Shown here: piece by piece, positions 1-56,045 of the stretch
Position numbering within the stretch: position 1 is the first letter of the stretch
Layout of the letters: each line of letters opens with the position of its first letter
Source: a bacterium
GTDB lineage: Bacteria > Patescibacteriota > Doudnabacteria > UBA920
Direction: 5' to 3'
NCBI GenBank assembly: GCA_021791515.1
Contig: JAJYWK010000006.1
Coordinates: 1 to 56,045 of the forward strand
Length of the DNA: 56,045 nucleotides
Program-made: the position numbers and the translations under genes
Notes under the pieces: model-generated
What the model was told of the DNA's origin: nothing
The model's input: only the letters and a program-made list of their open reading frames with translations
Databases searched by the model: none

Positions 1-170
1 GTTTAGGGTAAGGGCTGGTTTTAGGCATAAATCCTTAATTTCTCCTTTACCCTTAGTGAACACCGTTACCCATAGGTTGTCCAATTCGTAACCCATAGGT
101 GTTAACTCTCCATCCTCTTGTAAGACAGAACTGTTTCGGCTATAATTGTTAGGCAAATTTAATATATTGA

Positions 171-257
171 GCCCAGGTGGCGGAACTGGTATACGCATCA
201 CCTTGAGGTGGTGACGCTCGCAAGGGCATGGAGGTTCAAATCCTCTCCTGGGCACCA
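171..257 (+). tRNA. tRNA-Leu(GAG), type II, CCA encoded
   Basis: Hand-folded cloverleaf: acceptor gcccagg/cctgggc, anticodon arm tcacc-ttGAGgt-ggtga, long variable arm, T loop ttcaaat, terminal acca. Confidence 0.85.
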
Positions 258-286
258 CTTCTTCGCTCCTTTTTAGGAGCTACGAA

Positions 287-865
287 GTGCAAGCAAAATT
301 TATGCTAAACATTCCTGTAATTTTAGGCTCGGTGAGGGAAGGTAGGCTGAGCGATGGGCCGGCAAAATTAATAGTTGAAAAAATAAAAGCAGCTGGCTAT
401 GAAAGCCAGCTTGTTGATTTTAAAGTATTGCCTTTGCCTTTTTTTGATTCGCCTTTAGTGCCCGTGGCTTTAAAGGGCAAATACCCGCATGAGAATGTTC
501 AAAAGTGGAGCCAGATTGCCCGCGCGGCTGACGCTTTGGTGCTGATTGCTTCGGAATACAACCATGGCTATACCGCGGTTTTAAAAAACGCGTTGGATTG
601 GCTGTATTTGGAGTTTGAAAAAAAGCCGTTCGGTTTGGTGGGGGTATCTGACGGCAGGATGGGAGGCATAAGAGCTACTGAACAGTTGCGTCCGGTCATT
701 GAAAATTTTGGGGCAGTGGCGATTCGCGAAACTATATTATTCAGCGAGGCTGATAAAATTTTAGACGCGCAGTGTAATTTATTGGACGCTTCGTATGATG
801 GCAAAATAAATAGATTTATAAAATCTCTGGTTTGGTGGGCAGAGACACTGAAAGCAAAAAGATAA
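287..865 (+). CDS. NADPH-dependent FMN reductase family oxidoreductase
   Basis: 192-aa ORF with a flavodoxin-like pattern (IPVILGSVREGR..., SEYNHGYTAVLKNALDWLY, GLVGVSDGRMGG). An aggag motif lies 7 nt upstream of the GTG start. Confidence 0.7.
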   Translation: MQAKFMLNIPVILGSVREGRLSDGPAKLIVEKIKAAGYESQLVDFKVLPLPFFDSPLVPVALKGKYPHENVQKWSQIARAADALVLIASEYNHGYTAVLKNALDWLYLEFEKKPFGLVGVSDGRMGGIRATEQLRPVIENFGAVAIRETILFSEADKILDAQCNLLDASYDGKINRFIKSLVWWAETLKAKR

Positions 866-926
866 ATAGAAATGGGGCAAGCGGCGCAGGTCCTCCTAGG
901 GCTGCGCCGCTTGGGTTTGATGGTTG

Positions 927-1040
927 TCATTTGGTCTGTCCTGTTTTGCGTCGCCCGGAGGCGCGCCAAATCAGATAACCCAATGCTACTGGCGCCAGCC
1001 AGCAGCTAAAAATGACGAGAGCTTCCCGCGGTTCCATCAT
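927..1040 (-). CDS. small hydrophobic peptide (37 aa), hypothetical
   Basis: Own translation MMEPREALVIFSCWLAPVALGYLIWRASGRRKTGQTK. A strong aggagg lies 6-7 nt upstream and a GC-rich hairpin (about 875-915) lies downstream. It is below the ORF-track cutoff. Confidence 0.35.
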   Translation of the reverse strand: MMEPREALVIFSCWLAPVALGYLIWRASGRRKTGQTK

Positions 1041-1163
1041 GGGGAAGTCCTCCTTTCTAATCAAAAGCTACACCAAAGTACAAAATAAAACAAGCCCTGG
1101 GTTTATCCAAGAGCTTTCGTAGTTTAGTAGTTTATAGATTTTTAGTATTTAGTAGAAGAGTCG

Positions 1164-2114
1164 TTAGACGACCCGCCACTTTCCCATTTTATCTTTTACC
1201 AGTTTTCCGGCCACGGAAAAGCCAGCGGCCAGCTTGTGTCCCCCGCCGCCAAAAATGTGCGCGATTTTGGCAACATCCACATTTTTAAAAATATCGCTTC
1301 TTAAACTCCCTTTTATAATTTCGCCGTCCTGTTTTAAAAACATGGCGAATTTGGCTTCGGGCACTGTGTTTAAAGTTTCCACAAACCCTTCAAACGCGGC
1401 CAAAGGCAGGCTCTGAAATTCGCTTAAATCTTCCGCGGTCATGATTGAATAAATAATTTTATTCTTGGCGTCGTAAAAGGAATTTTTTATGGCCTTGCCC
1501 CAGGCTTTTAGCACGCCGGGGGTTTTTCTTTTTAAGGCATGGTTCATAATTTTGCCGGGGATGGCGCCTTTGCGCATAAGCTGGGCCGCCGCTTCCAAGG
1601 TGGAAGCTTTGGTGTTGGCGTGCATAAAGCCGCCGGTGTCCGTAATAATTCCGGTGAGTAAGCAAGTGGCAATGTCTTTGTCTATTTGCCAGCCGCAGTA
1701 ATTAAAAAAATCGTAAACCAGTTCAGCTACCGAAGATTTTTTGGAATCTACAATATTAACGTGGCCAAAATTCTGATTATCCGGATGATGATCAAAATTC
1801 AGAATCAAGCATTTAGCATTAAGAATTTGGGGGAAGCCGACTCTAACAAGTTCCGAACAGCCAAAAGTAATAAGCAAATCGTAATTTCCTTCTACCCAGT
1901 CGTCTTTGATTTTTTTAGCCCCGGGCAGAAAGCTTAAAGCTGGAGGCACTCCTTGTTTTATTGCGTAAACAACATGCTTTCCTTCGTTTTCCAGATGGCC
2001 GCCCAAAGCCAAAAGCGCTCCGCCATCGTCGCCATCCATGCGCTCGTGCATGGTGAGGAGAATGTTGGCAGATTGATCTATTAAGTTTTTCGCGGATTCA
2101 AAATGTTGTTGCAT
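1164..2114 (-). CDS. nrnA: DHH-family phosphoesterase, NrnA-like oligoribonuclease/pAp phosphatase
   Basis: Motifs DGDDGGALLAL, DHHPDN, GGGHKLAAGF (DHH/DHHA1). It sits next to rbfA and infB, as in many bacteria. Confidence 0.8.
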   Translation of the reverse strand: MQQHFESAKNLIDQSANILLTMHERMDGDDGGALLALGGHLENEGKHVVYAIKQGVPPALSFLPGAKKIKDDWVEGNYDLLITFGCSELVRVGFPQILNAKCLILNFDHHPDNQNFGHVNIVDSKKSSVAELVYDFFNYCGWQIDKDIATCLLTGIITDTGGFMHANTKASTLEAAAQLMRKGAIPGKIMNHALKRKTPGVLKAWGKAIKNSFYDAKNKIIYSIMTAEDLSEFQSLPLAAFEGFVETLNTVPEAKFAMFLKQDGEIIKGSLRSDIFKNVDVAKIAHIFGGGGHKLAAGFSVAGKLVKDKMGKWRVV

Positions 2115-2222
2115 TTGTTTATTATCCGGAACAACGAAAATTTAAGCGAATCTACGGAAAGCTACGGAACTTTATTTCCATTTCCGCAGTTTTCCGCAGA
2201 TCCGGATTGTTCCATTTCCGGA

Positions 2223-2621
2223 TTACTTTTCTTTATGCACTTCCCTAATCAATTCGTCTATATGTTCTACGTATCTTGGGGCGGTGTCCAAGTAAAAGCT
2301 GATTTTGGGGATAATTTTAGTATGGAAGTTTTTGTTCATTTCTCCCTGAATGTGGTAAATATTTTTACTTAAGTAACTCAGTATGGCTTTATCTAAAACA
2401 GCTGGGTCTTGTTCCGCGTTCTTTTTTGTCGGCGTGCTCTTGGGGTAAAACACAGAAATCCAAACCTTGGCCCATTTCATATCGCGGCTGGTTTCAACGC
2501 GGGAAATTGTTACAATACCGTTTTGCCAGTCTAAAGCCTCATGTAAAATCGGCCCCAAAGAATGTTCAATTAGGGAATTAACTTTGGCTATGCGGTTGGT
2601 GTCTTTTTTTATAGGTTGCAT
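2223..2621 (-). CDS. rbfA: ribosome-binding factor A
   Basis: RIAKVNSLIEHSLGPIL...ITISRVETSRDMKWAKVWISV is typical of RbfA. It lies in the infB neighbourhood. Confidence 0.8.
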   Translation of the reverse strand: MQPIKKDTNRIAKVNSLIEHSLGPILHEALDWQNGIVTISRVETSRDMKWAKVWISVFYPKSTPTKKNAEQDPAVLDKAILSYLSKNIYHIQGEMNKNFHTKIIPKISFYLDTAPRYVEHIDELIREVHKEK

Positions 2622-2754
2622 AAACTACAAAATTACGAATTATACGAATCTACCAATGACTACAAATAATATTTTTTCCATCCCGGACTCAATCCCAAGA
2701 TTCAGTCAGCGATTAGCCAATTATTGTAATGTATTTTGAGAGTTTAAGCAAGAG

Positions 2755-3486
2755 CTATATCGTGCTCCAAAAATAATTAAGCATAATATTCATTGTTTCA
2801 AAAATATCCGCACTTTCTATTACTAACCCTAGAGAGTCGTCGCCTTCTTGCGTAATAAAAGCTACTTTGCCGTTATATGCAAACATTTCATTTTTAAATG
2901 GAAAATTTTGTGCGGGTATTAGTTTGGTCTGGCGGAGCGCAAATTTATCTTTTGATTTCAAATCCTGGTAAAAAGGAATATCAGGAGCAATTACTCTAAC
3001 GTGGTTGCCTCTTTTTATTCTTCTGTCCACATATTCTCCGCCCCAGTAGCCCATTATTTTTTCGTCCGGCAATTTTGTGGATAGCACTTCTATATAATCG
3101 GCGCGTTTGGATAGCATATCTTCATAGATTTCTTTTATGCCCTCAATGCCTTTGTATATTCTGACTGACGGCTTCTTCCCGGCGTGGCTTTGAATGGACA
3201 ACAATTGCCCCATAATATTATGTAAAATATTTTCTTTTTGTCTTATCAGCGGGAAAATATTCTGTGGGTCTTCCGCAATATAGATTTTACGTTTGCCTTT
3301 TAAAATGGTTTTTATTAGCCCTTTTTCTTTTAGGCCGTCTATAAGTTCATAAACCGTAGCCCTTTTTAAGTGGGAACCGTTAACCAGCTCCTGCATGGTC
3401 GCGGGGCCGGTTTGGAGCCCGGCCAAATATAAAGCTGACTCTTTTTCACTTAATCCGATTTTTTGAAGGTTTTGTTCTAAATTCAT
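2755..3486 (-). CDS. TrmB-like HTH transcriptional regulator (paralog 1 of 5)
   Basis: The N-terminal winged HTH LGLSEKESALYLAGLQTGPATMQELV...RATVYELIDGLKEKGLI is shared with ORFs 5938-6672, 8276-9040, 31833-32627 and 38447-39190. Confidence 0.7.
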   Translation of the reverse strand: MNLEQNLQKIGLSEKESALYLAGLQTGPATMQELVNGSHLKRATVYELIDGLKEKGLIKTILKGKRKIYIAEDPQNIFPLIRQKENILHNIMGQLLSIQSHAGKKPSVRIYKGIEGIKEIYEDMLSKRADYIEVLSTKLPDEKIMGYWGGEYVDRRIKRGNHVRVIAPDIPFYQDLKSKDKFALRQTKLIPAQNFPFKNEMFAYNGKVAFITQEGDDSLGLVIESADIFETMNIMLNYFWSTI

Positions 3487-3635
3487 AAAATATCGGTAAA
3501 ACTGACGATATTTTTATAATAATATATGCTTATTTTAAAGGCAATTTTTAATATTGTCAATCAAATATATCAAGATTATTGATATATTTTTCCGTTTAGC
3601 TATAATAGCAAGTCAACTCAAAGGAGGGTTGGTTT

Positions 3636-3851
3636 GTGGCTCAAGAGCTAAAGTATAAAGATCTTCAGGAAATCGCTGCGGTCAGTCCGGAGATAACCGG
3701 ACAGCTTTTGGAACTCCAGGAACTTGCGGAAGAGTTGGGGGGCGATCCGGAAGAGTGGATTGCTTTTGCGCTGACAGTAAGTGCAATAGGGCGAGCTTAC
3801 GAACCCAAGCAAGAACAGTCGTGGCTTAACAGGCCATGGATTGTATCGTAA
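3636..3851 (+). CDS. hypothetical small acidic protein
   Basis: 71-aa ORF with a GTG start 8 nt after aaggaggg. It is divergent from TrmB paralog 1, followed by a terminator hairpin, and locally GC-richer by eye. Confidence 0.45.
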   Translation: MAQELKYKDLQEIAAVSPEITGQLLELQELAEELGGDPEEWIAFALTVSAIGRAYEPKQEQSWLNRPWIVS

Positions 3852-3866
3852 TCCACGATTAGTTAA

Positions 3867-3900
3867 GGGCGCGCTTTGCAAAAGTCGCGCCCAGTTTTTT
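3867..3900 (+). terminator. intrinsic terminator
   Basis: Hairpin gggcgcgc-tttgcaaaagt-cgcgccc followed by agtttttt. A second hairpin, cccccaaaattttggggg at 3915-3932, could serve infB on the opposite strand. Confidence 0.6.
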
Positions 3901-3974
3901 GTATAAATTTAAAACCCCCAAAATTTTGGGGGTTAAATTCGTGTCATTCGGGTGAATTCGTGTATTAGTGTCGC

Positions 3975-5903
3975 TTATAAAGTCTTTTGTTTAATCTTCT
4001 CTTCAAAACTCTCCAGTACGTCGCCGACCAAAATTTTCACGTTGGTTTTTAATTTAATGCCGAATTCTTCGCCGGTATTTACGTTCTTGCTGGCCACTTT
4101 GCTTTGTTGAAGTTCCAAAATATCCCCGCGGCCGAGTTCCGCTCCAGCGCGCCAAACCGAAATGTGGCTGTTTCTTTTTAGCTCCCCTTCTTCCACTTTA
4201 CCGCCCACTATCATTTCGCCTTTTTCCGTACGGAAAATGGCCAGGACTTTGGCTTTGCCCAACGAAATTTTTTCCGTTTCCGGAGTGAACATCTTAATTA
4301 CCGCGGAAGTAATGTCTTCCAGTAATTCATAAATAACATCGTAAGAATCAATTACCACTTTTTTTTGCTTGGCCAAATTAACGGCTTTGGGATTAATTTT
4401 TGCCCTAAAGCCAATAACCGAAGCTTTGGAGTTTGAAGCCATTAAAACATCGGATTCGTTTATTTCTCCCACGCCTTCGCTTAAAATGTTAATTCTAACT
4501 TCATCATTTTTTAATTTAGCAATGCTCTGCTTAATGGCTTCCAAAGAGCCGGCCACGTCTGCCTTTAAAATTAAATTCAATGTTTTATTTTCCAAGTCGC
4601 CCATAATTGCCTGTTTGCTCACCAAACGATGGCTTTGATTTTTACGCTGGCTTACAAGAGCAATGTCTTTGGCCATATCTAAAGTTTCTACCACCTGCAA
4701 AATGTCGCCGGCTTGGGGCACTTCGGAAAATCCCGATATCTGCGCCGGCGTGGAAGGCATAGCTTCTTTTAATTTGCGCCCGGTTTCATCTTCCAAAGAG
4801 CGGATGCGGCCAAAAGCCGCGCCAGCCGCAATAATATCGCCCGGCCTAAGCGTGCCGTTTTGTATTACCACTGTGGCCGTGGCGCCTTTGCCCTGGGTCA
4901 TTTTGCTTTCAATAATTGTGCCAATTGTCTGGCCTTGGGGGTTGGCGCGCAGGTTTTCCATTTCCGCGGTAAGCAGAATCATTTCTAACAAATTATCTAT
5001 TCCTTTGTTTTGTTTGGCGGAAATTTCGCAGGCAATGATTTTACCTCCCCACTCTTCAGTTAAAACTCCTTGGCCGGCCAGTTCCTGTTTAACTTTAATT
5101 ACGTTGGCCTCGGGCTTATCTACCTTGTTTATGGCCACAATCATTGGCGTGCTGGTGAATTTGGCACGGTTGATTACTTCCAGGGTCTGCGGCCTTACGC
5201 CGTCGTCCGCGGCCACCACCAAAACAATAATGTCCGTAACATTGGCTCCCCGCGCGCGCATTTCACTAAAGGCTTCGTGGCCAGGGGTGTCCAAAAATGT
5301 GATGGTTTTGCCGTTCTTTTTTACCGTGTAAGCGCCAATATGCTGGGTGATGCCACCGCTTTCGCCTTCGGCAACTTTGGTTTTGCGAATGGTATCAAGC
5401 AGAGTGGTTTTACCATGGTCAACATGGCCCATAATTGTCACAATCGGCGGACGGAGTTTTAAGTTTTCCTCTTTTTCCGCGCTCAAAACTTCCTGCAGGA
5501 AACCCAGGCCAAATTCTTTTTGACTCTGGTCGGCTTCGGTGGAAACATCAAAGTTTAAATCCTGCGCTACAATACTAGCAGTGTCAAAATCCACCTCTTC
5601 GTTAATAGTGGCCATTACGCCGTTTTGTATTAAGCTCTTAATGACATCGGTTACAGGCAGGCCGAGCAGGGCCGCAAAGTCGCGCACTTTTATAAACGAG
5701 GGCAGTTTAACTTTCTTTTTTTCTACCGGTTCGGCCGGCTTGGCCGCAACGGGTTTTACAGTCAATGCTTCGGTAATTTTTTTGGCCAGGAAGTTGTCGA
5801 TTTTATTCGCCCTGGGCGAAATAAAAAAACCTTTCTCGCGGGCGCGGGAGCGGAGTTCCTGGACGGACATATTCAGTTCGGACGAGAGGGAAGAAAGATT
5901 CAT
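3975..5903 (-). CDS. infB: translation initiation factor IF-2
   Basis: 642-aa ORF with GTPase motifs [17 protein letters not shown] and NKVD, plus the IF-2 C-terminal domains. Confidence 0.95.
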
Positions 5904-5937
5904 AACTGGTTAACTATACTATAAAAAACTAATAAAA

Positions 5938-6672
5938 TCAAGCCTTTTCCCAAATCAAATTAAACAAAGAACGCATGGTAGTAGTGATTTCTTTAGAACG
6001 AATAATTACTCCAATGGGTTCGCTGTCTTTGCGATAGAGCGCGAACGATAAATTGTCGCCGTAAATGTAACAATCTAAGGGTATAGGATATAAATTTTCG
6101 TCCAGTAATTTTACTTCGCGTAAGGCATAAGTGTCAGTGGTAAGTTTTATTCGGTTAGACCTGGCTTGCCCGGAAACTAAAATTTTTATAGGGATTTTTC
6201 TTTTGATTCTTTGCGGAATGTAGTAGTTGGAGGAGTGAAATTCAATTTCCGGATGGATTTGTTTTAAACTGACAAACTCCAAAATTGGTTTTTGTTCCTT
6301 TAGGTTGTCGAAATAAAGTTTTTTTATGCCTTCCATGCCTTCATAAAAAATAATTTTTGGTTTATTAGAAGCGGTGGTTAATAGTAAGCGCAATTCCGGA
6401 ATTATGGTTTCCAATTGGTCTATCTCTGATTGCTTTTTATTTAAAAGATTTTCCGGATCTTCGGCAATCAAATATCTTCTTTTGCCCAATATAGTCTCGG
6501 CAATTAAGCCTTGCTTAAGTAGGTTTGGTAAAAGTTTGTACAGCACAGAGCGGTTAACTTTAGCTTTTTCCGCCAAGTGTTTGGGTAAAGATTTTCCTAA
6601 TTCTAAACCAGCTAAATAAATAGCCGACTCCGCTTGGGAAAGCCCTAAATTTTCCAGTAATTCTTGAATCAT
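5938..6672 (-). CDS. TrmB-like HTH transcriptional regulator (paralog 2)
   Basis: LGLSQAESAIYLAGLELGKSL...RSVLYKLLPNLLKQGLI. Length and C-terminal pattern match the other paralogs. Confidence 0.7.
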   Translation of the reverse strand: MIQELLENLGLSQAESAIYLAGLELGKSLPKHLAEKAKVNRSVLYKLLPNLLKQGLIAETILGKRRYLIAEDPENLLNKKQSEIDQLETIIPELRLLLTTASNKPKIIFYEGMEGIKKLYFDNLKEQKPILEFVSLKQIHPEIEFHSSNYYIPQRIKRKIPIKILVSGQARSNRIKLTTDTYALREVKLLDENLYPIPLDCYIYGDNLSFALYRKDSEPIGVIIRSKEITTTMRSLFNLIWEKA

Positions 6673-6787
6673 TACAAAGTGTTGTTATTTATGACACTTT
6701 AACTATAACATTATTTACCTTTGTTTGTAAATAGATTATGCTATTTGGTCATCGAAAGATGATAATTCACAACACTTCGGAGGCAAG

Positions 6788-7489
6788 ATGCCATTTCTAG
6801 ATTTTGGAGCAATGTACGAACCGGTCAGACAGTATACGGCCGGGGATATAAGCTGGGCTTTGCGGGAGGCTGTTGAACATATCGAGGGAAGGATCCTGTA
6901 TATCCTTCCGGCTCGCAACGAAGCGGCGGCACAGTTTCAAAATGTTCGCCAGACACCATGGTGGGATCTCACACCCTTTGAGTGGGTTGACAAGCTCTGC
7001 TGGGGCGGCCGTTACAATAGGCTTGATCCGTTGTTGCGTTATCTGCAGGCTTTGCTTACTGAATGCCAAACGGCGCAATCCGGCGGGGCAAAGTTGCGGG
7101 GAAAAGCCTTTCGTCACCTCGCTCGGTATTACAATCATTTGGCTAGGGAGCGCAGTGTTGGTTTGTTATTGAGTCTTCCAGATGTGATGATTTGGGAAGA
7201 TTACAATCGAGCCAAAGCCCTGGCGAAGCTGTGTAAGACGGACGACGACGGGCGGGATTTAAACATTGTCGCTTCTCAGCCGTTAAAGTTTCGTGTCTGG
7301 GACCACCCTAAGCCAGCACGATGGTGGAATATTGCTGCCTGGATGCGTCGCTATCCCGGCGTAACCTTGTATGTGTGTTTCGTTTTTGCGGCTTGGGGTT
7401 TGTTCGGGCCACCATGGCGCATGCTGCCACTTATTATACAGGGACTTTTGATGGCATGGGCTTATCGGGAGATGGCAAAGAATTTCTAG
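6788..7489 (+). CDS. hypothetical protein with C-terminal hydrophobic segments (GC-rich cassette 1)
   Basis: 233-aa ORF with ggagg 6 nt upstream of the ATG. All three frames are open here, consistent with locally high GC. It is divergent from TrmB paralog 2. Confidence 0.5.
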   Translation: MPFLDFGAMYEPVRQYTAGDISWALREAVEHIEGRILYILPARNEAAAQFQNVRQTPWWDLTPFEWVDKLCWGGRYNRLDPLLRYLQALLTECQTAQSGGAKLRGKAFRHLARYYNHLARERSVGLLLSLPDVMIWEDYNRAKALAKLCKTDDDGRDLNIVASQPLKFRVWDHPKPARWWNIAAWMRRYPGVTLYVCFVFAAWGLFGPPWRMLPLIIQGLLMAWAYREMAKNF

Positions 7490-7567
7490 GTCAGATTGAG
7501 GAGATAAAGCAAAAATCGGCTCGTACGAGGCGCGAGAAGGTGGGTGCCAAAAAGCCACGCACTCAAA

Positions 7568-7617
7568 AACCGGTAAGTGTTCGGCGGCAAGGAGGCGCCA
7601 AAGACATCTTACCGGTT
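7568..7617 (+). repeat. conserved 50-nt hairpin, copy A (terminator-like)
   Basis: aaccggtaag-tgttcggcggcaaggaggcgccaaagacat-cttaccggtt followed by ttgttttta. It is identical to 9955-10004 except for one base. Confidence 0.8.
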
Positions 7618-7668
7618 TTGTTTTTATAGATCTTTCAGCCGTGGTGTAATTCTAGGAACGGCTTCAGG

Positions 7669-7706
7669 ATGACGGCAAAATATTAAGCATTATATTTTGC
7701 CGTCAT
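7669..7706. terminator. 15-bp perfect inverted repeat, probable bidirectional terminator
   Basis: atgacggcaaaatat-taagcatt-atattttgccgtcat followed by ttttt. It overlaps the brnA stop codon. Confidence 0.55.
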
Positions 7707-7975
7707 TTTTTCCAAACCCCTTCGGCAATATACTGCTTCATTAGGCTTTGGTAGGGCACATCAAGCTTATTGGCTTTAATTTTTACCTGATTGATAATAC
7801 CCACGGGCAAGCGTAGCGAAATCGGTCTGGTGGTAAGCTTTAAATTTGGAAATATGCCGCGTTTGGCTTTTGACCAATCAATGTAATCAGTGGAGTCATG
7901 GGTATCCCAAAATTTCCTGACCTCATCTTCAGTTTTTAGCTCGGGAAGTTTTTTAAAGCGTTTTTTCATATGCAT
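7703..7975 (-). CDS. brnA: BrnA-family antitoxin
   Basis: 90 aa; ...FWDTHDSTDYIDWSKAKRGIFPNLKLTTRPISLRLP...DVPYQSLMKQYIAEG is typical of BrnA-type antitoxins. It overlaps the upstream toxin ORF. Confidence 0.7.
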   Translation of the reverse strand: MHMKKRFKKLPELKTEDEVRKFWDTHDSTDYIDWSKAKRGIFPNLKLTTRPISLRLPVGIINQVKIKANKLDVPYQSLMKQYIAEGVWKK

Positions 7976-8252
7976 TCCTTTCTTTCCGGCTTGCCGGCCT
8001 GGAAGAAATAATTCTAATTTTATTGTCGCGAAGAGTGTAGCAAGAAAATATTAATTTGCCGTTATTGCTTTTGCCTAAAATATTGAATCTTTGTTCAATG
8101 CCGCTATGTTTGATATCAGCCCAAATAAGGTTTAAATTTATAAATACTTCTTCAGCTTCATCGTTGGTGACGCCATGCTTACGAAGGTTTTTGTTTTGAT
8201 TCCCGCTATCCCATTCAAATTGGAGTGGTTGTGGGAGTTCCAAATTTTGCAT
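7953..8252 (-). CDS. brnT: BrnT-family (DUF497) ribonuclease toxin
   Basis: FEWDSGNQNKNLRKHGVTNDEAEEVF...RIISSRPASRKERNAYEK. I trimmed the start to the ATG at 8252 to avoid overlap with the TrmB paralog 3 gene. Confidence 0.7.
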   Translation of the reverse strand: MQNLELPQPLQFEWDSGNQNKNLRKHGVTNDEAEEVFINLNLIWADIKHSGIEQRFNILGKSNNGKLIFSCYTLRDNKIRIISSRPASRKERNAYEKTL

Positions 8253-8275
8253 ATTTATATTGTATATGCGACGCG

Positions 8276-9040
8276 CTACTTTGTCAAGGTTGCTGACAAG
8301 CCCCAAATGGTGTCAAAAATTTTTCTTTCGCTTTCGGCAATGTCCGCGCTTTCAATTATCACCGTAACTAATTCCTTTTTGGAACTGTAAATAGCCACTT
8401 TATTGCCGTAAATCAGTTTGGAAGTATTGTAGATAAAATTTTCCGGCAAATATTTTACTTCGCGCAGGAGTTCGGAGTGGTTGGCCTTTAAAAAAGATTC
8501 GGGCATTTGGGATTTAAAATACAAGGCCTGAAAGCGAATATGGTTTTTTAAGCGAGTGGGGATGTAAAAATTTAAGTCCCATTCTTCGCTAACTACATTA
8601 TGGATTTCGCTGATGGAACCAATGTGTCTGACGGTCGCATTTGGCGTTTTAAGCGAATCTTCCGATGCGACAAAGTATCCTTCCTTGCCTTCGTAGTAAG
8701 TGATTTGCGGGCGACTGTCTTTTTTTTGCGTAAGGCTGTTTAACTGCGGTAAAATGGATTTTAAATCTTCCAGTTCTTTTTGGGTCTTGTTAATTAAAAT
8801 ATCGGGCGAAGTGGCCACGAACTTATGCCGGCCGCGCATTTTAAAACTGCCCATAAGACCCTTTTTTTCTAAAGCCTGGAAAATTACGTAAGCCGAAGTC
8901 CTTTTTATTTGGGCCTCGCGGGAAAGCTCACTCATGCCCGCTTCCCCGAGTTTTAAGCTGGCCAAATACAAAGCTGCTTCCGCGTCTTCCAGGCCATAAG
9001 TTTTTAAGGTTTGTTTAATGTCTTGCATAGCGCGAAGCAC
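8276..9040 (-). CDS. TrmB-like HTH transcriptional regulator (paralog 3)
   Basis: YGLEDAEAALYLASLKLGEAGMSELS...RTSAYVIFQALEKKGLM, with the same architecture as the other paralogs. Confidence 0.7.
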   Translation of the reverse strand: MLRAMQDIKQTLKTYGLEDAEAALYLASLKLGEAGMSELSREAQIKRTSAYVIFQALEKKGLMGSFKMRGRHKFVATSPDILINKTQKELEDLKSILPQLNSLTQKKDSRPQITYYEGKEGYFVASEDSLKTPNATVRHIGSISEIHNVVSEEWDLNFYIPTRLKNHIRFQALYFKSQMPESFLKANHSELLREVKYLPENFIYNTSKLIYGNKVAIYSSKKELVTVIIESADIAESERKIFDTIWGLSATLTK

Positions 9041-9302
9041 ATTATTATTCTCCCCAAGACTTGGGGAGATGTCCGCCGAAGGCGGACAGAGAGGTTGAAT
9101 AAGAGATTAATATTTTCTGACGTTTTTTACGTCAACATTCTAGCATAGCTAATAAAATATAGCAAATGTTGATGATTCTAATATAGAATTACGCCATAAT
9201 TATTGACGTTATGTCAATTTTAATATATTGTTATTGGTTAAAACAAAAACACCCGGCGGGGCATGAATACGCAAAGATCGTTTTTACCCTGAAGGAGGGG
9301 TT

Positions 9303-9713
9303 ATGACAAGACTAGCTTGGTTCGTTGGGTTGGTGGCTATGCTGATTAGCATTGTGGTGCTTAAACCACGTGAAGAGATTGTGGCGCTCATGAGTTCATG
9401 GGCAATCATCAATGGATTGGTGGTTGCGGCTCGTTGTCTCTTTTCTCCCAGAAAGTGGCAGGCGCGGTTAAAATTTTACGGACTTGCTATGGCAAATATG
9501 GTGGTGATCGCTATGTGGTTCGGATGGGGAATGTATATCTCCGAACGTTTACCACCTGCTTTCCCTTGGGAGAGTCTGCCAATACTACTAAAGGCCATCG
9601 TTTGTATTGTTGGGACTGGTGTAGTATTGTTCTTCATTTTTTCTTTCCTGGCTTTGGGAGCCATGCATTGCTGTCTGCTTGGGGAGAGCTGGGAGTCTTC
9701 CGACCATTTGTGA
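9303..9713 (+). CDS. hypothetical multi-pass membrane protein (GC-rich cassette 2)
   Basis: 136-aa hydrophobic ORF with gaaggagggg 3 nt before the ATG. It is divergent from TrmB paralog 3. Confidence 0.55.
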   Translation: MTRLAWFVGLVAMLISIVVLKPREEIVALMSSWAIINGLVVAARCLFSPRKWQARLKFYGLAMANMVVIAMWFGWGMYISERLPPAFPWESLPILLKAIVCIVGTGVVLFFIFSFLALGAMHCCLLGESWESSDHL

Positions 9714-9725
9714 TGTGGATATACC

Positions 9726-9935
9726 ATGACAAACCTTTTGTTGATGAATGGCCTATACGCCGTGTTGATCGTAATAGTTGCGGTGCTGTCCGCCATCGCC
9801 AAGTGCCGGGAAGGACTTCGTGGTAGAAATTTGGTCAAGGCGATTGTTCGCGATTGCTTGGTTCCGCTCTCGGCATTGGCCGGCGGGCTCATTGCGCTCA
9901 TCGGCACGGCTATCGTCTTCGCACTGCGGCGCTAA
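9726..9935 (+). CDS. hypothetical small membrane protein
   Basis: 69-aa ORF with two hydrophobic segments, starting 13 nt after the previous stop. Confidence 0.45.
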   Translation: MTNLLLMNGLYAVLIVIVAVLSAIAKCREGLRGRNLVKAIVRDCLVPLSALAGGLIALIGTAIVFALRR

Positions 9936-9954
9936 ACAGCGCCGCGCAACCAAG

Positions 9955-10004
9955 AACCGGTAAGTGTTCGGCGGCAAGGAGGCGCCAAGGACATCTTACC
10001 GGTT
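9955..10004 (+). repeat. conserved 50-nt hairpin, copy B
   Basis: aaccggtaag-tgttcggcggcaaggaggcgccaaggacat-cttaccggtt followed by taattttg. See copy A at 7568-7617. Confidence 0.8.
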
Positions 10005-10010
10005 TAATTT

Positions 10011-10072
10011 TGTCATTCCGAACTTGTTTCGGAATCCATTAAATGGGTCCTGAAATAAATTCAGGACGACAC
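10011..10072. repeat. tgtcat...gaca double-hairpin palindromic element (MITE-like family)
   Basis: tgtc-attccgaa-cttg-tttcggaat-ccattaaatgg-gtcctgaa-ataaa-ttcaggac-gaca. Relatives lie at 19709-19769, 22043-22145, 26432-26529, 28487-28601 and 45897-45940. Confidence 0.7.
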
Positions 10073-10076
10073 AAAA

Positions 10077-10919
10077 TTAAAAAGTCCTGTTTTTCCCCAC
10101 AATCATTTTTAGGCGCTGGGGAATTATTTCCACGCTGGCCGGAAATTTGGCCACAATTCTGCCGAGCATGGTAAGCGCCGTGCCGCGGGGCTCTAAAAAT
10201 TCAATTTTGCGGCATTTAATTACCGAGGTGTTGGGTACCTTTTCCAAAATGCCTTCGTTAATGTCATTGCGGTGCGCGAGGATTTGCATTTTATTCAAGC
10301 GTTCTAAAATAAGCAAATCCAAATGGCCGTCGGTGGGGTTGGCAATTTTTTCGTTTTTGGCGGAATTGGAACGGATGTTAGCCACCAGGCCGCCGAGGCC
10401 TTTAATGGTTACTGTGTAAGAATCATCCACCCGAATAGTAAAAGCTTTGGCCTCGCTTGATAGTAGTTTTAAACTTTGCCACAGCCCCGCGGATTTTAAC
10501 TGCTGGCTGGTAACGCCGAATTCTAAAAAGCTAATAAAATAATTGCCGGCGATTTTGGCTAAATCAATTTTTTCCAAACGCCGCGCGGCAATGGTTTTAA
10601 CGCCTTCAAATACGCCGCTCATGCCTAAAATTTTTCCCAAGTTGGAGTTTTCGTCAAGCGGAATAAAACCCAAAGTAAAATCCCGACCCTTTAAGGCGGC
10701 CAGCATCATATTAAAAGTGTCGTCCGTGCCGCAGGCCACAAGAGTTTTCGCCCCGCGCTGGCTGGCGGTATCAACCAGATCCTGGACAGACCTAAGCGGC
10801 GTAACGCGGGCGGTTTCGCCGCCAATTTTAAATTCCGCCAAAAGGCCGGAAAGCTCAGTTTGGAGTTTTTCAAATTTGTCTAACGGTAGCCCGTTTTGAT
10901 CGAGGATGTAGTAATACAA
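10077..10919 (-). CDS. diacylglycerol/lipid kinase family protein (YegS/BmrU-like)
   Basis: 280 aa with a DAGK catalytic-domain pattern: LVACGTDDTFNMMLAAL...GFIPLDENSNLGKILG. Confidence 0.65.
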   Translation of the reverse strand: MYYYILDQNGLPLDKFEKLQTELSGLLAEFKIGGETARVTPLRSVQDLVDTASQRGAKTLVACGTDDTFNMMLAALKGRDFTLGFIPLDENSNLGKILGMSGVFEGVKTIAARRLEKIDLAKIAGNYFISFLEFGVTSQQLKSAGLWQSLKLLSSEAKAFTIRVDDSYTVTIKGLGGLVANIRSNSAKNEKIANPTDGHLDLLILERLNKMQILAHRNDINEGILEKVPNTSVIKCRKIEFLEPRGTALTMLGRIVAKFPASVEIIPQRLKMIVGKNRTF

Positions 10920-10920
10920 G

Positions 10921-11016
10921 GGATAACTGATAATTGATAATTGATAATTAATAACTCATAACCGGAACCGACAACTGCTTTAGTTATCAGTTATCAATTA
11001 ATTGTTATGAGTTAGT
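10921..11016. repeat. AT-rich stuttering repeat forming a long imperfect palindrome
   Basis: ataactgataattgataattgataattaataactcataac ... gttatcagttatcaattaattgttatgagtta, between two co-oriented genes. Confidence 0.6.
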
Positions 11017-11020
11017 TCAC

Positions 11021-11443
11021 CTATTCTTCTTCCAGCTCCGCGGCGTGTTTGTCGTTGCCGGGTTTTTTACCGTTTGTGGAGGTTACTATAGGTGCTGTGC
11101 CGTTCATGGCGCATTTGCCGGAAAATTGCGCGCCGTCTTCTACTCTTAAAATACTGCAGGCAATATCGCCGGTGATTTTAGCCGTGCTTTGGAGAATTAA
11201 ATGCCCGGCAATTTTAAGATTACCCACTACTTCCCCGCCCACCATGGCATTGCCGGCTAAAACGTCGGCCGCTATTTTGGCGCCGGGAATTACAAACACG
11301 CTTTGGCTGGTTTTTACCTTGCCGGATACCTGGCCTTCAATTTTTATATTGCCTTCGCTGTTTAAATCGCCCTGAATTTTTACGCTCGGACCGACTACGG
11401 TTTCGGCCGGGCCGTTAAGTTCACTATCTAACATTTTTTCCAT
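11021..11443 (-). CDS. bactofilin family protein
   Basis: Repetitive beta-helix pattern GDLNSEGNIKIEGQVSGKV...GNLKIAGHLILQSTAKITGDI...VEDGAQFSGKC. Confidence 0.8.
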   Translation of the reverse strand: MEKMLDSELNGPAETVVGPSVKIQGDLNSEGNIKIEGQVSGKVKTSQSVFVIPGAKIAADVLAGNAMVGGEVVGNLKIAGHLILQSTAKITGDIACSILRVEDGAQFSGKCAMNGTAPIVTSTNGKKPGNDKHAAELEEE

Positions 11444-11523
11444 ATATTTTCCTTTCTTAGGTTTACTGATAATTATTTAATTCTGCCAGAACTTTTTATT
11501 TTAACATTTTGCTTGATAGTTTT

Positions 11524-11641
11524 GGACAGGCAGTCGGTAAAATTTTTTTGTCCCGCGCCCTGCCTAGAAATGTCGTTTTGTTATTATCATTGTAGAAGGC
11601 AGGGCGTAAAGACAAAACAAATTTTACCCGACTGCCTGTCC
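11524..11641. repeat. about 118-bp nested palindrome
   Basis: The outer arms ggacaggcagtcggtaaaattt / aaattttacccgactgcctgtcc enclose the inner pair gccctgcc/ggcagggc. The right arm overlaps the last codons of the DUF4446 gene. Confidence 0.7.
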
Positions 11642-12109
11642 TGACTTGTCATTCGCTAATTTTATTGCCTGTTCTTCTTCCGCCGTTAGCTGGGTTTCGC
11701 TTTTGCCCGCGGTAATGCGTTTGGTGTATATACGGTTTTGCTGCCGGCCGTGCATGCTGGTAATTACCACGCCGTTTTGGTGGATATCCAAGAGCGCCAG
11801 AGAAAAGCTAAAATTGCCCCCGTCATCGGCAAAAGGGTTAAAACGCACCAGGCCTAATCGTTGAACGGCAAAGGATAAGTCGTGTTTAAGTTGAGCCAAA
11901 TTTTTTTCCAAATCCGCCTCCCTGGAATTTAAGTCTTGTAATTGAGTGGCCAAGCTTTGGATAATATTTTCCAAATCCGCTCCCGTGCTTCCGGCAAACA
12001 GGGTTCGCCTTAGCTTGTTAAAACTCCAAGTCTGCCACAACACAAAAATCAGCCCCAAAATGGACAAAAGGCTTAAAATTAAGGCGATAATGGGCAAATT
12101 TACACTCAT
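11624..12109 (-). CDS. DUF4446-like membrane-anchored protein
   Basis: N-terminal TM segment, a coiled-coil region, then RFNPFADDGGNFSFSLALLD...GVVITSMHGR. Confidence 0.6.
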   Translation of the reverse strand: MSVNLPIIALILSLLSILGLIFVLWQTWSFNKLRRTLFAGSTGADLENIIQSLATQLQDLNSREADLEKNLAQLKHDLSFAVQRLGLVRFNPFADDGGNFSFSLALLDIHQNGVVITSMHGRQQNRIYTKRITAGKSETQLTAEEEQAIKLANDKSGQAVG

Positions 12110-12194
12110 AACTGATATATTGTATCACTCCTTCGGGTTGCATTCAACTAAGGGGAAATGCTAGAATGTAAAAGTTATATTAACTATTTCAGTT

Positions 12195-12407
12195 ATGAGC
12201 AAAAAGCATAAACGGTTTCAGGAAACTTACAGTGGACAAATAAGCGGCGGTCTTTCTCATGAAGCGGAATATCGAATTATTAAATTTGATTTGTTAAAGG
12301 TAGGCATATTAAATTTAGTTTATTTAGCCGCGATTTTGGCTTTATATTTTGCTGACCAAAAAAGCCATTTTTTACAGAATTGGATGGCCAAAATATTACA
12401 TTTCTAG
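12195..12407 (+). CDS. hypothetical small membrane protein
   Basis: 70-aa ORF with one hydrophobic segment, followed by a terminator at 12438-12467. Confidence 0.4.
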   Translation: MSKKHKRFQETYSGQISGGLSHEAEYRIIKFDLLKVGILNLVYLAAILALYFADQKSHFLQNWMAKILHF

Positions 12408-12437
12408 TTAAAAATCAACAAAATTTAAATTTTATCC

Positions 12438-12467
12438 ATCCCGCCCTTTGCTGTCAAAGGGCGGGAT
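12438..12467 (+). terminator. intrinsic terminator hairpin
   Basis: atcccgcccttt-gctgtc-aaagggcgggat. Confidence 0.6.
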
Positions 12468-12502
12468 TGTCATATGTGATATAAAATTGAACTTTTTTGC
12501 AA

Positions 12503-12539
12503 TATATGATATACTAAGTGTATATTAAATATCATATAT
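12503..12539 (+). promoter_or_regulatory. 11-bp perfect inverted repeat overlapping the murA-fusion promoter and start codon (operator candidate)
   Basis: atatatgatat (12503-12513) and atatcatatat (12529-12539) are exact reverse complements. A third related copy, catatgtgatat, lies at 12471-12482. tatact and tatatt -10-like hexamers lie between them. Confidence 0.5.
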
Positions 12540-14061
12540 GAAATCAACTTTGGATGATAAACTAAAAATCGGGCAGTTTATTGCGGAAGTTAGGGAACTT
12601 AAGGGTTTTACTCAAAGCCAGTTTGCCAAAGCACTTAAAACTTCGCAGTCGGCCGTAGCCAGAATGGAAAGCGGCCAACAGAATTTAACCACCGAAATGC
12701 TGGCAAAAATCAGCGGCGCGCTAAACCAGGAAATTATTACTTTGGCCGACCGGTCGGTGAATTTTAAAATAGAAGGCGGGCGCAAGCTTTCAGGCAAGGT
12801 TTCTGTTAATTCTTCCAAGAACGCCGCTGTGGCTTTGTTATGCGCAAGCCTTTTAAATAAAGGCAAAACTGTATTGAAAAATGTGCCTAAAATAGAGGAG
12901 GTTAATCGGGTAATTGAAGTTTTGACAAGCCTGGGCGTGCAGGTAAAATGGCAGGAAAATAATGTGGAAATTCAACCGCCCAAAACAATCAGTATTAAAA
13001 ATATCAATAAAGAAGCGGCGGTTAAAACCAGAAGCGTGCTAATGCTTTTGGGGCCTTTGGTGCATTTGTTGCCTCAATTTAATTTGCCGCTGGCCGGGGG
13101 CTGTAAATTAGGCGCCCGCACGGTTCGCCCGCATTTGTTCGCTTTGGAAGGCTTGGGGGTAAAGATAAAAACCCATCATGACCATTATGAAGTTGCCGCT
13201 CATAAGTTAAATACATCCGAAGTTGTGCTGTATGAAACCGGAGACACGGTCACGGAAAATGTTTTAATGGCCGCGGCCAGAATTAACGGCCCAACAGCTA
13301 TTAAATTGGCTTCGGCCAACTATATGGTGCAGGATTTGTGCCATTTTCTGCAGGTGCTTGGCATTAAAATAGAAGGCATTGGCACGCCCACGCTAAAAGT
13401 TTACGGCAGAAGCCAAATTAACAAGCGCGCGGTCTATAATTTAAGCGAAGATCCAATAGAGGCCATGCTGTTTTTGTCTTTGGCCGCCACGACGAATTCT
13501 TCCATTATAATTGAGCGCTGTCCCATAGACTTTTTGCAGTTGGAATTGTTAAAGCTGGAAAAAATGGGGCTAAAATTTAAAATTTTAAAGCGGTACAAAA
13601 GTGAAAATGGTTTTACTGCTTTGGCAGATATTCAAACTTTTGAGTCCCGCCTTACAGCCTTGGAAGAAAAACTTCATCCCCTGCCTTCGGCATTTGGCAT
13701 AAATATAGATAATTTGCCGTTTTTTGTGCCCGTGGCCACTCAGGCCAAAGGCGTGAGTCTGGTTCAGGACTGGGTATATGAAAATCGCGCGGTTTATTAT
13801 ATGGAATTAAATAAACTGCGGGCGAATATTATTTTGGCTGATCCGCACCGGGTGTACGTGGAAGGAAAAAGTGATTTGCGCGGAGCGGAAATTATTTGTC
13901 CCCCTGCTTTGCGGCCAGCCGCGATAATTCTGATTGCCATGCTGGCGGCCAAAGGCACTTCTATCCTCCGCAATGTTTATTCCATTAATCGCGGGTACGA
14001 AAATTTGGTAAATAGGCTTAATCAATTAGGGGCTAAAATAGAAATTAACCATGGACTTTAG
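12538..14061 (+). CDS. murA: XRE-type HTH domain fused to UDP-N-acetylglucosamine 1-carboxyvinyltransferase
   Basis: Residues 1-70 are an XRE HTH (GFTQSQFAKALKTSQSAVARMESGQQNLT). The remainder is MurA-like: SSKNAAVALLCASLL, the active-site region LAGGCKLGARTVRPH, and the C-terminal RGYENLVNRLNQLGAKI. Confidence 0.8.
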   Translation: MKSTLDDKLKIGQFIAEVRELKGFTQSQFAKALKTSQSAVARMESGQQNLTTEMLAKISGALNQEIITLADRSVNFKIEGGRKLSGKVSVNSSKNAAVALLCASLLNKGKTVLKNVPKIEEVNRVIEVLTSLGVQVKWQENNVEIQPPKTISIKNINKEAAVKTRSVLMLLGPLVHLLPQFNLPLAGGCKLGARTVRPHLFALEGLGVKIKTHHDHYEVAAHKLNTSEVVLYETGDTVTENVLMAAARINGPTAIKLASANYMVQDLCHFLQVLGIKIEGIGTPTLKVYGRSQINKRAVYNLSEDPIEAMLFLSLAATTNSSIIIERCPIDFLQLELLKLEKMGLKFKILKRYKSENGFTALADIQTFESRLTALEEKLHPLPSAFGINIDNLPFFVPVATQAKGVSLVQDWVYENRAVYYMELNKLRANIILADPHRVYVEGKSDLRGAEIICPPALRPAAIILIAMLAAKGTSILRNVYSINRGYENLVNRLNQLGAKIEINHGL

Positions 14062-14608
14062 TTTTTTACATTTGGGAATTTGGACCTATGTGATTTTATT
14101 TTTTGCCATGTTTTTTGACGCCAATTTAATGATTATTATTGGTATTTTTGCCATAAGCTCCGGTTGGTTAAATTCATGGGCCATTGCCGGGGTAATAATT
14201 TTTGGAGCCTATTTAGAACAGCTTGCTTGGTTTGGGGTTGGAAGGCTTATGAAGAAATCTTCTTTTTTGTCCCTTTGGGCAACCAAAGTTATAGGAAGAT
14301 ATGATGAGCATTTAATTCACCGTTCGGCGCGTTCATTGCTTTTAACCAAATTTATTTACGGCACTCATCGCGCAACTTTGTTGCGCTATGGCATGCTGGA
14401 TTTTTTATTTGTTAAATTTGTTAAATCTTCGGCCATAGCGGTATTTTTTTGGCTAGGGATTATGGGGATTTTTGGGTTTGCCTTTAGTTTGTCTTATTTG
14501 GCTTTAAAAACTTATTTAAAGTACGCCCAATTTGGCTTGCTGGCGATTGTGGTGATATTTTTCTCAATCCAATATTTTGTTTCCAAGTCGCTAAAGAAAG
14601 AATTGTAA
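14051..14608 (+). CDS. integral membrane protein, possibly DedA/VTT-like
   Basis: 185-aa polytopic ORF that overlaps the murA stop by 11 nt. The family assignment is weak. Confidence 0.45.
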   Translation: MDFSFLHLGIWTYVILFFAMFFDANLMIIIGIFAISSGWLNSWAIAGVIIFGAYLEQLAWFGVGRLMKKSSFLSLWATKVIGRYDEHLIHRSARSLLLTKFIYGTHRATLLRYGMLDFLFVKFVKSSAIAVFFWLGIMGIFGFAFSLSYLALKTYLKYAQFGLLAIVVIFFSIQYFVSKSLKKEL

Positions 14609-14615
14609 AAATAGT

Positions 14616-15056
14616 ATGAAAGCAAATTTTAAATCGGCACTGTTTCTTGTATTAATTGCAATGGTTCTGCCGGAATTATTAACCGGCAGTTCGTCTATAA
14701 GCACATTCTTAAATCCTATTCATCTCATTATTCTTTTTCTGGGATACGGTGTTGCCGTACTTTTGATCAGAGAAATAGCTGTGAGGAATAATTTATCCTC
14801 TGGGGGCATTTTTATTTTAGGACTTGCCTTCGGAGTCTTTAACGAAGGGCTTCTGGCTAAAACTTTAATCCGTGCCAGTGAACTGCCAATCACTCAATAT
14901 AATAATTACGGCTACTTTTTGGGCGTTAGTTTTCCTTTTACTTTTGCCATTAGTTTTTGGCACGCGCTAGCTTCGGTGCTCGTGCCTATTTTGCTGGTAT
15001 ACTGGGTTTATTCTAAAAATAGCAGCCCCTTTTTGATTCATAAATCTATTACTTAA
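14616..15056 (+). CDS. hypothetical integral membrane protein
   Basis: 146-aa ORF with several hydrophobic segments. Confidence 0.5.
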   Translation: MKANFKSALFLVLIAMVLPELLTGSSSISTFLNPIHLIILFLGYGVAVLLIREIAVRNNLSSGGIFILGLAFGVFNEGLLAKTLIRASELPITQYNNYGYFLGVSFPFTFAISFWHALASVLVPILLVYWVYSKNSSPFLIHKSIT

Positions 15057-15095
15057 ACATTAATTCTTGATACAATTTCTTCGGTAAATCAAACT

Positions 15096-15318
15096 TGGTG
15101 GACCTGGGGGGAATCGAACCCCCGCCTCGGCAATAGCGCCCCAGCAGCAAATTCGCTATGCGAGTTGCTACGGGGTAAAAATGCCGCAGTAATATTTACC
15201 CCGTTACTTTTGGTGGACTCACCGGGAATCGGACCCGGGCCTCGGCAATGCGAATGCCGCGTAATACCACTTTACTATGAGCCCAACAAAAGTTACGGGG
15301 CCACTTTACTACAGGCCC
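15096..15318 (-). tRNA. interrupted tRNA-Ala gene (outer gene; inserts at 15139-15179 and 15195-15300)
   Basis: The acceptor halves gggcctg (15312-15318) and caggtcc+a+cca (15096-15106) include a G3:U70 pair. Removing the two CCCC...GGGGTAAA-type inserts gives D arm gtaa-agtggta-ttac, anticodon stem cggca/tgccg, loop ttCGCtat (8 nt), and T arm ggggg-ttcgatt-ccccc. Confidence 0.6.
15211..15284 (-). tRNA. tRNA-Ala(CGC), intact, nested inside the D-loop insert of the outer tRNA-Ala
   Basis: gggctca-ta-gtaa-agtggta-ttac-g-cggca-ttCGCat-tgccg-aggc-ccggg-tccgatt-cccgg-tgagtcc-a-cca, with G3:U70 present. Confidence 0.85.
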
Positions 15319-15407
15319 GTAAAGGATTGCAGATTTATGATTTAGGATTTAAAATATAAGAACTGCTGAATAATTTTAACTTATCGGCTAAGTTTAGTAA
15401 AGACACT

Positions 15408-15908
15408 ATGTTTAAGATAAAAATAATTGCACTCGGAAAATTTAAGGAAAAGGCTTACAGGGAACTTGAGCTTGAGTTTTTAAAGCGTCTGTCCCCTTTT
15501 GCAAAAATTAAAGTAGTGGAACTGCCGGAAATTGGCTATGGGAAAAATCAGGATTTGGAAAGAGTTAAAGAACAGGAGGCGGAAAAAATAATAGCTCAAT
15601 TGTTTACCCGCCAAAGCCTTGGCGTCGGCGGGCCGGAAGGCGCGGTTGTAATTTTAATGGAAGAAAAAGGGACATTAAGAAATTCCAAGGATTTTTCCTT
15701 GTTTTTAGAGCGGGTTGGCGGTTTGGGAAAGGAGCTGGTGTTTGTTTTGGGCAGTGGGATTGGGCTGTCCCATATTTTAAAGCCTTACAGCAACTATTCT
15801 TTATCTCTTTCACCTTTAACCTTTCCGCATAATATGGCGCGGATAATTTTAGAGGAGCAAATTTACCGATCTTGTATGATTTTGGCAGGCAAGGAATATC
15901 ACAAGTAG
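15408..15908 (+). CDS. rlmH: 23S rRNA (pseudouridine1915-N3)-methyltransferase RlmH
   Basis: SPOUT pattern MFKIKIIALGKFKEKAY... FVLGSGIGLS ...LSLSPLTFPHNMARIILEEQIYR. It carries a short hairpin-encoded insert (see findings). Confidence 0.8.
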   Translation: MFKIKIIALGKFKEKAYRELELEFLKRLSPFAKIKVVELPEIGYGKNQDLERVKEQEAEKIIAQLFTRQSLGVGGPEGAVVILMEEKGTLRNSKDFSLFLERVGGLGKELVFVLGSGIGLSHILKPYSNYSLSLSPLTFPHNMARIILEEQIYRSCMILAGKEYHK

Positions 15909-15993
15909 CTACAGAACTACCCGCCCGACTTCGCTACGACGAAGTCGTTGCGGGCGGGCAGAAAAGAGTCACTACAGATGCCTACAGATAACC

Positions 15994-17409
15994 TCACCTA
16001 GCCTCTCCTTTGAAAGGAGAGGAATTTTTTTGATTTGTTTCTGCGGCAATGAGGCCAAGGAGTATCCAAAGTAACATTTGAGTTTGCTGGAGGGTATAAA
16101 AGTAGTGGTCGAATTGCATGAGGACGAGAAAACAAGTAAATAAGCTGATAAGCAATAAGAGGTAAATAGAAAAATCATCCTTGAATTTATAGTATATAGC
16201 TTTTAGTTGGTACAAAAATATCCAGAGCAAAATTAAAGCAAATGGGATGCCGAGTTCAGCCGCCGCGATAATAAAATAGTTGTGCGGTGGCTGTTTTTCC
16301 CATGGCATTAAGGTTTTATTGGAGACCTGTTCCATATGAAGCAGGCCCTCCCCTGCTCCAACGCCAAATAGAGGATGTTGCTCGGCCATTTTTAGTCCCA
16401 TTTGATCATAAAACTTTCTGTCGATAGTAGATTGGTCTGAAAATGTTGCGCGGGTTAAAAGGAAGGGGCGGAAAATGGCAAAGCTGATTAAGATTGACAT
16501 CGCCAAAACCGAAATTGCGAGCCCCGATGATAGTCGGGGCGAAGCAATCTGGTTCGTTGATGAGATTGTTTCGCTGCCCTCACTTACGCTCGGGCCCCTC
16601 GCAATTTCCAATTTGCGATACTTCATCGTACCAAAAAATATAACCAGCCCAACCCCCAAAGCCAAGTATGCTCCACGTGAAAATGCCACAGTTAGTCCTA
16701 AAATATTGAGGAAAATAAGAAAGGAATAGGCTATTTTGGCCTTTTTTTGATTAGAAATCATTAGTAAATAAGCGGCAATAAGCACTCCGGTGACCAAGAA
16801 AGCAGAAAACACGTTAGGGTGAGGAAACGTCCCATAACCACGAATAAAAGTTGTTCCATTTGAAACAATCTTTGCGACTCCAAGCATATTTGGCGCAAGA
16901 TGCGACTCCCCTAGCCTATAAAGTCCCAGAGATGATTGTTTGGCAAATTGGGCCAAAGCAATAATTGATTGAATTCCACAGAACCACGCAAAAATCTTAA
17001 AAAACCAAGTTTTTAAATCAAATTTGCTAAATGCCAGATACGCTGTTCCATATGCAACAATAATAAATTCAAGGAATTTTATAAAATTCCATATATTTAA
17101 GCCAGAAATTGAGTTTTTTGCAAAGAAAAGCGCTAAGATAAGCCAAAATATTAATATCCACAATCTTTTATCCTTAATCCTTGACCAAAAAAGTGTAAAA
17201 TTAAACCATAAAATAAAGAGAAAGGCAAAAAATAATAAAATATCGCTTAAATATAAGGAAAAGCTTGTAAAATCAGAATAATCACCTGTTAGATAGCTTG
17301 AAGCCGTCAAAAAGACGTGTCTTATTGGAAAAAATAGCGATAACAAAAACAAAAAGGTAAAAACTTTAACCCAAATCTCTGAATTGAACTTTTTAAGAAC
17401 ATTTATCAT
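15994..17409 (-). CDS. O-antigen ligase/polymerase (Wzy_C) family membrane protein
   Basis: 471-aa polytopic ORF with AFSRGAYLALGVGLVIFF and a periplasmic-loop pattern typical of the O-antigen ligase family. The 3' end overlaps the hairpin cctctcctt-tga-aaggagagg. Confidence 0.65.
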   Translation of the reverse strand: MINVLKKFNSEIWVKVFTFLFLLSLFFPIRHVFLTASSYLTGDYSDFTSFSLYLSDILLFFAFLFILWFNFTLFWSRIKDKRLWILIFWLILALFFAKNSISGLNIWNFIKFLEFIIVAYGTAYLAFSKFDLKTWFFKIFAWFCGIQSIIALAQFAKQSSLGLYRLGESHLAPNMLGVAKIVSNGTTFIRGYGTFPHPNVFSAFLVTGVLIAAYLLMISNQKKAKIAYSFLIFLNILGLTVAFSRGAYLALGVGLVIFFGTMKYRKLEIARGPSVSEGSETISSTNQIASPRLSSGLAISVLAMSILISFAIFRPFLLTRATFSDQSTIDRKFYDQMGLKMAEQHPLFGVGAGEGLLHMEQVSNKTLMPWEKQPPHNYFIIAAAELGIPFALILLWIFLYQLKAIYYKFKDDFSIYLLLLISLFTCFLVLMQFDHYFYTLQQTQMLLWILLGLIAAETNQKNSSPFKGEAR

Positions 17410-17458
17410 AATCTAATTTTAACATCTTTATTAATTTGGTATAATTGACTAGTCCTGT

Positions 17459-17682
17459 GCCCTCGCCCCGGTAGCAATCCGCCTTCGGCGGACGTTACGG
17501 GGTAAATAGCTCAACTTGCCCCGTCACATATGTTGCTTTCGTAGCTCAATGGATAGAGCAAATCCGTCCTAAGGATGAGATGTAGGTTCGATTCCTACCG
17601 AGAGCACCATATGTGACGGGGTGGATTAGAGCAGGTCCGTCCTAAGGACAAGATGGGGGTCCGATTCCCTCCGAGGGCACCA
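17459..17682 (+). tRNA. interrupted tRNA-Arg(CCU) gene (outer gene; inserts at 17466-17506 and 17515-17621)
   Basis: gccctcg[ins]ta-gctc-aa[ins]tggatta-gagc-a-ggtcc-gtCCTaa-ggaca-agat-ggggg-tccgatt-ccctc-cgagggc-a-cca. This is a full cloverleaf after removal of the two inserts. Confidence 0.65.
17535..17609 (+). tRNA. tRNA-Arg(CCU), intact, nested inside the D-loop insert of the outer tRNA-Arg
   Basis: gctttcg-ta-gctc-aatggata-gagc-a-aatcc-gtCCTaa-ggatg-agat-gtagg-ttcgatt-cctac-cgagagc-a-cca. Confidence 0.85.
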
Positions 17683-17811
17683 AAAATTTGTAAAAAATAA
17701 AATTAAACAAAAAATATACTTGTCCCGTTAGATTTAAGTGTAAAAATTATAAAGGTCGTTTAAATAATTTTGGGACAGTATAAATAAGAATAAAAATTAA
17801 AATCTAATGGG

Positions 17812-18162
17812 ATGTTGGATCCAGAACTGCACAATTATCTTTCGGGCATCAATCAAAATTTGGTTGATTTAAAAAATAAAAAAACCCCGGGCATTTGGCG
17901 GTCATTTTTTAATGGAATGTTTTCAGCTTTGGGCTACTTAGCGGGGCTGGCTTTGGTGCTTTTGATTTTGGGTTGGGTATTGAATAAAATGGGGTTAACC
18001 GCCGCCTTTCAGCAACAGATGAGGGATTACCAATCTTTTTTTAACGAAGCAAAAAAAGTCATGAGCGCAGGGGGACAGAGCGGGCAGGGGAGCAGCCAGA
18101 CAAAAAACGGAGAGACGATCATAACTTTGCCGGATGGCAGGCAGGTAAAAGTAATTCAGTAA
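17812..18162 (+). CDS. hypothetical membrane-anchored protein
   Basis: 116-aa ORF with one central TM segment and a Gly/Ser/Gln-rich tail. Confidence 0.5.
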   Translation: MLDPELHNYLSGINQNLVDLKNKKTPGIWRSFFNGMFSALGYLAGLALVLLILGWVLNKMGLTAAFQQQMRDYQSFFNEAKKVMSAGGQSGQGSSQTKNGETIITLPDGRQVKVIQ

Positions 18163-18216
18163 AGCAGTATTGAAAAATATATTAAAATAAGATAGAATAT
18201 CAAGGCAATTATTTTG

Positions 18217-18290
18217 GGGCCTGTAGTATAATGGTAATACGCGACCATGGCATGGTTGAGTTAGGAGTCCGATTCTCCTCAGGTCCACCA
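18217..18290 (+). tRNA. tRNA-Ala(GGC)
   Basis: gggcctg-ta-gtat-aatggta-atac-g-cgacc-atGGCat-ggttg-agtt-aggag-tccgatt-ctcct-caggtcc-a-cca. Its acceptor stem is identical to that of the interrupted Ala gene at 15096-15318. Confidence 0.85.
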
Positions 18291-18354
18291 CAAAAAAGAT
18301 CTTCTGTTTGAAGGTCTTTTTTGTCAGGAAGAGTTATATTTGCCTCAGAAATAC

Positions 18355-18389
18355 AAAAACAGCCGCTCTTTAACAGAGCGGCTGTTTTT
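18355..18389. terminator. bidirectional intrinsic terminator
   Basis: aaaaa-cagccgctct-ttaac-agagcggctg-ttttt. Confidence 0.7.
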
Positions 18390-18720
18390 GGTCGGGATGC
18401 CCCAGTAGCATAACCTTCGGTTAGCTACGGGGTAAACAGGGAATTGAACCCTGTCTTCATCCGCCTTAGGCGGACTTCGGCGGACAGGCGCACCTTTACC
18501 CCGCACCAATTTTTTACAAATGTTTGCTTTTGGTCGGGATGCAGGGAATCGAACCCTGTCTCCACGCACCCGAAGCGTGTGTACTACCGGTATACTACAT
18601 CCCGGTCAAAAGAAAACAGTTATAATTTTTTAAGATAATAATTGGTGCGGGGCGTGGCGCGCGTACTACCGGTATATTTACCCCGTAGTCAGCTTGCTGT
18701 ACCACTGGGGCTACATCCCG
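18389..18720 (-). tRNA. interrupted tRNA-Pro(CGG) gene (outer gene; four inserts: 18400-18436, 18458-18486, 18495-18652, 18677-18710)
   Basis: After removal of the inserts the minus strand reads cgggatg-ta-gtat-accggta-gtac-g-cgcgc-caCGGgt-gcgcc-aaga-caggg-ttcaatt-ccctg-catcccg-a-cca. That is 74 nt, the same length and acceptor/D arm as the nested gene. Confidence 0.6.
18531..18604 (-). tRNA. tRNA-Pro(CGG), intact, nested inside the anticodon-loop insert of the outer tRNA-Pro
   Basis: cgggatg-ta-gtat-accggta-gtac-a-cacgc-ttCGGgt-gcgtg-gaga-caggg-ttcgatt-ccctg-catcccg-a-cca. Confidence 0.85.
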
Positions 18721-18921
18721 TCGTCGCAGCTTGCTTCGAGCTTTCGGCTTTTACTAAAAGTAAAAGCCTTTCGCTCTGCGCAGCTACTCCTTTGTCCCAA
18801 AAATTCGTGCTCGCCGTCCAATGGGCGTCTGCGCACCAAATCTTTGGGAACCCTAGTCTAACTGAAAAATCCTATATATTATATCCTTTTAAAATCCTTT
18901 TATCAATGGTAAAATTAGCGC

Positions 18922-19719
18922 ATGGAAAAGCAGATTGTAATCAACGATAACTTAATTTCCTACAGTCAAACCGGCGAAGGGGAGCGGGCAGTGATTTTTT
19001 TGCACGGCTGGCGGAGTAATAAAGAAGTTTGGAACCAGGTAATACAGAGAATTAGAGAATTAGAGAATGAGAGAATTAGGATTTATTCCATCGATCTTCC
19101 CGGATTTGGTGGTTCATCGGCGCCTAAAACAGCTTGGTGTGTGGGGGATTACGCGGAAATTGTAAAAGGCTATATAGAAAAGTTGGAATTGAAAAATGTT
19201 ATAATCGTGGGTCATTCTTTTGGGGGAAGGATCGGCATCAAGTTAGCCGCGAACCCTTACCCGGCCTCCGGCCACCCTCTCCCAGAGGGAGAGGGAAAAT
19301 TGAAGGGGCTGATTTTGGTGGATGCGGCTGGGTTTGCCATGAATGCAAATAAAAAAACCATTATATCGGCGGCGGCAAAATTGACTAAGCCATTTTTTAA
19401 GCCAAAATTTATGCAGGGTTTGCGTAAGAAAATTTATCAAAAAATCGGCGCGGAAGACTATTTGGCCACTCCGGAATTGCAACAAACTTATGTAAAAGTT
19501 ATAAGTGAAGATTTGACTGAAGATTTAAAAAAAATAACTTTGCCAACTTTAATTATCACGGGTGAAAATGACAAAGATACGCCGATAGAGTTTGGTCGTA
19601 AAATGAATTCCTTAATTCCGAATTCCGAATTCCAAATTCTTAAAAATGCCGGGCATTATAGCTTTATTGATCAGCCGGAGGAGTTTGTAAATAATATTTT
19701 AGAATTTATGTCATCCTGA
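18922..19719 (+). CDS. alpha/beta-fold hydrolase
   Basis: HGWRSN..., nucleophile elbow VGHSFGG, C-terminal NAGHYSFIDQPEEF. It contains a hairpin-encoded insert at 19275-19295, and its stop codon lies inside the repeat at 19709-19769. Confidence 0.75.
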   Translation: MEKQIVINDNLISYSQTGEGERAVIFLHGWRSNKEVWNQVIQRIRELENERIRIYSIDLPGFGGSSAPKTAWCVGDYAEIVKGYIEKLELKNVIIVGHSFGGRIGIKLAANPYPASGHPLPEGEGKLKGLILVDAAGFAMNANKKTIISAAAKLTKPFFKPKFMQGLRKKIYQKIGAEDYLATPELQQTYVKVISEDLTEDLKKITLPTLIITGENDKDTPIEFGRKMNSLIPNSEFQILKNAGHYSFIDQPEEFVNNILEFMSS

Positions 19720-19769
19720 ACTTGTTTCAGGATCCATAAAATAGATTCCGGATCAAGTCCGGAATGATA
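19709..19769. repeat. tgtcat...atga double-hairpin palindromic element
   Basis: tgtcatcctgaa-cttg-tttcaggat-ccataaaatagat-tccgga-tcaag-tccggaatgata. It shares a 25-nt identical core (caggatccataaaatagattccgga) with 26451-26475. Confidence 0.7.
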
Positions 19770-21296
19770 AACATGGGTCTATTCAAAATCATCAAATACC
19801 AACTTTATCTTTTACAGCTGGAGAATTATGAGCTCGGGCGGTTTTGGAAATTGCTATTTAAAAAAGGTTTTTGGCCAAAAGGGGAGCAAAGAAAGCAGTT
19901 GGTTTGGACAATGAAAGCCCGGGCGGTTTTTTTGTTGGCTGTGGTTTTTCATTTTGGGCTGTCTATTATTTTGTATTGGGTGTTATCAAATGGGCTTTCA
20001 GTATTTAGTATTAAGTATTTAGTATTAAGTATTCTGATTTTTGTTTTACTGCTTACTGCTTACTGCTTACTGCTTACTGCTGCCCTGTGCCTGCTTTGGC
20101 CCATGGATTGGCTGGTTAAGCAAATAATTATTGCCAGAGCGAAATCTAAAATCAAAAGCTTAGATAAATTAAAAATTATCGGAGTGGCCGGCAGTTATGG
20201 CAAGACTACGATGAAGGAAATTTTAAAGCAGGTATTAGGCATAAGGTATAAGGTATTAGCAACGCCGGAGAGTGTAAATACGCCGGTGGGGATTGCCAGG
20301 TGGATTTTGAAAAATTTTGACGATAGAATTGAGGTGGCTATTGTAGAAATGGGGGAGCATTATGTTGGGGATATTGAGGATCTGTGTAAAATCACCCCGC
20401 CGGACATTGCGGTGGTTACGGGAATAAATGAATCACATCTGGAAAGAATGCGCACAATGGGAACCATTGTGCAAACAATTTTTGAAATTGTTTCGGGCAG
20501 TAAGGCAGGAGCTACGGTTTTACTGAATGCTGATGACGAACAAGTCATGGGGCATTATAAGGAGTTTATCTGGCCGGATCATAAGGTAGAAAGTTATCAG
20601 GCAACAGGCAGCAGGCAGCAGGTGTTTAATGTAGTAAAGTTATGCTGGGAGGCGGAGTTTGAGGGTATTGGAAAAGTTAACATTAATTTGCTAGGGCAGT
20701 ATGTGTTGGGGGATGTTGACGCGGCGGTAAAAATTGCAAAACAACTCGGAATGAGCGGCGAAGAAATAAAGCGGGGAATAGAAAAAATTCAGCCGGTTGA
20801 GCATCGGCTTCAACCCATCCCATCATCGGGGAATGTTTTAGTAATTGATGACTCCTACAACGGCAATCCGCAAGGCGCTGCCGAGGCTATTAAAGTTTTA
20901 TCGCGTTTTACTAATCGCCGGAAAGTGTATATTACTCCCGGGTTGGTGGAGATAGGTAAAGCCAGCGCAGAAATACATCGGCAGATTGGAAAAGAGTTAG
21001 CGGGAGCAGTAGATGTGGTGGTGCTCATAAAGAACAGCGTGACGTCGTATATAGCAGAGGCCTTAGCCTCAACGCTACAGACTCTCTCCCCAGGAGATGG
21101 AGAGAGTCGGAGAGAGGTCGAAAATCAAAATCAACCTCTCCCTAACCCTCTCCAATTCTTGGAGAGGGGAACTAATAGGAATCTGCAATTATATTGGTTT
21201 AACACCGCCCAGGAAGCACACCGTGCCATAAAGCACATTGTTCAGCCCAACGATGTAGTGATGTTTCAGAATGATTGGGGAGACCAATATATATAG
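19764..21296 (+). CDS. murF: UDP-N-acetylmuramoyl-tripeptide--D-alanyl-D-alanine ligase with an N-terminal transmembrane extension
   Basis: Mur ligase P-loop IIGVAGSYGKTTMKEIL, then DDSYNGNP. The first roughly 130 aa are hydrophobic. The true start may be the ATG at 19773. Confidence 0.8.
   Translation: MINMGLFKIIKYQLYLLQLENYELGRFWKLLFKKGFWPKGEQRKQLVWTMKARAVFLLAVVFHFGLSIILYWVLSNGLSVFSIKYLVLSILIFVLLLTAYCLLLTAALCLLWPMDWLVKQIIIARAKSKIKSLDKLKIIGVAGSYGKTTMKEILKQVLGIRYKVLATPESVNTPVGIARWILKNFDDRIEVAIVEMGEHYVGDIEDLCKITPPDIAVVTGINESHLERMRTMGTIVQTIFEIVSGSKAGATVLLNADDEQVMGHYKEFIWPDHKVESYQATGSRQQVFNVVKLCWEAEFEGIGKVNINLLGQYVLGDVDAAVKIAKQLGMSGEEIKRGIEKIQPVEHRLQPIPSSGNVLVIDDSYNGNPQGAAEAIKVLSRFTNRRKVYITPGLVEIGKASAEIHRQIGKELAGAVDVVVLIKNSVTSYIAEALASTLQTLSPGDGESRREVENQNQPLPNPLQFLERGTNRNLQLYWFNTAQEAHRAIKHIVQPNDVVMFQNDWGDQYI
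20046..20080 (+). repeat. perfect heptanucleotide tandem repeat (ttactgc x5) inside the murF 5' region
   Basis: Read directly from the sequence. It is preceded by a 14-mer tandem repeat (gtatttagtattaa x2 plus a partial copy) at 20001-20033. Confidence 0.85.
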
Positions 21297-21320
21297 CATG
21301 AAAGATGAAGCATAAAGCAA

Positions 21321-22568
21321 ATGAAAAACTTGATAAAGAAAATTTTTAAACCAAGGGTGAAGTACCAGCCGCTTATTGAAGTTCGGGTTTTCAAGGATAG
21401 CTTACTGCACAATCTAAAACAATTTCAGTCTACTTATCCCAATTTGCAAATTGCTCCGGTATTAAAAAGCAACGCATATGGCCACGGGCTGTGGCAGGTA
21501 GCGCAAGTTTTTGACAAGCAAGGCTGTCCATTTTTTGTGGCTGATTCTTTTTATGAAGCGCTGACTTTGCGCCAGAACGGCATTCAAACCAAAATTTTAA
21601 TTTTGGGGTATGTAAGGCCAAAAGAACTTTTAGAAGAAAAAATAAAAAATGTTAGTGCGTGCATAATTAGTTTGGGTCAATTGAAATTTATTTCGGAGAA
21701 TTTAAAAAAGCCGAAAAATTTCCATCTCAAATTAGATACCGGCATGCATCGGCAGGGCGTCTTAATTAGTGAAGTTGGCGAAGCAATAGGTTTAATCAAA
21801 AAAAATCAGAATATTATTTTAGAAGGCGTATGTAGCCATTTCGCGGATGCGGATGGTGAATCATCTGGGTTTACTAATCAGCAAATCACGGAATGGAACA
21901 AAGCGGGGAAAATTTTTAAACAAAATTTTCCGACTATTAAATATTTTCATTTATCCAATACGGCTGGGACTTATTTTAAAGCTGGTAATGCCAACGTTGC
22001 AAGGGTAGGAATTGGGCTTTATGGAATTAATGCATCCCTTGTGTCATTCCGAGGGAGTCAGACGACCGAGGAATCCCTTAAATTAAATAATCGGCAGGCG
22101 TTAAGGGATGCCTCCCCCTCGGTTGCACTCGGGGTCGGTATGACACCAAGAAGTTCCCAAATATTAGATTTAAAACCAGCACTAGAGATGCGTTCAGTAA
22201 TTAGCGGGATTAAAACCATCAGTGTTGGAGAAAAGGTGGGTTATGGTATAACATTTGAAGCTAAACAGACAATGAAAATTGCTACTGTACCCGTTGGCTA
22301 TTATGAGGGGATTGATCGCCGTTTGTCTAATATTGGATTTGTTAAAATTGGCCAAACTTTTTGTCCAATAATTGGCCGGGTAAGTATGAATATCTCATCT
22401 ATTGATGTAAGTGAGGCCGGCGATGTACAATTAGGGCAGGAAGTAGTGGTAATTAGTAATAAGAAAGAAGATAAAAATTCGGTGGAAAATATAGCCAAGC
22501 TTTGCGGTTGCATCCCATACGAAATTTTGGTTCATATCCCGTCAAATCTAAGAAGAATTATAAAATAG
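21321..22568 (+). CDS. alr: alanine racemase (carrying an in-frame palindromic insert)
   Basis: PLP-lysine motif APVLKSNAYGHG; C-terminal GYYEGIDRRLSN...GRVSMN. At 415 aa it is longer than usual because of the element at 22043-22145. Confidence 0.85.
   Translation: MKNLIKKIFKPRVKYQPLIEVRVFKDSLLHNLKQFQSTYPNLQIAPVLKSNAYGHGLWQVAQVFDKQGCPFFVADSFYEALTLRQNGIQTKILILGYVRPKELLEEKIKNVSACIISLGQLKFISENLKKPKNFHLKLDTGMHRQGVLISEVGEAIGLIKKNQNIILEGVCSHFADADGESSGFTNQQITEWNKAGKIFKQNFPTIKYFHLSNTAGTYFKAGNANVARVGIGLYGINASLVSFRGSQTTEESLKLNNRQALRDASPSVALGVGMTPRSSQILDLKPALEMRSVISGIKTISVGEKVGYGITFEAKQTMKIATVPVGYYEGIDRRLSNIGFVKIGQTFCPIIGRVSMNISSIDVSEAGDVQLGQEVVVISNKKEDKNSVENIAKLCGCIPYEILVHIPSNLRRIIK
22043..22145. mobile_element. 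tgtcat...atgaca palindromic element inserted in frame in alr
   Basis: tgtcattccgaggg...gaggaatccctta-aattaaataatcggcaggcg-ttaagggatgcctcc...ggtatgaca. It shares termini and the (t/a)ccctta...ttaaggga core with the intergenic copy at 28487-28601. Confidence 0.65.
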
Positions 22569-22571
22569 ATT

Positions 22572-23765
22572 ATGAATACAGAATCTAGAATGCAGAATAT
22601 TGGCGTGTTTTTTGGTTCCGGCAGTGCCGAGCATGACATTTCCATTATTACCGCCCAACTCATCATCGCCGGGCTTAAGGGTTTAAATTATTCAGTTGTG
22701 CCGGTTTATATTACGAAAGCCGGAAAATGGATGATTAGCGAGGATTTGGGAAATTTAAAATTGTTTACCGACCCGGATAAAAAAGTTGATGAGGAGAATC
22801 GGTTCGCGCAGTATTATTTGGATATGGAAGAGAGCAAGGGGAAAATGGTATTTAAAAAAAAAGGGTTATTTGGCAAATCAATCACAATTGATCTGGCTTT
22901 CCCGGCTCTGCATGGAACGTATGGTGAAGACGGCACCATTCAGGGGTTGTTTGAAATGTTTGGTATTCCTTACGTGGGTTGCGGCGTGCCGGCTTCGGCA
23001 ATTTCTATGGATAAGGCGCTGACGAAGATTGTGATGAAAGAAGCCGGGGTGCCGACTACAAAGTTTGTGCATTTTACAAAGGTTGACTGGGAAAAAAATA
23101 GAGAATTAGAGATGCGGAGAATTAGAGAGTTGGTATTTCCTGTTTTTGTAAAGCCGGTCCATCTTGGATCTTCAATCGGAATTGGCAAAGCCAAAGATGA
23201 AAAGGAATTGGAGCAAAAAATAGAAGTGGCTTTGTATTACGATAACAAGGTTTTAGTGGAAGAAGCGGTAGAAAATTTAATGGATGTAACTTGCTGTGTC
23301 ATCGGCAACGGGGAACTTACCGCTTCGGTTCTTCAGGAATCTCTGTTTGCCAAGGATATGTTTGATTTTAAAGATAAATATTTGAGTGAAGGCGGGGCGC
23401 AATTGGGCAAAGGGCAAAACAGTTTAGTTATTCCGGCTCGACTGGATGAAGCCACAACATCAGCTATTCAAAATACCGCCAAAGCGGTTTATAAAGCCTT
23501 GGATTGCAGTGGCATCGCGCGCGTGGATTTTTTGTTTGACAAACAGTCTAAGCAATTTTTTGCCAACGAGGTTAATCCGTTGCCGGGTACCTTGTATCAT
23601 CACTTGTGGAAGGCGAGCGGCATTGAACTTAATCAGCTGCTCACGATGTTAATTCAATTTGCGGAAGAAAAATCTAAAGAAAAGCGGTCGGTAAATTATA
23701 CTTTTGAATCCAGCGTGCTAAAAAATTTGGGCAAAGGCAAAATGTCCAAATTAAAATTGGGTTAA
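22572..23765 (+). CDS. ddl: D-alanine--D-alanine ligase
   Basis: GSGSAEHDISI..., LHGTYGEDGTIQGLFEM..., FVKPVHLGSSIGI, EVNPLPG (ATP-grasp). Confidence 0.9.
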   Translation: MNTESRMQNIGVFFGSGSAEHDISIITAQLIIAGLKGLNYSVVPVYITKAGKWMISEDLGNLKLFTDPDKKVDEENRFAQYYLDMEESKGKMVFKKKGLFGKSITIDLAFPALHGTYGEDGTIQGLFEMFGIPYVGCGVPASAISMDKALTKIVMKEAGVPTTKFVHFTKVDWEKNRELEMRRIRELVFPVFVKPVHLGSSIGIGKAKDEKELEQKIEVALYYDNKVLVEEAVENLMDVTCCVIGNGELTASVLQESLFAKDMFDFKDKYLSEGGAQLGKGQNSLVIPARLDEATTSAIQNTAKAVYKALDCSGIARVDFLFDKQSKQFFANEVNPLPGTLYHHLWKASGIELNQLLTMLIQFAEEKSKEKRSVNYTFESSVLKNLGKGKMSKLKLG

Positions 23766-23767
23766 GA

Positions 23768-24391
23768 ATGAATATTAAATTTGAAAAAGCCAAACTCAAA
23801 GAGGGGTTTGGCTTTATAATTGGCGTGGATGAAGTGGGGCGGGGGAGCTTGGCGGGACCGGTCGTTTCTGCGGCAGTGGCGGTTCCATGTAACATGAAAC
23901 ATGAAGCATATAGCAAGAGGGTGAAAGACAGTAAATTGCTTACATCGGCAAAGAGGGAAAAATTGGCACCGGTTATTAAACAAAATTTTATTACAGCAAT
24001 TGGACAGGCGAGTGAAAAAGAAATAGATAAATTAAATATTCACCATGCCACACTATTGGCCATGCAAAGGGCGGTAAAAAAATTATTAAAATTAGTTTCA
24101 TCTAAAACATCCCCGAATTTTATAGCGGTAGATGGTAAATTTACCATTCCGTTGTTAAACGCTCCACAAGCGGCAATTATTGATGGCGACAATAAAATCT
24201 TTTCCATTGCCGCGGCATCCATTGTCGCTAAAGTTTATCGCGATAACTTAATGTCTGGTTTGCACAAGCAGTATCCGTGCTATGGGTTTAATCAGCACAA
24301 AGGATATGGAACGTTGCATCATCGGCAAATGATAAAAAAGTATGGTCTATGTCCAATCCATCGCAAAACATTTAGTAATAACGCGAACTAA
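23768..24391 (+). CDS. rnhB: ribonuclease HII
   Basis: GVDEVGRGSLAGPVVSAAV, ...DSKLLT..., AASIVAKVYRD. Confidence 0.9.
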   Translation: MNIKFEKAKLKEGFGFIIGVDEVGRGSLAGPVVSAAVAVPCNMKHEAYSKRVKDSKLLTSAKREKLAPVIKQNFITAIGQASEKEIDKLNIHHATLLAMQRAVKKLLKLVSSKTSPNFIAVDGKFTIPLLNAPQAAIIDGDNKIFSIAAASIVAKVYRDNLMSGLHKQYPCYGFNQHKGYGTLHHRQMIKKYGLCPIHRKTFSNNAN

Positions 24392-24394
24392 AAT

Positions 24395-24436
24395 CTTTAT
24401 ACCTTCTATTGACGATCGTCAATAGAAGGTATAAAG
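24395..24436. promoter_or_regulatory. 42-bp perfect palindrome (operator and/or terminator candidate)
   Basis: ctttataccttctattgacgatcgtcaatagaaggtataaag is its own reverse complement. It lies between the rnhB stop and the start of the PaaX-like gene. Confidence 0.6.
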
Positions 24437-24443
24437 TGGAAAT

Positions 24444-25001
24444 GTGATGAGATATAAACATCTGGCCAAAGAAAGAAATAAAAAAATGACGCTTGCCGCG
24501 GAGGTGCTTTTGTATTTTTTTGCTTTTGCGGATTTTTTACCCCGGCCGTTTGAGCACAAAACCCATTATACTAAGCGACTGCTTAGTGGAAAAACCGACG
24601 CATATTCTTACTATAGAATTATGAGAAGTTTGGAGGAGCGGGGGTGGCTGAAGGTTTATAAAGAAGGGAAAAGTAAACTTTATTCTCTAACTGAGCAGGG
24701 AAAATTGGAAGCTTTGTTTCTTAAAGCTCATTTGCCGGAAAAAGAAAATTGGGATGGCAAATGGCGGATGTTAATTTTTGATATTCCCGAGGACGCGCGT
24801 CCGGAAAGAAATAAATTGAGGAGATTATTAAAGACCAATGGTTTTAAACAAATTCAAAAAAGCGTATTTATAAACCCATATCCGTTGAATAGCGAAGCAA
24901 TCAGTTATCTTCAGCAAATCGGTTTGGATAAGTTTATTCGTATATTTAGAATTGATAAAGCAGACAACGAAAATTCTTTAAAAAAGTTATTCGATTTGTA
25001 A
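24444..25001 (+). CDS. PaaX-like / Cas2-fold domain regulator (wHTH plus WDGKWR...FDIPE module)
   Basis: YYRIMRSLEERGWL (wHTH-like), then NWDGKWRMLIFDIPEDARPERNKLRRLLKTNGFKQIQKSVFI, which is typical of PaaX C-terminal/Cas2-like ferredoxin-fold proteins. Confidence 0.5.
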   Translation: MMRYKHLAKERNKKMTLAAEVLLYFFAFADFLPRPFEHKTHYTKRLLSGKTDAYSYYRIMRSLEERGWLKVYKEGKSKLYSLTEQGKLEALFLKAHLPEKENWDGKWRMLIFDIPEDARPERNKLRRLLKTNGFKQIQKSVFINPYPLNSEAISYLQQIGLDKFIRIFRIDKADNENSLKKLFDL

Positions 25002-25012
25002 GAAATTTTTAC

Positions 25013-25046
25013 ATACCATTTATAGACGATCGTCAATTGAAGGTAT
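25013..25046. promoter_or_regulatory. second, imperfect copy of the gacgatcgtc-centred palindrome
   Basis: ataccatttatagacgatcgtcaattgaaggtat, immediately after the PaaX-like gene. Confidence 0.5.
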
Positions 25047-25107
25047 ATTTGGTTTTACGGATTTTTCTATTTTTTATGTGGGTTTTTTGTTATAATAGGT
25101 GAGGTTT

Positions 25108-25198
25108 GGAGAGGTACCGAAGTGGTCATAACGGGACGGTCTCGAAAACCGTTTGCTCCGCAAGGGGCCCGAGGGTTCGAATCCCTCCCTCTCCGCCA
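25108..25198 (+). tRNA. tRNA-Ser(CGA), type II
   Basis: ggagagg...acggt-ctCGAaa-accgt, long variable arm, gaggg-ttcgaat-ccctc-cctctcc-g-cca. Confidence 0.85.
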
Positions 25199-25219
25199 GT
25201 GTATTAAGTTTAGGTAAAT

Positions 25220-25621
25220 ATGATCCATCCTGATAGGTTTCAAATGATCCAAGAGCTTCCTTCTGCTGACAGACTGGCTTATTTAGTAAATTCAGCGAGG
25301 CAAAATAAACAATTTCAATTAAGGAATTGTCCCGAAGGCAGGATGCCTTATAACTGTGTGGGAAATAATGAAATTGCTGAACAGGCCCAAGGACAAAGTT
25401 GGTGGAGTCCAAAAGCAAAAGCCGACCCCAGAGATGTACATTTTGGTCATTACGTGTGTTTAGCCACCACACAAGACAGGAGTTTATACCTTCTTGATTT
25501 AACAGCCCATCTTCCTGTCAAAAAAATAAATCCAGACGATGCCAAATTATCCGAAGATGAAATTTTAAAGAGATATACTGGTTATGATGGTTGGAAATTG
25601 AATAGAGATTATAAAAAATAA
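25220..25621 (+). CDS. hypothetical protein
   Basis: 133-aa ORF directly downstream of tRNA-Ser. I recognise no motif. Confidence 0.45.
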   Translation: MIHPDRFQMIQELPSADRLAYLVNSARQNKQFQLRNCPEGRMPYNCVGNNEIAEQAQGQSWWSPKAKADPRDVHFGHYVCLATTQDRSLYLLDLTAHLPVKKINPDDAKLSEDEILKRYTGYDGWKLNRDYKK

Positions 25622-25632
25622 GCATTTTATTT

Positions 25633-26364
25633 ATGCAAAACAAAACCATTCTAATCAGCGGTGGGACAACGGGCATTGGCGCGGCCACGGCTGTGAAGTT
25701 TTTGGAAGACGGTTGGCAGGTGTGTGTATTTTCCGACAGGGCTGATCATAATCAAGATTTTTTAAAGCTGGCCAAAGCCCAGGGCCTTCATCAGAGGTTG
25801 CTGATTTTAAAAGCTGACATAACCAAAGAGAAAGAGTTAAAAAAAGTAGTGGCGGAAACTAAAAAGAAGTTTAAGACAGTGGATGTTTTGTTCAACAACG
25901 CGGGGATGGGATATTTTACCGATGCCGACAAAATGGATGTAAAAAAATTTGACCAAATGATGGAAATAAACGTGATTGGCATGGCGGATTTAACCAAGCT
26001 GGTTTTGCCCATAATGAAAAAGCAAAAACGCGGGCAAATAATTAACAACGCTTCCATTGCCGCCAAGATTGGCCACGCCAAGAGTGAATTTTACGCGGCC
26101 ACAAAATCCGCTGTAATGCGCTACAGCGAGGGCCTTCGCGCGGAAGTGGCGAAGTTTGGTATTAAAGTTTCGGTAATTTACACCAGCACGGTTAAAACGG
26201 AATTTTGGAGCAAGAAAGAATTCGCCCGCCGAAAGAAAGAAAACTGGCATGGCAAGGAGCCGGTATTTTTAAGCCCGAACGATATCGCATCTACGGTTCA
26301 GTTTATTGTTGGGCAGCCAAGCAACAGCGTAGTCTCTGATATTACAATTATGCCATTTGGATAA
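25633..26364 (+). CDS. SDR-family oxidoreductase
   Basis: ILISGGTTGIGAATA (TGxxxGxG), NNAG, YAATKSAV (YxxxK). Confidence 0.85.
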   Translation: MQNKTILISGGTTGIGAATAVKFLEDGWQVCVFSDRADHNQDFLKLAKAQGLHQRLLILKADITKEKELKKVVAETKKKFKTVDVLFNNAGMGYFTDADKMDVKKFDQMMEINVIGMADLTKLVLPIMKKQKRGQIINNASIAAKIGHAKSEFYAATKSAVMRYSEGLRAEVAKFGIKVSVIYTSTVKTEFWSKKEFARRKKENWHGKEPVFLSPNDIASTVQFIVGQPSNSVVSDITIMPFG

Positions 26365-26431
26365 TCGGTGAGTTGGAGAATCAAAAGTTGGAAGGTATAA
26401 AAATTAATCGTTTAATTAAGTTTTATAATTT

Positions 26432-26529
26432 TGTCATCCTGAATTTATTTCAGGATCCATAAAATAGATTCCGGAACCCCAGTAGTAGAACCTTCGGTTC
26501 ACTACGGGGCAGGCAAGTCCGGAATGACA
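26432..26529. repeat. tgtcat...atgaca element with a nested CCCC...GGGG hairpin (26477-26509)
   Basis: The backbone matches 19709-19769, but the tccgga/tccgga hairpin loop is occupied by ccccagtagtagaaccttcggttcactacgggg. Confidence 0.75.
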
Positions 26530-26539
26530 CATAATACAT

Positions 26540-27853
26540 ATGCAAAAAAAATATTACGGAACGCAGACAGAAAAGGCCATAAAAAATTTCCCTTTTTCTT
26601 TTCGCAAACTTCCAAAAGAATTTTTTTATACTATTACGGAGATTAAAAAAGCCTCGGCCATTGCTCACGCCAGAGTGGGAGAATTAGACAACAAAAGAAA
26701 AATTGCCATTGTAAAAGCCTGCGACGAAATTTTGGCCGGTAAAATGGACGCGCAGTTCGTCTTGCCGGCTTTTCAGGGCGGCGCCGGAACGTCTAACCAC
26801 ATGAATGTTAATGAAGTTATTGCCGGCCTGGCAACGGAAATTTTGCAAAAAACCGCGGTGCACCCAAACGACCACGTAAACATGTCCGAGTCTACCAACG
26901 ACGTAATGCCCTCGGCCTTAAAAATTATCGCTTATCGTTTAAGCCAAAGATTTTTAGGCACAATGGATGTTTTTATTAAAACTTTGGAAAACAAAGCCAA
27001 AGAGTTTAAGGATGTTTATAAATTGGGCCGAACGCATATGCAGGATGCCGTGCCGATTACTTTGGGCGGGGAGTTTACCGCTTACGCGGAATACGCTAGG
27101 CGCGGCAAAGAGCGGATAGAGGCGGCCATGAAAAATATTTTGGAATTAAATTTGGGCGGCTCCGCGGTGGGCAATTCCATAAACGCTTCGCCAAAGTACA
27201 TTAGTAATTTTTATAAAGAGCTGCAAAAAATTACCAAGTTGCCGTTTAGGCCGGCTAAAAATTTAATGTCTAAAACCAGCAGTACCACGGATTTGCTGTG
27301 GCTGTCGCAAAGTTTGACCGCTTTTTGCGCGGACCTTTCTAAAATTTCCAATGATTTGCGCTGGCTTTCGGCCGGGCCCAAGGGCGGCATTGGAGAAATT
27401 TCCATGCCGGAGCTGCAGGCCGGCTCTTCCATAATGCCGGGGAAAGTTAATCCGGTGCTTAGCGAGGCTGTTAGCCAACTTTATTTTTTGGTTTCCGGCA
27501 ACACCTTAACCATTGAGCACGCCTCGGAAGGCTCGCAAATGGAACTTAATGTTATGCTGCCTATTATGACCGACCGGCTGATTGAATCCTTAAAAATTAT
27601 GGACGAGCTTTTGCTGCAATTTTCCGCTAGGTGCGTGGCCGGCATTAAAGCCAACAAAAAACGCTGCAGAGAGCTGCTAGAAAATTCCACGGCCTATTCC
27701 ACGCTATTAACTCCAGTTTTGGGTTATGATGTAGTTTCCGCGGCGGTAAAAGAATCTTTAAAAACCAACCAAACTTTACGGGAAGTGATTGTGGGGCAAA
27801 AACTTTTAAGCAATAAAGATTTTGATAAAGCAGTTAATTCATTTCGGCCATAA
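26540..27853 (+). CDS. class II fumarase / aspartate ammonia-lyase family protein
   Basis: Signature GSSIMPGKVNP; N-terminal YYGTQTEKAIKNFPFS; TNDVMPSA. Confidence 0.8.
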   Translation: MQKKYYGTQTEKAIKNFPFSFRKLPKEFFYTITEIKKASAIAHARVGELDNKRKIAIVKACDEILAGKMDAQFVLPAFQGGAGTSNHMNVNEVIAGLATEILQKTAVHPNDHVNMSESTNDVMPSALKIIAYRLSQRFLGTMDVFIKTLENKAKEFKDVYKLGRTHMQDAVPITLGGEFTAYAEYARRGKERIEAAMKNILELNLGGSAVGNSINASPKYISNFYKELQKITKLPFRPAKNLMSKTSSTTDLLWLSQSLTAFCADLSKISNDLRWLSAGPKGGIGEISMPELQAGSSIMPGKVNPVLSEAVSQLYFLVSGNTLTIEHASEGSQMELNVMLPIMTDRLIESLKIMDELLLQFSARCVAGIKANKKRCRELLENSTAYSTLLTPVLGYDVVSAAVKESLKTNQTLREVIVGQKLLSNKDFDKAVNSFRP

Positions 27854-28470
27854 TGCCATATTTAGATTTAAACCACAGTTTTAATAACAATATGCCGGTA
27901 TTTCCGGGCGACGGTGCGACAGAGCTGATTCAGGTGTCTGATGTGAGCAAAGACGGCATCGCTAACCACCTGCTTAAGACTTCTATGCATGTGGGTACTC
28001 ATATGGACGGGCCGGCGCATATGCTTTTGGGCGGTAAGCCCTTGAGTGAATATCCGGCAGAAAAATTTTTTGGGCGGGGCGTAATAATAGACGCGCGGGG
28101 GAAGTCGGCGGCCGATGCCGAATTGCTGTCTAGCGTGCAAATTCAAAAAGGGGATGTAGTATTAGTTTGTTTTAGCTGGTCTACGGAATTTTTTGAGGAA
28201 GATTATTATTTAAATTATCCGGAAATTAGCGAGAGTTTTGCCGCGCGGCTGGTTGAACTGGGCGCTTCAATTATCGGCATGGATACCCCCAGCCCCGACC
28301 GCGCGCCTTACAGCGCGCATAAAATTTTGTTAAACGGCGATATTTTAATAATTGAAAATTTAACTAATTTGGAACAGCTAATCGGTCAAAAGAATTTTGA
28401 GATAATCGCCCTGCCGATGAAACTGGAAACAGATTCAGCGCCATGCAGGGTGGTGGCAAAAATCATATAG
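27853..28470 (+). CDS. cyclase-family protein (kynurenine formamidase-like)
   Basis: HVGTHMDGPAHM metal-binding motif; the ATG overlaps the upstream stop (taATG). Confidence 0.7.
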   Translation: MPYLDLNHSFNNNMPVFPGDGATELIQVSDVSKDGIANHLLKTSMHVGTHMDGPAHMLLGGKPLSEYPAEKFFGRGVIIDARGKSAADAELLSSVQIQKGDVVLVCFSWSTEFFEEDYYLNYPEISESFAARLVELGASIIGMDTPSPDRAPYSAHKILLNGDILIIENLTNLEQLIGQKNFEIIALPMKLETDSAPCRVVAKII

Positions 28471-28486
28471 AACATTCTTTAAGTTT

Positions 28487-28601
28487 TGTCATCCCGACCG
28501 ACGACGAGTGCATCCGAGGAGGAGCGGAGGGATCCCTTATCGATTGAAGTTTAAGGGATTCCCTGCCTGCCGGCAGGCAGGCTCGGTCGCTCGGAATGAC
28601 A
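28487..28601. repeat. tgtcat...atgaca palindromic element, long variant
   Basis: tgtcatcccgaccg...gagggatccctta-tcgattgaagt-ttaagggattccctgcctgccggcaggcagg...ctcggaatgaca. Confidence 0.7.
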
Positions 28602-28653
28602 CAGTATCTGAGCTTAATGTTTGGTACCTCTGTTGTGAAGAAAATATATTAAC

Positions 28654-29751
28654 ATGGAGCAAACAAAAAAAATCCTTATTCTTTACGCCTCGGTGGGCCT
28701 GGGGCATAAAAGCATAGCCGAGAACATCGGCTTTTATTTAGAACGGGCCGGTTTTACCGTTTGTCTTTATGACGCGCACAGGGTTGAATCGGGAAAGTTA
28801 GTTAGGTGGGCTACCAAATTTTACGGGTTTTTAATTAACCAGTTTCCGTTCGTGTGGAGTTGGCTGTATAAAACAGAGTGGTTTATTAGTTTAACTTTGC
28901 CTTATCGCACCCGGGTGGCAAAATTTCAGCATCGCAACATTTTGGAAGTTTTGGAAAAAGAACGCCCCAATTTAGTAATTTCCACCCACGTTACACCCTC
29001 GGCCGCGATGGATTATTTAAAAAAACAGGGATTGTATGCGGGCAAGTTTGGAATTACTTTCAGCGATTTTCATTTGCATCGTTTTTGGCTGTTTGATTCG
29101 GCCGATTTTTATTTAGCCAATATCCAGGAGCAAAAAGAAGAAATGATTAAACTTGGTATAAATCAAGATAAAATATTTGTTTGCGGAATAACTTTAAGGC
29201 CAAAAATAGAAGTTAATGCAGAATTAATAAAACAGAAATTAGGGATCAATTCGAACCAAAAAACATTGCTTTTGGCCAGCGGCTCACAAGGCACGGGCGT
29301 AGACCAGAATTTAATTGATGAGTTGCTGGCTAAAAGCCAGGCTAAAATAATTGTGGTATGCGGAAAAAATAAAGTGCTGTTTGAAAATTTGAGCGAACGG
29401 TATCAAAATGCCAATTGTATTATTTTGGGCTACTACAGCCCCATGGAAGAGTTGTATGCCGTGGCTGATTTATTCATTTCCAAACCCGGCGGGCTTTCCA
29501 CAGCCGAAGCCCTGAGGTATAATTTGCCGATTTTAGTTTCGCATCTTTTGCCCGGGCAGGAGGAGTTGAATTATAATTATTTGCAGGAAAAAAGCCTGGT
29601 TATGCCGGAGCCAATTAACCTTGTGTCGTCAGCCATTGAAGAATTGGAGAGCGGTGAGTTTAGGCAAAATTTAGCATCCAGCCAGGCCTTATTGGAAATT
29701 TTTATCCGTCCCGAAACCTTAATTGATGCAATTAGGAAAAGTTTGGGTTGA
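28654..29751 (+). CDS. MGDG-synthase-family glycosyltransferase (diacylglycerol glycosyltransferase-like, GT28)
   Basis: ILILYASVGLGHKSIAENI N-terminus; C-terminal FISKPGGLSTAEAL. Confidence 0.7.
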   Translation: MEQTKKILILYASVGLGHKSIAENIGFYLERAGFTVCLYDAHRVESGKLVRWATKFYGFLINQFPFVWSWLYKTEWFISLTLPYRTRVAKFQHRNILEVLEKERPNLVISTHVTPSAAMDYLKKQGLYAGKFGITFSDFHLHRFWLFDSADFYLANIQEQKEEMIKLGINQDKIFVCGITLRPKIEVNAELIKQKLGINSNQKTLLLASGSQGTGVDQNLIDELLAKSQAKIIVVCGKNKVLFENLSERYQNANCIILGYYSPMEELYAVADLFISKPGGLSTAEALRYNLPILVSHLLPGQEELNYNYLQEKSLVMPEPINLVSSAIEELESGEFRQNLASSQALLEIFIRPETLIDAIRKSLG

Positions 29752-30042
29752 TGGAGGTTTTACATTGTTTCAGAGGGGCTTGTCCCGCCTCTTTCTCAAA
29801 AAGGGCGGTGTTTGACGGCTCTGGTTTTATTGTATATTATAAAAATATCAAACAACTTTTTACCCCCAAGTTTAACAGGGGACATTAACTAGAAACATAA
29901 GCCCAGTAGAGCTTCTTTGAGTGCCTAAAGACTCTGGTTTCACAAAGAAAAGCCGCTGGGAAGTGAGCATAAGATTATTAAGATTTGATTTTGCGATTCG
30001 CCTTTAGGCGCAAAGAGCAAACTCAAAGAAATTCACTTCGGT

Positions 30043-30600
30043 ATGGCTAAGAAAGAAAAAACATCGTTTTTTGGGAAGATTATGGGGGGCAGTGTAACAG
30101 AAGAAGCGCCGCAGCCGGTGGCTGTTTCACAAATTGAAGAAGAAATAGAAGCCGAAGAATTGGCTCCGGACGAAGTAGTGGAAGAGGTGGAGATGGAAGT
30201 TGAAGAGGAAGAAGCTCCCGCGGTAAAGCCCGCGGCTAAAGAGAGCAACGAAGAGTGGCTGAATGACTTTGAAGGCCAGCTGAACATAGATATGTACCAG
30301 ACTAAAGATAATGTTATTATTAAATCCACCATTGCTGGCGTGAGGCCGGAAGACATAGACATTACCGTGGCTAACGATATGGTAACGGTAAAGGGCGCGC
30401 GCAAAAAAGACGAAGTGATTGCCCAGGACGATTATTTTTACCAGGAATGCTACTGGGGCAATTTCTCCCGCTCTGTCATCATCCCGGTGGATATAGACTC
30501 CGAAAGCATTGAAGCGGATTTAAAAGACGGCATCCTTACCGTGGTAATTCCCAAAGCGGCCAAAGCTAAGACCAAGAAAGTAAAGGTTAAAGGACTATAA
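30043..30600 (+). CDS. Hsp20/alpha-crystallin small heat-shock protein with an acidic N-terminal extension
   Basis: GQLNIDMYQTKDNVIIKSTIAGVRPEDIDITV...ADLKDGILTVVIPK. Confidence 0.85.
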   Translation: MAKKEKTSFFGKIMGGSVTEEAPQPVAVSQIEEEIEAEELAPDEVVEEVEMEVEEEEAPAVKPAAKESNEEWLNDFEGQLNIDMYQTKDNVIIKSTIAGVRPEDIDITVANDMVTVKGARKKDEVIAQDDYFYQECYWGNFSRSVIIPVDIDSESIEADLKDGILTVVIPKAAKAKTKKVKVKGL

Positions 30601-30699
30601 GACGCGGATCGCTCGCGGATTTTACTGCAGTCGCGGATATACACGCAGATATAAACCCCCGCTCTTTTCAAGGAGCGGGGTTTTTGGTATAATTGGTTT

Positions 30700-30945
30700 A
30701 TGAAAATCGTCAAAGATATTTATCAATATACGGCAGTGTTTGAACCCGATAAAAAATCGGGTGGTTTTACAGTTACCATTCCCTCTTTGCCAGGCTGTAT
30801 TTCCGAAGGCGATACTTTTGAACAAGCCGTTTTAAATATTCAGGAAGCCGCCGAGCTGTACCTTGATGTGATGAAACAGAAAAAGACAGCCATCCCCTGG
30901 GAAGAAAAAGGCGTGGTAGTGGCCCCCATCCAAGTTAAAATTTAA
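30700..30945 (+). CDS. hicB: HicB-family antitoxin
   Basis: YTAVFEPDKKSGGFTVTIPSLPGCISEGDTFEQAVLNIQEAAELYL. Confidence 0.75.
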   Translation: MKIVKDIYQYTAVFEPDKKSGGFTVTIPSLPGCISEGDTFEQAVLNIQEAAELYLDVMKQKKTAIPWEEKGVVVAPIQVKI

Positions 30946-30947
30946 AT

Positions 30948-31166
30948 ATGCCAAAATTACCCGTTTTGACTCCCAGAGTGGTTTGCAAAGCTTTGGAAAG
31001 AGCGGGTTTTATTTTGGCTAGGCAAAAAGGCAGTCATCGGATGTATGTAAAAGACAGTTTGGGGGTTACCGTGCCGTATCACAATAAGGATTTAAAACCT
31101 AAAACCTTAAAACACATAATTCAGCAGTCCGGAATGGATTTAGTTAAATTTATAGATTTGTTGTAA
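30948..31166 (+). CDS. hicA: HicA-family mRNA interferase toxin
   Basis: LTPRVVCKALERAGFILARQKGSHRMY...TVPYHNKDLKPKTLKHIIQQSG. Confidence 0.75.
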   Translation: MPKLPVLTPRVVCKALERAGFILARQKGSHRMYVKDSLGVTVPYHNKDLKPKTLKHIIQQSGMDLVKFIDLL

Positions 31167-31201
31167 GTGAGTTAAGCGAGATTAGAGAAAAGAGAAAAAG
31201 T

Positions 31202-31230
31202 AAAAGGCGGGCGCGCGGCGTCCGCCTTTT
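31202..31230. terminator. GC-rich hairpin between convergent units
   Basis: aaaaggcgggcgcgcggcgtccgcctttt. Confidence 0.6.
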
Positions 31231-31249
31231 GAGTTTGGAGGTTTAGAAC

Positions 31250-31423
31250 TTAATCTGGAGAAGATTTCCGCCGATGCTCTCGCCTATGCTTCCGCTGTTG
31301 CTCTTGCAATTCCTTTGACGCTAATATCACAAAAGCTATGCCGGCGAAAATATCACCCGACTTCTGCACCTCGTCCCATTGCTTTTTTAGCCTTGCTTTC
31401 AGTTCTTTTCTTTCCTTGGTCAT
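31250..31423 (-). CDS. hypothetical 57-aa basic protein
   Basis: Own translation MTKERKELKARLKKQWDEVQKSGDIFAGIAFVILASKELQEQQRKHRREHRRKSSPD. Its ATG overlaps the TGA of the upstream ORF (ATGA), suggesting translational coupling. Confidence 0.4.
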   Translation of the reverse strand: MTKERKELKARLKKQWDEVQKSGDIFAGIAFVILASKELQEQQRKHRREHRRKSSPD

Positions 31424-31698
31424 TTTCTAAACCTCTTAGGCAGTCGCCAAAACTTTTTGACTACCGCCGCAACAGCCAAGTTTACCGAAGGCCCGCCGAG
31501 CAGACCCATGTAGATGAATGCCGTGATGTGTGAAGGGGCCACACCACCTTTGTAGCCTTTGGCAATAGCATTAGCCAGCGACCACGGCCCCCAAACAATG
31601 AACGAAAACATAGCGACGAGCATCGCAATGGTAGTGGAAATAAGCGTCTTCAGGTACGCATCCTTATACAAAAGCCTCACCTTACTGAAATCTTTCAT
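31420..31698 (-). CDS. hypothetical small membrane protein
   Basis: 92-aa ORF with two or three hydrophobic segments, divergent from TrmB paralog 4 and GC-richer by eye. Confidence 0.5.
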   Translation of the reverse strand: MKDFSKVRLLYKDAYLKTLISTTIAMLVAMFSFIVWGPWSLANAIAKGYKGGVAPSHITAFIYMGLLGGPSVNLAVAAVVKKFWRLPKRFRK

Positions 31699-31832
31699 GG
31701 TTCCTCCTCTGGGACAATACAGAATATCACCAGCCGCATCGTTTATAAATTAGTATTTATTTACATTTGGCTTATTTGACAGAAATTCTGTTAGTAGTAT
31801 AATTAATTGTCAATGACAAATTGACAAACTAT

Positions 31833-32627
31833 ATGCTACAAAGCGAAATAATATTAAAAAAGCTCGGGCTTTCTGAGCACGAAGCCAAAGTTTATCTCTT
31901 GGGCATTAAGTTGGGCCCGAGTCTTGCCAGTGAAATATCAAAACAGTCGGGTTTGGGCCGGACGCTGGTTTATCATCTGCTGGGACAGTTAAAAAGCAAA
32001 GGTTTGGTTAGCGAACAGGGTAGCGGCAACGGTAAAAAGTTTTTTATGGAACCGCCGGAGAGGCTGTTAAATATTGTGGAAAGAAAACAAAAAGAGTTGG
32101 AGGGTATGGCAGTTCAAGTTACGCAAATTACCAAAGAATTAAAGTCATCCGCTATCTTTTCCGGCATACCGCAAATCCGCGTTTATGAAGGCACGGAAGG
32201 CATAAAGAATTTTGCCCAGGACACCTTGGCTGTAAAAGGCACGCTGACTAAAGCCATCGTTCCCATCGATAATTTATTAAAGATGCTGGATAAGTTTTTT
32301 TTGCGCTATTGGTTTTTAGGGCGAAATAAGCAAAATATTATGGGCAAAACTTTGTTTACCGGCACTCCGCGCAAACCATTCTCTATTGATCAGATAAAAC
32401 AATTGCTTAACACCCCACACGCCAGCAGTTTTTTGCATCAATGGAAAAAAAGCCCAAGGGAATTTGTGTTCCAGAATACCGTAGTAATTTTTGGTAATAA
32501 AGTCGCGGTAGTTTCGTCTCCTGAAAAACCCTCGGTGTTTGTTATTGATTCCGGCGAGTTTGCCGCCACTATGAGTATTTTTTTTGATGATTTATGGAAA
32601 CGAAGCGCAGTTTTGAAACAGAAATAA
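31833..32627 (+). CDS. TrmB-like HTH transcriptional regulator (paralog 4)
   Basis: LGLSEHEAKVYLLGIKLGPSLASEIS...RTLVYHLLGQLKSKGLV. I moved the start to the ATG at 31833. The 8-bp inverted repeat ttgtcaat/attgacaa lies just upstream. Confidence 0.7.
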   Translation: MLQSEIILKKLGLSEHEAKVYLLGIKLGPSLASEISKQSGLGRTLVYHLLGQLKSKGLVSEQGSGNGKKFFMEPPERLLNIVERKQKELEGMAVQVTQITKELKSSAIFSGIPQIRVYEGTEGIKNFAQDTLAVKGTLTKAIVPIDNLLKMLDKFFLRYWFLGRNKQNIMGKTLFTGTPRKPFSIDQIKQLLNTPHASSFLHQWKKSPREFVFQNTVVIFGNKVAVVSSPEKPSVFVIDSGEFAATMSIFFDDLWKRSAVLKQK

Positions 32628-32765
32628 CGATTCTGGCAGGACACTAAAAAAAATGCTAAAATGGGGAGGCAAGGAAGATTGTCATCTTCAGAATAACCTC
32701 TCCCCGTTCCGCCCGCCTTAGGCGGGCGGAACTTCCCTCTCCATGAATTGGAGAGGGAGACTATA

Positions 32766-35012
32766 ATGAATAAAAAGCTATCTATGGGCAGAAGAAAAAA
32801 ATACGAAAAAGAAGAAGAGAAGCCAAAGAAGAAGTTTTCCCGGCCGAAATTGAATTTGTCGGCCGAAACCAAGCGCGGCATTTCCGTAATTGTCTTTGTG
32901 GTTTTGGCCCTAGTGGCGGTGTTAAGCATAGCCGGCCTGGCCGGTGCTTTAGGGCAGCAGGCATTTAAATTTTTAAGTTTAGTATTTGGGGTAATGACTT
33001 ATTTGGTACCCCTACTTTTGCTCTCGGTCGCTATTTCGCTTTATAAACAGGATTTGGAAAACGAAAGCCGCGCGCACGGATTTTACTGGCGGATTTATTT
33101 GGGCGCCATTCTCCTTGCCGGAAGTATTGGCGGACTGGTCCATGTTTTTTATTTGGGAAATCAAACTTCAGCTTTTGATTTAGCTTCCGAAGGCAGAGGC
33201 GGCGGGTATTTAGGCGCGCTTTTTGCCGCGCCTTTGTACCGTTATTTGGGTTTTTGGGCAGGCAGTTTAATTTTAATCGCGCTGATTGTAATTGGCGTGC
33301 TTATTACATTTGACGTGCCACTGAGGGAGTTGTTTAAAGGAAAGCAGCCGGAAGACCAAGAAGAAGCTCCGGCCAAGCCGCAAGCTTTGAAAATCAACGC
33401 TATGGGTAAAGAGGGGTTTGTGGCCGAAAAAGTTTTGGATAAAAATCCTAAAGTTAACGAAAATAACAATAACCAGGAAAGCAAAGATAAAGCTATTCAA
33501 ACATCTAAAGTTAATAACGCGGCAAAGGGCCAACAACTCCAACTAGAAGCCATAACATTAGAAGACCGTAAAGACTGGAAATTGCCGAACTTTGATTTAT
33601 TGGATGACAGCCAGACGGAAGTGGATAGCGGTAATATAGAAGTTAATGTCGCGATAATTAAAAAAACCCTGTCCGATTTTGGCATTGAGGTGGAAATGGG
33701 CGAGGTAAATGTGGGTCCAACGGTGACGCAATATACTTTAAGGCCGAACGTGGGCGTAAAGCTTTCCCAAATCGCGGCATTGCAAAATGATTTGGCGCTG
33801 TCTTTGGCCGCGCACAGCATCCGCATGGAATTGCCCATTCCGGGCAAAGCGTTGGTGGGCATCGAGGTGCCAAATAAATCCACGGCCATTGTGCGCCTTA
33901 GGGAAGTTATGCAGACTAATGATTTTGTAAATCATAAAAGCAAATTGGCTATTGCTTTGGGCCGCGATGTAGCCGGACATCCGATGATAGCGGATTTGGC
34001 TAAAATGCCGCATATGCTGGTAGCGGGCGCAACCGGCACAGGCAAGAGCGTTAGCATTAACAGCTTATTCATCTCCCTGCTTTATCGAAATACGCCGCAA
34101 GACGTGAAATTTATTGTAATTGATCCAAAGCGCGTGGAGTTGAATTTATATAACGGCATTCCTCATTTGCTGACGCCGGTGGTGACCGAAAATGAAAAGG
34201 CGGTTAATGCTCTAAAGTGGGCGGTGGCCGAGATGGATCGCAGATATAAATTATTGTCCGAAGCAGGCAAAAGAAATATTATAGAATATAACGAAGTTTC
34301 GGGTTTAAAGATGCCTTATATTGTAATTTTGGTGGATGAACTTGCGGATTTAATGGCCGTGGCGCAGGCAGATGTAGAGGCGGCAATTGTTCGTTTGGCG
34401 CAAATGGCGCGCGCGGTTGGCATCCACTTGGTTTTGGCCACCCAGCGGCCCTCCGTGGACATCATCACGGGCTTGATTAAGGCCAACATTACCTCGCGCG
34501 TGGCGTTTGCCGTGGCCAGCCAAATTGACAGCCGTACAATTTTAGATACATCTGGAGCTGAAAAATTGCTTGGAAACGGGGACATGCTTTACACTTCGGC
34601 TGAATTTAACAAGCCAAAGCGCGTTCAGGGCGCGTACATTGGCGAAAAGGAAGTGAAAAAAGTTGTTGATTTCTTTAAAGCCCAGGTTGGCGCGGTAATT
34701 TACAACGAAGAAATTTTGGAAAAACCCAAACGGTCGCTGGGAATTCCGGGGATGGAAGGCGAAGGCGGCAGTGATGACGATGATCCTTTATTGGAAGAAG
34801 CCACGGACGAAGTGAAGCGCGCCGGCAAAGCCTCCGCTTCTCTTTTACAGCGCCGGCTCAGGGTGGGTTATGCCCGGGCCGCCCGTCTTTTGGACATTAT
34901 GGAAGCTCGCGGGATTATTGGCCCGGGCGAGGGAGCTAAGCCGAGGGAAGTGTATGGAGTGGTGCCGCCGGATGAAAAGGCGGAGTATGGAATAGAAGAA
35001 GATCAACAATAA
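32766..35012 (+). CDS. ftsK: DNA translocase FtsK/SpoIIIE
   Basis: N-terminal TM segments, Walker A GATGTGKSV, VDELADLM, ATQRPSVDIITG, and a gamma-domain-like C-terminus LLQRRLRVGYARAARLLD. I moved the start to the ATG at 32766, outside an upstream hairpin repeat. Confidence 0.9.
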   Translation: MNKKLSMGRRKKYEKEEEKPKKKFSRPKLNLSAETKRGISVIVFVVLALVAVLSIAGLAGALGQQAFKFLSLVFGVMTYLVPLLLLSVAISLYKQDLENESRAHGFYWRIYLGAILLAGSIGGLVHVFYLGNQTSAFDLASEGRGGGYLGALFAAPLYRYLGFWAGSLILIALIVIGVLITFDVPLRELFKGKQPEDQEEAPAKPQALKINAMGKEGFVAEKVLDKNPKVNENNNNQESKDKAIQTSKVNNAAKGQQLQLEAITLEDRKDWKLPNFDLLDDSQTEVDSGNIEVNVAIIKKTLSDFGIEVEMGEVNVGPTVTQYTLRPNVGVKLSQIAALQNDLALSLAAHSIRMELPIPGKALVGIEVPNKSTAIVRLREVMQTNDFVNHKSKLAIALGRDVAGHPMIADLAKMPHMLVAGATGTGKSVSINSLFISLLYRNTPQDVKFIVIDPKRVELNLYNGIPHLLTPVVTENEKAVNALKWAVAEMDRRYKLLSEAGKRNIIEYNEVSGLKMPYIVILVDELADLMAVAQADVEAAIVRLAQMARAVGIHLVLATQRPSVDIITGLIKANITSRVAFAVASQIDSRTILDTSGAEKLLGNGDMLYTSAEFNKPKRVQGAYIGEKEVKKVVDFFKAQVGAVIYNEEILEKPKRSLGIPGMEGEGGSDDDDPLLEEATDEVKRAGKASASLLQRRLRVGYARAARLLDIMEARGIIGPGEGAKPREVYGVVPPDEKAEYGIEEDQQ

Positions 35013-35107
35013 AAACAAAATCCGAAATTCGATAATCGAAATTCGAAACAATTTTTAAATTTGGAATTTGTTTCGGATTTAGTGCTTTGGATTTCGGATT
35101 TATCTTT

Positions 35108-36064
35108 ATGATATTTGAAAAGAAAAAACTGCAGATTGAGACTTTAAGCGAGTATTTATCCGAAGTCAGAAGAAATTTAAATCTGTCGGCTGAGGAAGTT
35201 TGCAGTAAAGCCGGGATGAGCCTAAAATTTTTGGAAGGATTGGAAACCGGTCAATTAAAAAATTTGCCGGCAGATGTTTATGTTTACGGTTTTTTAAGGC
35301 AATTGGGGGCAATTTATGCCGTGAATGCGGATGAGTTAATTAGCCAGTATAAAAAGGAGCGGGGGATAGTTCAGCAACTCAGCAAAAATCAACAAGCCAT
35401 CAGCAGCGACTGGAAAAAAAAATTTGACAAATTGATTATTACGCCCAAGCTAGTGAGCGTTGGCGCAGGATTGCTGTTTATTGCAATAACCGTAGGTTAT
35501 ATAATCTGGCAAGTTTGGTCTATTAATAAGATGCCAAGCTTAACAATAATATTCCCGCCGGATAATTCTGTAATCGCCGGTTCAGCGGTGGAAATCCGCG
35601 GACAGACCGATTCGGGCATGAGCGTAGAGATTAATCATCAGCCTGTGTTTGTGGACAGCCAGGGGGCTTTTCGCACGGAACTGGGTTTAAGCGCGGGCCC
35701 GAGGCAGATTTTTATTACGGCTAAAAATCGTTTTAATAAGTCCATAAGCAAATCAATAAATATTACTGCCCAACCCGGCGGTAATTTACCGGCCACAATG
35801 GGCGTGGAATTAAAATTGGATTTTGCCGGCCAGGCAACTGTAAATTATGTATTGGACGATGGCGCTCCCGGCAATCTGAGTTTTAACGCTGGCGATTCTA
35901 AAGTTCTTACCGCTGAGCAAAAAATTGTCTTGTCGACTTCTGATGCGGGTGTAACCAAGGTGACATTTAACGGCCAGGTTTTGGGGTTTTTAGGCAGAGC
36001 CGGCGAAGCTTTAAACAGTATTCCTTTTTTAGTCCAAGTTGATTCGGCAAAAAAAGGAAAATAA
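35108..36064 (+). CDS. RodZ-like HTH membrane protein
   Basis: N-terminal HTH LSAEEVCSKAGMSLKFLEGLETGQ, LPADVYVYGFLRQ, one TM segment, and a C-terminal beta-rich domain. An alternative TTG start lies at 35087. Confidence 0.7.
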   Translation: MIFEKKKLQIETLSEYLSEVRRNLNLSAEEVCSKAGMSLKFLEGLETGQLKNLPADVYVYGFLRQLGAIYAVNADELISQYKKERGIVQQLSKNQQAISSDWKKKFDKLIITPKLVSVGAGLLFIAITVGYIIWQVWSINKMPSLTIIFPPDNSVIAGSAVEIRGQTDSGMSVEINHQPVFVDSQGAFRTELGLSAGPRQIFITAKNRFNKSISKSINITAQPGGNLPATMGVELKLDFAGQATVNYVLDDGAPGNLSFNAGDSKVLTAEQKIVLSTSDAGVTKVTFNGQVLGFLGRAGEALNSIPFLVQVDSAKKGK

Positions 36065-36177
36065 GAGTTATCCACAAGTATTTTTTGACAAGTGGTGAAC
36101 GATAGTATACTATTATAGTAAATAAACTAATTATTATAATCAGTTATTAATAAATTGTTATAAGTTAATTCATTTTT

Positions 36178-37245
36178 ATGACAAAAACAACAACAAAAGC
36201 TTCCATGCAGGAAGAAGGCAAATGGAAAGCCGTAACCAGCGCCATGGATCAAATTCAGGATAAGTTCGGCGCCGGCAGTATTATGAAATTGTCCGACTCC
36301 AAAACTATGGACGTAGCGGCAACGCCGACAGGCAGTATTAGTTTGGATTTAGCCTTAGGCGTGGGCGGTATTCCCAAGGGGAGGGTTGTAGAAATTTATG
36401 GCCCGGAAAGCTCCGGGAAAACCACCCTAACCTTGCATATGATTGCCGAAGTGCAAAAACGCGGGGGTCTGGCCGCGTTTATTGACGCCGAACACGCTTT
36501 AGACCCTGAATATGCCAAGCGAATTGGCGTAAAGTTGGAAGATTTGCTGATTTCCCAGCCGGACAATGGCGAACAGGCTTTGGATATTTGCGAAACCTTG
36601 GTTAGGAGTAATGGATTGGATTTAATAGTTATAGATTCTGTTGCCGCATTAACGCCAAGGAACGAAATTGAAGGCGAAATGGGCGACAGCCATATGGGTC
36701 TGCAGGCCAGGCTAATGTCGCAAGCTCTTCGTAAGCTTACAGCAATTATTTCCAAAACCAGCACGACAGTAATTTTTATAAACCAAATTCGGATGAAGAT
36801 TGGGGTAATGTTCGGCAACCCGGAAACCACTACCGGAGGCAACGCGTTGAAATTTTACGCATCGGTTAGAATAGAAGTGCGCCGCAACGCGCAAATTAAA
36901 AATGGCGACAAGGTCGTGGGTAATCGCGTCAAAGTTAAAATTGTAAAAAATAAAGTGGCTCCGCCTTTTAGGACCGCGGAGTTTGATATTATGTATAACG
37001 AAGGAATCTCTGCTTCCGGCGATTTGCTGGATACCGGCGTTTTGCTTGGCGTGGTGGAAAAGAGCGGGAACACTTATAGTTTTGGTGATGTTAAGTTTGG
37101 CGTGGGCAAAGAAACAGCCAAGGCCTTCTTAAAAGAAAATGTTAAAGTTTTTAAAGAAGTAGATAAAGCTGTGCGGGAAAAAGTCAAAAGCGGAGAAGCG
37201 GTATTGCCGGCCAAACAGCCGGATGAAGAGGACGAAGCGGAATAA
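36178..37245 (+). CDS. recA: recombinase RecA
   Basis: [57 protein letters not shown]. Confidence 0.97.
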
Positions 37246-37289
37246 ACATCACTTGAAATCACAATCAGTTCTATCCAAAGAAAGTTAAG

Positions 37290-37835
37290 ATGAGAAATAA
37301 AAATCAAAATTTAACTTCAAGTTTGCCCGTGCCAACGAAAATGATAGAACGGCGGATTTATATTATACGACGACAGAAGGTTATGTTGGACTTTGACCTG
37401 GCTGAGCTTTACCAAGTGCCGACATCCAGGCTCAATGAGGCAGAAAAAAGGAATATTGAGCGCTTTCCGGAAGATTTTATGTTTCGGTTTTCAGATGAGG
37501 AATTGAATAATTGGAGATCGCAGTTTGCGATATCCAATCCTACAGTAAAAATGGGATTACGCCGGCCGCCGTATGCTTTTACCGAACAAGGGGTGGCAAT
37601 GTTATCTTCAGTTTTAAACAGCAAGCGGGCAATTGCCGTAAATATTGCGATTATGCGGGCGTTTGTGAAGTTAAGGCAAATAATGTCTGGCAACAAGCAA
37701 ATTGCCAAAATAATTGAAAAGCTGGAAACAGAGCAAAAGCGCCAGCAGTTGGATATTGCGGTAATATTCCAAGTTATAAAAAAATTGATCACAGAGCAAA
37801 AATCCACCGGAGTAAAAATTGGTTTTAGAACCTAA
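37290..37835 (+). CDS. ORF6N-domain DNA-binding protein
   Basis: RIYIIRRQKVMLDFDLAELYQV...NEAEKRNIERFPEDFMF... PYAFTEQGVAMLSSVLNSKRAI. Confidence 0.7.
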   Translation: MRNKNQNLTSSLPVPTKMIERRIYIIRRQKVMLDFDLAELYQVPTSRLNEAEKRNIERFPEDFMFRFSDEELNNWRSQFAISNPTVKMGLRRPPYAFTEQGVAMLSSVLNSKRAIAVNIAIMRAFVKLRQIMSGNKQIAKIIEKLETEQKRQQLDIAVIFQVIKKLITEQKSTGVKIGFRT

Positions 37836-37884
37836 AAAAGTGAACCGCCCTGCGACCAGCACAGGGCGGCTTTGAATCGGGGCA

Positions 37885-38295
37885 TTACTCCCCCGGTTCT
37901 GGGGGGAGATACTCGGTGGCACGGATGCTTGAAACCATCTCCTTCCCTGCCTCAAGCAGAGTGGCAAAGATGAGAATTTCCCGAAACTCCATCGTGATTT
38001 CGTTGAGAAAATCTCCAAGCCGCTCGCCGGACAATTGCAGCGTAAAGCAGTTGAGGCGCGTCAGGGCCCACACTACTCCTTGCGGACCGGGTATATTCGT
38101 GCTGGAAAGAAGCTCGTTTTTTTCACCAAACATTACCCGAGACCAGTGGAGTTCTTGGGTACTCGGATACCATGAATACGATTCCCTGAATTTTATCCCG
38201 TCCTCACTCAACTCAAGATCTGCCTGGAAATAGCCGCTAAACGGGTTATCTGGCAAGAGCCGCTCTTGCCAGATACCTGAAAAAGAAGTCAGCAT
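37885..38295 (-). CDS. hypothetical protein (GC-richer, divergent from TrmB paralog 5)
   Basis: 136-aa ORF with no recognised motif. Confidence 0.45.
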   Translation of the reverse strand: MLTSFSGIWQERLLPDNPFSGYFQADLELSEDGIKFRESYSWYPSTQELHWSRVMFGEKNELLSSTNIPGPQGVVWALTRLNCFTLQLSGERLGDFLNEITMEFREILIFATLLEAGKEMVSSIRATEYLPPEPGE

Positions 38296-38446
38296 ACTAC
38301 CCTCCTTACAGTTGGTCTTTCCTTTTGGGGCCTTAATTTTTACACTTTTTTACCAAAATGTCTGCAAATCTTATTAAACCCTAACATTATATTGATTTAA
38401 TATAAATAAAATGGTAGTATTTATATGTCTAAAATAGTAGACATAT

Positions 38447-39190
38447 ATGAAAGAATTATCGGAAAGTTTGGAAAAGTTGGGTTGGCATAACAAAAAAGCC
38501 AAAGTTTATTTGGCGCTTTTGCAATTGGGTGAAGGTAGTGTTATCGATATTGCTTATAAGTCTGGCCTAAAACGAACCACTGTTTACAACATTCTTCCTG
38601 AAATGGTTCGCGAAGGAATTGTGACGACAGGCATTAAACATCAAAAGAAGTATTATTATGTAGAGAATCCGAAAAATCTCAAGCAGGATTTTCAGGATAA
38701 AATAAACTATATTGAGAAAATACTGCCAGAGCTTTCCGCTATCCATAACATTATTCCCTATAAGCCGAAAATTTCTTATTATGAGGGCGTGGGTGGAATG
38801 AAAGAGTTGTATTTAGATACGTTAGACAGCTTACATGGTGGCGATACCATTTTAAGTTATACGGGTTTTAGGGATTATTATCAGTTTATGCCAAGGGAAT
38901 ATATGGACTGGTATGTGCAGGAAAGAGTTAACCGTAAAATTAGAATAAAAATGATCGTTCCAGATTTTCCGACGACTAGGGAAATTTTACCACAAGCTCA
39001 AAGTACTTTGCGCGAAATTAAAGTTATTCCGGGCGACACTTGGCAGTTTTCCGCAGATACGGAAATTTATGCTAATAAGGTTGCGCTTATCTCCCACACG
39101 GAAAATTTTATTGGTGTAATCATTGAAAGTAAAGAAATTAACCAGATGCAGAGGATGGCTTTTGAAATTATGTGGAATGCGCTAAAATAA
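38447..39190 (+). CDS. TrmB-like HTH transcriptional regulator (paralog 5)
   Basis: LGWHNKKAKVYLALLQLGEGSVIDIA...RTTVYNILPEMVREGIV. The inverted repeat atatgtct-n8-agacatat overlaps the start region. Confidence 0.7.
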   Translation: MKELSESLEKLGWHNKKAKVYLALLQLGEGSVIDIAYKSGLKRTTVYNILPEMVREGIVTTGIKHQKKYYYVENPKNLKQDFQDKINYIEKILPELSAIHNIIPYKPKISYYEGVGGMKELYLDTLDSLHGGDTILSYTGFRDYYQFMPREYMDWYVQERVNRKIRIKMIVPDFPTTREILPQAQSTLREIKVIPGDTWQFSADTEIYANKVALISHTENFIGVIIESKEINQMQRMAFEIMWNALK

Positions 39191-39195
39191 AGTTT

Positions 39196-41502
39196 ATGTC
39201 TAATAAAACCATCTATTGCAGTTTGGATATTGAGACTTCGGGGTTTGATCCTTTAAAACACGAAATTTTAGAGGTGGGGTTTATTTTATTTAAAATTGAA
39301 GATTTGAGATTTAAGATTTTAGAGGAATGGACACAGGTATTTAAGCCAAGCAAGGAAGTTTCGCCGCAAGTATTTGCTTTAACCGGCATAACGCAGGAGG
39401 AATTGAACAGTGCGCCAAAGTTTTCTGAATTTCATGAGTTTTTGCAAGGCAAGCTGGGTAGCGCCATAATTGTCGGACACAATATTGTTTTTGATATTAA
39501 ATTTTTGGAAACTTTTGGCATTAAATTTTCCGGTCAAACCATAGACACTTTGGACTTGGCCCAGTGGCTGTTGCCTACGCATCATAGTTATAATTTGGAA
39601 AATTTAATGCATACTTTTGGCATTAGCCATAAAGACGCTCACCGGGCTTTAGCCGATGCCCAAGCCACATTAAAGCTTTTGCAAAAATTGTTGGGAGTGT
39701 TTGCAGGTTTTCCAAAAGAATTGCAAAGTCAGATTAAAAGTTTAATTAAGCCGCATGGTTTTACTTGGCAGGATTTTTTTGAGGCTAAAATCAGCCCTGT
39801 AAATTTGCCGGCCAAAATTTCATCTAAAATTATCGGAAAATACAATTCATTTGTTATTAATCCGGGGAAAATTTACAACTTCAATTTTGGGGAGAACTAT
39901 ATTGAATCTGTCGCTTCAAGCTTAAGAAATAAAGGAGTTAATTGTCTGTTAGTGGTGCCTAAGGCGCAACAGGCGCTGGATCTTTATCGTATGGGCTTGG
40001 CGGATGAAACAGTATTTAACAGCGACATTTCATTTGATGAAAAAAAGTTTAAAACCTTCTTAAATAAAGAAAATTTAACCCCGGAAGAATTAAAATTTTT
40101 GCTTAAGGTTTTGGTTTGGAAAAATACTAATTGGCAAACTAAAACGGTTTTGGATTTGAACTTTTCTTTTTTTGGGGGGCAGTTTAAAAATTTAATTTGC
40201 GGTAAAATTTTGAAAGAATCTAAGGCCGCCAAGCTCGTTGTAACCGACCAAAAGAATTTTTTGCAGAGTTCAACTGCCACGAAAAAACAAACCCGGGAAG
40301 TTGTAATTTGCGGGCTGAATGAACTGGAACAGGCAATAACCGAAGATTTGGGAACTAAGACAAGCTGGGGATATTTAATCTATTTATTAAAATCTTTTTA
40401 TAATCCGGAATTGAATTTGGGAAAAGAAGAATATAAAGAAAATATTTTGGAAGGTTTGGCTGCGGCAGATTTGTTTTTTGGCCTGGTAAGTGCGCTTTTA
40501 AAAAGCCAAACCGAAGGCTTTGAATATTTTAAAATTTCAGAAGAAACAGAAAATAATGAGAAATTTATAAAAATCATGCATGCGGCAGAGCATCTGTCAG
40601 ATAAACTAGATTCTATTAACCAGGTACTAAAATCTGAACAGTTAAATAATTTTAAAGAAAATTTACAGAAATTTTTTGCCGATCAACCAAACCGAGTAAG
40701 GTGGGTCGAGTTGGCAGAAACCAGATGCGCTTTAGTAAGTATGCCGATTCAGCTTGCCCCGTTATTTTCCAAAGTCTTAAAAAACACCAAGCATATTGCT
40801 TTGGCTGATGCGCTGGGGCCGCAAGTTTTATTTAATTATTTTATTCAGCGGTTTGGTTTGGAAAATTTTAAATTAGAAACAGCCAAAGCTGAGAAAAAAA
40901 CCAAACAGGGAGATTTATTTGATTTGGTAAGGTCATTCTCAGGGAAAAAAATCAAACTCGTTTTTCATTTTGAACCCAGAACAGCAACTGCTGATGAGAT
41001 AACGGATTTGATTTTAAATAAAAAAAGCCTACCTGGAGCGGTGTTGTTCAGCAGCAGCCTTCAGGTTCGTGATTATTATGAGCAGAATTTTGAAAAGCTC
41101 AAAGAACAGGCGGCAATTTTGGCGCAATCTGCTACCGGCGGCGGGAATAAGCTACTTAGAAATTTTGGGATTAGCAAAAAAAGCCTGCTTCTTGCGACGG
41201 ACAAGTTTATCTTAAAGCAGCTAAATAATTCTAATCAGGTGGATCCGGTTCAAAGTTTACAGGTAAATACCTTAATTTTAAATCGACTACCCTTTGAGCA
41301 ATTTAGCCATCCTTACCAGGAAGCGGTATCTAAATCCTTCAGCAACCCTTTTATGGAATTTGCTCTGCCAAAGGCTTTGTTAAATTTTGTAAACATTCTT
41401 AAGTTTTTTTATAGTTCTGATTTAAAAGAGTTCTACATTTTTGACCCAAAATTGGCTAAAGAGTACGCCAGTTGCTTTTTAGACCTGAAAAAGTTGTTTT
41501 AA
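39196..41502 (+). CDS. DnaQ-like 3'-5' exonuclease fused to a DinG-like helicase-related domain
   Basis: Exo motifs SLDIETSGFDP, VGHNIVFDIKFLE, HRALADAQAT. The C-terminal part resembles DinG (LLLATDKFIL...LILNRLPFE), but I could not find a GxxxxGK[ST] Walker A. Confidence 0.6.
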   Translation: MSNKTIYCSLDIETSGFDPLKHEILEVGFILFKIEDLRFKILEEWTQVFKPSKEVSPQVFALTGITQEELNSAPKFSEFHEFLQGKLGSAIIVGHNIVFDIKFLETFGIKFSGQTIDTLDLAQWLLPTHHSYNLENLMHTFGISHKDAHRALADAQATLKLLQKLLGVFAGFPKELQSQIKSLIKPHGFTWQDFFEAKISPVNLPAKISSKIIGKYNSFVINPGKIYNFNFGENYIESVASSLRNKGVNCLLVVPKAQQALDLYRMGLADETVFNSDISFDEKKFKTFLNKENLTPEELKFLLKVLVWKNTNWQTKTVLDLNFSFFGGQFKNLICGKILKESKAAKLVVTDQKNFLQSSTATKKQTREVVICGLNELEQAITEDLGTKTSWGYLIYLLKSFYNPELNLGKEEYKENILEGLAAADLFFGLVSALLKSQTEGFEYFKISEETENNEKFIKIMHAAEHLSDKLDSINQVLKSEQLNNFKENLQKFFADQPNRVRWVELAETRCALVSMPIQLAPLFSKVLKNTKHIALADALGPQVLFNYFIQRFGLENFKLETAKAEKKTKQGDLFDLVRSFSGKKIKLVFHFEPRTATADEITDLILNKKSLPGAVLFSSSLQVRDYYEQNFEKLKEQAAILAQSATGGGNKLLRNFGISKKSLLLATDKFILKQLNNSNQVDPVQSLQVNTLILNRLPFEQFSHPYQEAVSKSFSNPFMEFALPKALLNFVNILKFFYSSDLKEFYIFDPKLAKEYASCFLDLKKLF

Positions 41503-42399
41503 GATGTAACTAACAGGTTATCCACAACTAGTTCTAAGTCTGTTTTTTAGTAAAATTGGTAGTTAAAAATCAGTTTTTACTTTCAAATAAGCGATAATTT
41601 TTTATCATTAAGCCATAATCTTGACAAAGCTAAAAATGCTTGATATGCTGAATATACAGTAAATGTGTGGACAAGCAAGAGAAACAAAAGTACCTTAAAA
41701 ACTAAAAAATCAATCCAACTTCATTTGCTTTTGGCAGATTTAGGTGGATCCTTCAACTGAACTGGGGAAATTTGCCTTGAAATTACGATTTAAGGGTAAT
41801 TTTCCTCTTAACTTCTCGTCATAGCCTGTCCAATCCAGGCTGTTTGCAAAACAAAAACAAAAAAATGAAGGTTATTTATTCTCCCCGAGTAAATAACGAA
41901 TTATATTTCAAAATAAAATATAATTTTGTTAAGGTGTTCACTCACCAGAAGAGAAGTTTAGAGTGCAGTTTGAAATTAGGTTGGACTTCAGACGCTTCTT
42001 CCCGATGTTAATCGGGAAAGGCCTGAATCAACAGTGTGGTATTCTTTGCACAACGTTTAGGGTCTAAACATTTAGACCCTGCAGGTTGTGCGAAGCGTAT
42101 CCGATTGATTCGGGTTACAAGCGCCTCGCGTGGGCATTTAATTTTATTTAACGGCCCCTAACCGGGGCGCTTTTTCATTTTACCTGTCTAATTAAAATTA
42201 TTACGGCTGTTATTTTTATAAAATTTAGAGTTAAAAAAGCTGACTGGTCTATATTGGTTGAAAAGTTTTAGCGGGTGGAGAAGTTTGCGGTGTTTTAGAT
42301 AATCGGATATAATAAATGCAGAAAATTAATCGCAATTTTTTATGCTATCACAAGCTTTTACCCAGCACTTAGATTAATTATTTACTTATTTAATATTTT
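41503..42399. other. about 0.9-kb region with no ORF of 60 aa or more; candidate ncRNA or regulatory region
   Basis: Contains ttatccaca (41515-41523) and tgtggacaa (41665-41673); a sigma70-like promoter ttgaca-n17-tatgct (from about 41623); a hairpin plus T-run (41821-41848); a long hairpin tgcacaac...gttgtgcg (about 42044-42095); and a terminator gcccc-taacc-ggggc-gcttttt (42153-42175). Confidence 0.4.
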
Positions 42400-42747
42400 A
42401 TGCAAAATGACGGAAAAAATGACAATCTAAGATCCACAGGGCATTTAAGTGCTGGGTTTATAGAAGAGATGAATCACAAGCTGTTGGCTGCCAAAGAAAA
42501 GTTGGAAGCTGATTTAAATGGGTTAAAAGTGCATGAGGAATTGGGCGCGGATTTAGATTCAAATGTTCAGGAAGTGGAAGACGATGAGGTCAGTCAGGAT
42601 TTAATTGCCCGCATGAAACAGGATTTGGAAAAAATAAATAATGCTTTGGCAAAAATTTCCGCCGGCACTTACGGTACTGACAGCGAAGGCGAGGCGATTT
42701 CGGAAGAACGCTTGCGCGTTATGCCTTGGGCAGACAAGGCTTTATAA
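42400..42747 (+). CDS. DksA/TraR-family-like protein lacking the zinc-finger cysteines
   Basis: A coiled-coil region, then ALAKISAGTYGTDSEGEAISEERLRVMPWADKAL. This aligns to the C4 finger region, but all four Cys positions are replaced. Confidence 0.55.
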   Translation: MQNDGKNDNLRSTGHLSAGFIEEMNHKLLAAKEKLEADLNGLKVHEELGADLDSNVQEVEDDEVSQDLIARMKQDLEKINNALAKISAGTYGTDSEGEAISEERLRVMPWADKAL

Positions 42748-42767
42748 TTTAGAATCTTGAATTAGGG

Positions 42768-43193
42768 ATGCAGAATTTAGTAAATAAAAAAAACGCCGCA
42801 ACGTTTTGGAAGGTCGGCGTTTTTTTATTTTTTATCGTTGTAGACCAGTTTTTTAAAATCTCGGCGGACAGTATTTTTAAAAATCAAAATTTTGCGTTTA
42901 GTCTGCCAATACCAACAGCTTTAATTTATTTGATTTATTTTGTTTTAATTGCTTGCATAAGTTTTTATGTTTATGAAAATCATAAAAAATTTTTTTGGTG
43001 GCAGGATTTGGCTTGGGTGTTGATTTATGCCGGAGCGGTTGCTAATATTGGCGAACGAATAATTCTGGGCTATGTTCGGGATTGGATTTATATATCTGTT
43101 TACCGCTGGACAGGGATTTATAATTTAGCTGACGGTTTTATTATTTTAGGCGTTGTTATTTTATTATTTAGCAGTAATAAAAAGCTCGCCTAA
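42768..43193 (+). CDS. lspA: lipoprotein signal peptidase II
   Basis: Four TM segments with NIGERIILGYVRDWI and IYNLADGFI (catalytic Asp motifs). Confidence 0.75.
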   Translation: MQNLVNKKNAATFWKVGVFLFFIVVDQFFKISADSIFKNQNFAFSLPIPTALIYLIYFVLIACISFYVYENHKKFFWWQDLAWVLIYAGAVANIGERIILGYVRDWIYISVYRWTGIYNLADGFIILGVVILLFSSNKKLA

Positions 43194-43201
43194 TTTATTT
43201 A

Positions 43202-43234
43202 TGTCAATTTTGTCATTTTTTTAATTTTTGTCAT
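43202..43234. repeat. left arm of a perfect 33-bp inverted repeat (partner at 45850-45882)
   Basis: tgtcaattttgtcatttttttaatttttgtcat is the exact reverse complement of atgacaaaaattaaaaaaatgacaaaattgaca at 45850-45882. Confidence 0.85.
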
Positions 43235-43242
43235 TATGCATT

Positions 43243-44748
43243 ATGATAGCAAAAATATTTAGCGCTGCCATTATTGGCCTGGAGGGAGAGTTAATTGAGG
43301 TTGAGGCGGATGTTACCGGAGGGCTTCCAGCGACTATTGTAGTGGGGTTGCCGGATACGGCGGTGCAGGAAAGCCGCGAACGGGTGAAGACTGCCATAAA
43401 AAATTCCGGAAGTTCATATCCCCAAACGAGAGTTTCCGTAAATTTGGCGCCGGCCGACGTGCCCAAACTGGGCACGCATTTTGATTTGCCGATTGCTTTG
43501 GCTATACTGTCCGCCTATGAGCAAATTACTTTTGACCCCAAAGACAAAATGTTTTTAGGAGAATTATCGCTGGATGGCAATTTGCGCGCCATCCCCGGGG
43601 TATTGGCCGCGGCGTTAAAGGCCAGAATTTTAGGCATAGAAGAAATTTTTGTGCCAACAGAAAACGCCAAAGAAGCGGCCTTGGTCTTAGGCCTTAAGGT
43701 TTTTGCCGTGGACAGTTTAAAACAGTTGATTGGCCATTTGCAAGGTATAAAGTTATTAAAGCCTGAGCCGGTATTGGAAACTCAAAGTATTTTACAAAAT
43801 ATATCAGCGGCTTTGGATATGAAAGACGTGGCCGGGCAGGAATCGGCCAAGCGCGCGCTGGAAATTGCCGCCGCCGGCTCTCATAATATTCTAATGTCCG
43901 GGCCGCCGGGGTCGGGAAAAACACTGCTCGCGCGCGCTATGGCCGGAATTTTGCCGAATTTAAGTTTGGAAGAAGCTTTGGAACTTACAAAAATTTACAG
44001 CATTGCCGGCAAGCTGACAGCTAACTTTGTTACCAGCCGGCCGGTAAGAAGCCCGCATCATACCACCTCCAACATTGCCTTGGTGGGAGGCGGCGCCACG
44101 CCCAAACCCGGGGAGATAACGCTTTCCCATCGCGGCATTTTGTTTTTAGATGAATTTCCGGAATTTCCTAGAAATGTTTTGGAGGCATTAAGACAGCCGC
44201 TGGAAGATGGTGTTGTTACGGTTTCCAGGGCAAGCGGCAGTTTTACTTTTCCAGCCAAATTTACCCTGGTGGCCGCGCAGAACCCCTGCCCCTGCGGATT
44301 TTTGGGCGACGGCACCAAACCGTGCGTGTGCAGTCCGGCTCAGGTTTTTAAGTATCATAAAAAAATTTCCGGGCCGCTTTTGGATAGAATAGATTTACAT
44401 GTGGAAGTGCCGCGTTTGCCGTATGAAAAGATGGCCGGTGAAATTAGAGCCGAAAGCTCGGCGCAAATTAAAGAACGGGTGGAAGGCGCGCGCAAAAAAC
44501 AAAAAGACAGGTTTAATTCCAGCAAAACCAACAGCGAAATGAGTTTGATAGAAATTAAGTGTTATTGCGTGTTAGATGACCCTGGCCAGCAGTTAATTAA
44601 GCAGGCTATGAAGCAGTATAATTTTTCCGGCCGTTCTTTGCACCGAATTTTAAAAGTCGCCCGCACGATTGCGGATTTAAAAGGTATGGATAACATCGCG
44701 CTTGACCATTTGGCCGAAGCCATCCAATACCGGCCGAAGGTGGAATAA
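43243..44748 (+). CDS. comM: YifB/ComM family Mg-chelatase-like AAA+ ATPase
   Basis: MIAKIFSAAIIGLEG..., Walker A GPPGSGKTLLA, FLDEFPEF, C-terminal ...AEAIQYR. Confidence 0.85.
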   Translation: MIAKIFSAAIIGLEGELIEVEADVTGGLPATIVVGLPDTAVQESRERVKTAIKNSGSSYPQTRVSVNLAPADVPKLGTHFDLPIALAILSAYEQITFDPKDKMFLGELSLDGNLRAIPGVLAAALKARILGIEEIFVPTENAKEAALVLGLKVFAVDSLKQLIGHLQGIKLLKPEPVLETQSILQNISAALDMKDVAGQESAKRALEIAAAGSHNILMSGPPGSGKTLLARAMAGILPNLSLEEALELTKIYSIAGKLTANFVTSRPVRSPHHTTSNIALVGGGATPKPGEITLSHRGILFLDEFPEFPRNVLEALRQPLEDGVVTVSRASGSFTFPAKFTLVAAQNPCPCGFLGDGTKPCVCSPAQVFKYHKKISGPLLDRIDLHVEVPRLPYEKMAGEIRAESSAQIKERVEGARKKQKDRFNSSKTNSEMSLIEIKCYCVLDDPGQQLIKQAMKQYNFSGRSLHRILKVARTIADLKGMDNIALDHLAEAIQYRPKVE

Positions 44749-44931
44749 CTTTGCTAACTACGAGCGAGTTTCAATATATCAATCTTGGAAATTAATATAT
44801 CCGTAAAGGTTAGTAGTTAGTAAAGACAGTAAGTGCTATAATAATTTTATATGCACTCCGTCAGAAGTATCCTTAATAATGAAGCGCATTTTAAGGCATA
44901 ACCATCTAATGGGCATGATTTTAATATTTTT

Positions 44932-45822
44932 ATGATAAAAACTTCCAACGGGGTAAAAAAAATTCGAAAAGCAGTTATTCCGGCCGCGGGGTTTGGCACC
45001 CGGTTTTTGCCGGCGACAAAAGCTATGCCAAAAGAAATGCTGCCCATAGTGGACAAGCCGATTATTCAGTATGTGGTGGAAGAGGCGGTAAGCGCGGGCA
45101 TTGAAGATATCATAATTGTTACCGGCTGGCACAAGCGCAGCATTGAGGACCATTTTGATTATCCGTTTGAGCTGGAAAAAAGGCTGCTTGAGGCCGGCAA
45201 AGAAGAACAGGCGGAAGAAGTGAGAAAAATCGCCAACTTGGCAAATTTTATCTACATCCGTCAAAAAGGGACTTACGGCAACGGCACTCCGATTTTAAAT
45301 GCCCGGGCGGCAGTAGGCAATGAGCCGTTCGCGGTTTTGTGGGGCGATGAATTTATTTATTCCGAACCTCCCAGGCTTTTGCAAATGATGAAAGTTTGGG
45401 AAAAATATCAGTCTCCAGTTGTCTCTGGCGTGCGGGTCCCCAAAGAGTCTGTAAATAAATACGGCATTGCGGATACAGAGCCGGTGGCAGACGGAATTTT
45501 TCAGATTAAAAGCATCGTGGAAAAACCCAGTCCTAATAAAGCACCTTCCGATTTAGCCGTGCATGGGGCCTATATTTTGCCGCCGGAAATTTTTGATATT
45601 TTGGCGGAATTAAAGCCGGGTAAAAGCGGCGAAATTTGGCTGGCTGACGCCATTGACCAGCTTGCCAAACAGCAAAAAGTGTACGCCGTGGAAATTCAAA
45701 ATGGAAAGTATTATGATACGGGCAATAAGCTGGAGTATTTGAAAGCTGTGGTGGAATTTGGGTTAAAACATAAGGAATTAAGCAGGGAGTTTGGGGAATA
45801 CTTAAAAGGATTAAGAGAATAG
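44932..45822 (+). CDS. galU: UTP--glucose-1-phosphate uridylyltransferase
   Basis: KAVIPAAGFGTRFLPATKAMPKEMLPIVDKP; VEKP motif. Confidence 0.9.
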   Translation: MIKTSNGVKKIRKAVIPAAGFGTRFLPATKAMPKEMLPIVDKPIIQYVVEEAVSAGIEDIIIVTGWHKRSIEDHFDYPFELEKRLLEAGKEEQAEEVRKIANLANFIYIRQKGTYGNGTPILNARAAVGNEPFAVLWGDEFIYSEPPRLLQMMKVWEKYQSPVVSGVRVPKESVNKYGIADTEPVADGIFQIKSIVEKPSPNKAPSDLAVHGAYILPPEIFDILAELKPGKSGEIWLADAIDQLAKQQKVYAVEIQNGKYYDTGNKLEYLKAVVEFGLKHKELSREFGEYLKGLRE

Positions 45823-45849
45823 GGTATTTTTAGAAAATAAAATTTAGGA

Positions 45850-45882
45850 ATGACAAAAATTAAAAAAATGACAAAATTGACA
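45850..45882. repeat. right arm of the perfect 33-bp inverted repeat
   Basis: See 43202-43234. It is followed directly by the palindromic element at 45897-45940. Confidence 0.85.
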
Positions 45883-45896
45883 AAAACGGCAAAGCC

Positions 45897-45940
45897 GTCC
45901 CGAACGAAGCGAGGGATCCCTCGCTTCGTTCGGGATGACA
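45897..45940. repeat. near-perfect palindromic element of the gtc...gaca family
   Basis: gtcccgaacgaagcgagggatccctcgcttcgttcgggatgaca. Confidence 0.75.
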
Positions 45941-45989
45941 GCTATATAGTAAATTAAAGTTTGTCATTTTTGCTCATTTAAACTTTTCT

Positions 45990-47291
45990 ATGAAATTACA
46001 AATAAAAAGCATGCCAAAACGGATTTTTGTCGCATTATCAGCAATTGTATTGCTCTCTGCCGGTTGCGGCGGCGGCAGTCCAACGCCCGCTAACCAGAGG
46101 GTGACCCTGAATTTTTGGATGCCGTTTGAAGATACTGAAAATCTGCAGCCGCTGTTTTTGGACTATCAGCAAAAACATCCGAATGTTCAAATAGTTTACA
46201 CGAAAAAAAATATTGAAACTTATTCGGCGGATTTATTAAACGCCCTGGCTGCCGGCACGGGCCCGGATGTTTTTGCCATTAACAATGCCTGGGTGCCTCA
46301 ATACGTGGACAAAATTGTCCCGGCCACAACCACCACTTTTTCTTATAAAGATTTTAAGGACGCTTTTGTGGACGTGGTGGTAAAGGATTTTGCCCCCAAT
46401 CAAAAAATTTACGGCGTAAGTATGGGCGTGGATTCCTTGGCGCTTTATTACAACAAGGATATCTTGGGCTCCGCCGGCATTGCCACGCCGCCGAAGACCT
46501 GGGTGGAGTTGGAAGCCAGTGTAAGGCAAATCAAGCGTTCTGACGGCCGCGGCTATTTTACATTAAGCGGGCTGGCCGCGGGCACTAACGGCAACATCAA
46601 CCGCGCGGTGGACATCCTTTATTTAATGATGCTGCAAAAAGGCGCGCAGGCTTATTCTGAAGACGGCAGCCAGGTGGCATTTAACCAAAGCGTGCAATTG
46701 AACGGCAATTATATTAATCCGGGACTTAGCGGCTTGAATTTTTACACTTCTTTTGCCAACCCGATTACGGCAAATTACAATTGGAATATGCGCAGCGATT
46801 ATTCCGTGGACGCCTTTATTAACGGGCGGGCGGCAATGATGTTCAGTTATTCTTATATGATAAGCACCATCCGCCAAAAAAATCCGAATTTGAATTTTGA
46901 CGTAGCGCCGGCGCCCCAGCCGGACTTGGTCAGGCCTTCGGTAAATTTTGCCAATTACTGGGGAGAAGTGGTAAGCAAACAAAGCAAACATCAGGCCGTT
47001 GCCTGGGATTTCCTAAAATTCCTTACAAGCAAGGATTCTTTGGACAAGTATTATGCCAAGCGCGAACAGCCGTCTTCCAGGAATGATTTAATTGCCCAAC
47101 AGATTTCCGATCCGGACATAGGCGTATTTGCCAACGCGAACCTTACGGCCAAGCAGTTTTATCGCCCTAATCAGCCGGCTATAGATAATATTTTTGGCCA
47201 GGTTATAGATAATGTAATTTTAAGCGGCGTAAGCCCGAGCGACGCGCTGTCGCGCGCTGGGCAGCAGGCGGCCGCTATCCTGAGGCAATGA
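45990..47291 (+). CDS. ABC-transporter extracellular solute-binding lipoprotein (sugar-type, family 1)
   Basis: Lipobox LLSAGCGG and a typical SBP_bac_1 pattern (FWMPF..., GTGPDVF...). No permease or ATPase genes are adjacent. Confidence 0.7.
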   Translation: MKLQIKSMPKRIFVALSAIVLLSAGCGGGSPTPANQRVTLNFWMPFEDTENLQPLFLDYQQKHPNVQIVYTKKNIETYSADLLNALAAGTGPDVFAINNAWVPQYVDKIVPATTTTFSYKDFKDAFVDVVVKDFAPNQKIYGVSMGVDSLALYYNKDILGSAGIATPPKTWVELEASVRQIKRSDGRGYFTLSGLAAGTNGNINRAVDILYLMMLQKGAQAYSEDGSQVAFNQSVQLNGNYINPGLSGLNFYTSFANPITANYNWNMRSDYSVDAFINGRAAMMFSYSYMISTIRQKNPNLNFDVAPAPQPDLVRPSVNFANYWGEVVSKQSKHQAVAWDFLKFLTSKDSLDKYYAKREQPSSRNDLIAQQISDPDIGVFANANLTAKQFYRPNQPAIDNIFGQVIDNVILSGVSPSDALSRAGQQAAAILRQ

Positions 47292-47294
47292 TTG

Positions 47295-47449
47295 CAGGGC
47301 TGGCGCGTTGTCCGGACAAGATGATTCCCATTGTGCTTAAAGGATGTTTGATTAGTTAAAATCAGTCCGGCTTTCCATCATTGCCACGATGTTAAGGATG
47401 CTTTTAGGCACAATGGGAATCATCAGGCGCGCAAGTTTTGTAATCCCTG
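47295..47449. repeat. about 155-bp nested inverted-repeat structure
   Basis: Perfect 17-bp arms gatgattcccattgtgc (47320-47336) / gcacaatgggaatcatc (47408-47424), enclosed by caggg...gcgcg / cgcgc...ccctg. Confidence 0.75.
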
Positions 47450-47498
47450 GTTTTTTCATCCGGTTTATGTTATAATTTAGGCAAATTGATTCAGTTTA

Positions 47499-47957
47499 AT
47501 GTTTTTAAAGAAACAAAAATTAGCAATTATTTTACTGGTAGCGTTTTTGGCAATTCCGGTTTTTGCCCACGCTTTTAATATTACCGATCCTTTGGTCCGT
47601 TGCGGCCGGCAAGGGCAAAATCCGTGCACCATAGTAGACTTTTTCGCGCAAGTCGCTTATTTAACCAACTGGTTAATTGCCATTGCTGTCCTATTTTTTG
47701 TCCAGCGCATTGTCAATCACGGTTTTTGGCTAGTTATCACGCTTGGCAATGAAGAGGTCATCACCAAGCACAGAGCCGGTCTAATGAACGCGGTGTTGGG
47801 GTTTATTTTGGTTTTAATGGCATTTATGATGGTAAATACGGCGGTAAATTTTCTTTTGGGCGTTGGCCAGTGCAAAACCAAGCTGGACTTAACCAATCCG
47901 TTAAATTACGTAATTATTAATGATAAATTGGTGCAGTGCCGTGGAGGAGCGCAATAA
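47499..47957 (+). CDS. pilin-like two-TM secreted membrane protein, paralog 1 (divergent)
   Basis: Signal peptide, then GFWLVITLGNEEVITKHRAGLMNAVLGFILVLMAF, which is related to the GGFWYVTSAGNEEQAEKGR module of the next four genes. Confidence 0.6.
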   Translation: MFLKKQKLAIILLVAFLAIPVFAHAFNITDPLVRCGRQGQNPCTIVDFFAQVAYLTNWLIAIAVLFFVQRIVNHGFWLVITLGNEEVITKHRAGLMNAVLGFILVLMAFMMVNTAVNFLLGVGQCKTKLDLTNPLNYVIINDKLVQCRGGAQ

Positions 47958-48164
47958 TTAAATTTTAGGGCTTCCGCGCCGCCGCTTTTTGGGCGGGCAA
48001 AGCCCGTCCCACAAAAGCGGCTCTGGCCAATTTCTTCGTTATTTTCCTGCGGTATTTGTCGGCGTAGCTCGGCTACGCCTCCAAATACCCTCGGAAAATG
48101 CCTAGAACTTGGCTCAGTGCGTAAACCCTAAATTAAAAGAGTTAAATATAAATTTAGTCGCATT

Positions 48165-49037
48165 ATGGAAAAAATCAGACAGCCGAAATTTTTAATTTGG
48201 ACTTTAAGCTTGGCAAGTTTGTTTATAATGCTGGATATGTTTTCTCCTTCATCGGCTTTAGCACAAACCAGCGGTAGATGCGACGAGCTTTATAAACAGT
48301 TTAATTTTGTCAGCTATTTTAATGGACAGTCGACTACCACAAATGCTGTGGCTGGTTTGCCGCGGTTTTGCAGCGCTCCGCAAATAATTAATTTTGTTAT
48401 CAAACTAATTTTATATTTTGCCGGCTCTTTTGCCGTATTGTTTATTATGGTTGGCGGATTTTTATATGTGACTTCCGCGGGCAACGAAGAGCAGGCGGAA
48501 AAAGGGCGGAAAATTTTGATTAATGCCGTTATTGGTTTAGTGGTGATTATTATGGCTTTTGCAATTGTGCAGATTATCGGCGGGCTGCTCACTTCAGGTG
48601 CCAATGGCAGTCTAACCACAACCACGCAGAATCCTCCTAATCCAAATTCAAACCCCAACCCAAATCCCAATCCCAATCCCGCGCCAGCTGGTTCAGTAAG
48701 TGTAAGCGGGCCAAGTTCCATTCAGGTGGATCAGGTTTATACCTTAACAGCCACTGTTCCGGTCAGTTTAATTTCCTGCGGTATAAACCAAAATTCCGCG
48801 ACTATGGCCGTTACTTCAGGAGGCGGCGCGCCAAAGACATTTGCCGCGGACGGATTTGTTATGTCCGGGCCGGGAAACAGCAATGCCGTCTTTACTTTTT
48901 CTAATCGAACGCCGGAAAGTCTGGGTTATGTAGTGCCCACCGGGCAGACTAAGACAATGCATGTGTCAATATCCGTGTGCTTGGTTCAGCAATATCAGAC
49001 TGATGTTGCGGTAAAGCCCTCTTTATCCGTTCGTTAA
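48165..49037 (+). CDS. pilin-like protein, paralog 2, with an Asn/Pro linker and a C-terminal extension
   Basis: GGFLYVTSAGNEEQAEKGRKILINAVIGLVVIIMAFAIV, then NPPNPNSNPNPNPNPNPAP and a domain of about 110 aa. Confidence 0.65.
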   Translation: MEKIRQPKFLIWTLSLASLFIMLDMFSPSSALAQTSGRCDELYKQFNFVSYFNGQSTTTNAVAGLPRFCSAPQIINFVIKLILYFAGSFAVLFIMVGGFLYVTSAGNEEQAEKGRKILINAVIGLVVIIMAFAIVQIIGGLLTSGANGSLTTTTQNPPNPNSNPNPNPNPNPAPAGSVSVSGPSSIQVDQVYTLTATVPVSLISCGINQNSATMAVTSGGGAPKTFAADGFVMSGPGNSNAVFTFSNRTPESLGYVVPTGQTKTMHVSISVCLVQQYQTDVAVKPSLSVR

Positions 49038-49350
49038 AGTTAGATTTTAAAAAGCACAAGATTTTAAAAAGCTTGCTGATTATGGTATAATTATTTTAAG
49101 TTTAATATGTCCTTAACCTTGCCCTCTCCTTACTCCTTATAAAGGAGCATAGAGGGAGAGGGAAAGGAATTAAAAGAGCCTATCTGAAAATTTTTTATTG
49201 CCTATAATCTCAGACTTTCGGCTGTAAACCCTTTCTCGAAGCTTGGCGTATCAGTAAACGATACGCCTCACTCCTGCGGCAGGGTTTTCGCTCGAAAGTC
49301 CGAGATTTACGACTAATAATAAATTTTCAAATAGGCTCTCGGGAGAGGGG

Positions 49351-49770
49351 GTGAACAGCTTGAAACAAATTATCAAAAAAATCAACTATTTAAAAATCGC
49401 CGAACTGCTGCTCGTCACCGCATTGGTCATTTTTCCATTAGTCGCCCCGGAATTAGGTTTTGCGCAATTAAATAGAAACTTGCCCTGTGATTCTTCCACC
49501 GGCCTTAATTGCAGCGCCGGCACCAGCGTTAATTCCCTTATCAGAACCGTGATTAACTGGCTCTTGGGCATTGCTTTTGGTGTTGCGGTGTTGTTCTTAA
49601 TTATTGGCGGCTTCTGGTACATTACTTCTGCCGGCAATGAAGAAACCGCTGAAAAAGGCAAAGGCACGGCCATTAACGCGATTATTGGTATTGTAATTAT
49701 CATTTTGTCTTACGTAATTATCAACGTAGTGTCCAATTTGGTGACCAATACCGGCGGCGGAGGTCAGTAA
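49351..49770 (+). CDS. pilin-like protein, paralog 3
   Basis: GGFWYITSAGNEETAEKGKGTAINAIIGIVIIILSYVII. The start could instead be the TTG at 49360. Confidence 0.65.
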   Translation: MNSLKQIIKKINYLKIAELLLVTALVIFPLVAPELGFAQLNRNLPCDSSTGLNCSAGTSVNSLIRTVINWLLGIAFGVAVLFLIIGGFWYITSAGNEETAEKGKGTAINAIIGIVIIILSYVIINVVSNLVTNTGGGGQ

Positions 49771-50035
49771 TAAAGGTTCCTCGGAGTAGAACTCCGAGGA
49801 ATTGCACCCAAGGAGCGGGCTGTATTTCGCAGCAGAGCTGCGAGGTATTCAAACCTGTATTAAGACTCCTTAGGCTCGCCCAAACCAATCATCAGATGAT
49901 TGGTTTGGCTCGCTCTACGTCGCTAATAAAAAATGAGAGCCTCAAGTCGCGGCAGATTTTGCCGCTTTGCTTGGGGCTTCTGCCCGGCTCCTGGATCTTT
50001 TCCAGGGGCGAGGCAGAAAAATTAATTTTTAACAA

Positions 50036-50431
50036 ATGAAAAAAAATATTTTGAAAAAAATTTTTGGCGCGGGAGTGGCCGCCGGCCTGCTTGGGTTGCC
50101 GTTATTGGTTTTGGCCCAGGGCGGCGTGCAGGGCGGTTTGAATAATTTAAGAGTATTGTTTCCGGGCACTGGAATTATCGGTTCCTCCAGCTTAGCCGGA
50201 CCCAATGGTTTGATATTCAACATTATTAACGCTCTGTTGCTGATTGTCGGCGCTATTGCGGTCTTGTTTGTGATTATTGGCGGTTTTTGGTACGTGACTT
50301 CCGCGGGCAACGAAGAGCAGGCGGAAAAAGGCCGCACTACCGTGGTAAACTCCATAATCGGCATAGTGATTGTAATTTTGTCTTACGTGGTTATAAACGT
50401 GATTGTGAATTTGGTGACTTATGGGTTTTAA
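50036..50431 (+). CDS. pilin-like protein, paralog 4
   Basis: Signal peptide; GGFWYVTSAGNEEQAEKGRTTVVNSIIGIVIVILSYVVI. Confidence 0.7.
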   Translation: MKKNILKKIFGAGVAAGLLGLPLLVLAQGGVQGGLNNLRVLFPGTGIIGSSSLAGPNGLIFNIINALLLIVGAIAVLFVIIGGFWYVTSAGNEEQAEKGRTTVVNSIIGIVIVILSYVVINVIVNLVTYGF

Positions 50432-50445
50432 CTAAACCGAATAGC

Positions 50446-51522
50446 TTGAAAAAAATAAATAAAAAAAATCAACTTTTAAAATTTTTCAGCGCGGCTGTTT
50501 TGCCGGTGGTTTTATTTATTGGGATTTTTAGCGTGGCCATGGCGCAATTGGAAAACGGACAGGAATGTGGAGAAAATAGCCACTGTAAATCAGACTACTG
50601 TGACCCTGCCGGAATTTGCGCCACAGCCCCTGCTCCAAGCGGAAAAGTTGCCCAAACTTTGCAGATGGGAGCGAGTGGCAATGACGTAAAAATTTTGCAA
50701 CAGGCTCTTCTCGATAAGCTTAATGACAGCGCGATACTTCAGGAGTTGTCGGCATCTTCGTTTAATCCCACAACGCGTACTTGGGATGGAATATTTGGAG
50801 ACAAAACCAAAAAAGCGGTTCAGGCTTATCAACAGCAAGAAGGTTTAAGCCCCACTGGGATTGCGGATCAGTCGACTTTGACCAAATTAGGGATTTGGGG
50901 CGGTACCGGCGCAGACGAAAACAAATATCCATGTAGCGCAGCCGCTTCCAGCAGCCAGTCAGCATGCTCAGCCAGTAATGGATTTTGGATTCCAGGGTAT
51001 TGTGGCAATTGTGGGGGCGGTGTAGCGGCTAAATGTAGCGCAAGTGCAACTAGCGACCCGGCTGCATGTTCAGCCAGTGGTGGCGGTTGGGTGCCGGGAA
51101 AATGCAGTGCTTGTGCAAGTGGTGGAACTCCTCCCGCTAGCAACAATAACCCATCAGCCGATGGCAAATGCCCTGAAGGATTACAATGGAATGCCAAGGC
51201 AAGTTTGTGCATGCTAGAATCTCCTTTTACAGGCGATACTGTCGCCGGTTCATCCAGTCTGGCCGACTTAATTAAGAAGATTGTGGATTATTTCTTGTTT
51301 TTTGCCGGTATGGTTGCCGTGGTGTTTATTGTAGTCGGCGGTTTTTGGTACGTGACTTCCGCGGGCAACGAGGAACAGGCGGAAAAAGGCCGCACAGCTT
51401 TAATTAACGCGATTATCGGCTTGATTGTGGTGATTATGTCTTTTGCCATTGTGACTGTTATTTCCAATTTAATTACCAAAGGGCCCGATCAAGGCAATTC
51501 TCCTCCAGCTACCCAGAATTAG
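50446..51522 (+). CDS. peptidoglycan-binding domain plus Cys-rich repeats fused to a C-terminal pilin-like module, paralog 5
   Basis: PG_binding_1-like LQMGASGNDVKILQQAL...WDGIFGDKTKKAVQAYQQQEGLSPTGIADQSTLTKL; repeats CSASNGFWIPGYCGNC / CSASGGGWVPGKCSAC; C-terminal GGFWYVTSAGNEEQAEKGRTALINAIIGLIVVIMSFAIV. I set the start at the in-frame TTG at 50446; the ORF-track start at 50287 overlaps paralog 4. Confidence 0.65.
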   Translation: MKKINKKNQLLKFFSAAVLPVVLFIGIFSVAMAQLENGQECGENSHCKSDYCDPAGICATAPAPSGKVAQTLQMGASGNDVKILQQALLDKLNDSAILQELSASSFNPTTRTWDGIFGDKTKKAVQAYQQQEGLSPTGIADQSTLTKLGIWGGTGADENKYPCSAAASSSQSACSASNGFWIPGYCGNCGGGVAAKCSASATSDPAACSASGGGWVPGKCSACASGGTPPASNNNPSADGKCPEGLQWNAKASLCMLESPFTGDTVAGSSSLADLIKKIVDYFLFFAGMVAVVFIVVGGFWYVTSAGNEEQAEKGRTALINAIIGLIVVIMSFAIVTVISNLITKGPDQGNSPPATQN

Positions 51523-51856
51523 TTTAGAATCTATTTTAAAAATAATTTGTAGGCGAAATTTGAGGATTTTGAGCAGATTGGATCTTAACAAATTTTGACG
51601 TTTAGCCAAAGCTAAGCGGAAGAATTTTTCAGACCAAGATGCCAAAATACCGCAAATTGCAGCCCGAAGGATTTTTAAAATAGGTTCTTAGGCGCAATCT
51701 AATACCCCCGTCTTACTTGAATAGTAGGGCGGGGCTTGTTATTTGGTTTGAAAAATGCTAAAATTTTTGAGCCGAGCAACCAGCTCGAGTGGTGCAATTG
51801 GCCTCAGTTGAATCATTGCTTCGCAATATTCAACGGGGCAAGCGGTCTTGGCATCT

Positions 51857-51943
51857 GCCTTGGTGGCGGAATTGGTATACGCACTAGGTTTAGGACCTAG
51901 CGAGGGTAACCTCTTGAGAGTTCGAGTCTCTCCCAAGGCACCA
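51857..51943 (+). tRNA. tRNA-Leu(UAG), type II
   Basis: gccttgg-tg-gcg-gaattggtata-cgc-a-ctagg-ttTAGga-cctag-(variable arm)-gagag-ttcgagt-ctctc-ccaaggc-a-cca. It is flanked by the 10-bp inverted repeat acggggcaag / cttgccccgt. Confidence 0.85.
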
Positions 51944-52067
51944 GGCAATGGTTTACGTATTTGGTTCAACCTTGCCCCGTAGGGACGCCTGGCGTCTCCT
52001 TCGGGGTCCCATCTCGAGCACCATAAAAAGAGAAAGATTTTTAATCGCTCATCAGAGGTAAAATTAT

Positions 52068-53951
52068 ATGGGTAAATTGATAAAAAATTTATTGTTGATT
52101 TTAGCCGGCTTTTTGTTTATTAGCTGGGTATTTGCGTTTTTTAATACCGATGCAAAAGTACAGAGCAAAAGCATATCCGAAATTATTAATGCAGTAGACC
52201 AGCAAAAGGTGGAGAGCGTGAGTATTTCCGAAGATACGGTATTAGCCAAGCTTAAAGACAGCGATGTAAAATATTCCGCCAAGCTAGGCAATGATACATT
52301 TTTAGATATTTTAAAAAACAACGGTATAGCGACGGAAAAAATACGATCCATTAATACTTCTTATGTTACGCCAAGTTTTACCGAGACTTTAGCCAATCAG
52401 ATTTTGCCGTTTTTATTGCCGTTTGCCCTGGTATCATTGTTTATTTATTTTTTGATGCGCCAGGTTCAGGGGTCCAACAATCGCGCGTTAAGTTTTGGCC
52501 AGAGTTCGGTTCGGCTGAATGACGAACGCAAAAACCGCGTAAAATTTTCAGACGTGGCCGGAGCTAAAGAGGCCAAGGAAGAATTAAGCGAAATTGTGGA
52601 ATTTTTGCGTCTGCCTCAAAAGTTTTTGCAATTGGGCGCTAAAATACCCAAAGGAGTACTGCTTTTAGGCAGTCCAGGCGTCGGCAAAACTTTATTAGCC
52701 AGGGCTGTTGCCGGAGAAGCCAATGTGCCATTTTTCCATATTTCCGGATCGGAATTCGTAGAAATGTTTGTGGGCGTGGGTGCTTCGCGCGTGAGGGATT
52801 TATTTAAAAAAGCTAAAAAGAACGCGCCTTGTATAATTTTTATAGATGAAATTGACGCCGTGGGCCGCCAGCGCGGAGCGGGCTTGGGCGGCGGCCACGA
52901 CGAGCGCGAGCAGACTTTAAACCAGATTTTGGTGGAAATGGACGGGTTTGAAACCGACACAAATGTAATTGTTATGGCTGCTACCAACCGGCCGGATGTG
53001 TTAGATCCCGCCTTGCTTCGGCCGGGCAGGTTTGACAGGCAGGTCATGCTGGATTTGCCGGACATTAAAGACCGTACCGAAATTTTAAAGGTTCACGCGA
53101 AAAATAAGCCGCTAGCCGGGGGAGTCAATTTGCGCAAAATTGCCGAACGCACGCCGGGATTTAGCGGCGCCGATTTGGCCAATTTAATCAATGAGGCCGC
53201 GATTTTAACCGCCCGGCGAAACAAAAAAGAAGTGGGTGAAAATGAGCTTAAGGAATCCATTGAAAAAGTGATGCTCGGTCCGGAGCGCAAAAGCCATATT
53301 TTATCCACTAAAGAAAAAGAAGTTACCGCTTATCATGAAGGCGGCCATGCTTTAATTGGCAGCGTCTTGGTGTTTTCCGATCCGGTCCACAAGGTCTCCA
53401 TTATTTCCCGCGGCCGCGCCGCGGGGTACACCATGAAATTGCCTTTTGAAGACAAACACTTGCATACCAAGCAGAGCTTTTTGGACGAAATTGCCGCGCT
53501 TTTGGGCGGCTATGCGGCGGAACTTTTAATCTTTAAAGAACTTACCACCGGGGCTTCCAATGACCTGAAGGTCGCAACTGCCATGGCCAGAAAGTTGGTT
53601 ATGAATTACGGGATGAGCGAAGCGATTGGGCCGATAGTTTTGGGCGACCAGCACGAAATGGTGTTTTTGGGCAGAGAAATTTCGGAACAGCGCAATTACA
53701 GCGAAGCGGTAGCCAAAACCATAGACGAGGAAGTTTCCAAAATAATGAAAGAAGGACTGAAAAGGGCAACCGAAATCTTAACTAAATACAAAAGCCATTT
53801 GGAAACAATTGCGAATAGGCTGGTAAAAGACGAGACTTTGGAGCAGGAGGCATTTTTTGAAATTGTCAAAGATATAATTCCGGCGGAAAAGAAAACAACC
53901 CGGGAATTTACGGAAGTGGCGGAAGAAACTCCGGTACCGCAGCCGGTATAA
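52068..53951 (+). CDS. ftsH: ATP-dependent zinc metalloprotease FtsH
   Basis: [29 protein letters not shown], second region of homology, and the HEGGH zinc motif. Confidence 0.97.
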
Positions 53952-53959
53952 TTTGAGGT

Positions 53960-54718
53960 ATGTATAACTTATCCTTTTATTTTATCCAGGCCCTCTGGAT
54001 CGTTTGGCGCAAAAAAAATCTGTGGTTGCTTGGTTTTGTCCAGCAGCTGTGTTTGTTTTTAGTTTTGCGCAGGATTAATCCGTTTTGGTGGCAAAACGGA
54101 TTCAAAATTTTTTGGCAGTTAGGCCTAGTGTTGTTGTTTAGCTTGTCTAGCGTAATGTTATGGCTGCAAATTAAGGCCGATTTACAGCGCAAAGTTTTTA
54201 CGTTGCCTGCAGTTAAATTTTTAAATACTTCCTTAAGGGTGTTTTTGACGACCCTTTTTGCCATTTTTGTCGCGATGGCTTTAAAAGTTTTCCATATGCA
54301 TTGGACTTTTTTTGCCTTATTTTCGGATTTACTCAGCGTAAGCACCGGCATGGCGGTTTTAGCCATGGTTCTTTATAATTTGAATATTTTAAGGAGCGGG
54401 TTTTTTGTGTGGGATTTTTGGCGGCTTAAGCCGTCGGTGCTTTTTAGCATCAGTTTTATTGTACTTATTGCTCACGGTTTTGCTTATTATTTTGCCCATG
54501 CGTTCATCCCGGCCATGCCTGCTTCAATCCGACTGTTTCCAGTTTACGTCCCATCTGCTACAATATGGATGTTGTTTTTAGGTTTGTGTTTAGCGATCGC
54601 TTTTTTAGCGGCTTTTTTAAATACCATAGCGGTAATATTTTTTTTAAGCTCCAATGAGCCAAAAAAAAGCAGTGAAGAGGTGGAAGAAGGAGTAATCCAA
54701 CCAGTGGGGAATGTTTAA
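53960..54718 (+). CDS. hypothetical polytopic membrane protein
   Basis: 252-aa ORF with at least six hydrophobic segments. Confidence 0.55.
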   Translation: MYNLSFYFIQALWIVWRKKNLWLLGFVQQLCLFLVLRRINPFWWQNGFKIFWQLGLVLLFSLSSVMLWLQIKADLQRKVFTLPAVKFLNTSLRVFLTTLFAIFVAMALKVFHMHWTFFALFSDLLSVSTGMAVLAMVLYNLNILRSGFFVWDFWRLKPSVLFSISFIVLIAHGFAYYFAHAFIPAMPASIRLFPVYVPSATIWMLFLGLCLAIAFLAAFLNTIAVIFFLSSNEPKKSSEEVEEGVIQPVGNV

Positions 54719-54819
54719 CAAAGGGGTTTGCGTTGTAAGGTGTGGCAATGCGGCGATTCAAAGAAAATTATTATATTTAGCGGAAGAGTTTTGCAAAAAA
54801 GTTGCTTTACAATAAATTT

Positions 54820-54896
54820 GGACGCGTAGCTCAGTTGGTTAGAGCGATTCGTTGACGTCGAATAGGTCCCCCGTTCGAATCGGGGCGCGTCCACCA
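54820..54896 (+). tRNA. tRNA-Val(GAC)
   Basis: ggacgcg-ta-gctc-agttggtta-gagc-g-attcg-ttGACgt-cgaat-aggtc-ccccg-ttcgaat-cgggg-cgcgtcc-a-cca. Confidence 0.9.
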
Positions 54897-54972
54897 TAAG
54901 AATTAATTCAGAATTTAGAATGGAGAATGCAGAAATTGCTGCATTTTGAATTCTGAATTCTGCATTCAAGAC

Positions 54973-55665
54973 ATGCCCACTTTAGACCAAAAAGCCTTAG
55001 AAAAAATTCTCGGACTTAAAATCCAAAATTCCGATTTGTATCTTTCCGCCTTTACCCACCGGTCCTATTTAAATGAGAACCGTTCTTTTAGTTTGCCGCA
55101 TAACGAACGCTTGGAATTTTTAGGCGATGCGGTGCTGGAATTGGCCGCAACAGAATATTTATACCGCAATTACCCGCATCCGGAAGGCGAATTGACTAAT
55201 TTTAGAAGCGCGTTGGTAAATTATAAAATGCTTTCTGAAATTGCCAAGCGTCTGGGTTTTGAAGATTTTTTATTAATGAGTAAAGGCGAGTCTAAAGACA
55301 CCGGCCGGGCCAGACAGGTAATTTTGGCCAACTGCATAGAAGCTGTTTTGGGCGCTATGTATTTGGATGCCGGTTATCAGGCCACAACTAATTTTATTGC
55401 CAAGGAAGTTTTGGTTTATTTGCCAAAAATTATTGCCGGCGAGACTTATTTGGACCCAAAAAGCCGGCTACAGGAATTGGTGCAGGAAAAATCCGGCATT
55501 ACCCCGCATTATGGCGTGGTAAGCGAGACGGGGCCGGATCACAATAAAACTTTTGTGGTTGCCGCTTATGTGGCGGAAAAAGAAGTCGGGCGCGGCACTG
55601 GCCCGAGCAAACAGGAAGCGGAAATCGCGGCCGCGGAAAATTCTTTAAAAAATAATAGTTTTTAA
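54973..55665 (+). CDS. rnc: ribonuclease III
   Basis: Signature ERLEFLGDAVLEL, a dsRBD at the C-terminus (GPDHNKTF...GTGPSKQEAEIAAA). I moved the start to the ATG at 54973, outside a stuttering repeat. Confidence 0.9.
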   Translation: MPTLDQKALEKILGLKIQNSDLYLSAFTHRSYLNENRSFSLPHNERLEFLGDAVLELAATEYLYRNYPHPEGELTNFRSALVNYKMLSEIAKRLGFEDFLLMSKGESKDTGRARQVILANCIEAVLGAMYLDAGYQATTNFIAKEVLVYLPKIIAGETYLDPKSRLQELVQEKSGITPHYGVVSETGPDHNKTFVVAAYVAEKEVGRGTGPSKQEAEIAAAENSLKNNSF

Positions 55666-55668
55666 AAT

Positions 55669-55708
55669 CACACCCCTGCCAGCCAATCATGCCTGGTCCG
55701 GCAGGGGT
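55669..55708. terminator. GC-rich hairpin between convergent rnc and a micro-ORF
   Basis: cacccctgcc...ggcaggggtg. Confidence 0.6.
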
Positions 55709-55716
55709 GGTGGTGT

Positions 55717-55833
55717 TCATCTTCCGTTGAAGTCGATGAACACCGGCGTTTCTGGCAGAAACCGGCCTAGGCCAAAAGCGGCCATGGCCAGCATTACTGC
55801 CAGAAGCACTTTTGGAAGGTGCTTCTGATTCAT
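55717..55833 (-). CDS. small secreted/membrane peptide (38 aa), hypothetical
   Basis: Own translation MNQKHLPKVLLAVMLAMAAFGLGRFLPETPVFIDFNGR, with aaggagg 7 nt upstream of the ATG. Confidence 0.4.
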   Translation of the reverse strand: MNQKHLPKVLLAVMLAMAAFGLGRFLPETPVFIDFNGR

Positions 55834-55889
55834 GGGGTCCTCCTTAGGAGCAATATCATAACACAAAATTGTAAAAAAGTCAATAAAAA

Positions 55890-56045
55890 ATGTACTTAAA
55901 ACGCTTAGAAATCCACGGCTTTAAATCTTTTGCGCAAAAAACCACAATGGAATTTAGCAGTGGTGTTATTGCCGTTGTCGGCCCCAATGGCAGCGGCAAA
56001 AGCAATGTGGCCGACGCACTGCGGTGGGTCTTGGGCGAGCAGAGT
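55890..56045 (+). CDS. smc: chromosome segregation protein SMC (5' end; runs off the window)
   Basis: [18 protein letters not shown]...[24 protein letters not shown]. Confidence 0.9.

What the first reader, a model, noticed from the sequence alone, without database searches (positions are those of the whole stretch)
12471..14061. MurA fused to an N-terminal XRE-type HTH, with a matching palindromic operator candidate
The first roughly 70 residues form a clear XRE/Cro-type HTH. The rest is a full MurA with the Lys (KNAA) and Cys (GGCKLGARTV) catalytic regions. A DNA-binding domain on the first committed enzyme of peptidoglycan synthesis is unusual. Directly over the promoter and start codon are exact 11-bp inverted repeats, atatatgatat / atatcatatat, 15 bp apart, plus a third related half-site. 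This would fit autoregulation, or enzyme-coupled transcriptional control of cell-wall synthesis.
Basis: partly seen in the sequence, partly recalled or inferred. Interest (0 to 1): 0.65.

Follow-up and report, generated by a model that had tools for sequence, protein, structure and literature searches.

The report
Self-regulating MurA with DNA-binding head
The only MurA (the enzyme that starts cell-wall synthesis) of this tiny Patescibacteria genome carries a phage-repressor-type DNA-binding domain, and copies of a palindrome that accompanies this domain in well over 100 related genomes lie on its own promoter and start codon, so the enzyme most likely shuts off its own gene.

Summary
ORF 12538-14061 encodes one 507-aa protein. 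It has an XRE-type HTH (Pfam HTH_3, E 3e-12), a flexible ~10-aa linker and a full MurA with the catalytic residues intact. It is the only MurA in a 97.7%-complete genome that also has murB and four Mur ligases.

It is not the functional unit. Orthologues share a 16-18-bp palindrome, (T)ATATCA-N4-TGATAT(A), usually in the spacer and extended -10 of a promoter for a leaderless or short-leader mRNA.

This window has one near-perfect copy over the start codon (12529-12544), the only site with <=2 mismatches in the genome. Two weaker copies lie 30 and 32 bp apart upstream.

The palindrome is found upstream of 24/45 and 50/75 HTH-fused genes, of 0/23 and 0/5 unfused genes of the same MurA clade, and in none of >1,300 control windows. 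It is missing where the recognition helix has diverged. A symmetric operator variant goes with a Ser-to-Thr change in that helix.

Autorepression is therefore well supported by comparison, but DNA binding is untested. The scan has reported this fusion and operator before in at least 47 other genomes. I found no paper describing it.

The parts
12438..12467 (.). GC-rich hairpin (13-bp perfect stem, 4-nt loop) between the upstream 70-aa ORF and the murA control region. It is probably the upstream gene's terminator and marks the 5' edge of the control region.
   Evidence: I4. Equivalent hairpins followed by TTTTG precede the first operator copy in the same-genus loci L003 and L004.
12467..12482 (.). 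Operator copy O1, TTGTCATATGTGATAT (3 mismatches to the consensus ATATCATATATGATAT). With the following AAA it also reads as an extended -10, TGATATAAA.
   Evidence: The same site at the same place is conserved in the genus: L003, L004, L094, L096, and L095 with 1 mismatch.
12487..12515 (+). Candidate sigma-70-type promoter: TTGAAC, 17 nt, TATACT, with TG before the -10. It would give a leader of about 16-22 nt.
   Evidence: Consensus scan. In orthologues a TTGACA -35 sits just 5' of the palindrome, and the palindrome's right half plus AAT/ATT forms the extended -10. The transcription start itself is not shown.
12497..12512 (.). Operator copy O2, TTGCAATATATGATAT (4 mismatches). The right half is perfect and the left half is degenerate. 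It lies in the spacer and -10 of the candidate promoter.
   Evidence: The position corresponds to the canonical operator position in orthologues.
12529..12544 (.). Operator copy O3, ATATCATATATGAAAT (1 mismatch). It overlaps the start codon ATG at 12538-12540.
   Evidence: It is the only site with <=2 mismatches in the whole 1.17-Mb genome. The centres of O1, O2 and O3 are 30 and 32 bp apart.
12538..14061 (+). HTH-murA coding sequence (507 codons plus stop).
12538..12726 (+). XRE/Cro-C1-type helix-turn-helix domain (aa 1-63). The recognition helix is aa 36-44 (SQSAVARME, nt 12643-12669).
   Evidence: Pfam HTH_3 E 3.2e-12. AlphaFold2 helices at 2-21, 26-32, 37-44 and 52-62. T35, A39, A41, R42, E44, G46, Q48 and N49 are invariant in 51 homologues. 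The nearest solved relatives are lambda-repressor-like proteins, C.AhdI, SinR and HipB.
12727..12759 (+). Flexible linker (aa 64-74).
   Evidence: pLDDT falls to 57 for residues 61-70 and is below 50 for residues 67-71.
12760..14058 (+). MurA (UDP-N-acetylglucosamine 1-carboxyvinyltransferase) domain, aa 75-507. The Lys94 codon is at 12817-12819 and the Cys189 codon at 13102-13104.
   Evidence: K94, N95, R165, C189, R194, D305, E415, R417 and R459 are invariant. Most of the body has pLDDT above 90, and the Cys loop 187-191 is flexible.

Best explanation
The gene encodes a bifunctional protein. The C-terminal 433 residues are the cell's only MurA enzyme. The N-terminal 63 residues are an XRE-type HTH on a flexible tether. 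The HTH binds, as a dimer, the palindrome (T)ATATCA-N4-TGATAT(A). In most orthologues that palindrome fills the spacer and extended -10 of the gene's own promoter for a leaderless or short-leader mRNA. In this genus it occurs as three copies: O1 upstream of the -35, O2 in the spacer and -10, and O3 over the start codon. The copies are about three helical turns apart. Bound protein would block RNA polymerase, so MurA abundance would limit murA transcription by negative autoregulation. Shown here: the fusion, its conservation, that it is the sole MurA, the palindrome, and the palindrome's exclusive association with the HTH-bearing genes. Inferred: that this HTH binds this DNA, that binding represses, that binding to the three copies is cooperative, and any effect of MurA ligands on binding.
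For: The fusion and HTH are real. It is the sole MurA, in a genome that also has murB and four Mur ligases. In five other genomes the fused gene is likewise the only copy, and genomes of the family have either this type or a canonical MurA, not both. The fusion is conserved in more than 120 protein clusters and at least 581 species genomes across Patescibacteria. The HTH type is found only on MurA: the 120 best HTH-region hits all have the HTH+EPSP_synthase architecture. The palindrome lies within 250 nt of the start in 24/45 fused genes (<=2 mismatches), against 0/23 unfused genes of the same clade and 0/771 control windows. It replicated on 80 independently fetched loci: 50/75 fused, 0/5 unfused, 0/553 control windows. 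An unbiased k-mer test found ATGATATA/TATATCAT in 27/44 fused and 0/22 unfused upstream regions. On the MurA tree the HTH was lost at least 7 times. In 7 phylogenetically independent pairs the motif follows the HTH in about 5.3 and never goes the other way. Four fused proteins with a diverged recognition helix all lack the motif. The symmetric operator variant ATAGCA..TGCTAT goes with [ST]TQS at the start of the helix (13 loci), and ATATCA..TGATAT goes with [ST]SQS (63 loci); 2 loci are mixed and none shows the opposite combination. In G000, G114 and G190 the best site in the whole genome is the one at murA. tblastn finds no paralogue of this HTH in G000.
Against: The independent-pairs test is borderline (median p 0.06). 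The helix/operator covariation rests on only about 2 independent changes of the helix. About a third to a half of fused genes lack a site within 2 mismatches. The right half-site doubles as an extended -10, so part of its conservation could be promoter function. MurA enzymes are, to my knowledge, usually monomers, so how the HTH dimerises on a palindrome is open. In this window two of the three copies are degenerate (3 and 4 mismatches). G000 has five other HTH_3 proteins whose targets are unknown.
Confidence: 0.72

Rival explanations
1. The palindrome is a promoter element or the site of a different regulator. The HTH on MurA does something else, such as protein-protein contact (as the XRE-type HTH of RodZ contacts MreB, from my own knowledge) or non-specific anchoring to the nucleoid.
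For: The right half-site plus AAT equals an extended -10, TGATATAAT. G000 encodes five other HTH_3 proteins. In G149 the palindrome occurs 15 times, several of them inside genes or between convergent genes, which does not fit a pure murA operator.
Against: The left half-site has no promoter role, yet it mirrors the right half and is equally conserved; C5 and G12 are invariant in 30 sites. The motif is absent from all 28 unfused genes of the same clade and disappears when the HTH is lost or its recognition helix diverges. Symmetric changes in both half-sites track a helix substitution. The protein has no transmembrane segment and no RodZ-like architecture.
Confidence: 0.12
2. HTH-MurA binds the palindrome but acts as an activator or as a wider cell-wall regulator, not as a simple autorepressor.
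For: In this genus O1 lies just upstream of the -35, a position typical of activators. G149 has about 15 sites and G397 has extra sites. Earlier notes of this scan report sites shared with murB in other genomes (not tested in those genomes).
Against: In G000 no further site exists (6 half-site matches against 4 for the reversed control), and there is none before murB. In G114 the murA site is the only one in the genome. In most orthologues the site covers the -10 and spacer, which is a repressor position.
Confidence: 0.12
3. The fusion is an annotation or assembly artefact. The real MurA starts near residue 75 (for example at GTG 12757), and the HTH is a separate small gene or an untranslated relic.
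For: Val74 is encoded by GTG, at the point where unfused orthologues begin. Unfused members of the clade exist.
Against: The frame is continuous in more than 120 clusters from independent assemblies. HTH residues are under strong purifying selection, with 18 invariant positions in aa 11-62. Lineages that lost the HTH show decay with stops (G167) or truncation (G129), not an intact upstream frame. The promoter and operator lie before the HTH start, and no promoter or ribosome-binding signal stands out before residue 75. Additional internal initiation cannot be excluded.
Confidence: 0.03

Closest known systems
BirA of Escherichia coli (biotin protein ligase and bio-operon repressor), and the other enzyme-repressors with a fused DNA-binding domain (PutA, NadR): 'trigger enzymes' (from my own knowledge)
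   Same: One polypeptide carries an N-terminal DNA-binding domain and a complete metabolic enzyme. The predicted operator lies on the promoter of a gene of the same pathway. The logic is enzyme-coupled feedback.
   Different: The DNA-binding fold differs: XRE/Cro-C1 HTH here, against a winged helix in BirA and a ribbon-helix-helix in PutA. The enzyme and pathway differ (peptidoglycan). The target here is the protein's own gene. Whether a ligand controls DNA binding, as bio-5'-AMP does in BirA, is unknown.
BzdR-type regulators (XRE HTH fused to a shikimate-kinase-like domain; NCBIfam NF006015, 'anaerobic benzoate catabolism transcriptional regulator')
   Same: An N-terminal XRE HTH is joined by a linker to an enzyme-fold domain. 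The HTH here matches that model weakly (E 2.9e-6, aa 10-70).
   Different: As I recall, the C-terminal domain of BzdR is a sensor that has lost its enzyme role. Here the enzyme keeps all catalytic residues and is the cell's only MurA.
Small XRE-family autoregulators: 434 Cro/repressor, restriction-modification controller protein C.AhdI, SinR, HipB
   Same: These are the nearest solved sequence relatives of the HTH. They bind as dimers to short palindromes that overlap their own promoters.
   Different: They are free-standing proteins of 70-110 aa or carry oligomerisation domains. None carries an enzyme.
Canonical MurA (E. coli 1uae, Campylobacter 5ujs, and the MurA of most other Patescibacteria)
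   Same: The fold is the same over its whole length, and the Lys/Cys/Arg/Asp catalytic set is kept.
   Different: This protein belongs to a separate, well-supported clade that is only 33-39% identical to the canonical Patescibacteria MurA. It has about 10 extra residues around aa 345-385, carries the HTH, and scores below the TIGR01072 equivalog cut-off.

Membership tests
MurA (UDP-N-acetylglucosamine 1-carboxyvinyltransferase) | Full-length EPSP-synthase/MurA fold recognised by curated profiles | tested here: met
   PF00275 covers profile positions 2-417 of 417 (E 1.2e-50). NF006873 scores 333 bits against a cut-off of 297. The AlphaFold2 body mostly has pLDDT above 90.
MurA (UDP-N-acetylglucosamine 1-carboxyvinyltransferase) | Score above the strict equivalog model TIGR01072 | tested here: not met
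   326.3 bits against a cut-off of 392.7. This fits a divergent clade; the NF006873 subfamily model is passed.
MurA (UDP-N-acetylglucosamine 1-carboxyvinyltransferase) | Catalytic loop Cys (E. coli Cys115) and the Lys22, Arg120, Asp305 and Arg397 equivalents | tested here: met
   C189, K94, R194, D305 and R459 align with the conserved motifs of 5ujs and are invariant in 51 homologues. The E. coli numbering is from my own knowledge.
MurA (UDP-N-acetylglucosamine 1-carboxyvinyltransferase) | Acts as the pathway's MurA (genomic context) | tested here: met
   It is the only EPSP-synthase-family gene in a 97.7%-complete genome that has murB and four Mur ligases.
MurA (UDP-N-acetylglucosamine 1-carboxyvinyltransferase) | Enolpyruvyl transfer from PEP to UDP-GlcNAc | not testable with these tools
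   An enzyme assay or complementation of a murA depletion strain is needed.
XRE / Cro-C1 helix-turn-helix (Pfam HTH_3) | Profile match above the gathering score, and a helical HTH fold | tested here: met
   46.7 bits against 23. Four modelled helices, with the recognition helix at 37-44.
XRE / Cro-C1 helix-turn-helix (Pfam HTH_3) | Sequence-specific binding to a palindromic operator | not testable with these tools
   Comparative support only: motif co-occurrence, co-loss, and helix/operator covariation.
Bifunctional enzyme-repressors ('trigger enzymes' with a fused DNA-binding domain) | A catalytically competent enzyme and a DNA-binding domain in one polypeptide | tested here: met
Bifunctional enzyme-repressors ('trigger enzymes' with a fused DNA-binding domain) | Operator at a promoter of the same pathway | tested here: met
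   The conserved palindrome lies in the spacer and -10 of the gene's own promoter in orthologues, and over the promoter and start codon here. Occupancy itself is not shown.
Bifunctional enzyme-repressors ('trigger enzymes' with a fused DNA-binding domain) | DNA binding modulated by the enzyme's substrate or product state | not testable with these tools
   Binding assays with and without UDP-GlcNAc, PEP and UDP-MurNAc are needed.
RodZ-like use of an XRE HTH (protein contact, not DNA) | HTH followed by a transmembrane segment and an extracytoplasmic domain | tested here: not met
   The HTH is followed by a 10-aa linker and a soluble MurA fold, with no membrane helix.

The most novel reading that the evidence does not exclude
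DNA binding by the HTH depends on the catalytic state of the attached MurA: open or closed conformation, or occupancy by UDP-GlcNAc, PEP or the feedback ligand UDP-MurNAc. Promoter occupancy would then report peptidoglycan-precursor flux directly. This would be a one-protein sensor, enzyme and repressor for the committed step of cell-wall synthesis in bacteria with very few transcription factors. The three phased sites in this genus would allow cooperative, switch-like control.
Probability: 0.3. Interest if true: 0.8.

Novelty: new variant of a known kind. Interest (0 to 1): 0.66.

Why it matters
MurA is the committed step of peptidoglycan synthesis and the target of fosfomycin. From my own knowledge, its known controls are proteolysis (ClpCP with ReoM/ReoY in Firmicutes), feedback by UDP-MurNAc, and ordinary transcription factors.

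A MurA that carries its own repressor domain would be a new way of controlling this step. It would also add to the short list of enzymes that are their own transcription factors.

It is widespread: at least 581 species-level genomes of Patescibacteria, organisms with minimal regulatory repertoires and mostly no cultures. It therefore gives a rare regulatory circuit in this group that can be tested in vitro. The protein, its operator and point mutations predicted to abolish binding are all defined. Public annotation calls these proteins simply MurA and does not mention the HTH.

Tried and rejected
1. I rejected this as the unit. Orthologues conserve a contiguous 16-18-bp palindrome, and the two arms are halves of two neighbouring copies.

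2. A second, unfused murA. There is none in G000 or in five other genomes carrying the fusion.

3. A wider regulon in this genome. A half-site scan gave 6 matches against 4 for the reversed control, none convincing and none before murB.

4. A conserved operon partner. Upstream synteny (bactofilin, DUF4446, 70-aa ORF) holds only within the family. The downstream membrane-protein gene recurs only in G190.

5. A free-standing paralogue of this HTH in G000. tblastn found none.

7. Literature. Five searches for MurA with HTH, XRE, fusion or trigger enzyme found no description. Two papers on Streptomyces MurA2 (SCO5998; PMC12161575, PMC8346170) do not mention an HTH. The actinobacterial occurrence claimed in earlier scan notes was not tested here.

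8. Statistical independence. The pair test for motif against HTH gives a median p of 0.06. The helix/operator covariation rests on about 2 events. Both point the right way but neither is conclusive alone.

9. The 15 palindromes of G149. I looked at them but could not explain them.

Full report
**The object.** The window holds one uninterrupted ORF, 12538-14061 on the + strand, of 507 codons. Pfam finds an XRE-type helix-turn-helix (HTH_3) at aa 15-63 (E 3.2e-12, well above the gathering score) and a complete EPSP_synthase/MurA fold at aa 79-494. The NCBIfam MurA subfamily model NF006873 is passed (333 bits against 297). The strict equivalog model TIGR01072 is not (326 bits against 392.7). All strong matches among solved structures are MurA.

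An AlphaFold2 model built on 51 homologues has mean pLDDT 86. It shows helices at 2-21, 26-32, 37-44 (the recognition helix, SQSAVARME) and 52-62. A low-confidence tether follows at residues 63-73, then a confident MurA body with a flexible Cys loop at 187-191.

K94, N95, R165, C189, R194, D305, E415, R417 and R459 are invariant among the homologues. They align with the conserved MurA motifs in the 5ujs alignment. The mapping to E. coli K22, R91, C115, R120, D305, R371 and R397 is from my own knowledge.

**It is the cell's MurA.** The genome is 1.17 Mb and 97.7% complete. It has no other EPSP-synthase-family gene, and it has murB and four Mur ligases. Five other genomes with the fusion also have it as their only copy. 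Within the window's taxonomic family, genomes carry either this type or a canonical MurA, and two carry none. None of those checked has both.

**Distribution and history.**
- More than 120 protein clusters at 69-99% identity share the same length and the HTH+EPSP_synthase architecture. Where they are named, the name is only 'UDP-N-acetylglucosamine 1-carboxyvinyltransferase'.
- In a sample of 400 genomes of the phylum, about 65 carry a distinct MurA type that is >=42% identical to this one, most of them with the HTH. The rest carry a canonical MurA at 33-39% identity.
- A pattern scan of one genome per species found at least 581 genomes. The named ones include Doudna-, Lipton-, Taylor-, Kerfeld-, Nomura-, Zambryski-, Uhr- and Jorgensenbacteria, Paceibacteria and Saccharimonadales.
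- The HTH type is specific to MurA. The 120 best hits to residues 1-72, among proteins of comparable length, all have the fused architecture.
- On a maximum-likelihood tree of the MurA domain this type is a fully supported sister of the canonical enzymes. A basal group of nine is unfused. Within the remaining 57-member clade (support 99) the unfused state appears at least seven separate times. That fits one gain and repeated loss.
- Decay intermediates exist: stops within an HTH remnant in G167 and an N-terminally truncated HTH in G129.

**The operator.** Aligning the upstream regions of orthologues showed something more specific. They share a contiguous palindrome ATATCATATATGATAT, which extends to TATATCA-N4-TGATATA. 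C5 and G12 are invariant in 30 sites.

In most lineages the palindrome directly follows a TTGACA -35. Its right half plus AAT/ATT reads as an extended -10 (TGATATAAT). That -10 ends 7-13 nt before the ATG. This implies a leaderless or very short-leader mRNA whose promoter is covered by the palindrome.

**Statistics.**
- Within -220..+30 of the start, 24 of 45 fused genes have a site with <=2 mismatches (three are perfect). The figures are 0 of 23 for unfused genes of the same clade and 0 of 771 for control windows from the same loci.
- On 80 independently fetched, named loci the result repeated: 50 of 75 fused genes (nine perfect), 0 of 5 unfused, and 0 of 553 control windows even at <=3 mismatches.
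- An unbiased k-mer comparison picked the same word: ATGATATA/TATATCAT in 27/44 fused and 0/22 unfused upstream regions.
- Allowing for relatedness, seven independent fused/unfused pairs on well-supported branches show the motif following the HTH in about 5.3 and never the reverse. The median p is 0.06.
- Four fused proteins whose recognition helix has diverged (L019, L024, L056, L066) all lack the motif.
- A symmetric variant, ATAGCA..TGCTAT, with both half-sites changed in mirror fashion, occurs where the helix begins [ST]TQS instead of [ST]SQS. The counts are 63 S/T-type, 13 T/G-type, 2 mixed and 0 of the opposite combination. Mirror-image change of both half-sites is what a dimeric binder predicts. 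The helix change happened only about twice on the tree, so the correlation is suggestive and not a proof.

**This window.** Three copies are present.
- O3, ATATCATATATGAAAT (12529-12544, 1 mismatch), covers the start codon. It is the only site within 2 mismatches of the consensus in the whole genome. Five third-order Markov simulations gave none within 1 mismatch.
- O1, TTGTCATATGTGATAT (12467-12482, 3 mismatches), is conserved at the same place in the genus. With the following bases it reads as an extended -10.
- O2, TTGCAATATATGATAT (12497-12512, 4 mismatches), has an intact right half. It lies in the spacer and -10 of a TTGAAC-17-TATACT promoter-like site at 12487-12515.

The centres are 30 and 32 bp apart, about three helical turns, so the three sites face the same side of the DNA. 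A GC hairpin at 12438-12467, probably the terminator of the upstream 70-aa ORF, bounds the region.

No further convincing site exists in the genome, and none lies before murB. Here the prediction is therefore a dedicated autoregulator. The same holds in G114, where the site is unique, and nearly so in G190.

**Mechanism.** The best-supported reading is negative autoregulation. The HTH of the enzyme binds the palindromes over its own promoter and start codon and blocks transcription, so MurA abundance limits further synthesis.

Shown: the architecture, the conservation, that it is the sole copy, and the exclusive association and co-loss of motif and HTH. Inferred: the binding itself, its sign, cooperativity among the three sites, and any coupling to ligands. 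The coupling is the attractive but untested extension, since MurA undergoes large open/closed movements on binding UDP-GlcNAc (from my own knowledge).

Open problems remain.
- About a third to a half of fused genes lack a good site.
- The right half-site doubles as a -10 element.
- The oligomeric state is unknown.
- G149 has 15 palindromes against 2 for the control. Their half-sites are conserved and their centres variable. Some overlap the start codons of unrelated genes, and some lie inside genes or between convergent genes. I could not explain this.

**Comparison with what is known.** It works like the enzyme-repressors BirA, PutA and NadR, and like small XRE autoregulators such as 434 Cro, C.AhdI and SinR, which are the nearest solved HTH relatives. 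It differs from all of them in pairing an XRE HTH with the committed enzyme of peptidoglycan synthesis.

It resembles BzdR-type XRE-plus-enzyme-fold regulators (weak NCBIfam match), but it keeps a working active site. It is not RodZ-like, because it has no membrane segment.

Five literature searches found no description of the fusion. Earlier notes of this scan report the same fusion and operator in at least 47 other genomes. My analysis reproduces their core claims independently on this window. Their claims of occurrence in Actinobacteria were not tested here. The two papers I read on Streptomyces MurA2 say nothing about an HTH.

**Verdict.** This is a new variant of a known kind (an enzyme fused to its own repressor domain), not described in the papers searched, and directly testable in vitro.

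Noticed in passing
G149 (loci L070-L083; for example L070:1201-1216, L077:1201-1216, L078:1201-1216): This genome (family f82) has 15 copies of the ATATCA-N4-TGATAT palindrome, against 2 for the reversed control. The half-sites are conserved and the central 4 nt vary. Some copies overlap the start codons of unrelated genes (a DUF1697-like protein, an RsmI-like protein and a cysteine-desulfurase-like protein, judged from N-terminal sequence). Others lie inside genes or between convergent genes. This could be a wider regulon or a repeat; it is unexplained.
   Followed up: partly
G015 and G221 (same family as the window): Two genomes, 98-100% complete, have no EPSP-synthase-family gene at all. 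Other genomes of the same family (G068, G293; also G092 and G173 by their weak matches to this protein) carry a canonical MurA instead of the HTH type. The MurA type is therefore patchy within one family.
   Followed up: partly
G167:C1:115012-116415 and G129:C18:13475-14845 (loci L068, L051): These look like decay intermediates of the HTH. G167 has an HTH remnant with a TGA and a TAA stop upstream of an intact MurA. G129 has an N-terminally truncated HTH (match starts at query residue 43).
   Followed up: partly
window 14051-14608 and 14616-15056: Two small membrane-protein ORFs (185 and 146 aa, no Pfam match) follow murA. The first overlaps the murA stop by 11 nt, which suggests co-transcription. 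A homologue of the first also lies directly downstream of HTH-murA in G190 (L007), but not in the other loci sampled.
   Followed up: partly
window 12757-12759: Val74 is encoded by GTG at the point where unfused orthologues start. Internal initiation giving free MurA cannot be excluded, but no ribosome-binding signal stands out.
   Followed up: no
window 12438-12473: A perfect 13-bp GC hairpin is followed by TGTCAT. Here the TGTCAT belongs to operator copy O1, which is conserved in the genus. The resemblance may be coincidental.
   Followed up: no
loci L104, L106, L121, L122, L125, L141, L169, L173 and others: These loci carry a symmetric operator variant, ATAGCATATATGCTAT, paired with a Thr in place of Ser36 at the start of the recognition helix. 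This gives a candidate amino-acid/base contact.
   Followed up: yes

Follow-up and report, generated by a model that had tools for sequence, protein, structure and literature searches.

A hairpin cassette carrying a foreign tRNA-Ala(CGC) has probably broken and replaced the resident gene in a CPR bacterium

We analyzed a 56,045-nt stretch of bacterial DNA (the window, meaning the whole of the DNA studied), in which the minus strand at 15096-15318 carries a tRNA-Ala(CGC) gene broken by two inserts, one of 106 nt in the D-loop and one of 41 nt in the anticodon loop. Our best reading, to which we assign a probability of about 0.78, is that a mobile DNA hairpin cassette bearing a foreign tRNA-Ala(CGC) broke the resident gene and replaces it. 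The pattern recurs at other tRNA genes and in many bacteria of the candidate phyla radiation (CPR, Patescibacteria), so that it resembles a mode of tRNA gene replacement not described before more than an archaeal-style spliced tRNA. Full-text literature searches that covered tRNA introns in CPR bacteria, tRNAs that are nested or disrupted, REP/RAYT systems in relation to tRNA genes, and MITEs with tRNA cargo turned up no description of such cassettes.

The sequence-only reading of this locus had described a tRNA-Ala gene split by two hairpin-ended inserts, and this structure was borne out when we re-checked all coordinates and sequences. The outer tRNA is in three segments on the minus strand. 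Its 5' segment (15301..15318; GGGCCTGTAGTAAAGTGG) holds the 5' strands of the acceptor stem and D-stem and the start of the D-loop. The middle segment (15180..15194; TATTAC-T-GCGGCATT) holds the end of the D-loop, the 3' strand of the D-stem, an extra T, the 5' strand of the anticodon stem, and U32-U33. The extra T at 15188, which the earlier reading missed, makes the linker from the D stem to the anticodon stem two nucleotides long. The 3' segment (15096..15138) supplies the anticodon CGC, a second extra T at 15135, the 3' strand of the anticodon stem, the variable loop, the T arm, the 3' strand of the acceptor stem, and ACCA. The acceptor stem pairs as claimed, GGGCCTG (15312-15318) with CAGGTCC (15100-15106), then A-CCA, and G3:U70 is present. 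The native outer gene scored 17.8 bits against RF00005, under the gathering score of 29.

The 106-nt insert (15195..15300, minus strand) is an inverted repeat that is absent from the syntenic tRNA of five relatives. It consists of a 5' arm, CCCCGTAACTTTT (15288-15300), a GTT spacer (15285-15287), a tRNA-Ala(CGC) (15211-15284), a 3' arm, AAAGTAACGGGG (15199-15210), and a TAAA tail (15195-15198). The arms form a 13-bp helix that is perfect except for an A·A mismatch and that incorporates the last A of CCA. The inner tRNA, which had been claimed to be complete and co-oriented, was called by both ARAGORN and Rfam RF00005 (62.3 bits); it has G3:U70 and the T-loop TCCGATT, and from its sequence we presume that it is the functional copy. 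The 41-nt insert (CCCCAGCAGCAAATTCGCTATGCGAGTTGCTACGGGG followed by TAAA; 15139..15179) carries no cargo and lies between U33 and C34 of the outer tRNA. Its hairpin element is on the plus strand and is thus antisense to the tRNA, as had been proposed, and both inserts do share the ends CCCC...GGGG plus TAAA. The 41-nt hairpin matched our covariance model R1 at 49.5 bits (E = 4.5e-14), and in a Doudnabacteria genome (L015) a decayed tRNA-Ala(CGC) is interrupted at this position by a similar 41-nt hairpin, likewise antisense.

Comparison with relatives showed which of the two tRNAs is resident. Five relatives (L028, L029, L150, L151, and L153), whose RlmH proteins are 77-80% identical to that of the window, carry tRNA-Ala(CGC) without inserts at the corresponding site upstream of rlmH, and therefore the inserts are recent DNA insertions. 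The relatives' tRNA-Ala is identical at 74/74 positions to the outer segments of the window, apart from the two extra single T's; the 5' segment, for example, equals nt 1-18 of the intact ortholog in all five. The inner tRNA-Ala is identical at only 63/74 positions, with the differences confined to the acceptor stem and the T arm, where the T-stem changes are compensatory and one T-loop base also differs. Given 74/74 against 63/74, we identify the outer gene as the recently broken resident ortholog and the inner tRNA as foreign. Since the inner tRNA differs by 15% from a tRNA that does not vary among the five relatives, we conclude that it arrived from outside together with its arms; its donor lineage was not found among the fetched loci. 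Comparison with the empty site also showed that target bases were neither duplicated nor lost at either insert.

The intact outer stems had been taken as an argument against a pseudogene. All four stems are indeed still complementary, but recency explains this, because the outer gene has zero substitutions relative to its orthologs and yet has two 1-nt insertions. Judged from its sequence, the outer tRNA-Ala is a very young pseudogene, although with zero substitutions it could, on sequence alone, still be under selection. We found no filled/empty polymorphism within one population, the contigs fetched from the same organism being identical. In the six relatives' loci that we compared, tRNA-Arg(CCT) is uninterrupted, three of the six have an intact tRNA-Pro(CGG) (L150, L152, and L153), and there are no RCGGGG ends with TAAA or CAAG.

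The same architecture occurs at other tRNA genes of the window. A second nested locus, with ARAGORN and Rfam calls, has an outer tRNA-Arg(CCT) (17459..17682, plus strand) whose site is empty in six relatives. It is broken by a hairpin at 17466-17506, between nt 7 and 8 (41.6 bits), and by a cassette at 17515-17621 with a CTTG tail on its 5' side and the arms CCCCGTCACATA / TATGTGACGGGG, which encloses an inner tRNA-Arg(CCT) at 17535-17609. The third locus, also with ARAGORN and Rfam calls, is an outer tRNA-Pro(CGG) (18389..18720, minus strand), intact in the three relatives named above. It has a cassette at 18495-18652, inside the anticodon, with an inner tRNA-Pro(CGG) at 18531-18604, and two hairpins, one at 18677-18710 (minus strand, after nt 10) and one at 18400-18436 (plus strand, at the T-stem/acceptor junction), which scored 60 and 47.4 bits with model R1. 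A further degenerate hairpin lies at about 18456-18486. L147 likewise has a cassette at this point of the anticodon, with arms that match. At a fourth locus, an intact tRNA-Leu(TAG) (51857-51943) lies within what we read by eye as a badly decayed outer tRNA-Leu (51783..52023, plus strand; GCTCGAG...CTCGAGCACCA). It is flanked by inverted CAAG-tailed hairpins at about 51802-51842 (plus) and 51971-52006 (minus), the latter with a weak R1 match of 8.6 bits, and by its sequence it is probably a fourth locus of the cassette type. Model R1 found five hairpin copies in the window, four of them inside outer tRNAs; the fifth (CCCCAGTAGTAGAACCTTCGGTTCACTACGGGG; 26477..26509, plus strand; 42.9 bits) is intergenic, has no TAAA tail, and is nested inside a larger palindrome. 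Foreign copies brought in by small hairpins have overwritten three of the eight tRNA genes of the window, and probably four.

The inserts belong to a family of hairpins with the design CCCC-stem-loop-stem-GGGG followed by a TAAA or CAAG tail. When 185,579 species genomes were scanned for the pattern, 25 loci were found, nearly all in CPR lineages (Parcu-, Sacchari-, Doudna-, Moranii-, Vogel-, Magasanikii-, Sungii-, and Buchananbacteria), with four of the 25 binned under other taxa. The distal stem covaries: 97.6% of cells are paired, six pairs show double changes, and 0/500 shuffles did as well. GTAGC is nearly invariant and lies inside the stem after CCCC(A/G), where it pairs with GCTAC. The 5' flank of the element ends in G in about 80-85% of copies and has no fixed tetranucleotide. 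The family is strongly enriched in dead tRNA copies: flanks that match tRNAs were found for 12/35 hairpins versus 6/1000 random controls. Hairpins lie about as often sense as antisense to their host tRNA. No Rfam family matched hairpins or cassettes, either at gathering or at E ≤ 10. When we looked for interrupted protein genes, removing a hairpin never restored a long ORF. We rejected the idea that a hairpin is the sole lesion of an otherwise intact tRNA, as removal of any single hairpin restored a detectable tRNA in 0/33 cases. An intact tRNA with the same anticodon is nested or adjacent at all of the hairpin-broken tRNA loci examined except L015, where there is none nearby. A phage origin was also rejected: in IMG/VR the hairpin pattern had 0 matches, and the 15 matches to the cassette pattern lacked a tRNA or a 5' arm.

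Beyond the window, cassettes with tRNA cargo were found at 14 loci or more. The cargo is Leu(GAG) in L001, Pro(GGG) in L013, and a Thr, Arg, or Pro tRNA at the metagenome loci, of which there are at least 12. Among 51 tRNA-anchored matches, 19 had a complementary 5' arm, versus about 1.5 expected; 15 of these are distinct, and 12 of the 15 are true cassettes. Cassette lengths are 104-171 nt and cluster at 104-112 nt, with the ends CCCC / GGGGTAAA. The arms are about 12 bp; their sequence varies between cassettes, but pairing is always kept, and in most cassettes the 3' arm begins directly after the CCA end. Every cargo cassette interrupts a decayed tRNA gene specific for the amino acid of its cargo, and the anticodons also agree wherever they can still be read. 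The outer copies at these other loci are heavily decayed.

These observations suggest the following sequence of events at the tRNA-Ala locus. A small mobile DNA element, probably moving as a DNA hairpin, would have inserted into the D-loop of a vertically inherited tRNA-Ala(CGC) gene. The element would be a pair of hairpin arms, CCCCG... / ...CGGGG and then TAAA, enclosing a complete foreign tRNA-Ala(CGC) gene, and a cargo-less hairpin of the same family would have entered the anticodon loop in the opposite orientation. The inner tRNA would replace the outer one and would probably be transcribed from the resident promoter. A promoter-like site (TTTACT-17-TAAAAT; 15373..15401, minus strand), located by consensus scan only, lies ~55 nt upstream of the outer 5' end and is presumably this promoter, now driving the inner tRNA-Ala. 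Release of the inner tRNA from the transcript would probably occur by RNase P and 3' trimming, and the leader/trailer helix may be cut by RNase III. The pairing of cassettes with genes of the same anticodon could reflect selection, under which only cassettes that supply the tRNA they destroy would survive where tRNA genes are single copy, or homology between cargo and target might direct the insertion.

An origin by local break repair or recombination, with no transposable cassette and with the hairpin family only a REP-like passenger, is unlikely in our view. A hairpin in the tRNA gene might, for example, have broken at its loop, with the repair capturing a tRNA-Ala fragment from the DNA of another CPR bacterium. 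Consistent with such an origin, and counting against a mobile cassette, no transposase was found. Y1/HUH transposases, integrases, and GIY-YIG proteins are all absent from the window, and a census that took in the 112 ORFs up to 1 kb from an element gave no enriched candidate, with one Y1_Tnp and one RtcB; the single Y1_Tnp is an IS200 TnpA (L118) that has its own flanking hairpins of a different type. No autonomous long version with the same ends was found within 6 kb, and the ORF between two inverted hairpins in L012, considered as a transposase, proved to encode a glycosyl-hydrolase-like protein. The window does encode RecA, which would suit repair by recombination. Some intact tRNAs are flanked by leader/trailer helices that lack CCCC/GGGG ends (L009, L004, L023, and L024), and partial tRNA duplicates lie beside, not around, intact tRNAs in L001, L003, L017, and L023. 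However, local repair would have to produce stereotyped cassettes with the same termini and tail across unrelated lineages and different tRNAs, as well as the clean insertion and the divergent inner tRNA described above.

Small GIY-YIG genes adjoin the intact tRNA-Ala(CGC) in relatives and tRNAs in L001 and L015. A GIY-YIG link to the elements gained no support and is at most a candidate, with none in the window, only four phmmer matches across all loci, and no enrichment in the census of neighboring ORFs.

The sequence-only reading had implied a living multi-intron or split tRNA of the archaeal kind, processed at bulge-helix-bulge (BHB)-like motifs. Here the outer gene would be functional, the inserts would be excised from the transcript by an endonuclease or through RNase P/Z release of the inner tRNA, and the exons, held by the 13-bp helix, would be ligated (for example by RtcB) into a second tRNA-Ala. 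The complementarity of all four outer stems fits this proposal, the leader/trailer helix could hold the halves together as in the split tRNAs of Nanoarchaeum, and on one metagenome contig (L072) an RtcB gene lies ~320 nt from a nested tRNA-Arg(TCT). There is also a precedent for a functional small RNA nested inside an archaeal tRNA intron, in tRNA-Trp (PMC4090602). ARAGORN did fold the 76-nt product of excising both inserts into the claimed cloverleaf, as 'tRNA-?(Ala|Ser)(cgct)'.

Nevertheless, we consider a spliced or split tRNA very improbable, and the evidence left the claim unsupported. In a BHB, the exon-intron junctions lie in two 3-nt bulges with a 4-bp helix between them (PMC4090602). 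With junctions set by the orthologous intact tRNA, we inspected the sequence of both inserts in the two possible registers, one matching nt 2-5 of the intron to nt 2-5 of the 3' exon and the other matching nt -6..-3 of the 5' exon to nt -6..-3 of the intron, and found a 4-bp helix in none of the four cases. The CCCC/GGGG helix is confined to the insert; it abuts one junction and stops 4 nt short of the other. The spliced product is not a canonical tRNA: its anticodon loop has 8 nt (cgct), and the D and anticodon stems are separated by two nucleotides, one too many near position 26. TAAA-tailed hairpins occur both sense and antisense to the host tRNA, and because both orientations are found, DNA insertion is favored over a transcript-level signal. 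The gene is uninterrupted in relatives, the outer copies at other loci are grossly decayed, and neither EndA nor RtcB is encoded among the roughly 55 ORFs of the window. Splicing is also not needed, because all such loci examined, apart from L015, have an intact tRNA of the same kind.

An assembly or chimera artefact or a chance resemblance has a negligible probability: the source is a metagenome assembly, in which tRNA repeats can mis-assemble, but the same protein and neighborhood occur on six contigs from different samples and assemblers (two fetched contigs being 100% identical to the window), the same architecture is found at three other tRNAs of the window, in many other genomes, and in dozens of unrelated contigs, and the 223-nt region folds into nested helices at -106.4 kcal/mol (z = -6.2 versus shuffles).

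The elements share features with several known systems. REP/SMAG sequences of Stenotrophomonas are short GTAG-headed palindromes that are mobilized by RAYT, an HUH Y1 protein (PMC3184786). Like REP/REPIN sequences, the CPR hairpins are short (33-46 nt), GC-rich, imperfect palindromes in noncoding DNA that occur in both orientations without target-site duplication, and like REPs they have GTAG(C) conserved near the 5' foot and sometimes conserved positions downstream of genes. They differ from classical REPs in that GTAGC is within the paired stem and not in a single-stranded head, in the CCCC/GGGG clamp and the TAAA or CAAG tail that are specific to this family, and in having no RAYT beside any copy, either in the window or among the 112 neighboring ORFs. 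To our knowledge, REPs do not carry a gene in their loop or home into tRNA genes. Like MITEs, the cassettes are non-autonomous, bounded by inverted repeats, about 100-170 nt long, and present in many copies and lineages. They differ from MITEs in lacking a target-site duplication where the empty allele is known, in having no parent insertion sequence with the same ends, and in a cargo tRNA that matches the disrupted target. IS200/IS605-type single-strand transposons have hairpin ends, insert 3' of a fixed tetra- or pentanucleotide without target duplication, and encode a Y1 TnpA. The hairpins described here also show no target duplication; they have no fixed tetranucleotide on the 5' side and no linked TnpA.

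Archaeal introns are removed from RNA at the BHB by EndA, and their host tRNA is functional and usually the only copy. The tRNA-Ala locus resembles archaeal multi-intron tRNA genes in having several short inserts at noncanonical positions of one gene, but it is in a bacterium, has no BHB, involves inserts of both orientations, and belongs to a pattern in which a decaying host gene is accompanied by a replacement copy. In Thermoproteales, tRNA introns act as mobile sequences and spread from one tRNA gene to another (PMC10714607). Phage and ICE elements that use tyrosine integrases also target tRNA genes and preserve their function with the tRNA sequence that they bring in. Those elements are kilobases long, encode the integrase, restore only the 3' part of the tRNA, and leave a direct repeat, whereas the unit here is 106 nt with a whole tRNA in the D-loop, no bounding direct repeat, and no integrase in the window. 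Group I introns, which in bacterial tRNA genes likewise insert in the anticodon loop, are ribozymes of about 200-300 nt with a conserved core. We rejected a group I intron, since the inserts are only 41 and 106 nt and there was no RF00028 match at E ≤ 10 in 15000-18800 and no match to any other Rfam family. An integron cassette or attC site was rejected as well, as the ends CCCCRGTAGC / GCTACGGGG depart from the RYYYAAC ... GTTRRRY consensus of the core sites and the window encodes no IntI.

Few parts of a bacterial genome are usually regarded as more stable and more vertically inherited than its tRNA genes. We tentatively propose, at a little short of even odds, that CPR bacteria have miniature mobile elements, hairpin cassettes of ~105-170 nt whose sole cargo is a tRNA gene, that overwrite a gene for the same tRNA, possibly guided by homology. 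The result would be continual horizontal turnover of tRNAs, with cargo-less hairpins then riddling the dead copies. The cassette finding removes the tempting but wrong inference of archaeal-style tRNA splicing in bacteria. If confirmed, the cassettes would be a source of systematic annotation errors in CPR genomes (pseudo-tRNAs, apparent 'introns', and fragmented tRNA matches), and they would offer a concrete DNA hairpin substrate for finding the responsible enzyme. They would also be a new kind of gene-carrying miniature mobile element and a route by which organisms whose tRNA genes are single copy could have their tRNAs replaced horizontally.

Read on the minus strand from 15318 to 15096, the tRNA-Ala(CGC) locus consists of five pieces: an 18-nt 5' piece of the outer gene (GGGCCTGTAGTAAAGTGG), a 106-nt insert, a 15-nt middle piece (TATTACTGCGGCATT), a 41-nt insert, and a 43-nt 3' piece (CGCTATTGCCGAGGCGGGGGTTCGATTCCCCCCAGGTCCACCA). 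The 106-nt insert has the structure CCCCGTAACTTTT-GTT-(tRNA-Ala(CGC), 15211-15284)-AAAGTAACGGGG-TAAA on this strand. The 41-nt insert reads CCCCAGCAGCAAATTCGCTATGCGAGTTGCTACGGGG-TAAA on the plus strand and is therefore antisense to the tRNA-Ala. The sequence, ARAGORN, and Rfam confirmed the proposal of the sequence-only reading that a tRNA-Ala gene is split here by two inserts, one with a complete tRNA-Ala(CGC). The inner tRNA-Ala was the sole call at the locus by ARAGORN and Rfam (62.3 bits), and the native outer gene scored 17.8 bits in Rfam, under the threshold of 29. Nested helices were predicted for the 223-nt region (z = -6.2). Contigs from other samples and other assemblers were 100% identical to the window, which excludes an assembly artefact. 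Deleting both inserts in silico left a cloverleaf with an 8-nt anticodon loop that ARAGORN accepted, as had been predicted, but two nucleotides separate the D stem from the anticodon stem of this spliced tRNA, a feature that had been overlooked.

The gene content of the window is bacterial (MurA, Mur ligases, RlmH, bactofilin, FtsK, RecA, and FtsH), and the proteins nearest to its RlmH are from the candidate phyla radiation (CPR), one of them named Candidatus Doudnabacteria. Searching with RlmH gave six relatives whose RlmH is 76-80% identical. An uninterrupted tRNA-Ala(CGC) lies just upstream of rlmH in five of them, identical in all five (gggcctgtagtaaagtggtattacgcggcattcgcattgccgaggcgggggttcgattccccccaggtccacca); no tRNA-Ala(CGC) was found within the fetched locus of the sixth (L152). 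The outer segments of the window match this gene at 74/74 positions and have one added T each at 15188 and 15135, whereas the inner tRNA matches at just 63/74, with differences confined to the acceptor stem and T arm and those in the stems compensatory. The same gene order in the relatives includes a clean tRNA-Arg(CCT) and, in three, a clean tRNA-Pro(CGG), and no hairpin ends of the CCCC/GGGG-TAAA/CAAG kind were found in the 8 kb scanned. Because the relatives carry clean genes and the match is 74/74 versus 63/74, we conclude that the outer gene was inherited vertically as the ortholog of theirs, that both inserts entered it recently and precisely and duplicated no target bases, and that the inner tRNA-Ala is foreign. 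The intact outer stems had been taken to argue against a pseudogene; that argument fails, since the event is too recent for substitutions, yet two disabling 1-nt insertions are already present.

The window holds other nested tRNAs. An inner tRNA-Arg(CCT) (17535-17609), with arms CCCCGTCACATA and TATGTGACGGGG on either side, lies within an outer tRNA-Arg(CCT) (17459-17682) that has an additional 41-nt hairpin following nucleotide 7. An inner tRNA-Pro(CGG) (18531-18604), between arms CCCCGCACCAATT and AATTGGTGCGGGG+TAAA, is inserted within the anticodon of an outer tRNA-Pro (18389-18720), which contains two more hairpins plus one degenerate hairpin. The tRNA-Leu(TAG) at 51857-51943 appears to be nested in a far more decayed outer tRNA-Leu, with two CAAG-tailed hairpins, one on each side. 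Flanks of the cassette or hairpin kind were looked for at the remaining four tRNAs of the window, and none were found.

A metagenome scan for tRNA 3' ends with RCGGGGTAAA no more than 30 nt downstream gave at least 120 loci. Among the matches listed, 51 had an ARAGORN tRNA ending at CCA, and 19 of these 51 had a complementary 5' arm just upstream, versus ~1.5 expected by chance. The 19 matches represent 15 distinct candidates, three of them false on inspection, which leaves at least 12 true tRNA-carrying cassettes. Their arms of ~12 bp start with CCCCG and end with CGGGG, and the arm sequence varies among cassettes with pairing always kept. The 5' spacer is 3-8 nt, the tail is TAAA, the 3' arm begins immediately past the CCA end in most, and total length is 104-171 nt with a cluster at 104-112 nt. 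Every true cassette whose flanks were read, among the matches listed, sits within a tRNA gene that is decayed and specific for the amino acid of the cassette tRNA, and the outer anticodon equals that of the cassette wherever it is still readable: Thr(GGT), Thr(CGT), Arg(TCT), Pro(CGG), and Leu(GAG) cassettes each lie in an outer gene of the same anticodon, and a Pro(GGG) cassette lies in a tRNA-Pro. The insertion points differ (D-loop, positions 7/8, anticodon, variable loop, and T stem). One cassette (locus L147) shares both its arms and its insertion position in the anticodon with the window Pro cassette, and deleting the cassette alone at another locus (L145) restored a tRNA-Thr(CGT). The viral contigs scanned yielded no true cassette. 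In four loci with Thr(GGT) or Arg(TCT) cassettes (L035, L062, L070, and L072), the hexamer TGCCGC directly follows the TAAA tail, where the 3' strand of the outer D stem (TAGAGC) is expected; it may be a longer element tail in this subfamily or a shared lesion.

An origin by local break repair, with no transposable unit, is unlikely given the stereotyped design of the cassettes. That the outer tRNA is alive and spliced at the RNA level is less probable still, and the earlier split or intron interpretation is not supported: the relatives are uninterrupted, two 1-nt insertions give the outer gene an 8-nt anticodon loop and an extra nucleotide near position 26, no bulge-helix-bulge (BHB) motif was found at either pair of junctions, hairpins lie in both orientations, outer copies at other loci are heavily decayed, and neither EndA nor RtcB is encoded in the window. 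The sole point in favor is one RtcB RNA ligase gene (L072, 848-2305, minus strand; Pfam E = 1.4e-168) ~320 nt from the nested tRNA-Arg(TCT) cassette, the one RtcB among 112 ORFs neighboring elements.

Hairpins of this family also occur without cargo. The pattern CCCCRGYAGC-N(8-38)-GYTACGGGGTAAA, scanned against 185,579 species (one genome per species), gave 25 loci, nearly all in CPR/Patescibacteria of many classes, with four binned under other taxa. The consensus is CCCC-(A/G)-GTAGC-A-(variable stem-loop)-GCTAC-GGGG-TAAA. The distal stem, which the pattern does not constrain, covaries (97.6% of cells paired, double changes at six pairs), and its pairing was equalled in 0/500 shuffles. A covariance model identified 31 copies across the 25 loci and five in the window, four within outer tRNAs and one intergenic. 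The hairpins matched no Rfam family, no ORF was found interrupted by them, and none was found in IMG/VR viral contigs. The base preceding the element is G in ~80-85% of copies, and both orientations relative to the tRNA were seen. After hairpin removal the joined flanks matched a tRNA in 12/35 cases, versus 6/1000 random controls; removing a single hairpin restored a detectable tRNA in 0/33. The host tRNA sequence is a decayed copy, and its intact counterpart lies beside or inside it (for example, loci L001, L003, L004, L009, L011, L013, L017, and L022). The exception is a Doudnabacteria genome (L015): its tRNA-Ala(CGC) copy is badly decayed and has a 41-nt hairpin resembling that of the window, again between U33 and C34, and no intact tRNA-Ala(CGC) was found nearby.

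Several hairpin copies had further features. Three different lineages share one 34-nt hairpin (CCCCAGTAGCAGAGCAAGCTCGCTACGGGGTAAA) without a single difference (L016 1517-1550, L023 474-507, and L024 2561-2594). In the first two it has the same position, ~15 nt past the stop codon that follows ...AKYENV in a conserved gene, which suggests either that the hairpin has a conserved role at this site or that the site is a hot spot for insertion; the third shares the left flank alone. One copy (L008 1646-1708) has a 13-nt direct repeat (cttacctcaatac) on each side, whereas other copies have no target duplication. An apical module, TCCGCC...GGCGGA, recurs in hairpins of different subfamilies (window 18456-18486, L124, L147, and L005), including tail-less degenerate hairpins within outer tRNAs. 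A second palindromic insert family (CCTGCCTGCCGGCAGGCAGGG) follows GGTA in the D-loops of decayed copies of tRNAs and also occupies other noncoding sites (L004 ~1100-1125, L067, L083, L023, and L147).

The tRNAs and neighboring genes gave additional observations. Position 55 of tRNA is almost universally U (pseudouridine 55), but a T-loop reading TCCGATT puts C at this position in several tRNAs of the lineage that appear functional (inner tRNA-Ala, 15233-15239; tRNA-Ala(GGC), 18264-18270; outer tRNA-Arg, 17660-17666; also L028 and L147). Small GIY-YIG nuclease-family genes (83-112 aa) lie near tRNA genes in the relatives, directly adjoining in several (L028 3380-3631, L029 3462-3713, L150 2368-2628, L151 3342-3680, L153 3181-3432, and L152 6606-6866), and at two further loci (L001 ~3590-3825 and L015 ~4345-4600). 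In five relatives the intact tRNA-Ala(CGC) has such a gene close by, on its flank facing away from rlmH; no GIY-YIG gene was found at the corresponding position of the window, where the tRNAs are overwritten. The association could reflect a free-standing homing-endonuclease-like gene or coincidence. At locus L118, an IS200-type Y1 transposase gene (12097-12528, minus strand), itself flanked by hairpins of a type other than CCCC/GGGG, adjoins a cluster of tRNA-Ala(GGC), tRNA-Ala(CGC), and nested tRNA-Arg(CCT). The window also encodes five paralogous TrmB-family regulators (2755-3486, 5938-6672, 8276-9040, 31821-32627, and 38447-39190), T4SS-pilin-like proteins from genes in a row (47499-51522), and BrnT/CopG as a toxin-antitoxin pair (7703-8306).

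A discrete hairpin-ended unit has inserted in a resident tRNA gene and carries a foreign tRNA of the same anticodon, and the resident gene afterwards decays and gathers cargo-less hairpins. The cassette would move as DNA, because it occurs in both orientations without target duplication, has conserved ends and covarying arms, and is spread over distant lineages. Expression of the inner tRNA-Ala probably starts at the resident promoter, for which a promoter-like site at 15401-15373 is the candidate, and its maturation probably involves RNase P and 3' trimming; the leader/trailer helix could be cut by RNase III, which is encoded at 54946-55665. The strict pairing of like tRNAs may result from selection: because tRNA genes are single-copy in CPR genomes, an insertion would survive solely if the cassette supplied the tRNA it destroyed. 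The codons of many affected tRNAs (CGC, CGG, CGT, CCT, GAG, and GGG) can probably be covered by another isoacceptor, so the transition would be buffered. The pairing may instead arise from targeting directed by cargo-target homology.

The inserts were rejected as BHB introns, group I introns, integrase att sites, and integron cassettes by membership tests. The cassette pattern resembles the single-strand hairpin transposition of REP/RAYT and IS200/IS605, and the hairpins behave functionally like REP or MITE-type miniature elements. They differ from MITEs in having no target duplication and are not classifiable as REP/RAYT, since GTAG lies inside the stem and no RAYT gene was found next to any copy. 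The nearest conceptual parallels, intron transposition among archaeal tRNA genes (PMC10714607) and small RNAs nested within tRNA introns (PMC4090602), both act at the RNA level. The literature searched held no account of tRNA-carrying hairpin cassettes or same-kind nested tRNA genes in bacteria, and such cassettes are apparently undescribed so far. The phenomenon is real and general in CPR bacteria, and the cassettes are best classed as a miniature, probably mobile, hairpin element whose cargo and relationship to the target are both new.

Follow-up and report, generated by a model that had tools for sequence, protein, structure and literature searches.

A tRNA-Arg gene nested within an interrupted tRNA-Arg gene and a family of hairpin elements spread across CPR phyla

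In a 56,045-nt stretch of bacterial DNA (hereafter the window), a complete tRNA-Arg(CCU) gene lies inside a second tRNA-Arg(CCU) gene that is interrupted twice, by 41 nt and 107 nt, and both interruptions belong to a single family of hairpin elements spread across CPR phyla. This arrangement was probably produced by a cargo-carrying palindromic element that disrupts and replaces a resident isoacceptor gene, with the outer tRNA-Arg being the original gene at its ancestral site. We know of no earlier bacterial case of tRNA genes nested in tRNA genes of the same anticodon, and full-text literature searches returned nothing comparable. Under this reading, the element would be the first small palindromic (REP/MITE-like) element known with a functional gene in its loop, and it would offer a concrete mechanism for horizontal tRNA gene replacement in the most gene-poor bacteria.

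Anatomy of the nested tRNA-Arg locus

The locus, carried by an ultrasmall CPR/Patescibacteria bacterium, lies on the plus strand, and the coordinates and sequences originally given for it all agreed on re-examination. The outer gene is the 76-nt join of 17459-17465, 17507-17514 and 17622-17682, which ARAGORN calls as tRNA-Arg(CCT); its 7-bp acceptor stem is perfect and CCA is encoded. The first piece (17459-17465) is the acceptor 5' strand GCCCTCG (positions 1-7), which pairs perfectly with 17672-17678; the same acceptor is found in intact genes of L127, L128 and L132. The second piece (17507-17514) contributes U8, A9, the D-stem 5' strand GCTC, A14 and A15. The third (17622-17682) runs from the remainder of the D-loop through ACCA and comprises the D-stem 3' strand, the CCT anticodon arm, the variable loop, the T arm GGGGG-TCCGATT-CCCTC and the acceptor 3' strand. 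An extended -10 element, TGgTATAAT (17437-17445, plus strand), marks the predicted resident promoter 13 nt upstream of the outer gene.

Insert 1 (17466-17506) sits between tRNA positions 7 and 8 and is an empty hairpin, CCCCGGTAGC...GTTACGGGG, followed by the tail TAAA. It is oriented like its host tRNA, bears the family ends, the tail and a G at -1, and scores 27.8 bits (E=2.6e-4) against a covariance model built from 15 family members. Its removal restores the native GCCCTCG|TAGCTCAA, so that the insertion is clean. It contains the hairpin motif TCCGCCTTCGGCGGA, noted earlier as recurring in the window, which occurs there three times against 0.03 expected.

Insert 2 (17515-17621) occupies the outer D-loop and is a loaded element. 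Its parts are the tail CTTG (17515-17518; CAAG as reverse complement), the 5' arm CCCCGTCACATA (17519-17530), the spacer TGTT (17531-17534), the inner tRNA-Arg(CCU) (17535-17609) and the 3' arm TATGTGACGGGG (17610-17621). The inner gene is intact and canonical with an encoded CCA, is called by ARAGORN and by the Rfam tRNA model (62.2 bits), and is presumed to be a working gene. The perfect 12-bp helix that had been described around it is genuine: complementarity between the flanks of about 90 other tRNAs gives a background of 6-11 bp, mostly 7-10.

ARAGORN calls both the inner and the spliced outer gene, and the original reading of a complete tRNA-Arg(CCU) within an interrupted one holds. The description of the outer gene as a canonical 76-nt tRNA stands as well, except that its D-loop has one extra T (AATGGAT[T]A) relative to all intact relatives. 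To gauge what chance would yield, constructs with this splice geometry were made at successive positions on both strands of the window (37,210 in all); a tRNA spanning both junctions appeared only here and at two other nested loci. The nested arrangement is far beyond chance. Folding of the whole transcript is predicted to yield the nested design (dG -117.5 kcal/mol, z = -9.3). The outer gene still forms a perfect cloverleaf after in-silico excision of its inserts, with U33 and a 7-nt anticodon loop.

Origin of the inner and outer genes

The inner and outer Arg genes share only 83% identity, while each reaches 95-96% with the native gene of a different relative, in agreement with the earlier exclusion of a recent tandem duplication. 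The inner gene shares 96% identity with the native tRNA-Arg of relative L001, and the spliced outer gene shares 95%, 92% and 92% with intact genes in L130, L128 and L132; intact genes with the outer acceptor stem and T arm occur in other CPR contigs at up to 95% identity. Local duplication or rearrangement of the resident gene, by replication slippage or tandem-copy recombination and with no mobile element, would suit L017 and L076, where the inner and outer copies are nearly identical. It is very unlikely here, given the divergence of the two Arg genes, the family foot, tail and -1 signature of both inserts, and the ability of one chassis to carry different tRNAs.

At the syntenic sites, relatives have a single tRNA-Arg(CCT), tRNA-Ala(CGC) and tRNA-Pro(CGG) each, and their single tRNA-Arg is preceded by TGtTATAAT at the same position as TGgTATAAT in the window. 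The outer fragments, for which an origin as arbitrary flanks had been considered, are instead those of a resident gene at a syntenic site behind a resident promoter. Judged by sequence, the outer copies of the nested loci are resident genes in what appear to be graded stages of decay. The inner copies lack promoters of their own and would rely on the resident ones; the inner Arg gene leaves no space for one, and the resident promoter presumably drives the whole nested unit, including the inner tRNA.

The last 28 nt of the outer gene (T arm and acceptor 3' end) match exactly seven uninterrupted tRNA-Arg genes on metagenome contigs; the outer T-loop TCCGATT, with C55, is therefore normal in this lineage. 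C55 as a pseudogene mark was accordingly rejected, TCCGATT being present in intact relatives.

The outer pieces also bear on the remnant of an integrase-mediated island with attL/attR partial duplicates. tRNA genes are classic integration sites, and L003 has a duplicated tRNA-Pro 3' end of the attL/attR type. The Arg pieces, however, are complementary, non-overlapping parts of one gene and not duplicates; the insert is only 107 nt long, with no ORF and no integrase; and the insertions lie in the D-loop and at the 7/8 junction, not in the 3' half. An assembly artefact is likewise at odds with the same architecture in many independent assemblies from different studies. Either origin, remnant or artefact, is barely credible.

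The hairpin element family

A family copy is an imperfect hairpin, CCCC[A/G]...[C/T]GGGG, followed by a 4-nt tail (TAAA, CAAG or CAGG) that would be single-stranded. Its foot is CCCC/GGGG, its stem has two bulged bases, and GTAG is conserved within the stem after CCCC-A. At least 114 pattern matches were found in species-representative genomes, mostly of CPR phyla. Among the 97 unique copies with the CCCC...GGGG foot and the tail, the -1 base is a purine in 88 and the +1 base is C in 53, a flank preference R|...|C that stands beside a conserved 3' tail; the CAAG variant of the tail occurs in L122, L019 and L130. The distal stem covaries, with 99% of cells paired and five pairs changing on both sides, a covariation score reached by none of 500 shuffles.

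Loaded elements and empty hairpins agree in foot, tail and -1 purine, and one empty hairpin, from L025, shares its stem sequence with the loaded-element arms of L016 and of the Pro locus in the window. The chassis of insert 2, CCCCGTNAC NNN TGTT-tRNA-NNN GTNACGGGG, also surrounds tRNA-Ala in the window and in L087, and arms related to these lie on either side of Leu(GAG) in L019. The differences between the loaded arms of the window and those of L087 are compensatory.

The family is not tRNA-specific, since a canonical hairpin (CCCCAGTAGTAGAACCTTCGGTTCACTACGGGG plus CAGG; 26477-26513, plus strand; 57.4 bits, E=6e-11 with the covariance model) lies in an ordinary intergenic spacer. Copies also occur in tandem arrays, and one forms a 39-nt in-frame insert in a PfkB kinase gene that is conserved in two species. 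Apart from that copy, hairpins apparently inside long ORFs were mostly chance matches in non-CPR genomes or lay in spurious short frames. Proximity to tRNA genes is nevertheless pronounced: 26 of 83 hairpins lie within 300 nt of an intact tRNA, versus 6% for random positions. When single hairpins were excised at each of the 114 matches and the products submitted to ARAGORN, no tRNA was restored, since more than one insert is present in each host; a search by nhmmer using a tRNA profile located 10 hairpins within tRNA-like sequence. The view that relatives lack the family proved partly wrong: they are without CGGGGTAAA but have a TCCC...GGGA+CAAA subfamily.

Comparison with native genes shows insertion without target duplication, with bases neither gained nor lost, at two sites each in the Arg and Ala genes. 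TAAA as a target duplication was rejected, as it is absent from the native Ala and Arg sequences. L017 is perhaps an exception to the lack of duplication, with a possible TTCG repeat.

Sister loci in the window

The Ala and Pro loci share the architecture of the Arg locus, as had been claimed. The outer tRNA-Ala(CGC) locus (15096-15318, minus strand) has a loaded element at 15195-15300, with its inner tRNA at 15211-15284, in the outer D-loop, and a reversed hairpin (15139-15179) between U33 and C34. The outer Ala equals the native gene of L001, L003, L004 and L005 apart from two extra T's, which produce an 8-nt anticodon loop. The outer tRNA-Pro(CGG) locus (18389-18720, minus strand) has a loaded element at 18495-18652, with its inner tRNA at 18531-18604, in the anticodon; it also contains hairpins at 18400-18436 and 18677-18710 and a further TCCGCC-type insert of about 27 nt at approximately 18458-18485. 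This outer gene resembles the native Pro gene of L006, with a mutated anticodon loop in which U33 is changed to A, and its ARAGORN call is lost.

A fourth nested locus, older and decayed, lies at 51783-52023 (plus strand). Remnants of an outer tRNA-Leu, GCTCGAG...CTCGAGCACCA, surround an intact tRNA-Leu(TAG) at 51857-51943; only the outer ends survive. Two degenerate hairpins are detectable there with the covariance model, at 51802-51842 (plus strand, E=0.1) and 51971-52006 (minus strand, E=2). Three of the four nested tRNAs in the window are C34 isoacceptors.

Recurrence and orientation across genomes

Recurrence of the design at the Ala, Pro and Leu loci and in other genomes supports the earlier argument for a recurring mechanism. 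Nesting is also present in Kazan, Saccharibacteria, Minisyncoccia and other genomes; it was seen in L016 (Gln), in L017, L076, L113 and L130 (Pro), in L087 (Ala) and in L019 (Leu). The nested state is distributed patchily over syntenic relatives, and similarity between tRNAs is not in line with organismal relatedness. In every nest in which both anticodons are readable, that of the cargo equals that of the host; the outer gene in L113 is ambiguous. Once three inserts are excised, the outer Ala of L087 likewise forms a perfect cloverleaf.

With respect to the host tRNA, hairpins point in either direction, and a side-dependent rule governs them: upstream of an intact tRNA they are co-oriented, downstream inverted (p about 6e-4, duplicates removed), so that their tails point to the intact tRNA from either side. 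This rule hints at the mechanism and is a directly testable clue to how the element inserts.

DNA insertion and RNA-level removal

The loci could also be multi-intron or split tRNA genes in which both tRNAs function. The outer inserts would then be removed from the pre-tRNA by an endonuclease and a ligase, or the halves cut by RNase III, P or Z would be held together by the 12-bp helix, amounting to an archaeal-style disrupted-tRNA system in a bacterium. Several features agree with such processing. The spliced outer Arg is a flawless cloverleaf; the full transcript is predicted to fold coherently as a nest with its outer stems formed; covariation is seen in hairpin stems as well as in arms; the inserts are placed in loops and at stem junctions; and rnc lies within the window. 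In addition, intervening sequences of bacterial rRNA are excised by RNase III without religation (PMC11270868).

Against it stand the hairpins in both orientations within tRNAs, since the RNA would then present two different hairpins, as well as the family copies in intergenic DNA and in frame in the kinase gene; these three observations favour insertion at the DNA level over RNA splicing. Excision, moreover, cannot mend the 8-nt anticodon loop of Ala, the U33-to-A change of Pro or the mostly lost Leu, and a cargo with the anticodon of its host would be needless if the host gene still worked. A nick at the 7/8 junction or within the anticodon loop would leave no usable tRNA. In the predicted fold, the junctions form no bulge-helix-bulge (BHB; two 3-nt bulges around a 4-bp helix): the arm and hairpin helices begin there directly, without paired 3-nt bulges. 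At the gathering threshold Rfam matched the tRNAs alone, and at E values up to 10 it gave no credible match to either the hairpin or the locus. A group I intron was rejected, with no Rfam match and a core that needs about 200 nt or more, compared with inserts of 41 and 107 nt. A further point, of little weight, is that the approximately 50 window proteins include no RtcB- or EndA-like gene.

Removal at the RNA level is thus improbable. The original suggestion that RNase III or RNase P/Z cleaves the transcript and that the halves rejoin as a working outer tRNA found no support, as the inserts belong to a DNA element family and the sister outer genes are damaged.

Search for a mobilizing enzyme and the homing alternative

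A Pfam search of the same window proteins revealed no transposase, HUH, GIY-YIG, reverse transcriptase, RtcB or EndA-like gene. Clustering of 632 ORFs near hairpins at 64 independent loci yielded no recurrent family, with no transposase or nuclease recurring, and no ORF bracketed by a hairpin pair was found. With none in the 56-kb window and none recurrent at the 64 hairpin loci, an element-moving enzyme is hypothetical. A phage origin was rejected, because 17300-19000 has no megablast match in phage records and the Arg/Ala chassis pattern is absent from viral contigs; only one family hairpin lies on a viral contig (L007).

One conceivable route of spread, although doubtful, is a homing allele, in which uninterrupted tRNA genes are cut by a nuclease and receive the nested allele during repair, with the conserved tRNA halves as homology arms and the hairpins landing in resected single strands. 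Homing would be a possible mechanism under the best explanation and not an exclusive alternative to it. Insertion points are identical for Ala in the window, L087 and L126 (D-loop GG|TA and U33|C34) and for the Pro anticodon in the window and L130, and these shared points occur in distant lineages with differing outer sequences. The window and L087 also have in common an extra base at position 26. The orientation rule fits the single strands that 5'-to-3' resection to either side of a break would offer to an element inserting into single-stranded DNA, RecA is present, and small GIY-YIG ORFs adjoin tRNA genes in relatives. These ORFs, however, adjoin uninterrupted tRNAs, carry no DNA-binding domain and do not occur in the window; the elements have no linked nuclease, and the ends of the outer Ala show no co-conversion toward an L087-like donor.

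Comparison with known systems

Close parallels are found in REP/BIME sequences with RAYT (TnpA-REP) and in IS200/IS605 subterminal hairpins and their ORF-less derivatives. Like the CPR family, these are imperfect palindromes of 30-50 nt with a required stem irregularity and GTAG, whose copies are variable in sequence yet complementary, dispersed, clustered or in inverted pairs, and non-autonomous (PMC3333891, PMC3201880). For IS608, insertion into single-stranded DNA takes place "without DNA gain or loss" (PMC3333891, PMC3201880), and the account of REPs in PMC3333891 does not mention tRNA. The systems differ in that GTAG lies directly 5' of the hairpin foot in REPs but within the stem after the CCCC foot in the CPR family, which in addition has a 4-nt 3' tail and no Y1/HUH gene in the window or recurrent near the 64 loci. 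To our knowledge, REPs are not found with a gene in the loop or inside tRNA genes. IS608 has guide and cleavage tetranucleotides spaced at set distances.

Rickettsia palindromic elements (RPE), short palindromic repeats of a reduced genome, can persist in frame within protein genes and also within RNA genes, and the in-frame 39-nt copy in the PfkB gene of two species resembles them in this respect. RPE are about 100-150 bp long, lack the CCCC/GGGG and tail signature and carry no cargo. Integron attC sites share only the idea of a structured single-strand site: they are imperfect hairpins with extrahelical bases bounded by R''/R' core sites (RYYYAAC ... GTTRRRY), whereas the ends here are CCCC[A/G]...GGGG+TAAA.

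The disrupted tRNAs of archaea (BHB introns of Thermoproteales, split and tri-split genes) likewise have several non-canonical insertions per gene, mobility and flanking helices, but they rely on BHB introns spliced by EndA plus a ligase, and it is the interrupted gene that functions (PMC10714607). The CPR inserts, by contrast, are bacterial, lack BHB, occur in both orientations and carry a presumed working tRNA, and the interrupted gene decays. The rRNA genes of CPR bacteria are themselves rich in insertions, including group I/II introns, homing-endonuclease inserts and RNase III-processed intervening sequences (PMC11270868). Similar to the tRNA inserts, these lie at the tops or bases of stem-loops; they differ in that introns and intervening sequences are removed from a functional host RNA, and that survey covers rRNA only, with no tRNAs or palindromes (PMC11270868). 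In logic, tRNA-targeting integrative elements and the synthetic "Cleave and Rescue" (ClvR) drives (PMC6442612) are also alike, as they disrupt an essential or useful host gene and supply a replacement. Integrative elements, however, use an integrase and replace only the 3' part through att duplication, and ClvR is synthetic and uses Cas9 (PMC6442612), whereas the CPR element is an ORF-less hairpin of about 107 nt whose cargo, an entire tRNA gene, ends up in the middle of the homologous gene.

Proposed mechanism and implications

In the explanation that we favour, a resident tRNA-Arg(CCU) behind its ancestral promoter would have been cut by two non-autonomous members of the palindromic family: insert 1, an empty hairpin, and insert 2, a hairpin with the complete tRNA-Arg(CCU) of another lineage in its loop. 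Insertion would destroy the resident gene, and the cargo tRNA would take its place. Transcribed from the resident promoter, the inner tRNA would fold as a domain of its own, insulated by the arm helix, and would be freed by ordinary pre-tRNA processing, that is, RNase P at the 5' end and 3' trimming, possibly with an RNase III cut in the arm helix. The outer Arg gene is probably dead; its pieces would be a young non-functional relic, next to decay as Ala, then Pro and then Leu did before it.

We infer that the element is mobile in the form of folded single-stranded DNA and that the enzyme recognising its hairpin, a hypothetical protein of the REP/RAYT-like or IS200/IS605-like type, is encoded elsewhere. 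Nested alleles may also pass between lineages by recombination in the conserved tRNA "exons". The cargo may always match the host tRNA because only such insertions keep both function and expression and then spread. Survival of rescued insertions alone cannot wholly account for this match, since C34 isoacceptors, often dispensable owing to wobble decoding, make up three of the four nested tRNAs.

More tentatively, the locus may be a natural "disrupt-and-rescue" tRNA cassette, in which an ORF-less hairpin with an entire tRNA gene in its loop enters the exposed loops of a homologous tRNA gene, silences it and takes over its promoter, whereupon the nested allele spreads. Insertion would proceed as folded single-stranded DNA, possibly at resected breaks, and the conserved tRNA halves would act as homology arms for spread among distant CPR lineages. 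Were this so, repeated rounds, seen as three-level nests and graded relics, would be the main route of tRNA gene turnover in CPR and would explain why CPR tRNA genes depart from the organismal tree.

For annotation, the nested loci are a warning: split tRNA relics are numerous in CPR genomes, and tRNA-finding programs overlook or miscount them. Because the hairpin family spans phyla and has precise ends, the responsible enzyme should become discoverable. The conservation of hairpin sequence over very distant phyla, or the side-dependent orientation, might instead stem from an RNA-level role in the host.

Structure of the nested tRNA-Arg locus

The nested tRNA-Arg(CCT) arrangement is real, and it probably represents a resident tRNA-Arg(CCU) gene split by an empty and a tRNA-loaded copy of a palindromic element found across the CPR (Patescibacteria), with a working inner gene and an outer gene reduced to a young relic. 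The locus matched its original description on re-inspection, and ARAGORN called both the inner and the spliced outer tRNA, in agreement with the predicted structure of one tRNA-Arg nested in another, interrupted one. The inner gene (17535-17609) is an intact tRNA-Arg(CCT) according to ARAGORN and Rfam. The outer pieces (17459-17465, 17507-17514 and 17622-17682), separated by the empty hairpin of insert 1 (17466-17506) and the loaded element of insert 2 (17515-17621), join into 76 nt that ARAGORN identifies as tRNA-Arg(CCT); the acceptor stem is perfect, and CCA is encoded. As a chance control, this three-piece geometry was slid along both strands of the window; among 37,210 constructs, only the Arg locus and two other nested loci yielded a tRNA spanning both junctions. 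The genes of the window are bacterial (IF-2, FtsK, FtsH, Mur ligases and RNase III are encoded), and its O-antigen ligase has homologues labelled as Patescibacteria or Doudnabacteria, the closest being just 67% identical. No prior description of nested tRNAs or of the CPR hairpin family was found in the full-text literature searched, including a survey of CPR rRNA insertions.

The palindromic element family

All inserts in the Arg, Ala(CGC) and Pro(CGG) loci have the ends CCCC[A/G]...[C/T]GGGG followed by a 4-nt tail, some being oriented opposite to the tRNA. A search pattern derived from these ends gave at least 114 matches in species-representative genomes, the majority in CPR phyla (Paceibacterota, Saccharibacteria, Kazan, Vogel-, Doudna-, Moranii-, Magasanikii-, Komeili- and Shapirobacteria); one copy lies on a viral contig. 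The consensus is CCCC-A-GTAGT-A-GA[variable stem-loop]TC-ACTAC-GGGG-TAAA, with tail variants CAAG and CAGG; the preceding base is a purine in 88 of 97 unique copies, and the following base is C in 53. In an alignment of 15 members and 37 nt, pairing covers 99% of cells, and five of the pairs differ on both sides; none of 500 shuffles reached the observed covariation score, and slid control alignments were about 40% paired. The covariance model built from this alignment matches insert 1 (E=2.6e-4) and gives five significant matches in the window, of which four lie within nested tRNA loci. Rfam holds no corresponding family.

Many near-identical copies of a different hairpin, CCCCGGCGGGCATTGGGATGCCCCGCCTACGGGGTAAA, with the same ends and with flanks alike between copies, occur in Chloroflexi bacterium J111 (loci L032, L045, L059, L079 and L109); since this organism is not a CPR member, the terminal signature is not CPR-restricted. 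Short TCCGCC-N3-4-GGCGGA hairpins, which may form a separate family, number three in the window against 0.03 expected (9072-9086, 17478-17492 and 18460-18474), with a further one in locus L130 (about 3843-3868); their contexts are the insert 1 loop, an extra insert of the outer Pro gene and, once, intergenic DNA. Another conserved family of inserts, (T)CCTCCGAAGCTTTA(G)CGT(A/G)AGGATGGA, occupies T-loops of disrupted outer tRNA-Ala and tRNA-Pro genes in different lineages (L087, about 4410-4441; L130, about 4135-4166), with a related string in L090.

tRNA-loaded elements

Insert 2 has the CCCC/GGGG foot of the family, a purine at -1 and the tail CTTG, the reverse complement of CAAG; its loop consists of TGTT and the entire tRNA. 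Helix arms of at least 12 bp flank 12 tRNAs in the data, compared with a background of 6-11 bp (mostly 7-10), and 8 of these 12 arm pairs start with CCCC[G/A]. The Arg and Ala elements have a common chassis, CCCCGTNAC NNN TGTT-tRNA-NNN GTNACGGGG, to which the arms around a tRNA-Leu(GAG) in L019 are related. The stem of an empty hairpin in L025 (TCCCGTACCAAAGAC...GTCTTGGTACGGGA+CAAG) equals the loaded-element arms of the L016 nest and of the window Pro locus. Together with the common foot, tail and -1 purine, this identity shows that the loaded element is a CPR superfamily hairpin whose loop holds a tRNA gene.

Resident and incoming genes

Six syntenic contigs from relatives (L001-L006), whose Wzy_C proteins are 57-64% identical to that of the window, carry Pro(CGG), Ala(GGC), Arg(CCT) and Ala(CGC) as single, uninterrupted genes at the corresponding places. 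Apart from two extra T's, the outer Ala(CGC) gene does not differ from the orthologue of four relatives, and the outer Pro gene resembles that of the closest relative, L006; the corresponding inner copies differ from these resident genes. Scanning metagenome contigs with the last 28 nt of outer Arg recovered seven tRNA-Arg genes without interruption; all share its acceptor stem and its unusual T-loop, TCCGATT, and several adjoin Ala(GGC) and Pro(CGG). The spliced outer Arg is 95% identical to the gene in L130 and 92% to those in L128 and L132, but only 83% to the inner Arg, which is 96% identical to the native gene of L001. An extended -10 promoter, TGgTATAAT, is kept upstream of outer Arg, as before the single gene in relatives, and the inner gene lacks its own. 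Synteny, these identities and the kept promoter identify outer Arg as the resident gene, freshly interrupted, and inner Arg as the incomer, which would be expressed from the resident promoter.

Single extra T's stand 3-6 nt 3' of an insertion in outer genes: in the Arg D-loop (GGAT[T]A, 17622-17632) and, on the minus strand, in Ala (TTAC[T]GCGG and CGC[T]ATTG, 15185-15190 and 15131-15138). In the outer Ala gene of L087, 2 nt replace the lone G26 of the native gene. The extra T's may mark a co-transferred donor tract or an insertion footprint.

Recurrence across CPR lineages

As anticipated from the likeness of the Arg, Ala and Pro loci, the architecture recurs. Four of the eight tRNAs in the window are nested (Arg, Ala(CGC), Pro(CGG) and a decayed Leu(TAG)), and further nests, each an intact armed tRNA inside a same-type tRNA that also bears hairpins, were found for Gln (L016, Kazan), Pro (L017, Saccharibacteria, apparently with three levels; L076, Minisyncoccia; L113, whose outer anticodon lacks a certain reading; L130), Ala (L087) and Leu (L019). 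Within 300 nt of an intact tRNA lie 26 of 83 hairpins, versus 6% of random positions in the same loci, and 10 hairpins map within tRNA-like sequence, where they occupy the D-loop, anticodon loop, T-loop or stem junctions. In L017 (250-820), the "outer" tRNA-Pro is itself preceded by the 5' arm TCCCGTTAGAAATTAT and followed, past its 3' end, by a repeat of the 3' arm with TTCGGTGCG; TTCG on both sides of the insertion is a possible 4-nt target duplication in this partly N-masked locus.

L087 and L130 are syntenic but distant relatives of the window (Wzy 49-50% identical). The nested Ala of L087 has the same inner tRNA type and D-loop site as that of the window, with compensatory differences between the arms, and the U33|C34 hairpin of outer Ala occurs in both and in L126. 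The window outer Ala matches closer, un-nested relatives, although L087 carries the same nest; the nested Pro of L130 has the same anticodon position as in the window, and the inner gene there is identical to the native arm-less gene of L001. These comparisons show that the nested state is patchy among relatives and that tRNA similarity departs from organismal relatedness. This pattern is compatible with site-specific insertion on repeated occasions, with nested alleles being transferred through recombination in conserved tRNA halves, or with both; RecA is present.

Three of the four nested window tRNAs are C34 isoacceptors, with inner genes at 15211-15284 (Ala CGC), 17535-17609 (Arg CCU) and 18531-18604 (Pro CGG). 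C34 isoacceptors are often dispensable where a U34 isoacceptor exists, owing to wobble decoding, and may be permissive targets.

DNA-level insertion versus RNA-level removal

The alternative to a dead outer gene is that its inserts are removed from the RNA. The predicted fold of the full-length Arg transcript is a perfect nested structure (dG -117.5 kcal/mol, z = -9.3), in which an arm helix of about 17 bp stacks on the inner acceptor stem, and the outer Ala of L087 forms a perfect cloverleaf after three excisions, both of which would suit RNA-level removal. Against it, family hairpins lie inside tRNAs in both orientations and also occur in ordinary intergenic DNA, in tandem arrays and, in two species, as an in-frame insert of 39 nt (13 aa, CLPRSESADSTTG) in a PfkB-family kinase gene (L095, 3203-3240, within the plus-strand ORF 2700-3755; L123, 2154-2191, within the minus-strand ORF 1597-2361). 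Outer genes are damaged in graded fashion: Arg has one extra T and is otherwise intact, Ala has an anticodon loop of 8 nt owing to its two extra T's, Pro lacks U33 and is no longer recognised by ARAGORN, and only the ends of Leu remain. Moreover, the cargo carries the host anticodon in every nest where both are readable, a match to be expected with a dead host gene and needless with a spliced one. Combined with insertions that are clean, without added duplication, wherever the native sequence is known, this evidence favours insertion of the elements at the DNA level.

The two PfkB proteins are 69% identical, and that of L123 has a second insert about 20 aa further along. In L021, L042, L058, L118 and L122, from several phyla, a hairpin occupies apparently one conserved non-tRNA site (aaaaaagttcg|hairpin|gattt(t/c)gttc), the L122 copy being the last in a tandem array of three.

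Orientation relative to intact tRNAs

Among hairpins within 160 nt of intact tRNAs in the window and the compared loci, 14 of 19 upstream copies are co-oriented with the tRNA and 12 of 13 downstream copies are inverted (Fisher p = 3e-4; 6e-4 with duplicate and orthologous loci removed), so that tails face the intact tRNA from both sides; insert 1 conforms. This rule may reflect a single-strand-specific element entering the strands that resection lays bare to both sides of a break, a composite resembling a REPtron (REP, cargo, inverted REP), or RNA-level selection for the hairpin and AU-tail as punctuation around the tRNA.

Related systems and the search for an enzyme

The closest described substrates are REPs and the subterminal hairpins of IS200/IS605. 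REPs are imperfect palindromes of 30-40 nt that have a conserved GTAG and need a mismatch in the stem; their copies remain complementary and are found as inverted pairs (PMC3333891). Insertion of IS608 takes place in single-stranded DNA, with target bases neither gained nor lost (PMC3201880). The CPR hairpin is at most a candidate member of either family; its GTAG lies within the stem, it carries a tail and no Y1 gene was seen. None of the roughly 50 window proteins is a transposase, HUH, GIY-YIG, reverse transcriptase or RtcB protein, no protein family recurs near hairpins across 64 loci, and no ORF is bracketed by a pair of hairpins.

Small GIY-YIG-only ORFs (83-112 aa), absent from the window, lie just downstream of tRNA genes, notably Ala(CGC), in un-nested relatives (L001, 15212-15499; L002, 1766-2044; L003, 7608-7892 and 12649-12900; L004, 3162-3500; L005, 9137-9400); they could be free-standing homing endonucleases, or unrelated. 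In L003 (6149-6310), a second copy of the tRNA-Pro(CGG) 3' end (CAGCCCGACCAAACAAAA) lies about 70 nt beyond the gene, as if att-type integration had produced it; this tRNA-linked event is unlike the nests in kind. The window also encodes five paralogous regulators of the TrmB family and four proteins with a T4SS pilin domain (together at 2755-3486, 5938-6672, 8276-9040, 31821-32627, 38447-39190; 47499-51522), and a gene for a PaaX/Cas2-like protein (24444-25001) adjoins tRNA-Ser.

What the first reader, a model, noticed from the sequence alone, without database searches (positions are those of the whole stretch)
18389..18720. tRNA-Pro(CGG) nested in an outer tRNA-Pro gene that carries four inserts
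This locus is on the minus strand. The outer acceptor halves are at 18714-18720 and 18393-18399, with a-cca at 18389-18392. There are four inserts. (1) 18677-18710 is ccccagtggtac...ctacgggg+taaa in sense orientation, splitting the D-stem after G10. (2) 18495-18652 is ccccgcaccaa...ttggtgcgggg+taaa in the anticodon loop, and it carries the intact tRNA-Pro(CGG) at 18531-18604. (3) 18458-18486 is a tccgcc-type double hairpin at the junction of the anticodon stem and the variable region. (4) 18400-18436 is tttacccc...ctactgggg in antisense orientation, between the T-stem and the 3' acceptor strand. Removal at exactly these shared ends gives a 74-nt cloverleaf: cgggatg-ta-gtat-accggta-gtac-g-cgcgc-caCGGgt-gcgcc-aaga-caggg-ttcaatt-ccctg-catcccg-a-cca. 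This restores the CGG anticodon in a 7-nt loop. A caveat is that positions 32-33 are ca rather than the nearly universal U33. Inserts 1 and 4 are also mutually complementary, so together they could extend the acceptor stem instead of folding separately.
Basis: partly seen in the sequence, partly recalled or inferred. Interest (0 to 1): 0.9.

Follow-up and report, generated by a model that had tools for sequence, protein, structure and literature searches.

The report
Broken tRNA gene holding its replacement
A working proline tRNA gene sits inside a recently broken older copy of the same gene, apparently carried there by a small hairpin-ended mobile element; the pattern recurs in this group of very small bacteria and shows how tRNA genes can be broken and replaced in place.

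Summary
The sequence is as described. On the minus strand an intact tRNA-Pro(CGG) (18531-18604) lies inside a second tRNA-Pro gene (18389-18720) that four inserts cut into five pieces. Deleting the inserts, with insert 3 shifted one base, gives a 74-nt tRNA-Pro(CGG). It is 72/74 identical to the working tRNA-Pro of related genomes and differs only at U32-U33 (now CA). I read the outer gene as a recently disrupted relic, not a gene awaiting splicing. Inserts 1, 2 and 4 belong to a palindromic CCCC...GGGG+TAAA family. Its other window copies all sit in two more nested loci (tRNA-Ala CGC, tRNA-Arg CCT; probably also tRNA-Leu TAG), and similar elements lie between genes in related Patescibacteria. 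Orthologous tRNA-Pro genes are uninterrupted. Of 183 tRNA loci from related genomes, 25 carry collinear remnants, and every one inspected has an intact cognate tRNA inside or beside it. Shells range from complete to fragments, and some inserts encode GIY-YIG nucleases. Two restored Ala shells would read a serine codon. The likely history: a mobile cassette carrying a tRNA replaced the resident gene from within, and small hairpin elements then colonised the relic. RNA-level excision is not excluded (about 6%). I found no published description.

The parts
18878..18906 (-). Promoter-like site (TTGATA-17-TATAAT) for the whole composite transcript
   Evidence: 11 of 12 consensus matches. No promoter-like site was found inside insert 2.
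18721..18860 (-). Conserved structured leader RNA that ends exactly at the first base of the outer tRNA-Pro
   Evidence: 36 pairs, 20 of them with compensatory changes; covariance model R1 finds it next to tRNA-Pro(CGG) or tRNA-Ser(CGA) in L004, L008, L086, L088, L094, L047 and L023. No Rfam family.
18711..18720 (-). Outer tRNA-Pro piece 1 (CGGGATGTAG: 5' acceptor strand through G10)
18677..18710 (-). Insert 1: small hairpin element CCCCAGTGG...CTACGGGG+TAAA, sense orientation
   Evidence: family; hairpin -14.9 kcal/mol, z -3.3
18653..18676 (-). Outer piece 2 (D arm, 5' anticodon stem, loop through the second anticodon base). Carries C32A33 where orthologues have U32U33.
18495..18652 (-). Insert 2: palindrome-armed element carrying the intact tRNA. 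Left arm CCCCGCACCAA 18642-18652; right arm TTGGTGCGGGG 18499-18509; tail TAAA 18495-18498.
   Evidence: 15-bp stem
18531..18604 (-). Inner intact tRNA-Pro(CGG), the presumed working gene
   Evidence: 56.4 bits. Identical to the tRNA-Pro of L084/L085.
18488..18494 (-). Outer piece 3 (GGTGCGC: third anticodon base, rest of loop, 3' anticodon stem), with the corrected boundary
18459..18487 (-). Insert 3 (corrected by one base): TCCGCC-type hairpin, antisense to the tRNA
   Evidence: boundary; z -2.8; 66 CCGCC-N3-6-GGCGG hairpins across the window and related loci, 16 within 300 nt of a tRNA against 6% expected
18437..18458 (-). Outer piece 4 (G43, variable region, T arm)
18400..18436 (+). Insert 4: small hairpin element CCCCAGTAGC...GCTACGGGG+TAAA, antisense to the tRNA
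   Evidence: z -4.1 to -4.7
18389..18399 (-). Outer piece 5 (3' acceptor strand, discriminator A, CCA)
18354..18390 (-). Intrinsic terminator-like hairpin directly after the outer CCA
   Evidence: 16 pairs, T run
15096..15318 (-). Second nested locus. Outer tRNA-Ala(CGC) holds a tRNA-bearing element (15195-15300, inner tRNA 15211-15284) in its D loop and a small hairpin (15139-15179, + strand) after U33.
   Evidence: The outer equals the clade's canonical tRNA-Ala plus two 1-nt insertions.
17459..17682 (+). Third nested locus. Outer tRNA-Arg(CCT) holds a small hairpin (17466-17506) after the acceptor strand and a tRNA-bearing element (17515-17621, inner tRNA 17535-17609) in the D loop.
   Evidence: The restored outer is called tRNA-Arg(CCT).
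51784..52023 (+). Probable fourth nested locus. A degraded outer tRNA-Leu shell (acceptor GCTCGAG / CTCGAGC-A-CCA) surrounds tRNA-Leu(TAG) 51857-51943, with GGGG+CAAG hairpins.
   Evidence: Read by eye, so less certain.

Best explanation
The window comes from a Patescibacteria (CPR) chromosome near Candidatus Doudnabacteria.

The outer tRNA-Pro(CGG) is the former resident gene at this conserved position. It was split when a roughly 158-bp palindrome-armed element (CCCCGCACCAA...TTGGTGCGGGG+TAAA), carrying a complete tRNA-Pro(CGG) of a different allele, landed between the second and third anticodon bases. The carried tRNA took over the function. It is transcribed from the old gene's promoter and ends at the old gene's terminator. 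It is presumably cut out by the ordinary tRNA-end processing enzymes, with the GC-clamped arm helix keeping it folded apart from the near-identical outer halves.

The disabled outer gene then picked up three more small hairpin elements. Two are of the same CCCC...GGGG+TAAA family in opposite orientations, and one is a TCCGCC hairpin. Each inserted precisely and without a target duplication.

Shown here: the anatomy, the repeat families, the empty orthologous sites, the recurrence of nesting, and the decay series.

Inferred: the order of events, the DNA-level mobility, the processing route, and why the cargo always matches the gene it sits in. For that last point there are two candidate reasons. 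An insertion into any other single-copy tRNA gene may be lethal. Or the nested allele may spread by recombination through the outer-gene homology, a form of homing.
For: - **Organism and synteny.** Housekeeping genes surround the locus (IF-2, FtsK, FtsH, Ddl, Alr, RecA). The best relatives are Doudnabacteria/Patescibacteria MAGs, and the order Ala(CGC)-Arg(CCT)-Ala(GGC)-Pro(CGG)-Mur ligase-Ser(CGA) is conserved.
- **Empty sites.** tRNA-Pro(CGG) is uninterrupted in more than 20 related loci. The restored outer is 72/74 identical to the L003/L009 gene. The inner is identical to the L084/L085 gene. All seven inner/outer differences are allelic differences also seen between relatives.
- **Repeat family.** There are five CCCC...ACGGGG+TAAA copies in the window, all inside interrupted tRNA shells. 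They share a fold: a 4-bp clamp, a 1-nt bulge, a stem and a 4-nt tail. Related elements (CCCCGT...ACGGGG+TGAA/TTGA) lie between genes in L008, L011 and L021. One sits at the 5' end of a hydrolase gene in L011, where it supplies a new in-frame start codon.
- **Recurrence.** Ala, Arg and probably Leu are nested in the window. The same architecture occurs in L004/L082, L011, L019, L014 and L062. Of 183 distinct tRNA loci, 25 have collinear remnants of at least 10 nt. Fourteen have remnants of at least 15 nt, against none in the wrong-order or opposite-strand controls.
- **An intact cognate tRNA always accompanies a shell.** No sole-copy interrupted tRNA was found.
- **Decay series and lesions**.
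- **Serial replacement.** L019 has three layers of tRNA-Arg. L003 carries the 'inner-type' tRNA-Ala with no shell. tRNA-Pro, tRNA-Ser and tRNA-Ala(CGC) flip orientation between syntenic relatives.
- **Evidence bearing on spread between lineages.** Between L004 and L011 the element arms and spacer are about 85% identical, while the flanking intergenic DNA is about 32% identical. L011's outer gene is a chimera of two resident alleles.
- **One transcription unit**.
Against: - No transposase, integrase or homing endonuclease lies in the insert or anywhere in the 56-kb window, so mobility is inferred from distribution only.
- The outer gene is almost undamaged (2 substitutions, all stems perfect). 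It must therefore be very young, or something is conserving it.
- Seven of eight insertion points in the window fall in loops or at helix junctions. The same site is used by different elements in different lineages: after U33 in tRNA-Ala, between G35 and G36 in tRNA-Pro, and after CAACTTG in the tRNA-Arg D loop. Archaeal tRNA introns show this kind of positional preference too.
- The arms differ between copies yet stay complementary, which could reflect selection on an RNA structure.
- Bases next to the tRNA-bearing insert have changed in ways that lengthen its helix.
- I could not see the rest of the genome, so a further tRNA-Pro(CGG) copy or a processing enzyme cannot be ruled out.
Confidence: 0.72

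Rival explanations
1. RNA-level excision. The four inserts are true intervening sequences, removed from the precursor by an unknown bacterial nuclease and ligase. The locus then yields two tRNAs, or a tRNA plus a tRNA-like RNA.
For: Exact-end removal restores a 74-nt cloverleaf that ARAGORN calls tRNA-Pro(CGG). The restored window tRNA-Arg outer is also intact. Insert positions favour loops and helix junctions. All stems of the outer gene are intact. The inserts are stable hairpins with uniform ends. The whole locus is one transcription unit.
Against: U33 is lost. Elements occur in both orientations within one gene. The ends form a continuous CCCC/GGGG clamp with a tail on one side only, not a bulge-helix-bulge. 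Family members sit at intergenic sites and at a gene's start without being removed from the reading frame. An intact cognate tRNA is always present, and no sole-copy interrupted tRNA was found. Precise excision in L004/L011 would make an alanine-accepting tRNA that reads a serine codon. L014's outer gene lacks positions 27-65.
Confidence: 0.06
2. Arrival by homing rather than transposition. An already nested allele was copied into this lineage by recombination through the outer-gene and flanking homology, possibly after a nuclease cut the naive gene. The elements need never have moved within this genome.
For: L011's outer tRNA-Ala is chimeric: donor-like near the insert and resident-like further away. 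L004 and L011 share the same CGCAU->CGAGU change beside the insert. Element arms are about 85% identical while the flanks are unalignable. Inserts in L038, L047, L066 and L068 encode GIY-YIG nucleases (PF01541, E about 1e-13 to 1e-15). Fourteen of 18 GIY-YIG ORFs lie within about 115 nt of a tRNA. RecA and a ComM-like protein are encoded in the window.
Against: The window has no GIY-YIG or other nuclease. The GIY-YIG gene next to tRNA-Ala(CGC) in relatives is present whether or not that tRNA is nested. No closer relative of the window was found to serve as donor or recipient; the best is 58-61% protein identity. Homing does not explain how the first nested allele arose.
Confidence: 0.3
3. An exapted scaffold. 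The outer halves and their hairpins are kept by selection because they help express the inner tRNA, for example as a paired leader and trailer or an entry site for a double-strand RNase. On this view they are not a decaying relic.
For: The inner tRNA depends on the outer promoter and terminator. Outer loop bases have changed so as to lengthen the arm helix. The minimum-energy fold keeps the inner cloverleaf at the tip of a long helix. Outer stems are intact.
Against: Most relatives express the same tRNA without any shell. Shells elsewhere are truncated to short fragments. The small hairpins differ in number, position and family between loci.
Confidence: 0.12
4. An assembly artefact that merges two strain variants of the tRNA-Pro locus.
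For: The window is probably metagenome-derived. L009 has a run of N exactly inside its nested tRNA-Pro locus.
Against: The same architecture appears at three to four loci in the window. It also appears in separately deposited contigs, including identical nested Ala loci in L004 (a GenBank MAG) and L082 (a JGI metagenome contig). The inserts have family-specific ends that no assembler would create.
Confidence: 0.02

Closest known systems
Integrative elements that insert into tRNA genes and carry a replacement segment (integrase-encoding islands and prophages; archaeal pNOB8-type elements, e.g. the Caldiarchaeum tRNA-Thr locus, PMC3293823)
   Same: A mobile insert lands inside a tRNA gene. The working tRNA is supplied wholly or partly by the element. 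A displaced fragment of the resident gene is left beside it. The 5'-fragment and 3'-fragment remnants seen in L066, L068, L079 and L119 look just like this.
   Different: Here the element is only about 100-160 bp and encodes no recombinase. It has palindromic arms and carries the complete tRNA. It sits in the D loop or anticodon loop rather than at the usual 3' sites, so the resident gene surrounds it on both sides.
Archaeal disrupted tRNA genes (multiple non-canonical bulge-helix-bulge introns, split and tri-split tRNAs; PMC3978253, PMC4390854)
   Same: Several inserts at non-canonical positions; removing them restores a cloverleaf; inserts behave as mobile units shared between tRNA genes.
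   Different: The host is bacterial. There is no bulge-helix-bulge motif at the junctions. An intact copy is always present. The restored genes carry lesions. No splicing endonuclease was seen.
Small palindromic non-autonomous elements (REP/REPIN, GTAG-tagged REPs PMC3733652, Rickettsia palindromic elements, Correia elements, cyanobacterial small dispersed repeats, yeast mitochondrial GC clusters PMC4478555)
   Same: Short GC-clamped hairpins with conserved ends and variable centres, in multiple copies, in either orientation, nesting into each other and into genes. A GTAG/CTAC motif lies next to the clamp.
   Different: In the window every copy is in a tRNA relic. There is a one-sided 4-nt tail and no target duplication. 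Some members carry a whole tRNA gene as cargo, which I have not seen described for these families (from my own knowledge and the searches).
Free-standing GIY-YIG homing endonucleases beside tRNA genes (phage T4 SegB, PMC2330249) and intronless homing
   Same: A nuclease gene is embedded among tRNA genes. Spread is by cleavage and gene conversion with co-conversion of flanks. Related CPR loci have a GIY-YIG ORF between the outer fragment and the intact tRNA.
   Different: The window locus has no ORF. The CPR proteins consist of the catalytic domain alone (about 80-90 aa). Their cleavage targets are unknown.
Insertion sequences in CPR rRNA genes (PMC11270868) and RNase III-excised intervening sequences of 23S rRNA
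   Same: The same bacterial group. Stable-RNA genes there are peppered with inserts, many short, without ORFs and not intron-like, located at the tops or bases of stem-loops.
   Different: Those inserts lie in the only functional rRNA copy and so must be removed or tolerated. Here a spare intact tRNA is always present. The paper's text does not mention tRNA genes.

Membership tests
Archaeal/eukaryal-type tRNA intron (splicing-endonuclease substrate) | Bulge-helix-bulge (or relaxed helix-bulge-helix) motif spanning both exon-intron junctions | tested here: not met
   Each insert folds as a continuous CCCC/GGGG-clamped hairpin with a single 4-nt tail on one side. I could not draw two 3-nt bulges separated by 4 bp at any junction (sequence inspection).
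Archaeal/eukaryal-type tRNA intron (splicing-endonuclease substrate) | Exons restore a tRNA with the invariant residues | tested here: inconclusive
   72/74 identity to the functional orthologue and called tRNA-Pro(CGG), but U33 is replaced by A. The window's Ala outer has an 8-nt anticodon loop. The L004/L011 Ala outers read CGA.
Archaeal/eukaryal-type tRNA intron (splicing-endonuclease substrate) | The interrupted gene is needed, with no uninterrupted copy for that anticodon | tested here: not met
   An intact tRNA-Pro(CGG) is nested inside. The same holds for every shell inspected.
Archaeal/eukaryal-type tRNA intron (splicing-endonuclease substrate) | The host encodes a splicing endonuclease and an RNA ligase | not testable with these tools
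   Only 56 kb of the genome is available. None of the 40 window ORFs scanned is such an enzyme.
Bacterial group I intron in a tRNA anticodon loop | Conserved catalytic core (Rfam group I intron model) | tested here: not met
   No Rfam hit other than tRNA at gathering threshold. No intron or ribozyme family at E up to 1 in 18300-18950.
Bacterial group I intron in a tRNA anticodon loop | U at the last exon position before the 5' splice site | tested here: not met
   All four inserts follow a G.
Palindromic non-autonomous mobile element (MITE/REP-like) | Several copies in one genome with conserved termini | tested here: met
   Five copies with CCCC...ACGGGGTAAA ends in 56 kb, against about 0.3-0.9 expected.
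Palindromic non-autonomous mobile element (MITE/REP-like) | Terminal inverted repeats / hairpin potential | tested here: met
Palindromic non-autonomous mobile element (MITE/REP-like) | Presence/absence at orthologous sites (empty sites) | tested here: met
   Uninterrupted tRNA-Pro, tRNA-Ala and tRNA-Arg orthologues match the restored outers.
Palindromic non-autonomous mobile element (MITE/REP-like) | Target-site duplication | tested here: not met
   None at any of the eight tRNA insertion sites. An apparent 4-nt repeat occurs only at L008 18773, L011 9056 and L021 2640.
Palindromic non-autonomous mobile element (MITE/REP-like) | A cognate transposase encoded elsewhere in the genome | not testable with these tools
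   None among the 40 window ORFs scanned. The rest of the genome is unavailable.
tRNA-targeting integrative element | Encodes an integrase or recombinase | tested here: not met
   Insert 2 is 158 bp, of which 74 are the tRNA. None of the window ORFs scanned matched an integrase or recombinase family.
tRNA-targeting integrative element | The element supplies the sequence that keeps the tRNA functional, and the resident part is displaced | tested here: met
   The inner tRNA is intact and of a different allele from the outer.
Homing-endonuclease cassette (GIY-YIG) | Endonuclease ORF within or beside the insert | tested here: not met
   No GIY-YIG ORF in the window. Present in the analogous inserts of L038, L047, L066 and L068.
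Homing-endonuclease cassette (GIY-YIG) | Co-conversion of flanking markers | tested here: inconclusive
   The L011 outer tRNA-Ala is chimeric and shares insert-adjacent changes with L004. This is a single case, with no close relative of the window itself.

The most novel reading that the evidence does not exclude
The hairpin inserts are genuine RNA-level intervening sequences of a kind not known in bacteria. They would be recognised by their CCCC/GGGG clamp and 4-nt tail rather than by a bulge-helix-bulge. The outer gene would then still mature into a tRNA or tRNA-like RNA after up to four excisions and ligations. The nested intact tRNA would be released from the same precursor.
Probability: 0.06. 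Interest if true: 0.95.

Novelty: new variant of a known kind. Interest (0 to 1): 0.68.

Why it matters
If the reading is right, tRNA genes in these ultra-small bacteria are turned over in place by tiny cassettes that carry a complete spare tRNA into the gene they destroy. That is a compact, recombinase-less counterpart of the tRNA-targeting integrative elements.

It would give a bacterial, stepwise view of how tRNA genes become interrupted at several non-canonical positions: naive gene, complete nested shell, fragment, then nothing. This question has so far been argued mainly from archaeal split and multi-intron tRNAs.

There are practical consequences too. Such shells will confuse tRNA annotation and metagenome assembly; L009 breaks exactly there. 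The loci also offer natural substrates for studying how a tRNA is processed out of a precursor that contains a near-identical competitor. And the pattern flags in-place replacement and possible horizontal exchange of core translation genes in a group thought to have very static, reduced genomes.

Tried and rejected
- **Known RNA families.** Rfam at gathering threshold on the window and five loci, and at E up to 1 on 18300-18950, gave only tRNAs and weak chance hits. There was no group I/II intron or self-cleaving ribozyme.
- **Bulge-helix-bulge.** The junctions do not fit (sequence inspection).
- **A promoter inside insert 2.** None predicted.
- **Nuclease or transposase in the window.** Pfam on 40 ORFs and a local GIY-YIG profile over all six frames found none. 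A third batch failed on bad coordinates.
- **Sole-copy interrupted tRNAs.** I scanned for T-arm plus acceptor shells. I also excised about 187,000 candidate hairpin variants and re-ran ARAGORN. Every apparent new tRNA I examined was a known one. This screen removes only one insert at a time, so multiply interrupted genes could be missed.
- **Phage vectors.** CCCCGTCAC-N(85-115)-GTGACGGGG in viral contigs gave 10 hits. None held a tRNA, and they read as chance matches.
- **Closer relatives.** Genome and metagenome scans with the neighbouring Mur ligase reached only 58-61% identity, so strain-level presence/absence could not be tested.
- **A shared sequence among the 3'-side inserts** of L079, L119, L058 and L029. 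None, apart from L009 and L014 sharing 21 nt.
- **The idea that the structured leader guides a nuclease to tRNA genes.** Rejected as an explanation of nesting, because the leader occurs with un-nested tRNAs and is absent from the Ala, Arg and Leu nested loci.
- **Thermodynamics to settle inserts 1 and 4.** Uninformative, because they are inverse copies of one family.
- **Literature.** Eight full-text searches found nothing on nested or hairpin-interrupted tRNA genes in CPR bacteria.
Full report
**What is in the sequence**

Read on the minus strand, 18720-18389 consists of five short pieces that together spell a tRNA-Pro gene, separated by four inserts. ARAGORN and Rfam both call an intact tRNA-Pro(CGG) at 18531-18604 inside the second insert.

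Related genomes supply a sharper test. The tRNA-Pro(CGG) of L003/L009 is 71/74 identical to this reconstruction. Moving insert 3 by one base (18459-18487) restores G43, giving 72/74 and an ARAGORN call of tRNA-Pro(CGG). Only U32U33 -> CA remains.

It is not chance. The end motif is strongly over-represented, and every small insert is a stable hairpin with a 4-nt tail.

**Where the window comes from**

The window encodes IF-2, FtsK, FtsH, Ddl, alanine racemase, Mur ligases, RecA and similar proteins. The neighbouring Mur ligase finds its best relatives (58-61% identity) in Candidatus Doudnabacteria and other Patescibacteria MAGs. Those share the gene order tRNA-Ala(CGC), tRNA-Arg(CCT), tRNA-Ala(GGC), tRNA-Pro(CGG), Mur ligase, tRNA-Ser(CGA). 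This is a bacterial chromosome of the candidate phyla radiation.

**The locus is not unique**

The same architecture occurs at tRNA-Ala(CGC) (outer 15096-15318) and tRNA-Arg(CCT) (outer 17459-17682), and in degraded form at tRNA-Leu(TAG). That is three or four of the window's eight tRNAs.

In each case an intact tRNA lies between inverted arms that begin CCCCG and end CGGGG, followed by a 4-nt tail. This arm-flanked tRNA sits inside an outer gene of the same anticodon, and the outer gene also carries one or more small hairpins. The four small hairpins of the window share the ends CCCCRGYRG...YTACGGGG+TAAA and differ in the middle. All lie in outer shells.

Insert 3 belongs to a second family, the TCCGCC hairpins. 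These are scattered through related genomes and about four-fold enriched near tRNAs.

**What relatives show**

- tRNA-Pro(CGG) is uninterrupted in more than 20 syntenic loci. The four inserts are therefore lineage-specific, precise insertions without target duplication.
- The inner and outer tRNAs are two alleles that each serve as the sole gene in different relatives. The inner is identical to the L084/L085 gene. The outer is the L003/L009 type. The inner is thus not a local duplicate of the outer.
- The outer tRNA-Ala equals the sequence shared by seven relatives, plus two single-base insertions. The outer tRNA-Arg is close to the L010 gene.
- Nested tRNAs also occur in L004/L082 and L011 (Ala), L019 (Arg), L014 and probably L009 (Pro), and L062 (Ala-TGC).
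- Of 183 distinct tRNA loci, 25 have a 5' piece upstream or a 3' piece downstream of at least 10 nt. Fourteen have one of at least 15 nt, against none in the wrong-order or opposite-strand controls.
- In L038, L047, L066 and L068 the insert between the outer fragment and the intact tRNA encodes an 80-90-residue GIY-YIG protein. Fourteen of 18 such ORFs lie within about 115 nt of a tRNA. None is in the window.

**Relic or gene awaiting splicing?**

Several results point to a relic:

1. Elements of the same kind lie between genes in L008, L011 and L021. One sits just after the start codon of a hydrolase gene in L011, where the reading frame survives only because the element supplies a new ATG. 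That is DNA-level behaviour.
2. Copies occur in both orientations within one gene.
3. Two screens found no interrupted tRNA without an intact cognate copy.
4. Shells form a series from complete to stumps. L014 keeps only positions 1-26 and 66-76 of its outer tRNA-Pro. L066, L068, L038, L030 and L084 keep only 5' fragments. L079 and L119 keep only 3' fragments.
5. Restored outers carry lesions. The L004/L011 outers would pair an alanine body (G3:U70) with anticodon CGA, which would be harmful if matured.
6. The junctions lack a bulge-helix-bulge, and no intron or ribozyme family matches.

Against this, the Pro shell is almost undamaged, and insertion points favour loops and helix junctions. Different elements also reuse the same nucleotide position in different lineages: after U33 in tRNA-Ala, between G35 and G36 in tRNA-Pro, and after CAACTTG in tRNA-Arg. 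These facts argue for a site- or structure-specific insertion mechanism and keep an RNA-level process from being excluded.

**How it most likely works**

*Shown.* A strong promoter-like site (18906-18878) and a terminator (18390-18354) bracket the composite, with no promoter inside insert 2. The inner tRNA therefore appears to depend on the old gene's signals.

*Inferred.* The precursor folds with the inner cloverleaf at the tip of the arm helix. Ordinary end-processing then releases it. The GC clamp insulates it from the near-identical outer halves. Bases beside the insert have changed in ways that lengthen this helix (Pro UU->CA; Ala CGCAU->CGAGU in L004/L011).

*Inferred.* The cargo matches its host gene for one of two reasons. 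Insertions of a tRNA-seeking element into any other single-copy tRNA may be lethal. Or nested alleles may spread by recombination. The second idea has some support. The L004 and L011 elements are about 85% identical in non-tRNA parts while the flanks are unalignable (about 32%), and L011's outer gene is a chimera.

Serial replacement is supported by three observations: three layers of tRNA-Arg in L019, an 'inner-type' tRNA-Ala without a shell in L003, and orientation flips of tRNA-Pro, tRNA-Ser and tRNA-Ala(CGC) at fixed positions.

**Inserts 1 and 4**

They pair in the minimum-energy fold, and their duplex is more stable than the two separate hairpins. But they are inverse copies of one family, and the same family occurs singly in the Ala and Arg shells. 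The self-hairpin is the conserved unit.

**Comparison with what is known**

The closest kinds are:
- tRNA-targeting integrative elements, which carry a replacement segment and leave a displaced fragment (for example the archaeal case in PMC3293823);
- small palindromic non-autonomous repeats (PMC3733652, PMC4478555);
- free-standing GIY-YIG homing endonucleases beside tRNA genes (PMC2330249);
- the many inserts in CPR rRNA genes (PMC11270868, whose text does not mention tRNA).

The new features are a recombinase-less, roughly 100-160 bp palindrome-armed unit carrying a whole tRNA, its position inside the cognate gene's D or anticodon loop, and the secondary colonisation of the relic by hairpins. 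Eight full-text searches found no description of this.

**Verdict**

I rate it a new variant of a known kind, with interest 0.68. The most novel reading still open, bacterial multi-insert tRNA splicing, has a probability of about 0.06.

Noticed in passing
window 18721-18860 (minus); also L004 5001-5128, L008 8965-9090 and 14501-14641, L086 5900-6026 and 12288-12426, L088 5995-6139, L094 193-331: A conserved structured RNA of about 130-140 nt ends exactly at position +1 of tRNA-Pro(CGG) or tRNA-Ser(CGA) and begins shortly after a promoter-like TATAAT. It has 36 predicted pairs, 20 with compensatory changes. No Rfam family matches. Its function is unknown.
   Followed up: partly
L047 9027-9135, L023 1385-1496, L008 14743-14813: Weaker copies of the same structured RNA lie on the opposite strand, abutting the 3' end of the tRNA, so they would read into its antisense. 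They may be leftovers from an in-place replacement of the tRNA in the other orientation.
   Followed up: partly
L003-L011, L019 and window, syntenic tRNA block: tRNA-Pro(CGG), tRNA-Ser(CGA) and tRNA-Ala(CGC) switch strand between related genomes while keeping their place in the gene order. tRNA-Arg(CCT) and tRNA-Ala(GGC) never do.
   Followed up: no
L019 about 2300-2720: There are three layers of tRNA-Arg. An outermost 5' fragment of the L003 type has a hairpin in its D loop. Next comes a complete outer shell of the window's outer type with two inserts. Inside that is the intact inner tRNA. The D-loop insert sits at the same nucleotide as in the window but has no tRNA cargo.
   Followed up: partly
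L011 9056-9159: A roughly 100-nt CCCCGTTAGA...TCTAACGGGG+TGAA element is inserted right after ATGAA of the alpha/beta-hydrolase gene and provides a new in-frame start (MAISNGVNKQVVIN...).
   Followed up: yes
window 9073-9085, 17479-17491, 18461-18473, 32713-32725; many loci (e.g. L005 10659-10686, L088 7878-7905): TCCGCC-NNN-GGCGGA hairpins occur often as perfect 30-nt double palindromes at sites far from tRNAs. There are 66 hits in about 2 Mb, with four-fold enrichment near tRNAs.
   Followed up: partly
L005 4562-4840, L006 2425-2718, L008 2583-2834, L011 5475-5777, L014 4821-5075, L088 1405-1803, L095 1184-1438: A small GIY-YIG gene lies beside tRNA-Ala(CGC) in at least seven related loci, whether or not that tRNA is nested. 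It is missing from the window.
   Followed up: partly
L079 3864-3938, 7737-7811, 8696-8783, 16264-16338; L119 921-993: Five tRNAs are each followed, after 75-170 nt of unrelated structured sequence, by a 12-19 nt copy of their own 3' end. In L119 the unit is repeated in tandem. These look like footprints of miniature 3'-end-targeting inserts.
   Followed up: partly
L009 about 5455-5554: A run of N lies exactly between the outer 5' half of tRNA-Pro (ending ...TTCG) and the inner tRNA. It is probably an assembly break caused by the 34-nt repeat.
   Followed up: no
window 2755-3486, 5938-6672, 8276-9040 (minus); 31821-32627, 38447-39190 (plus): Five paralogous proteins with a TrmB-type helix-turn-helix domain occur within 56 kb.
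   Followed up: no
window 12538-14061: A helix-turn-helix (HTH_3) domain is fused to an EPSP-synthase/MurA-type enzyme domain.
   Followed up: no
window 24444-25001: A protein with a PaaX/Cas2-like central domain and a winged helix lies just upstream of tRNA-Ser(CGA).
   Followed up: no
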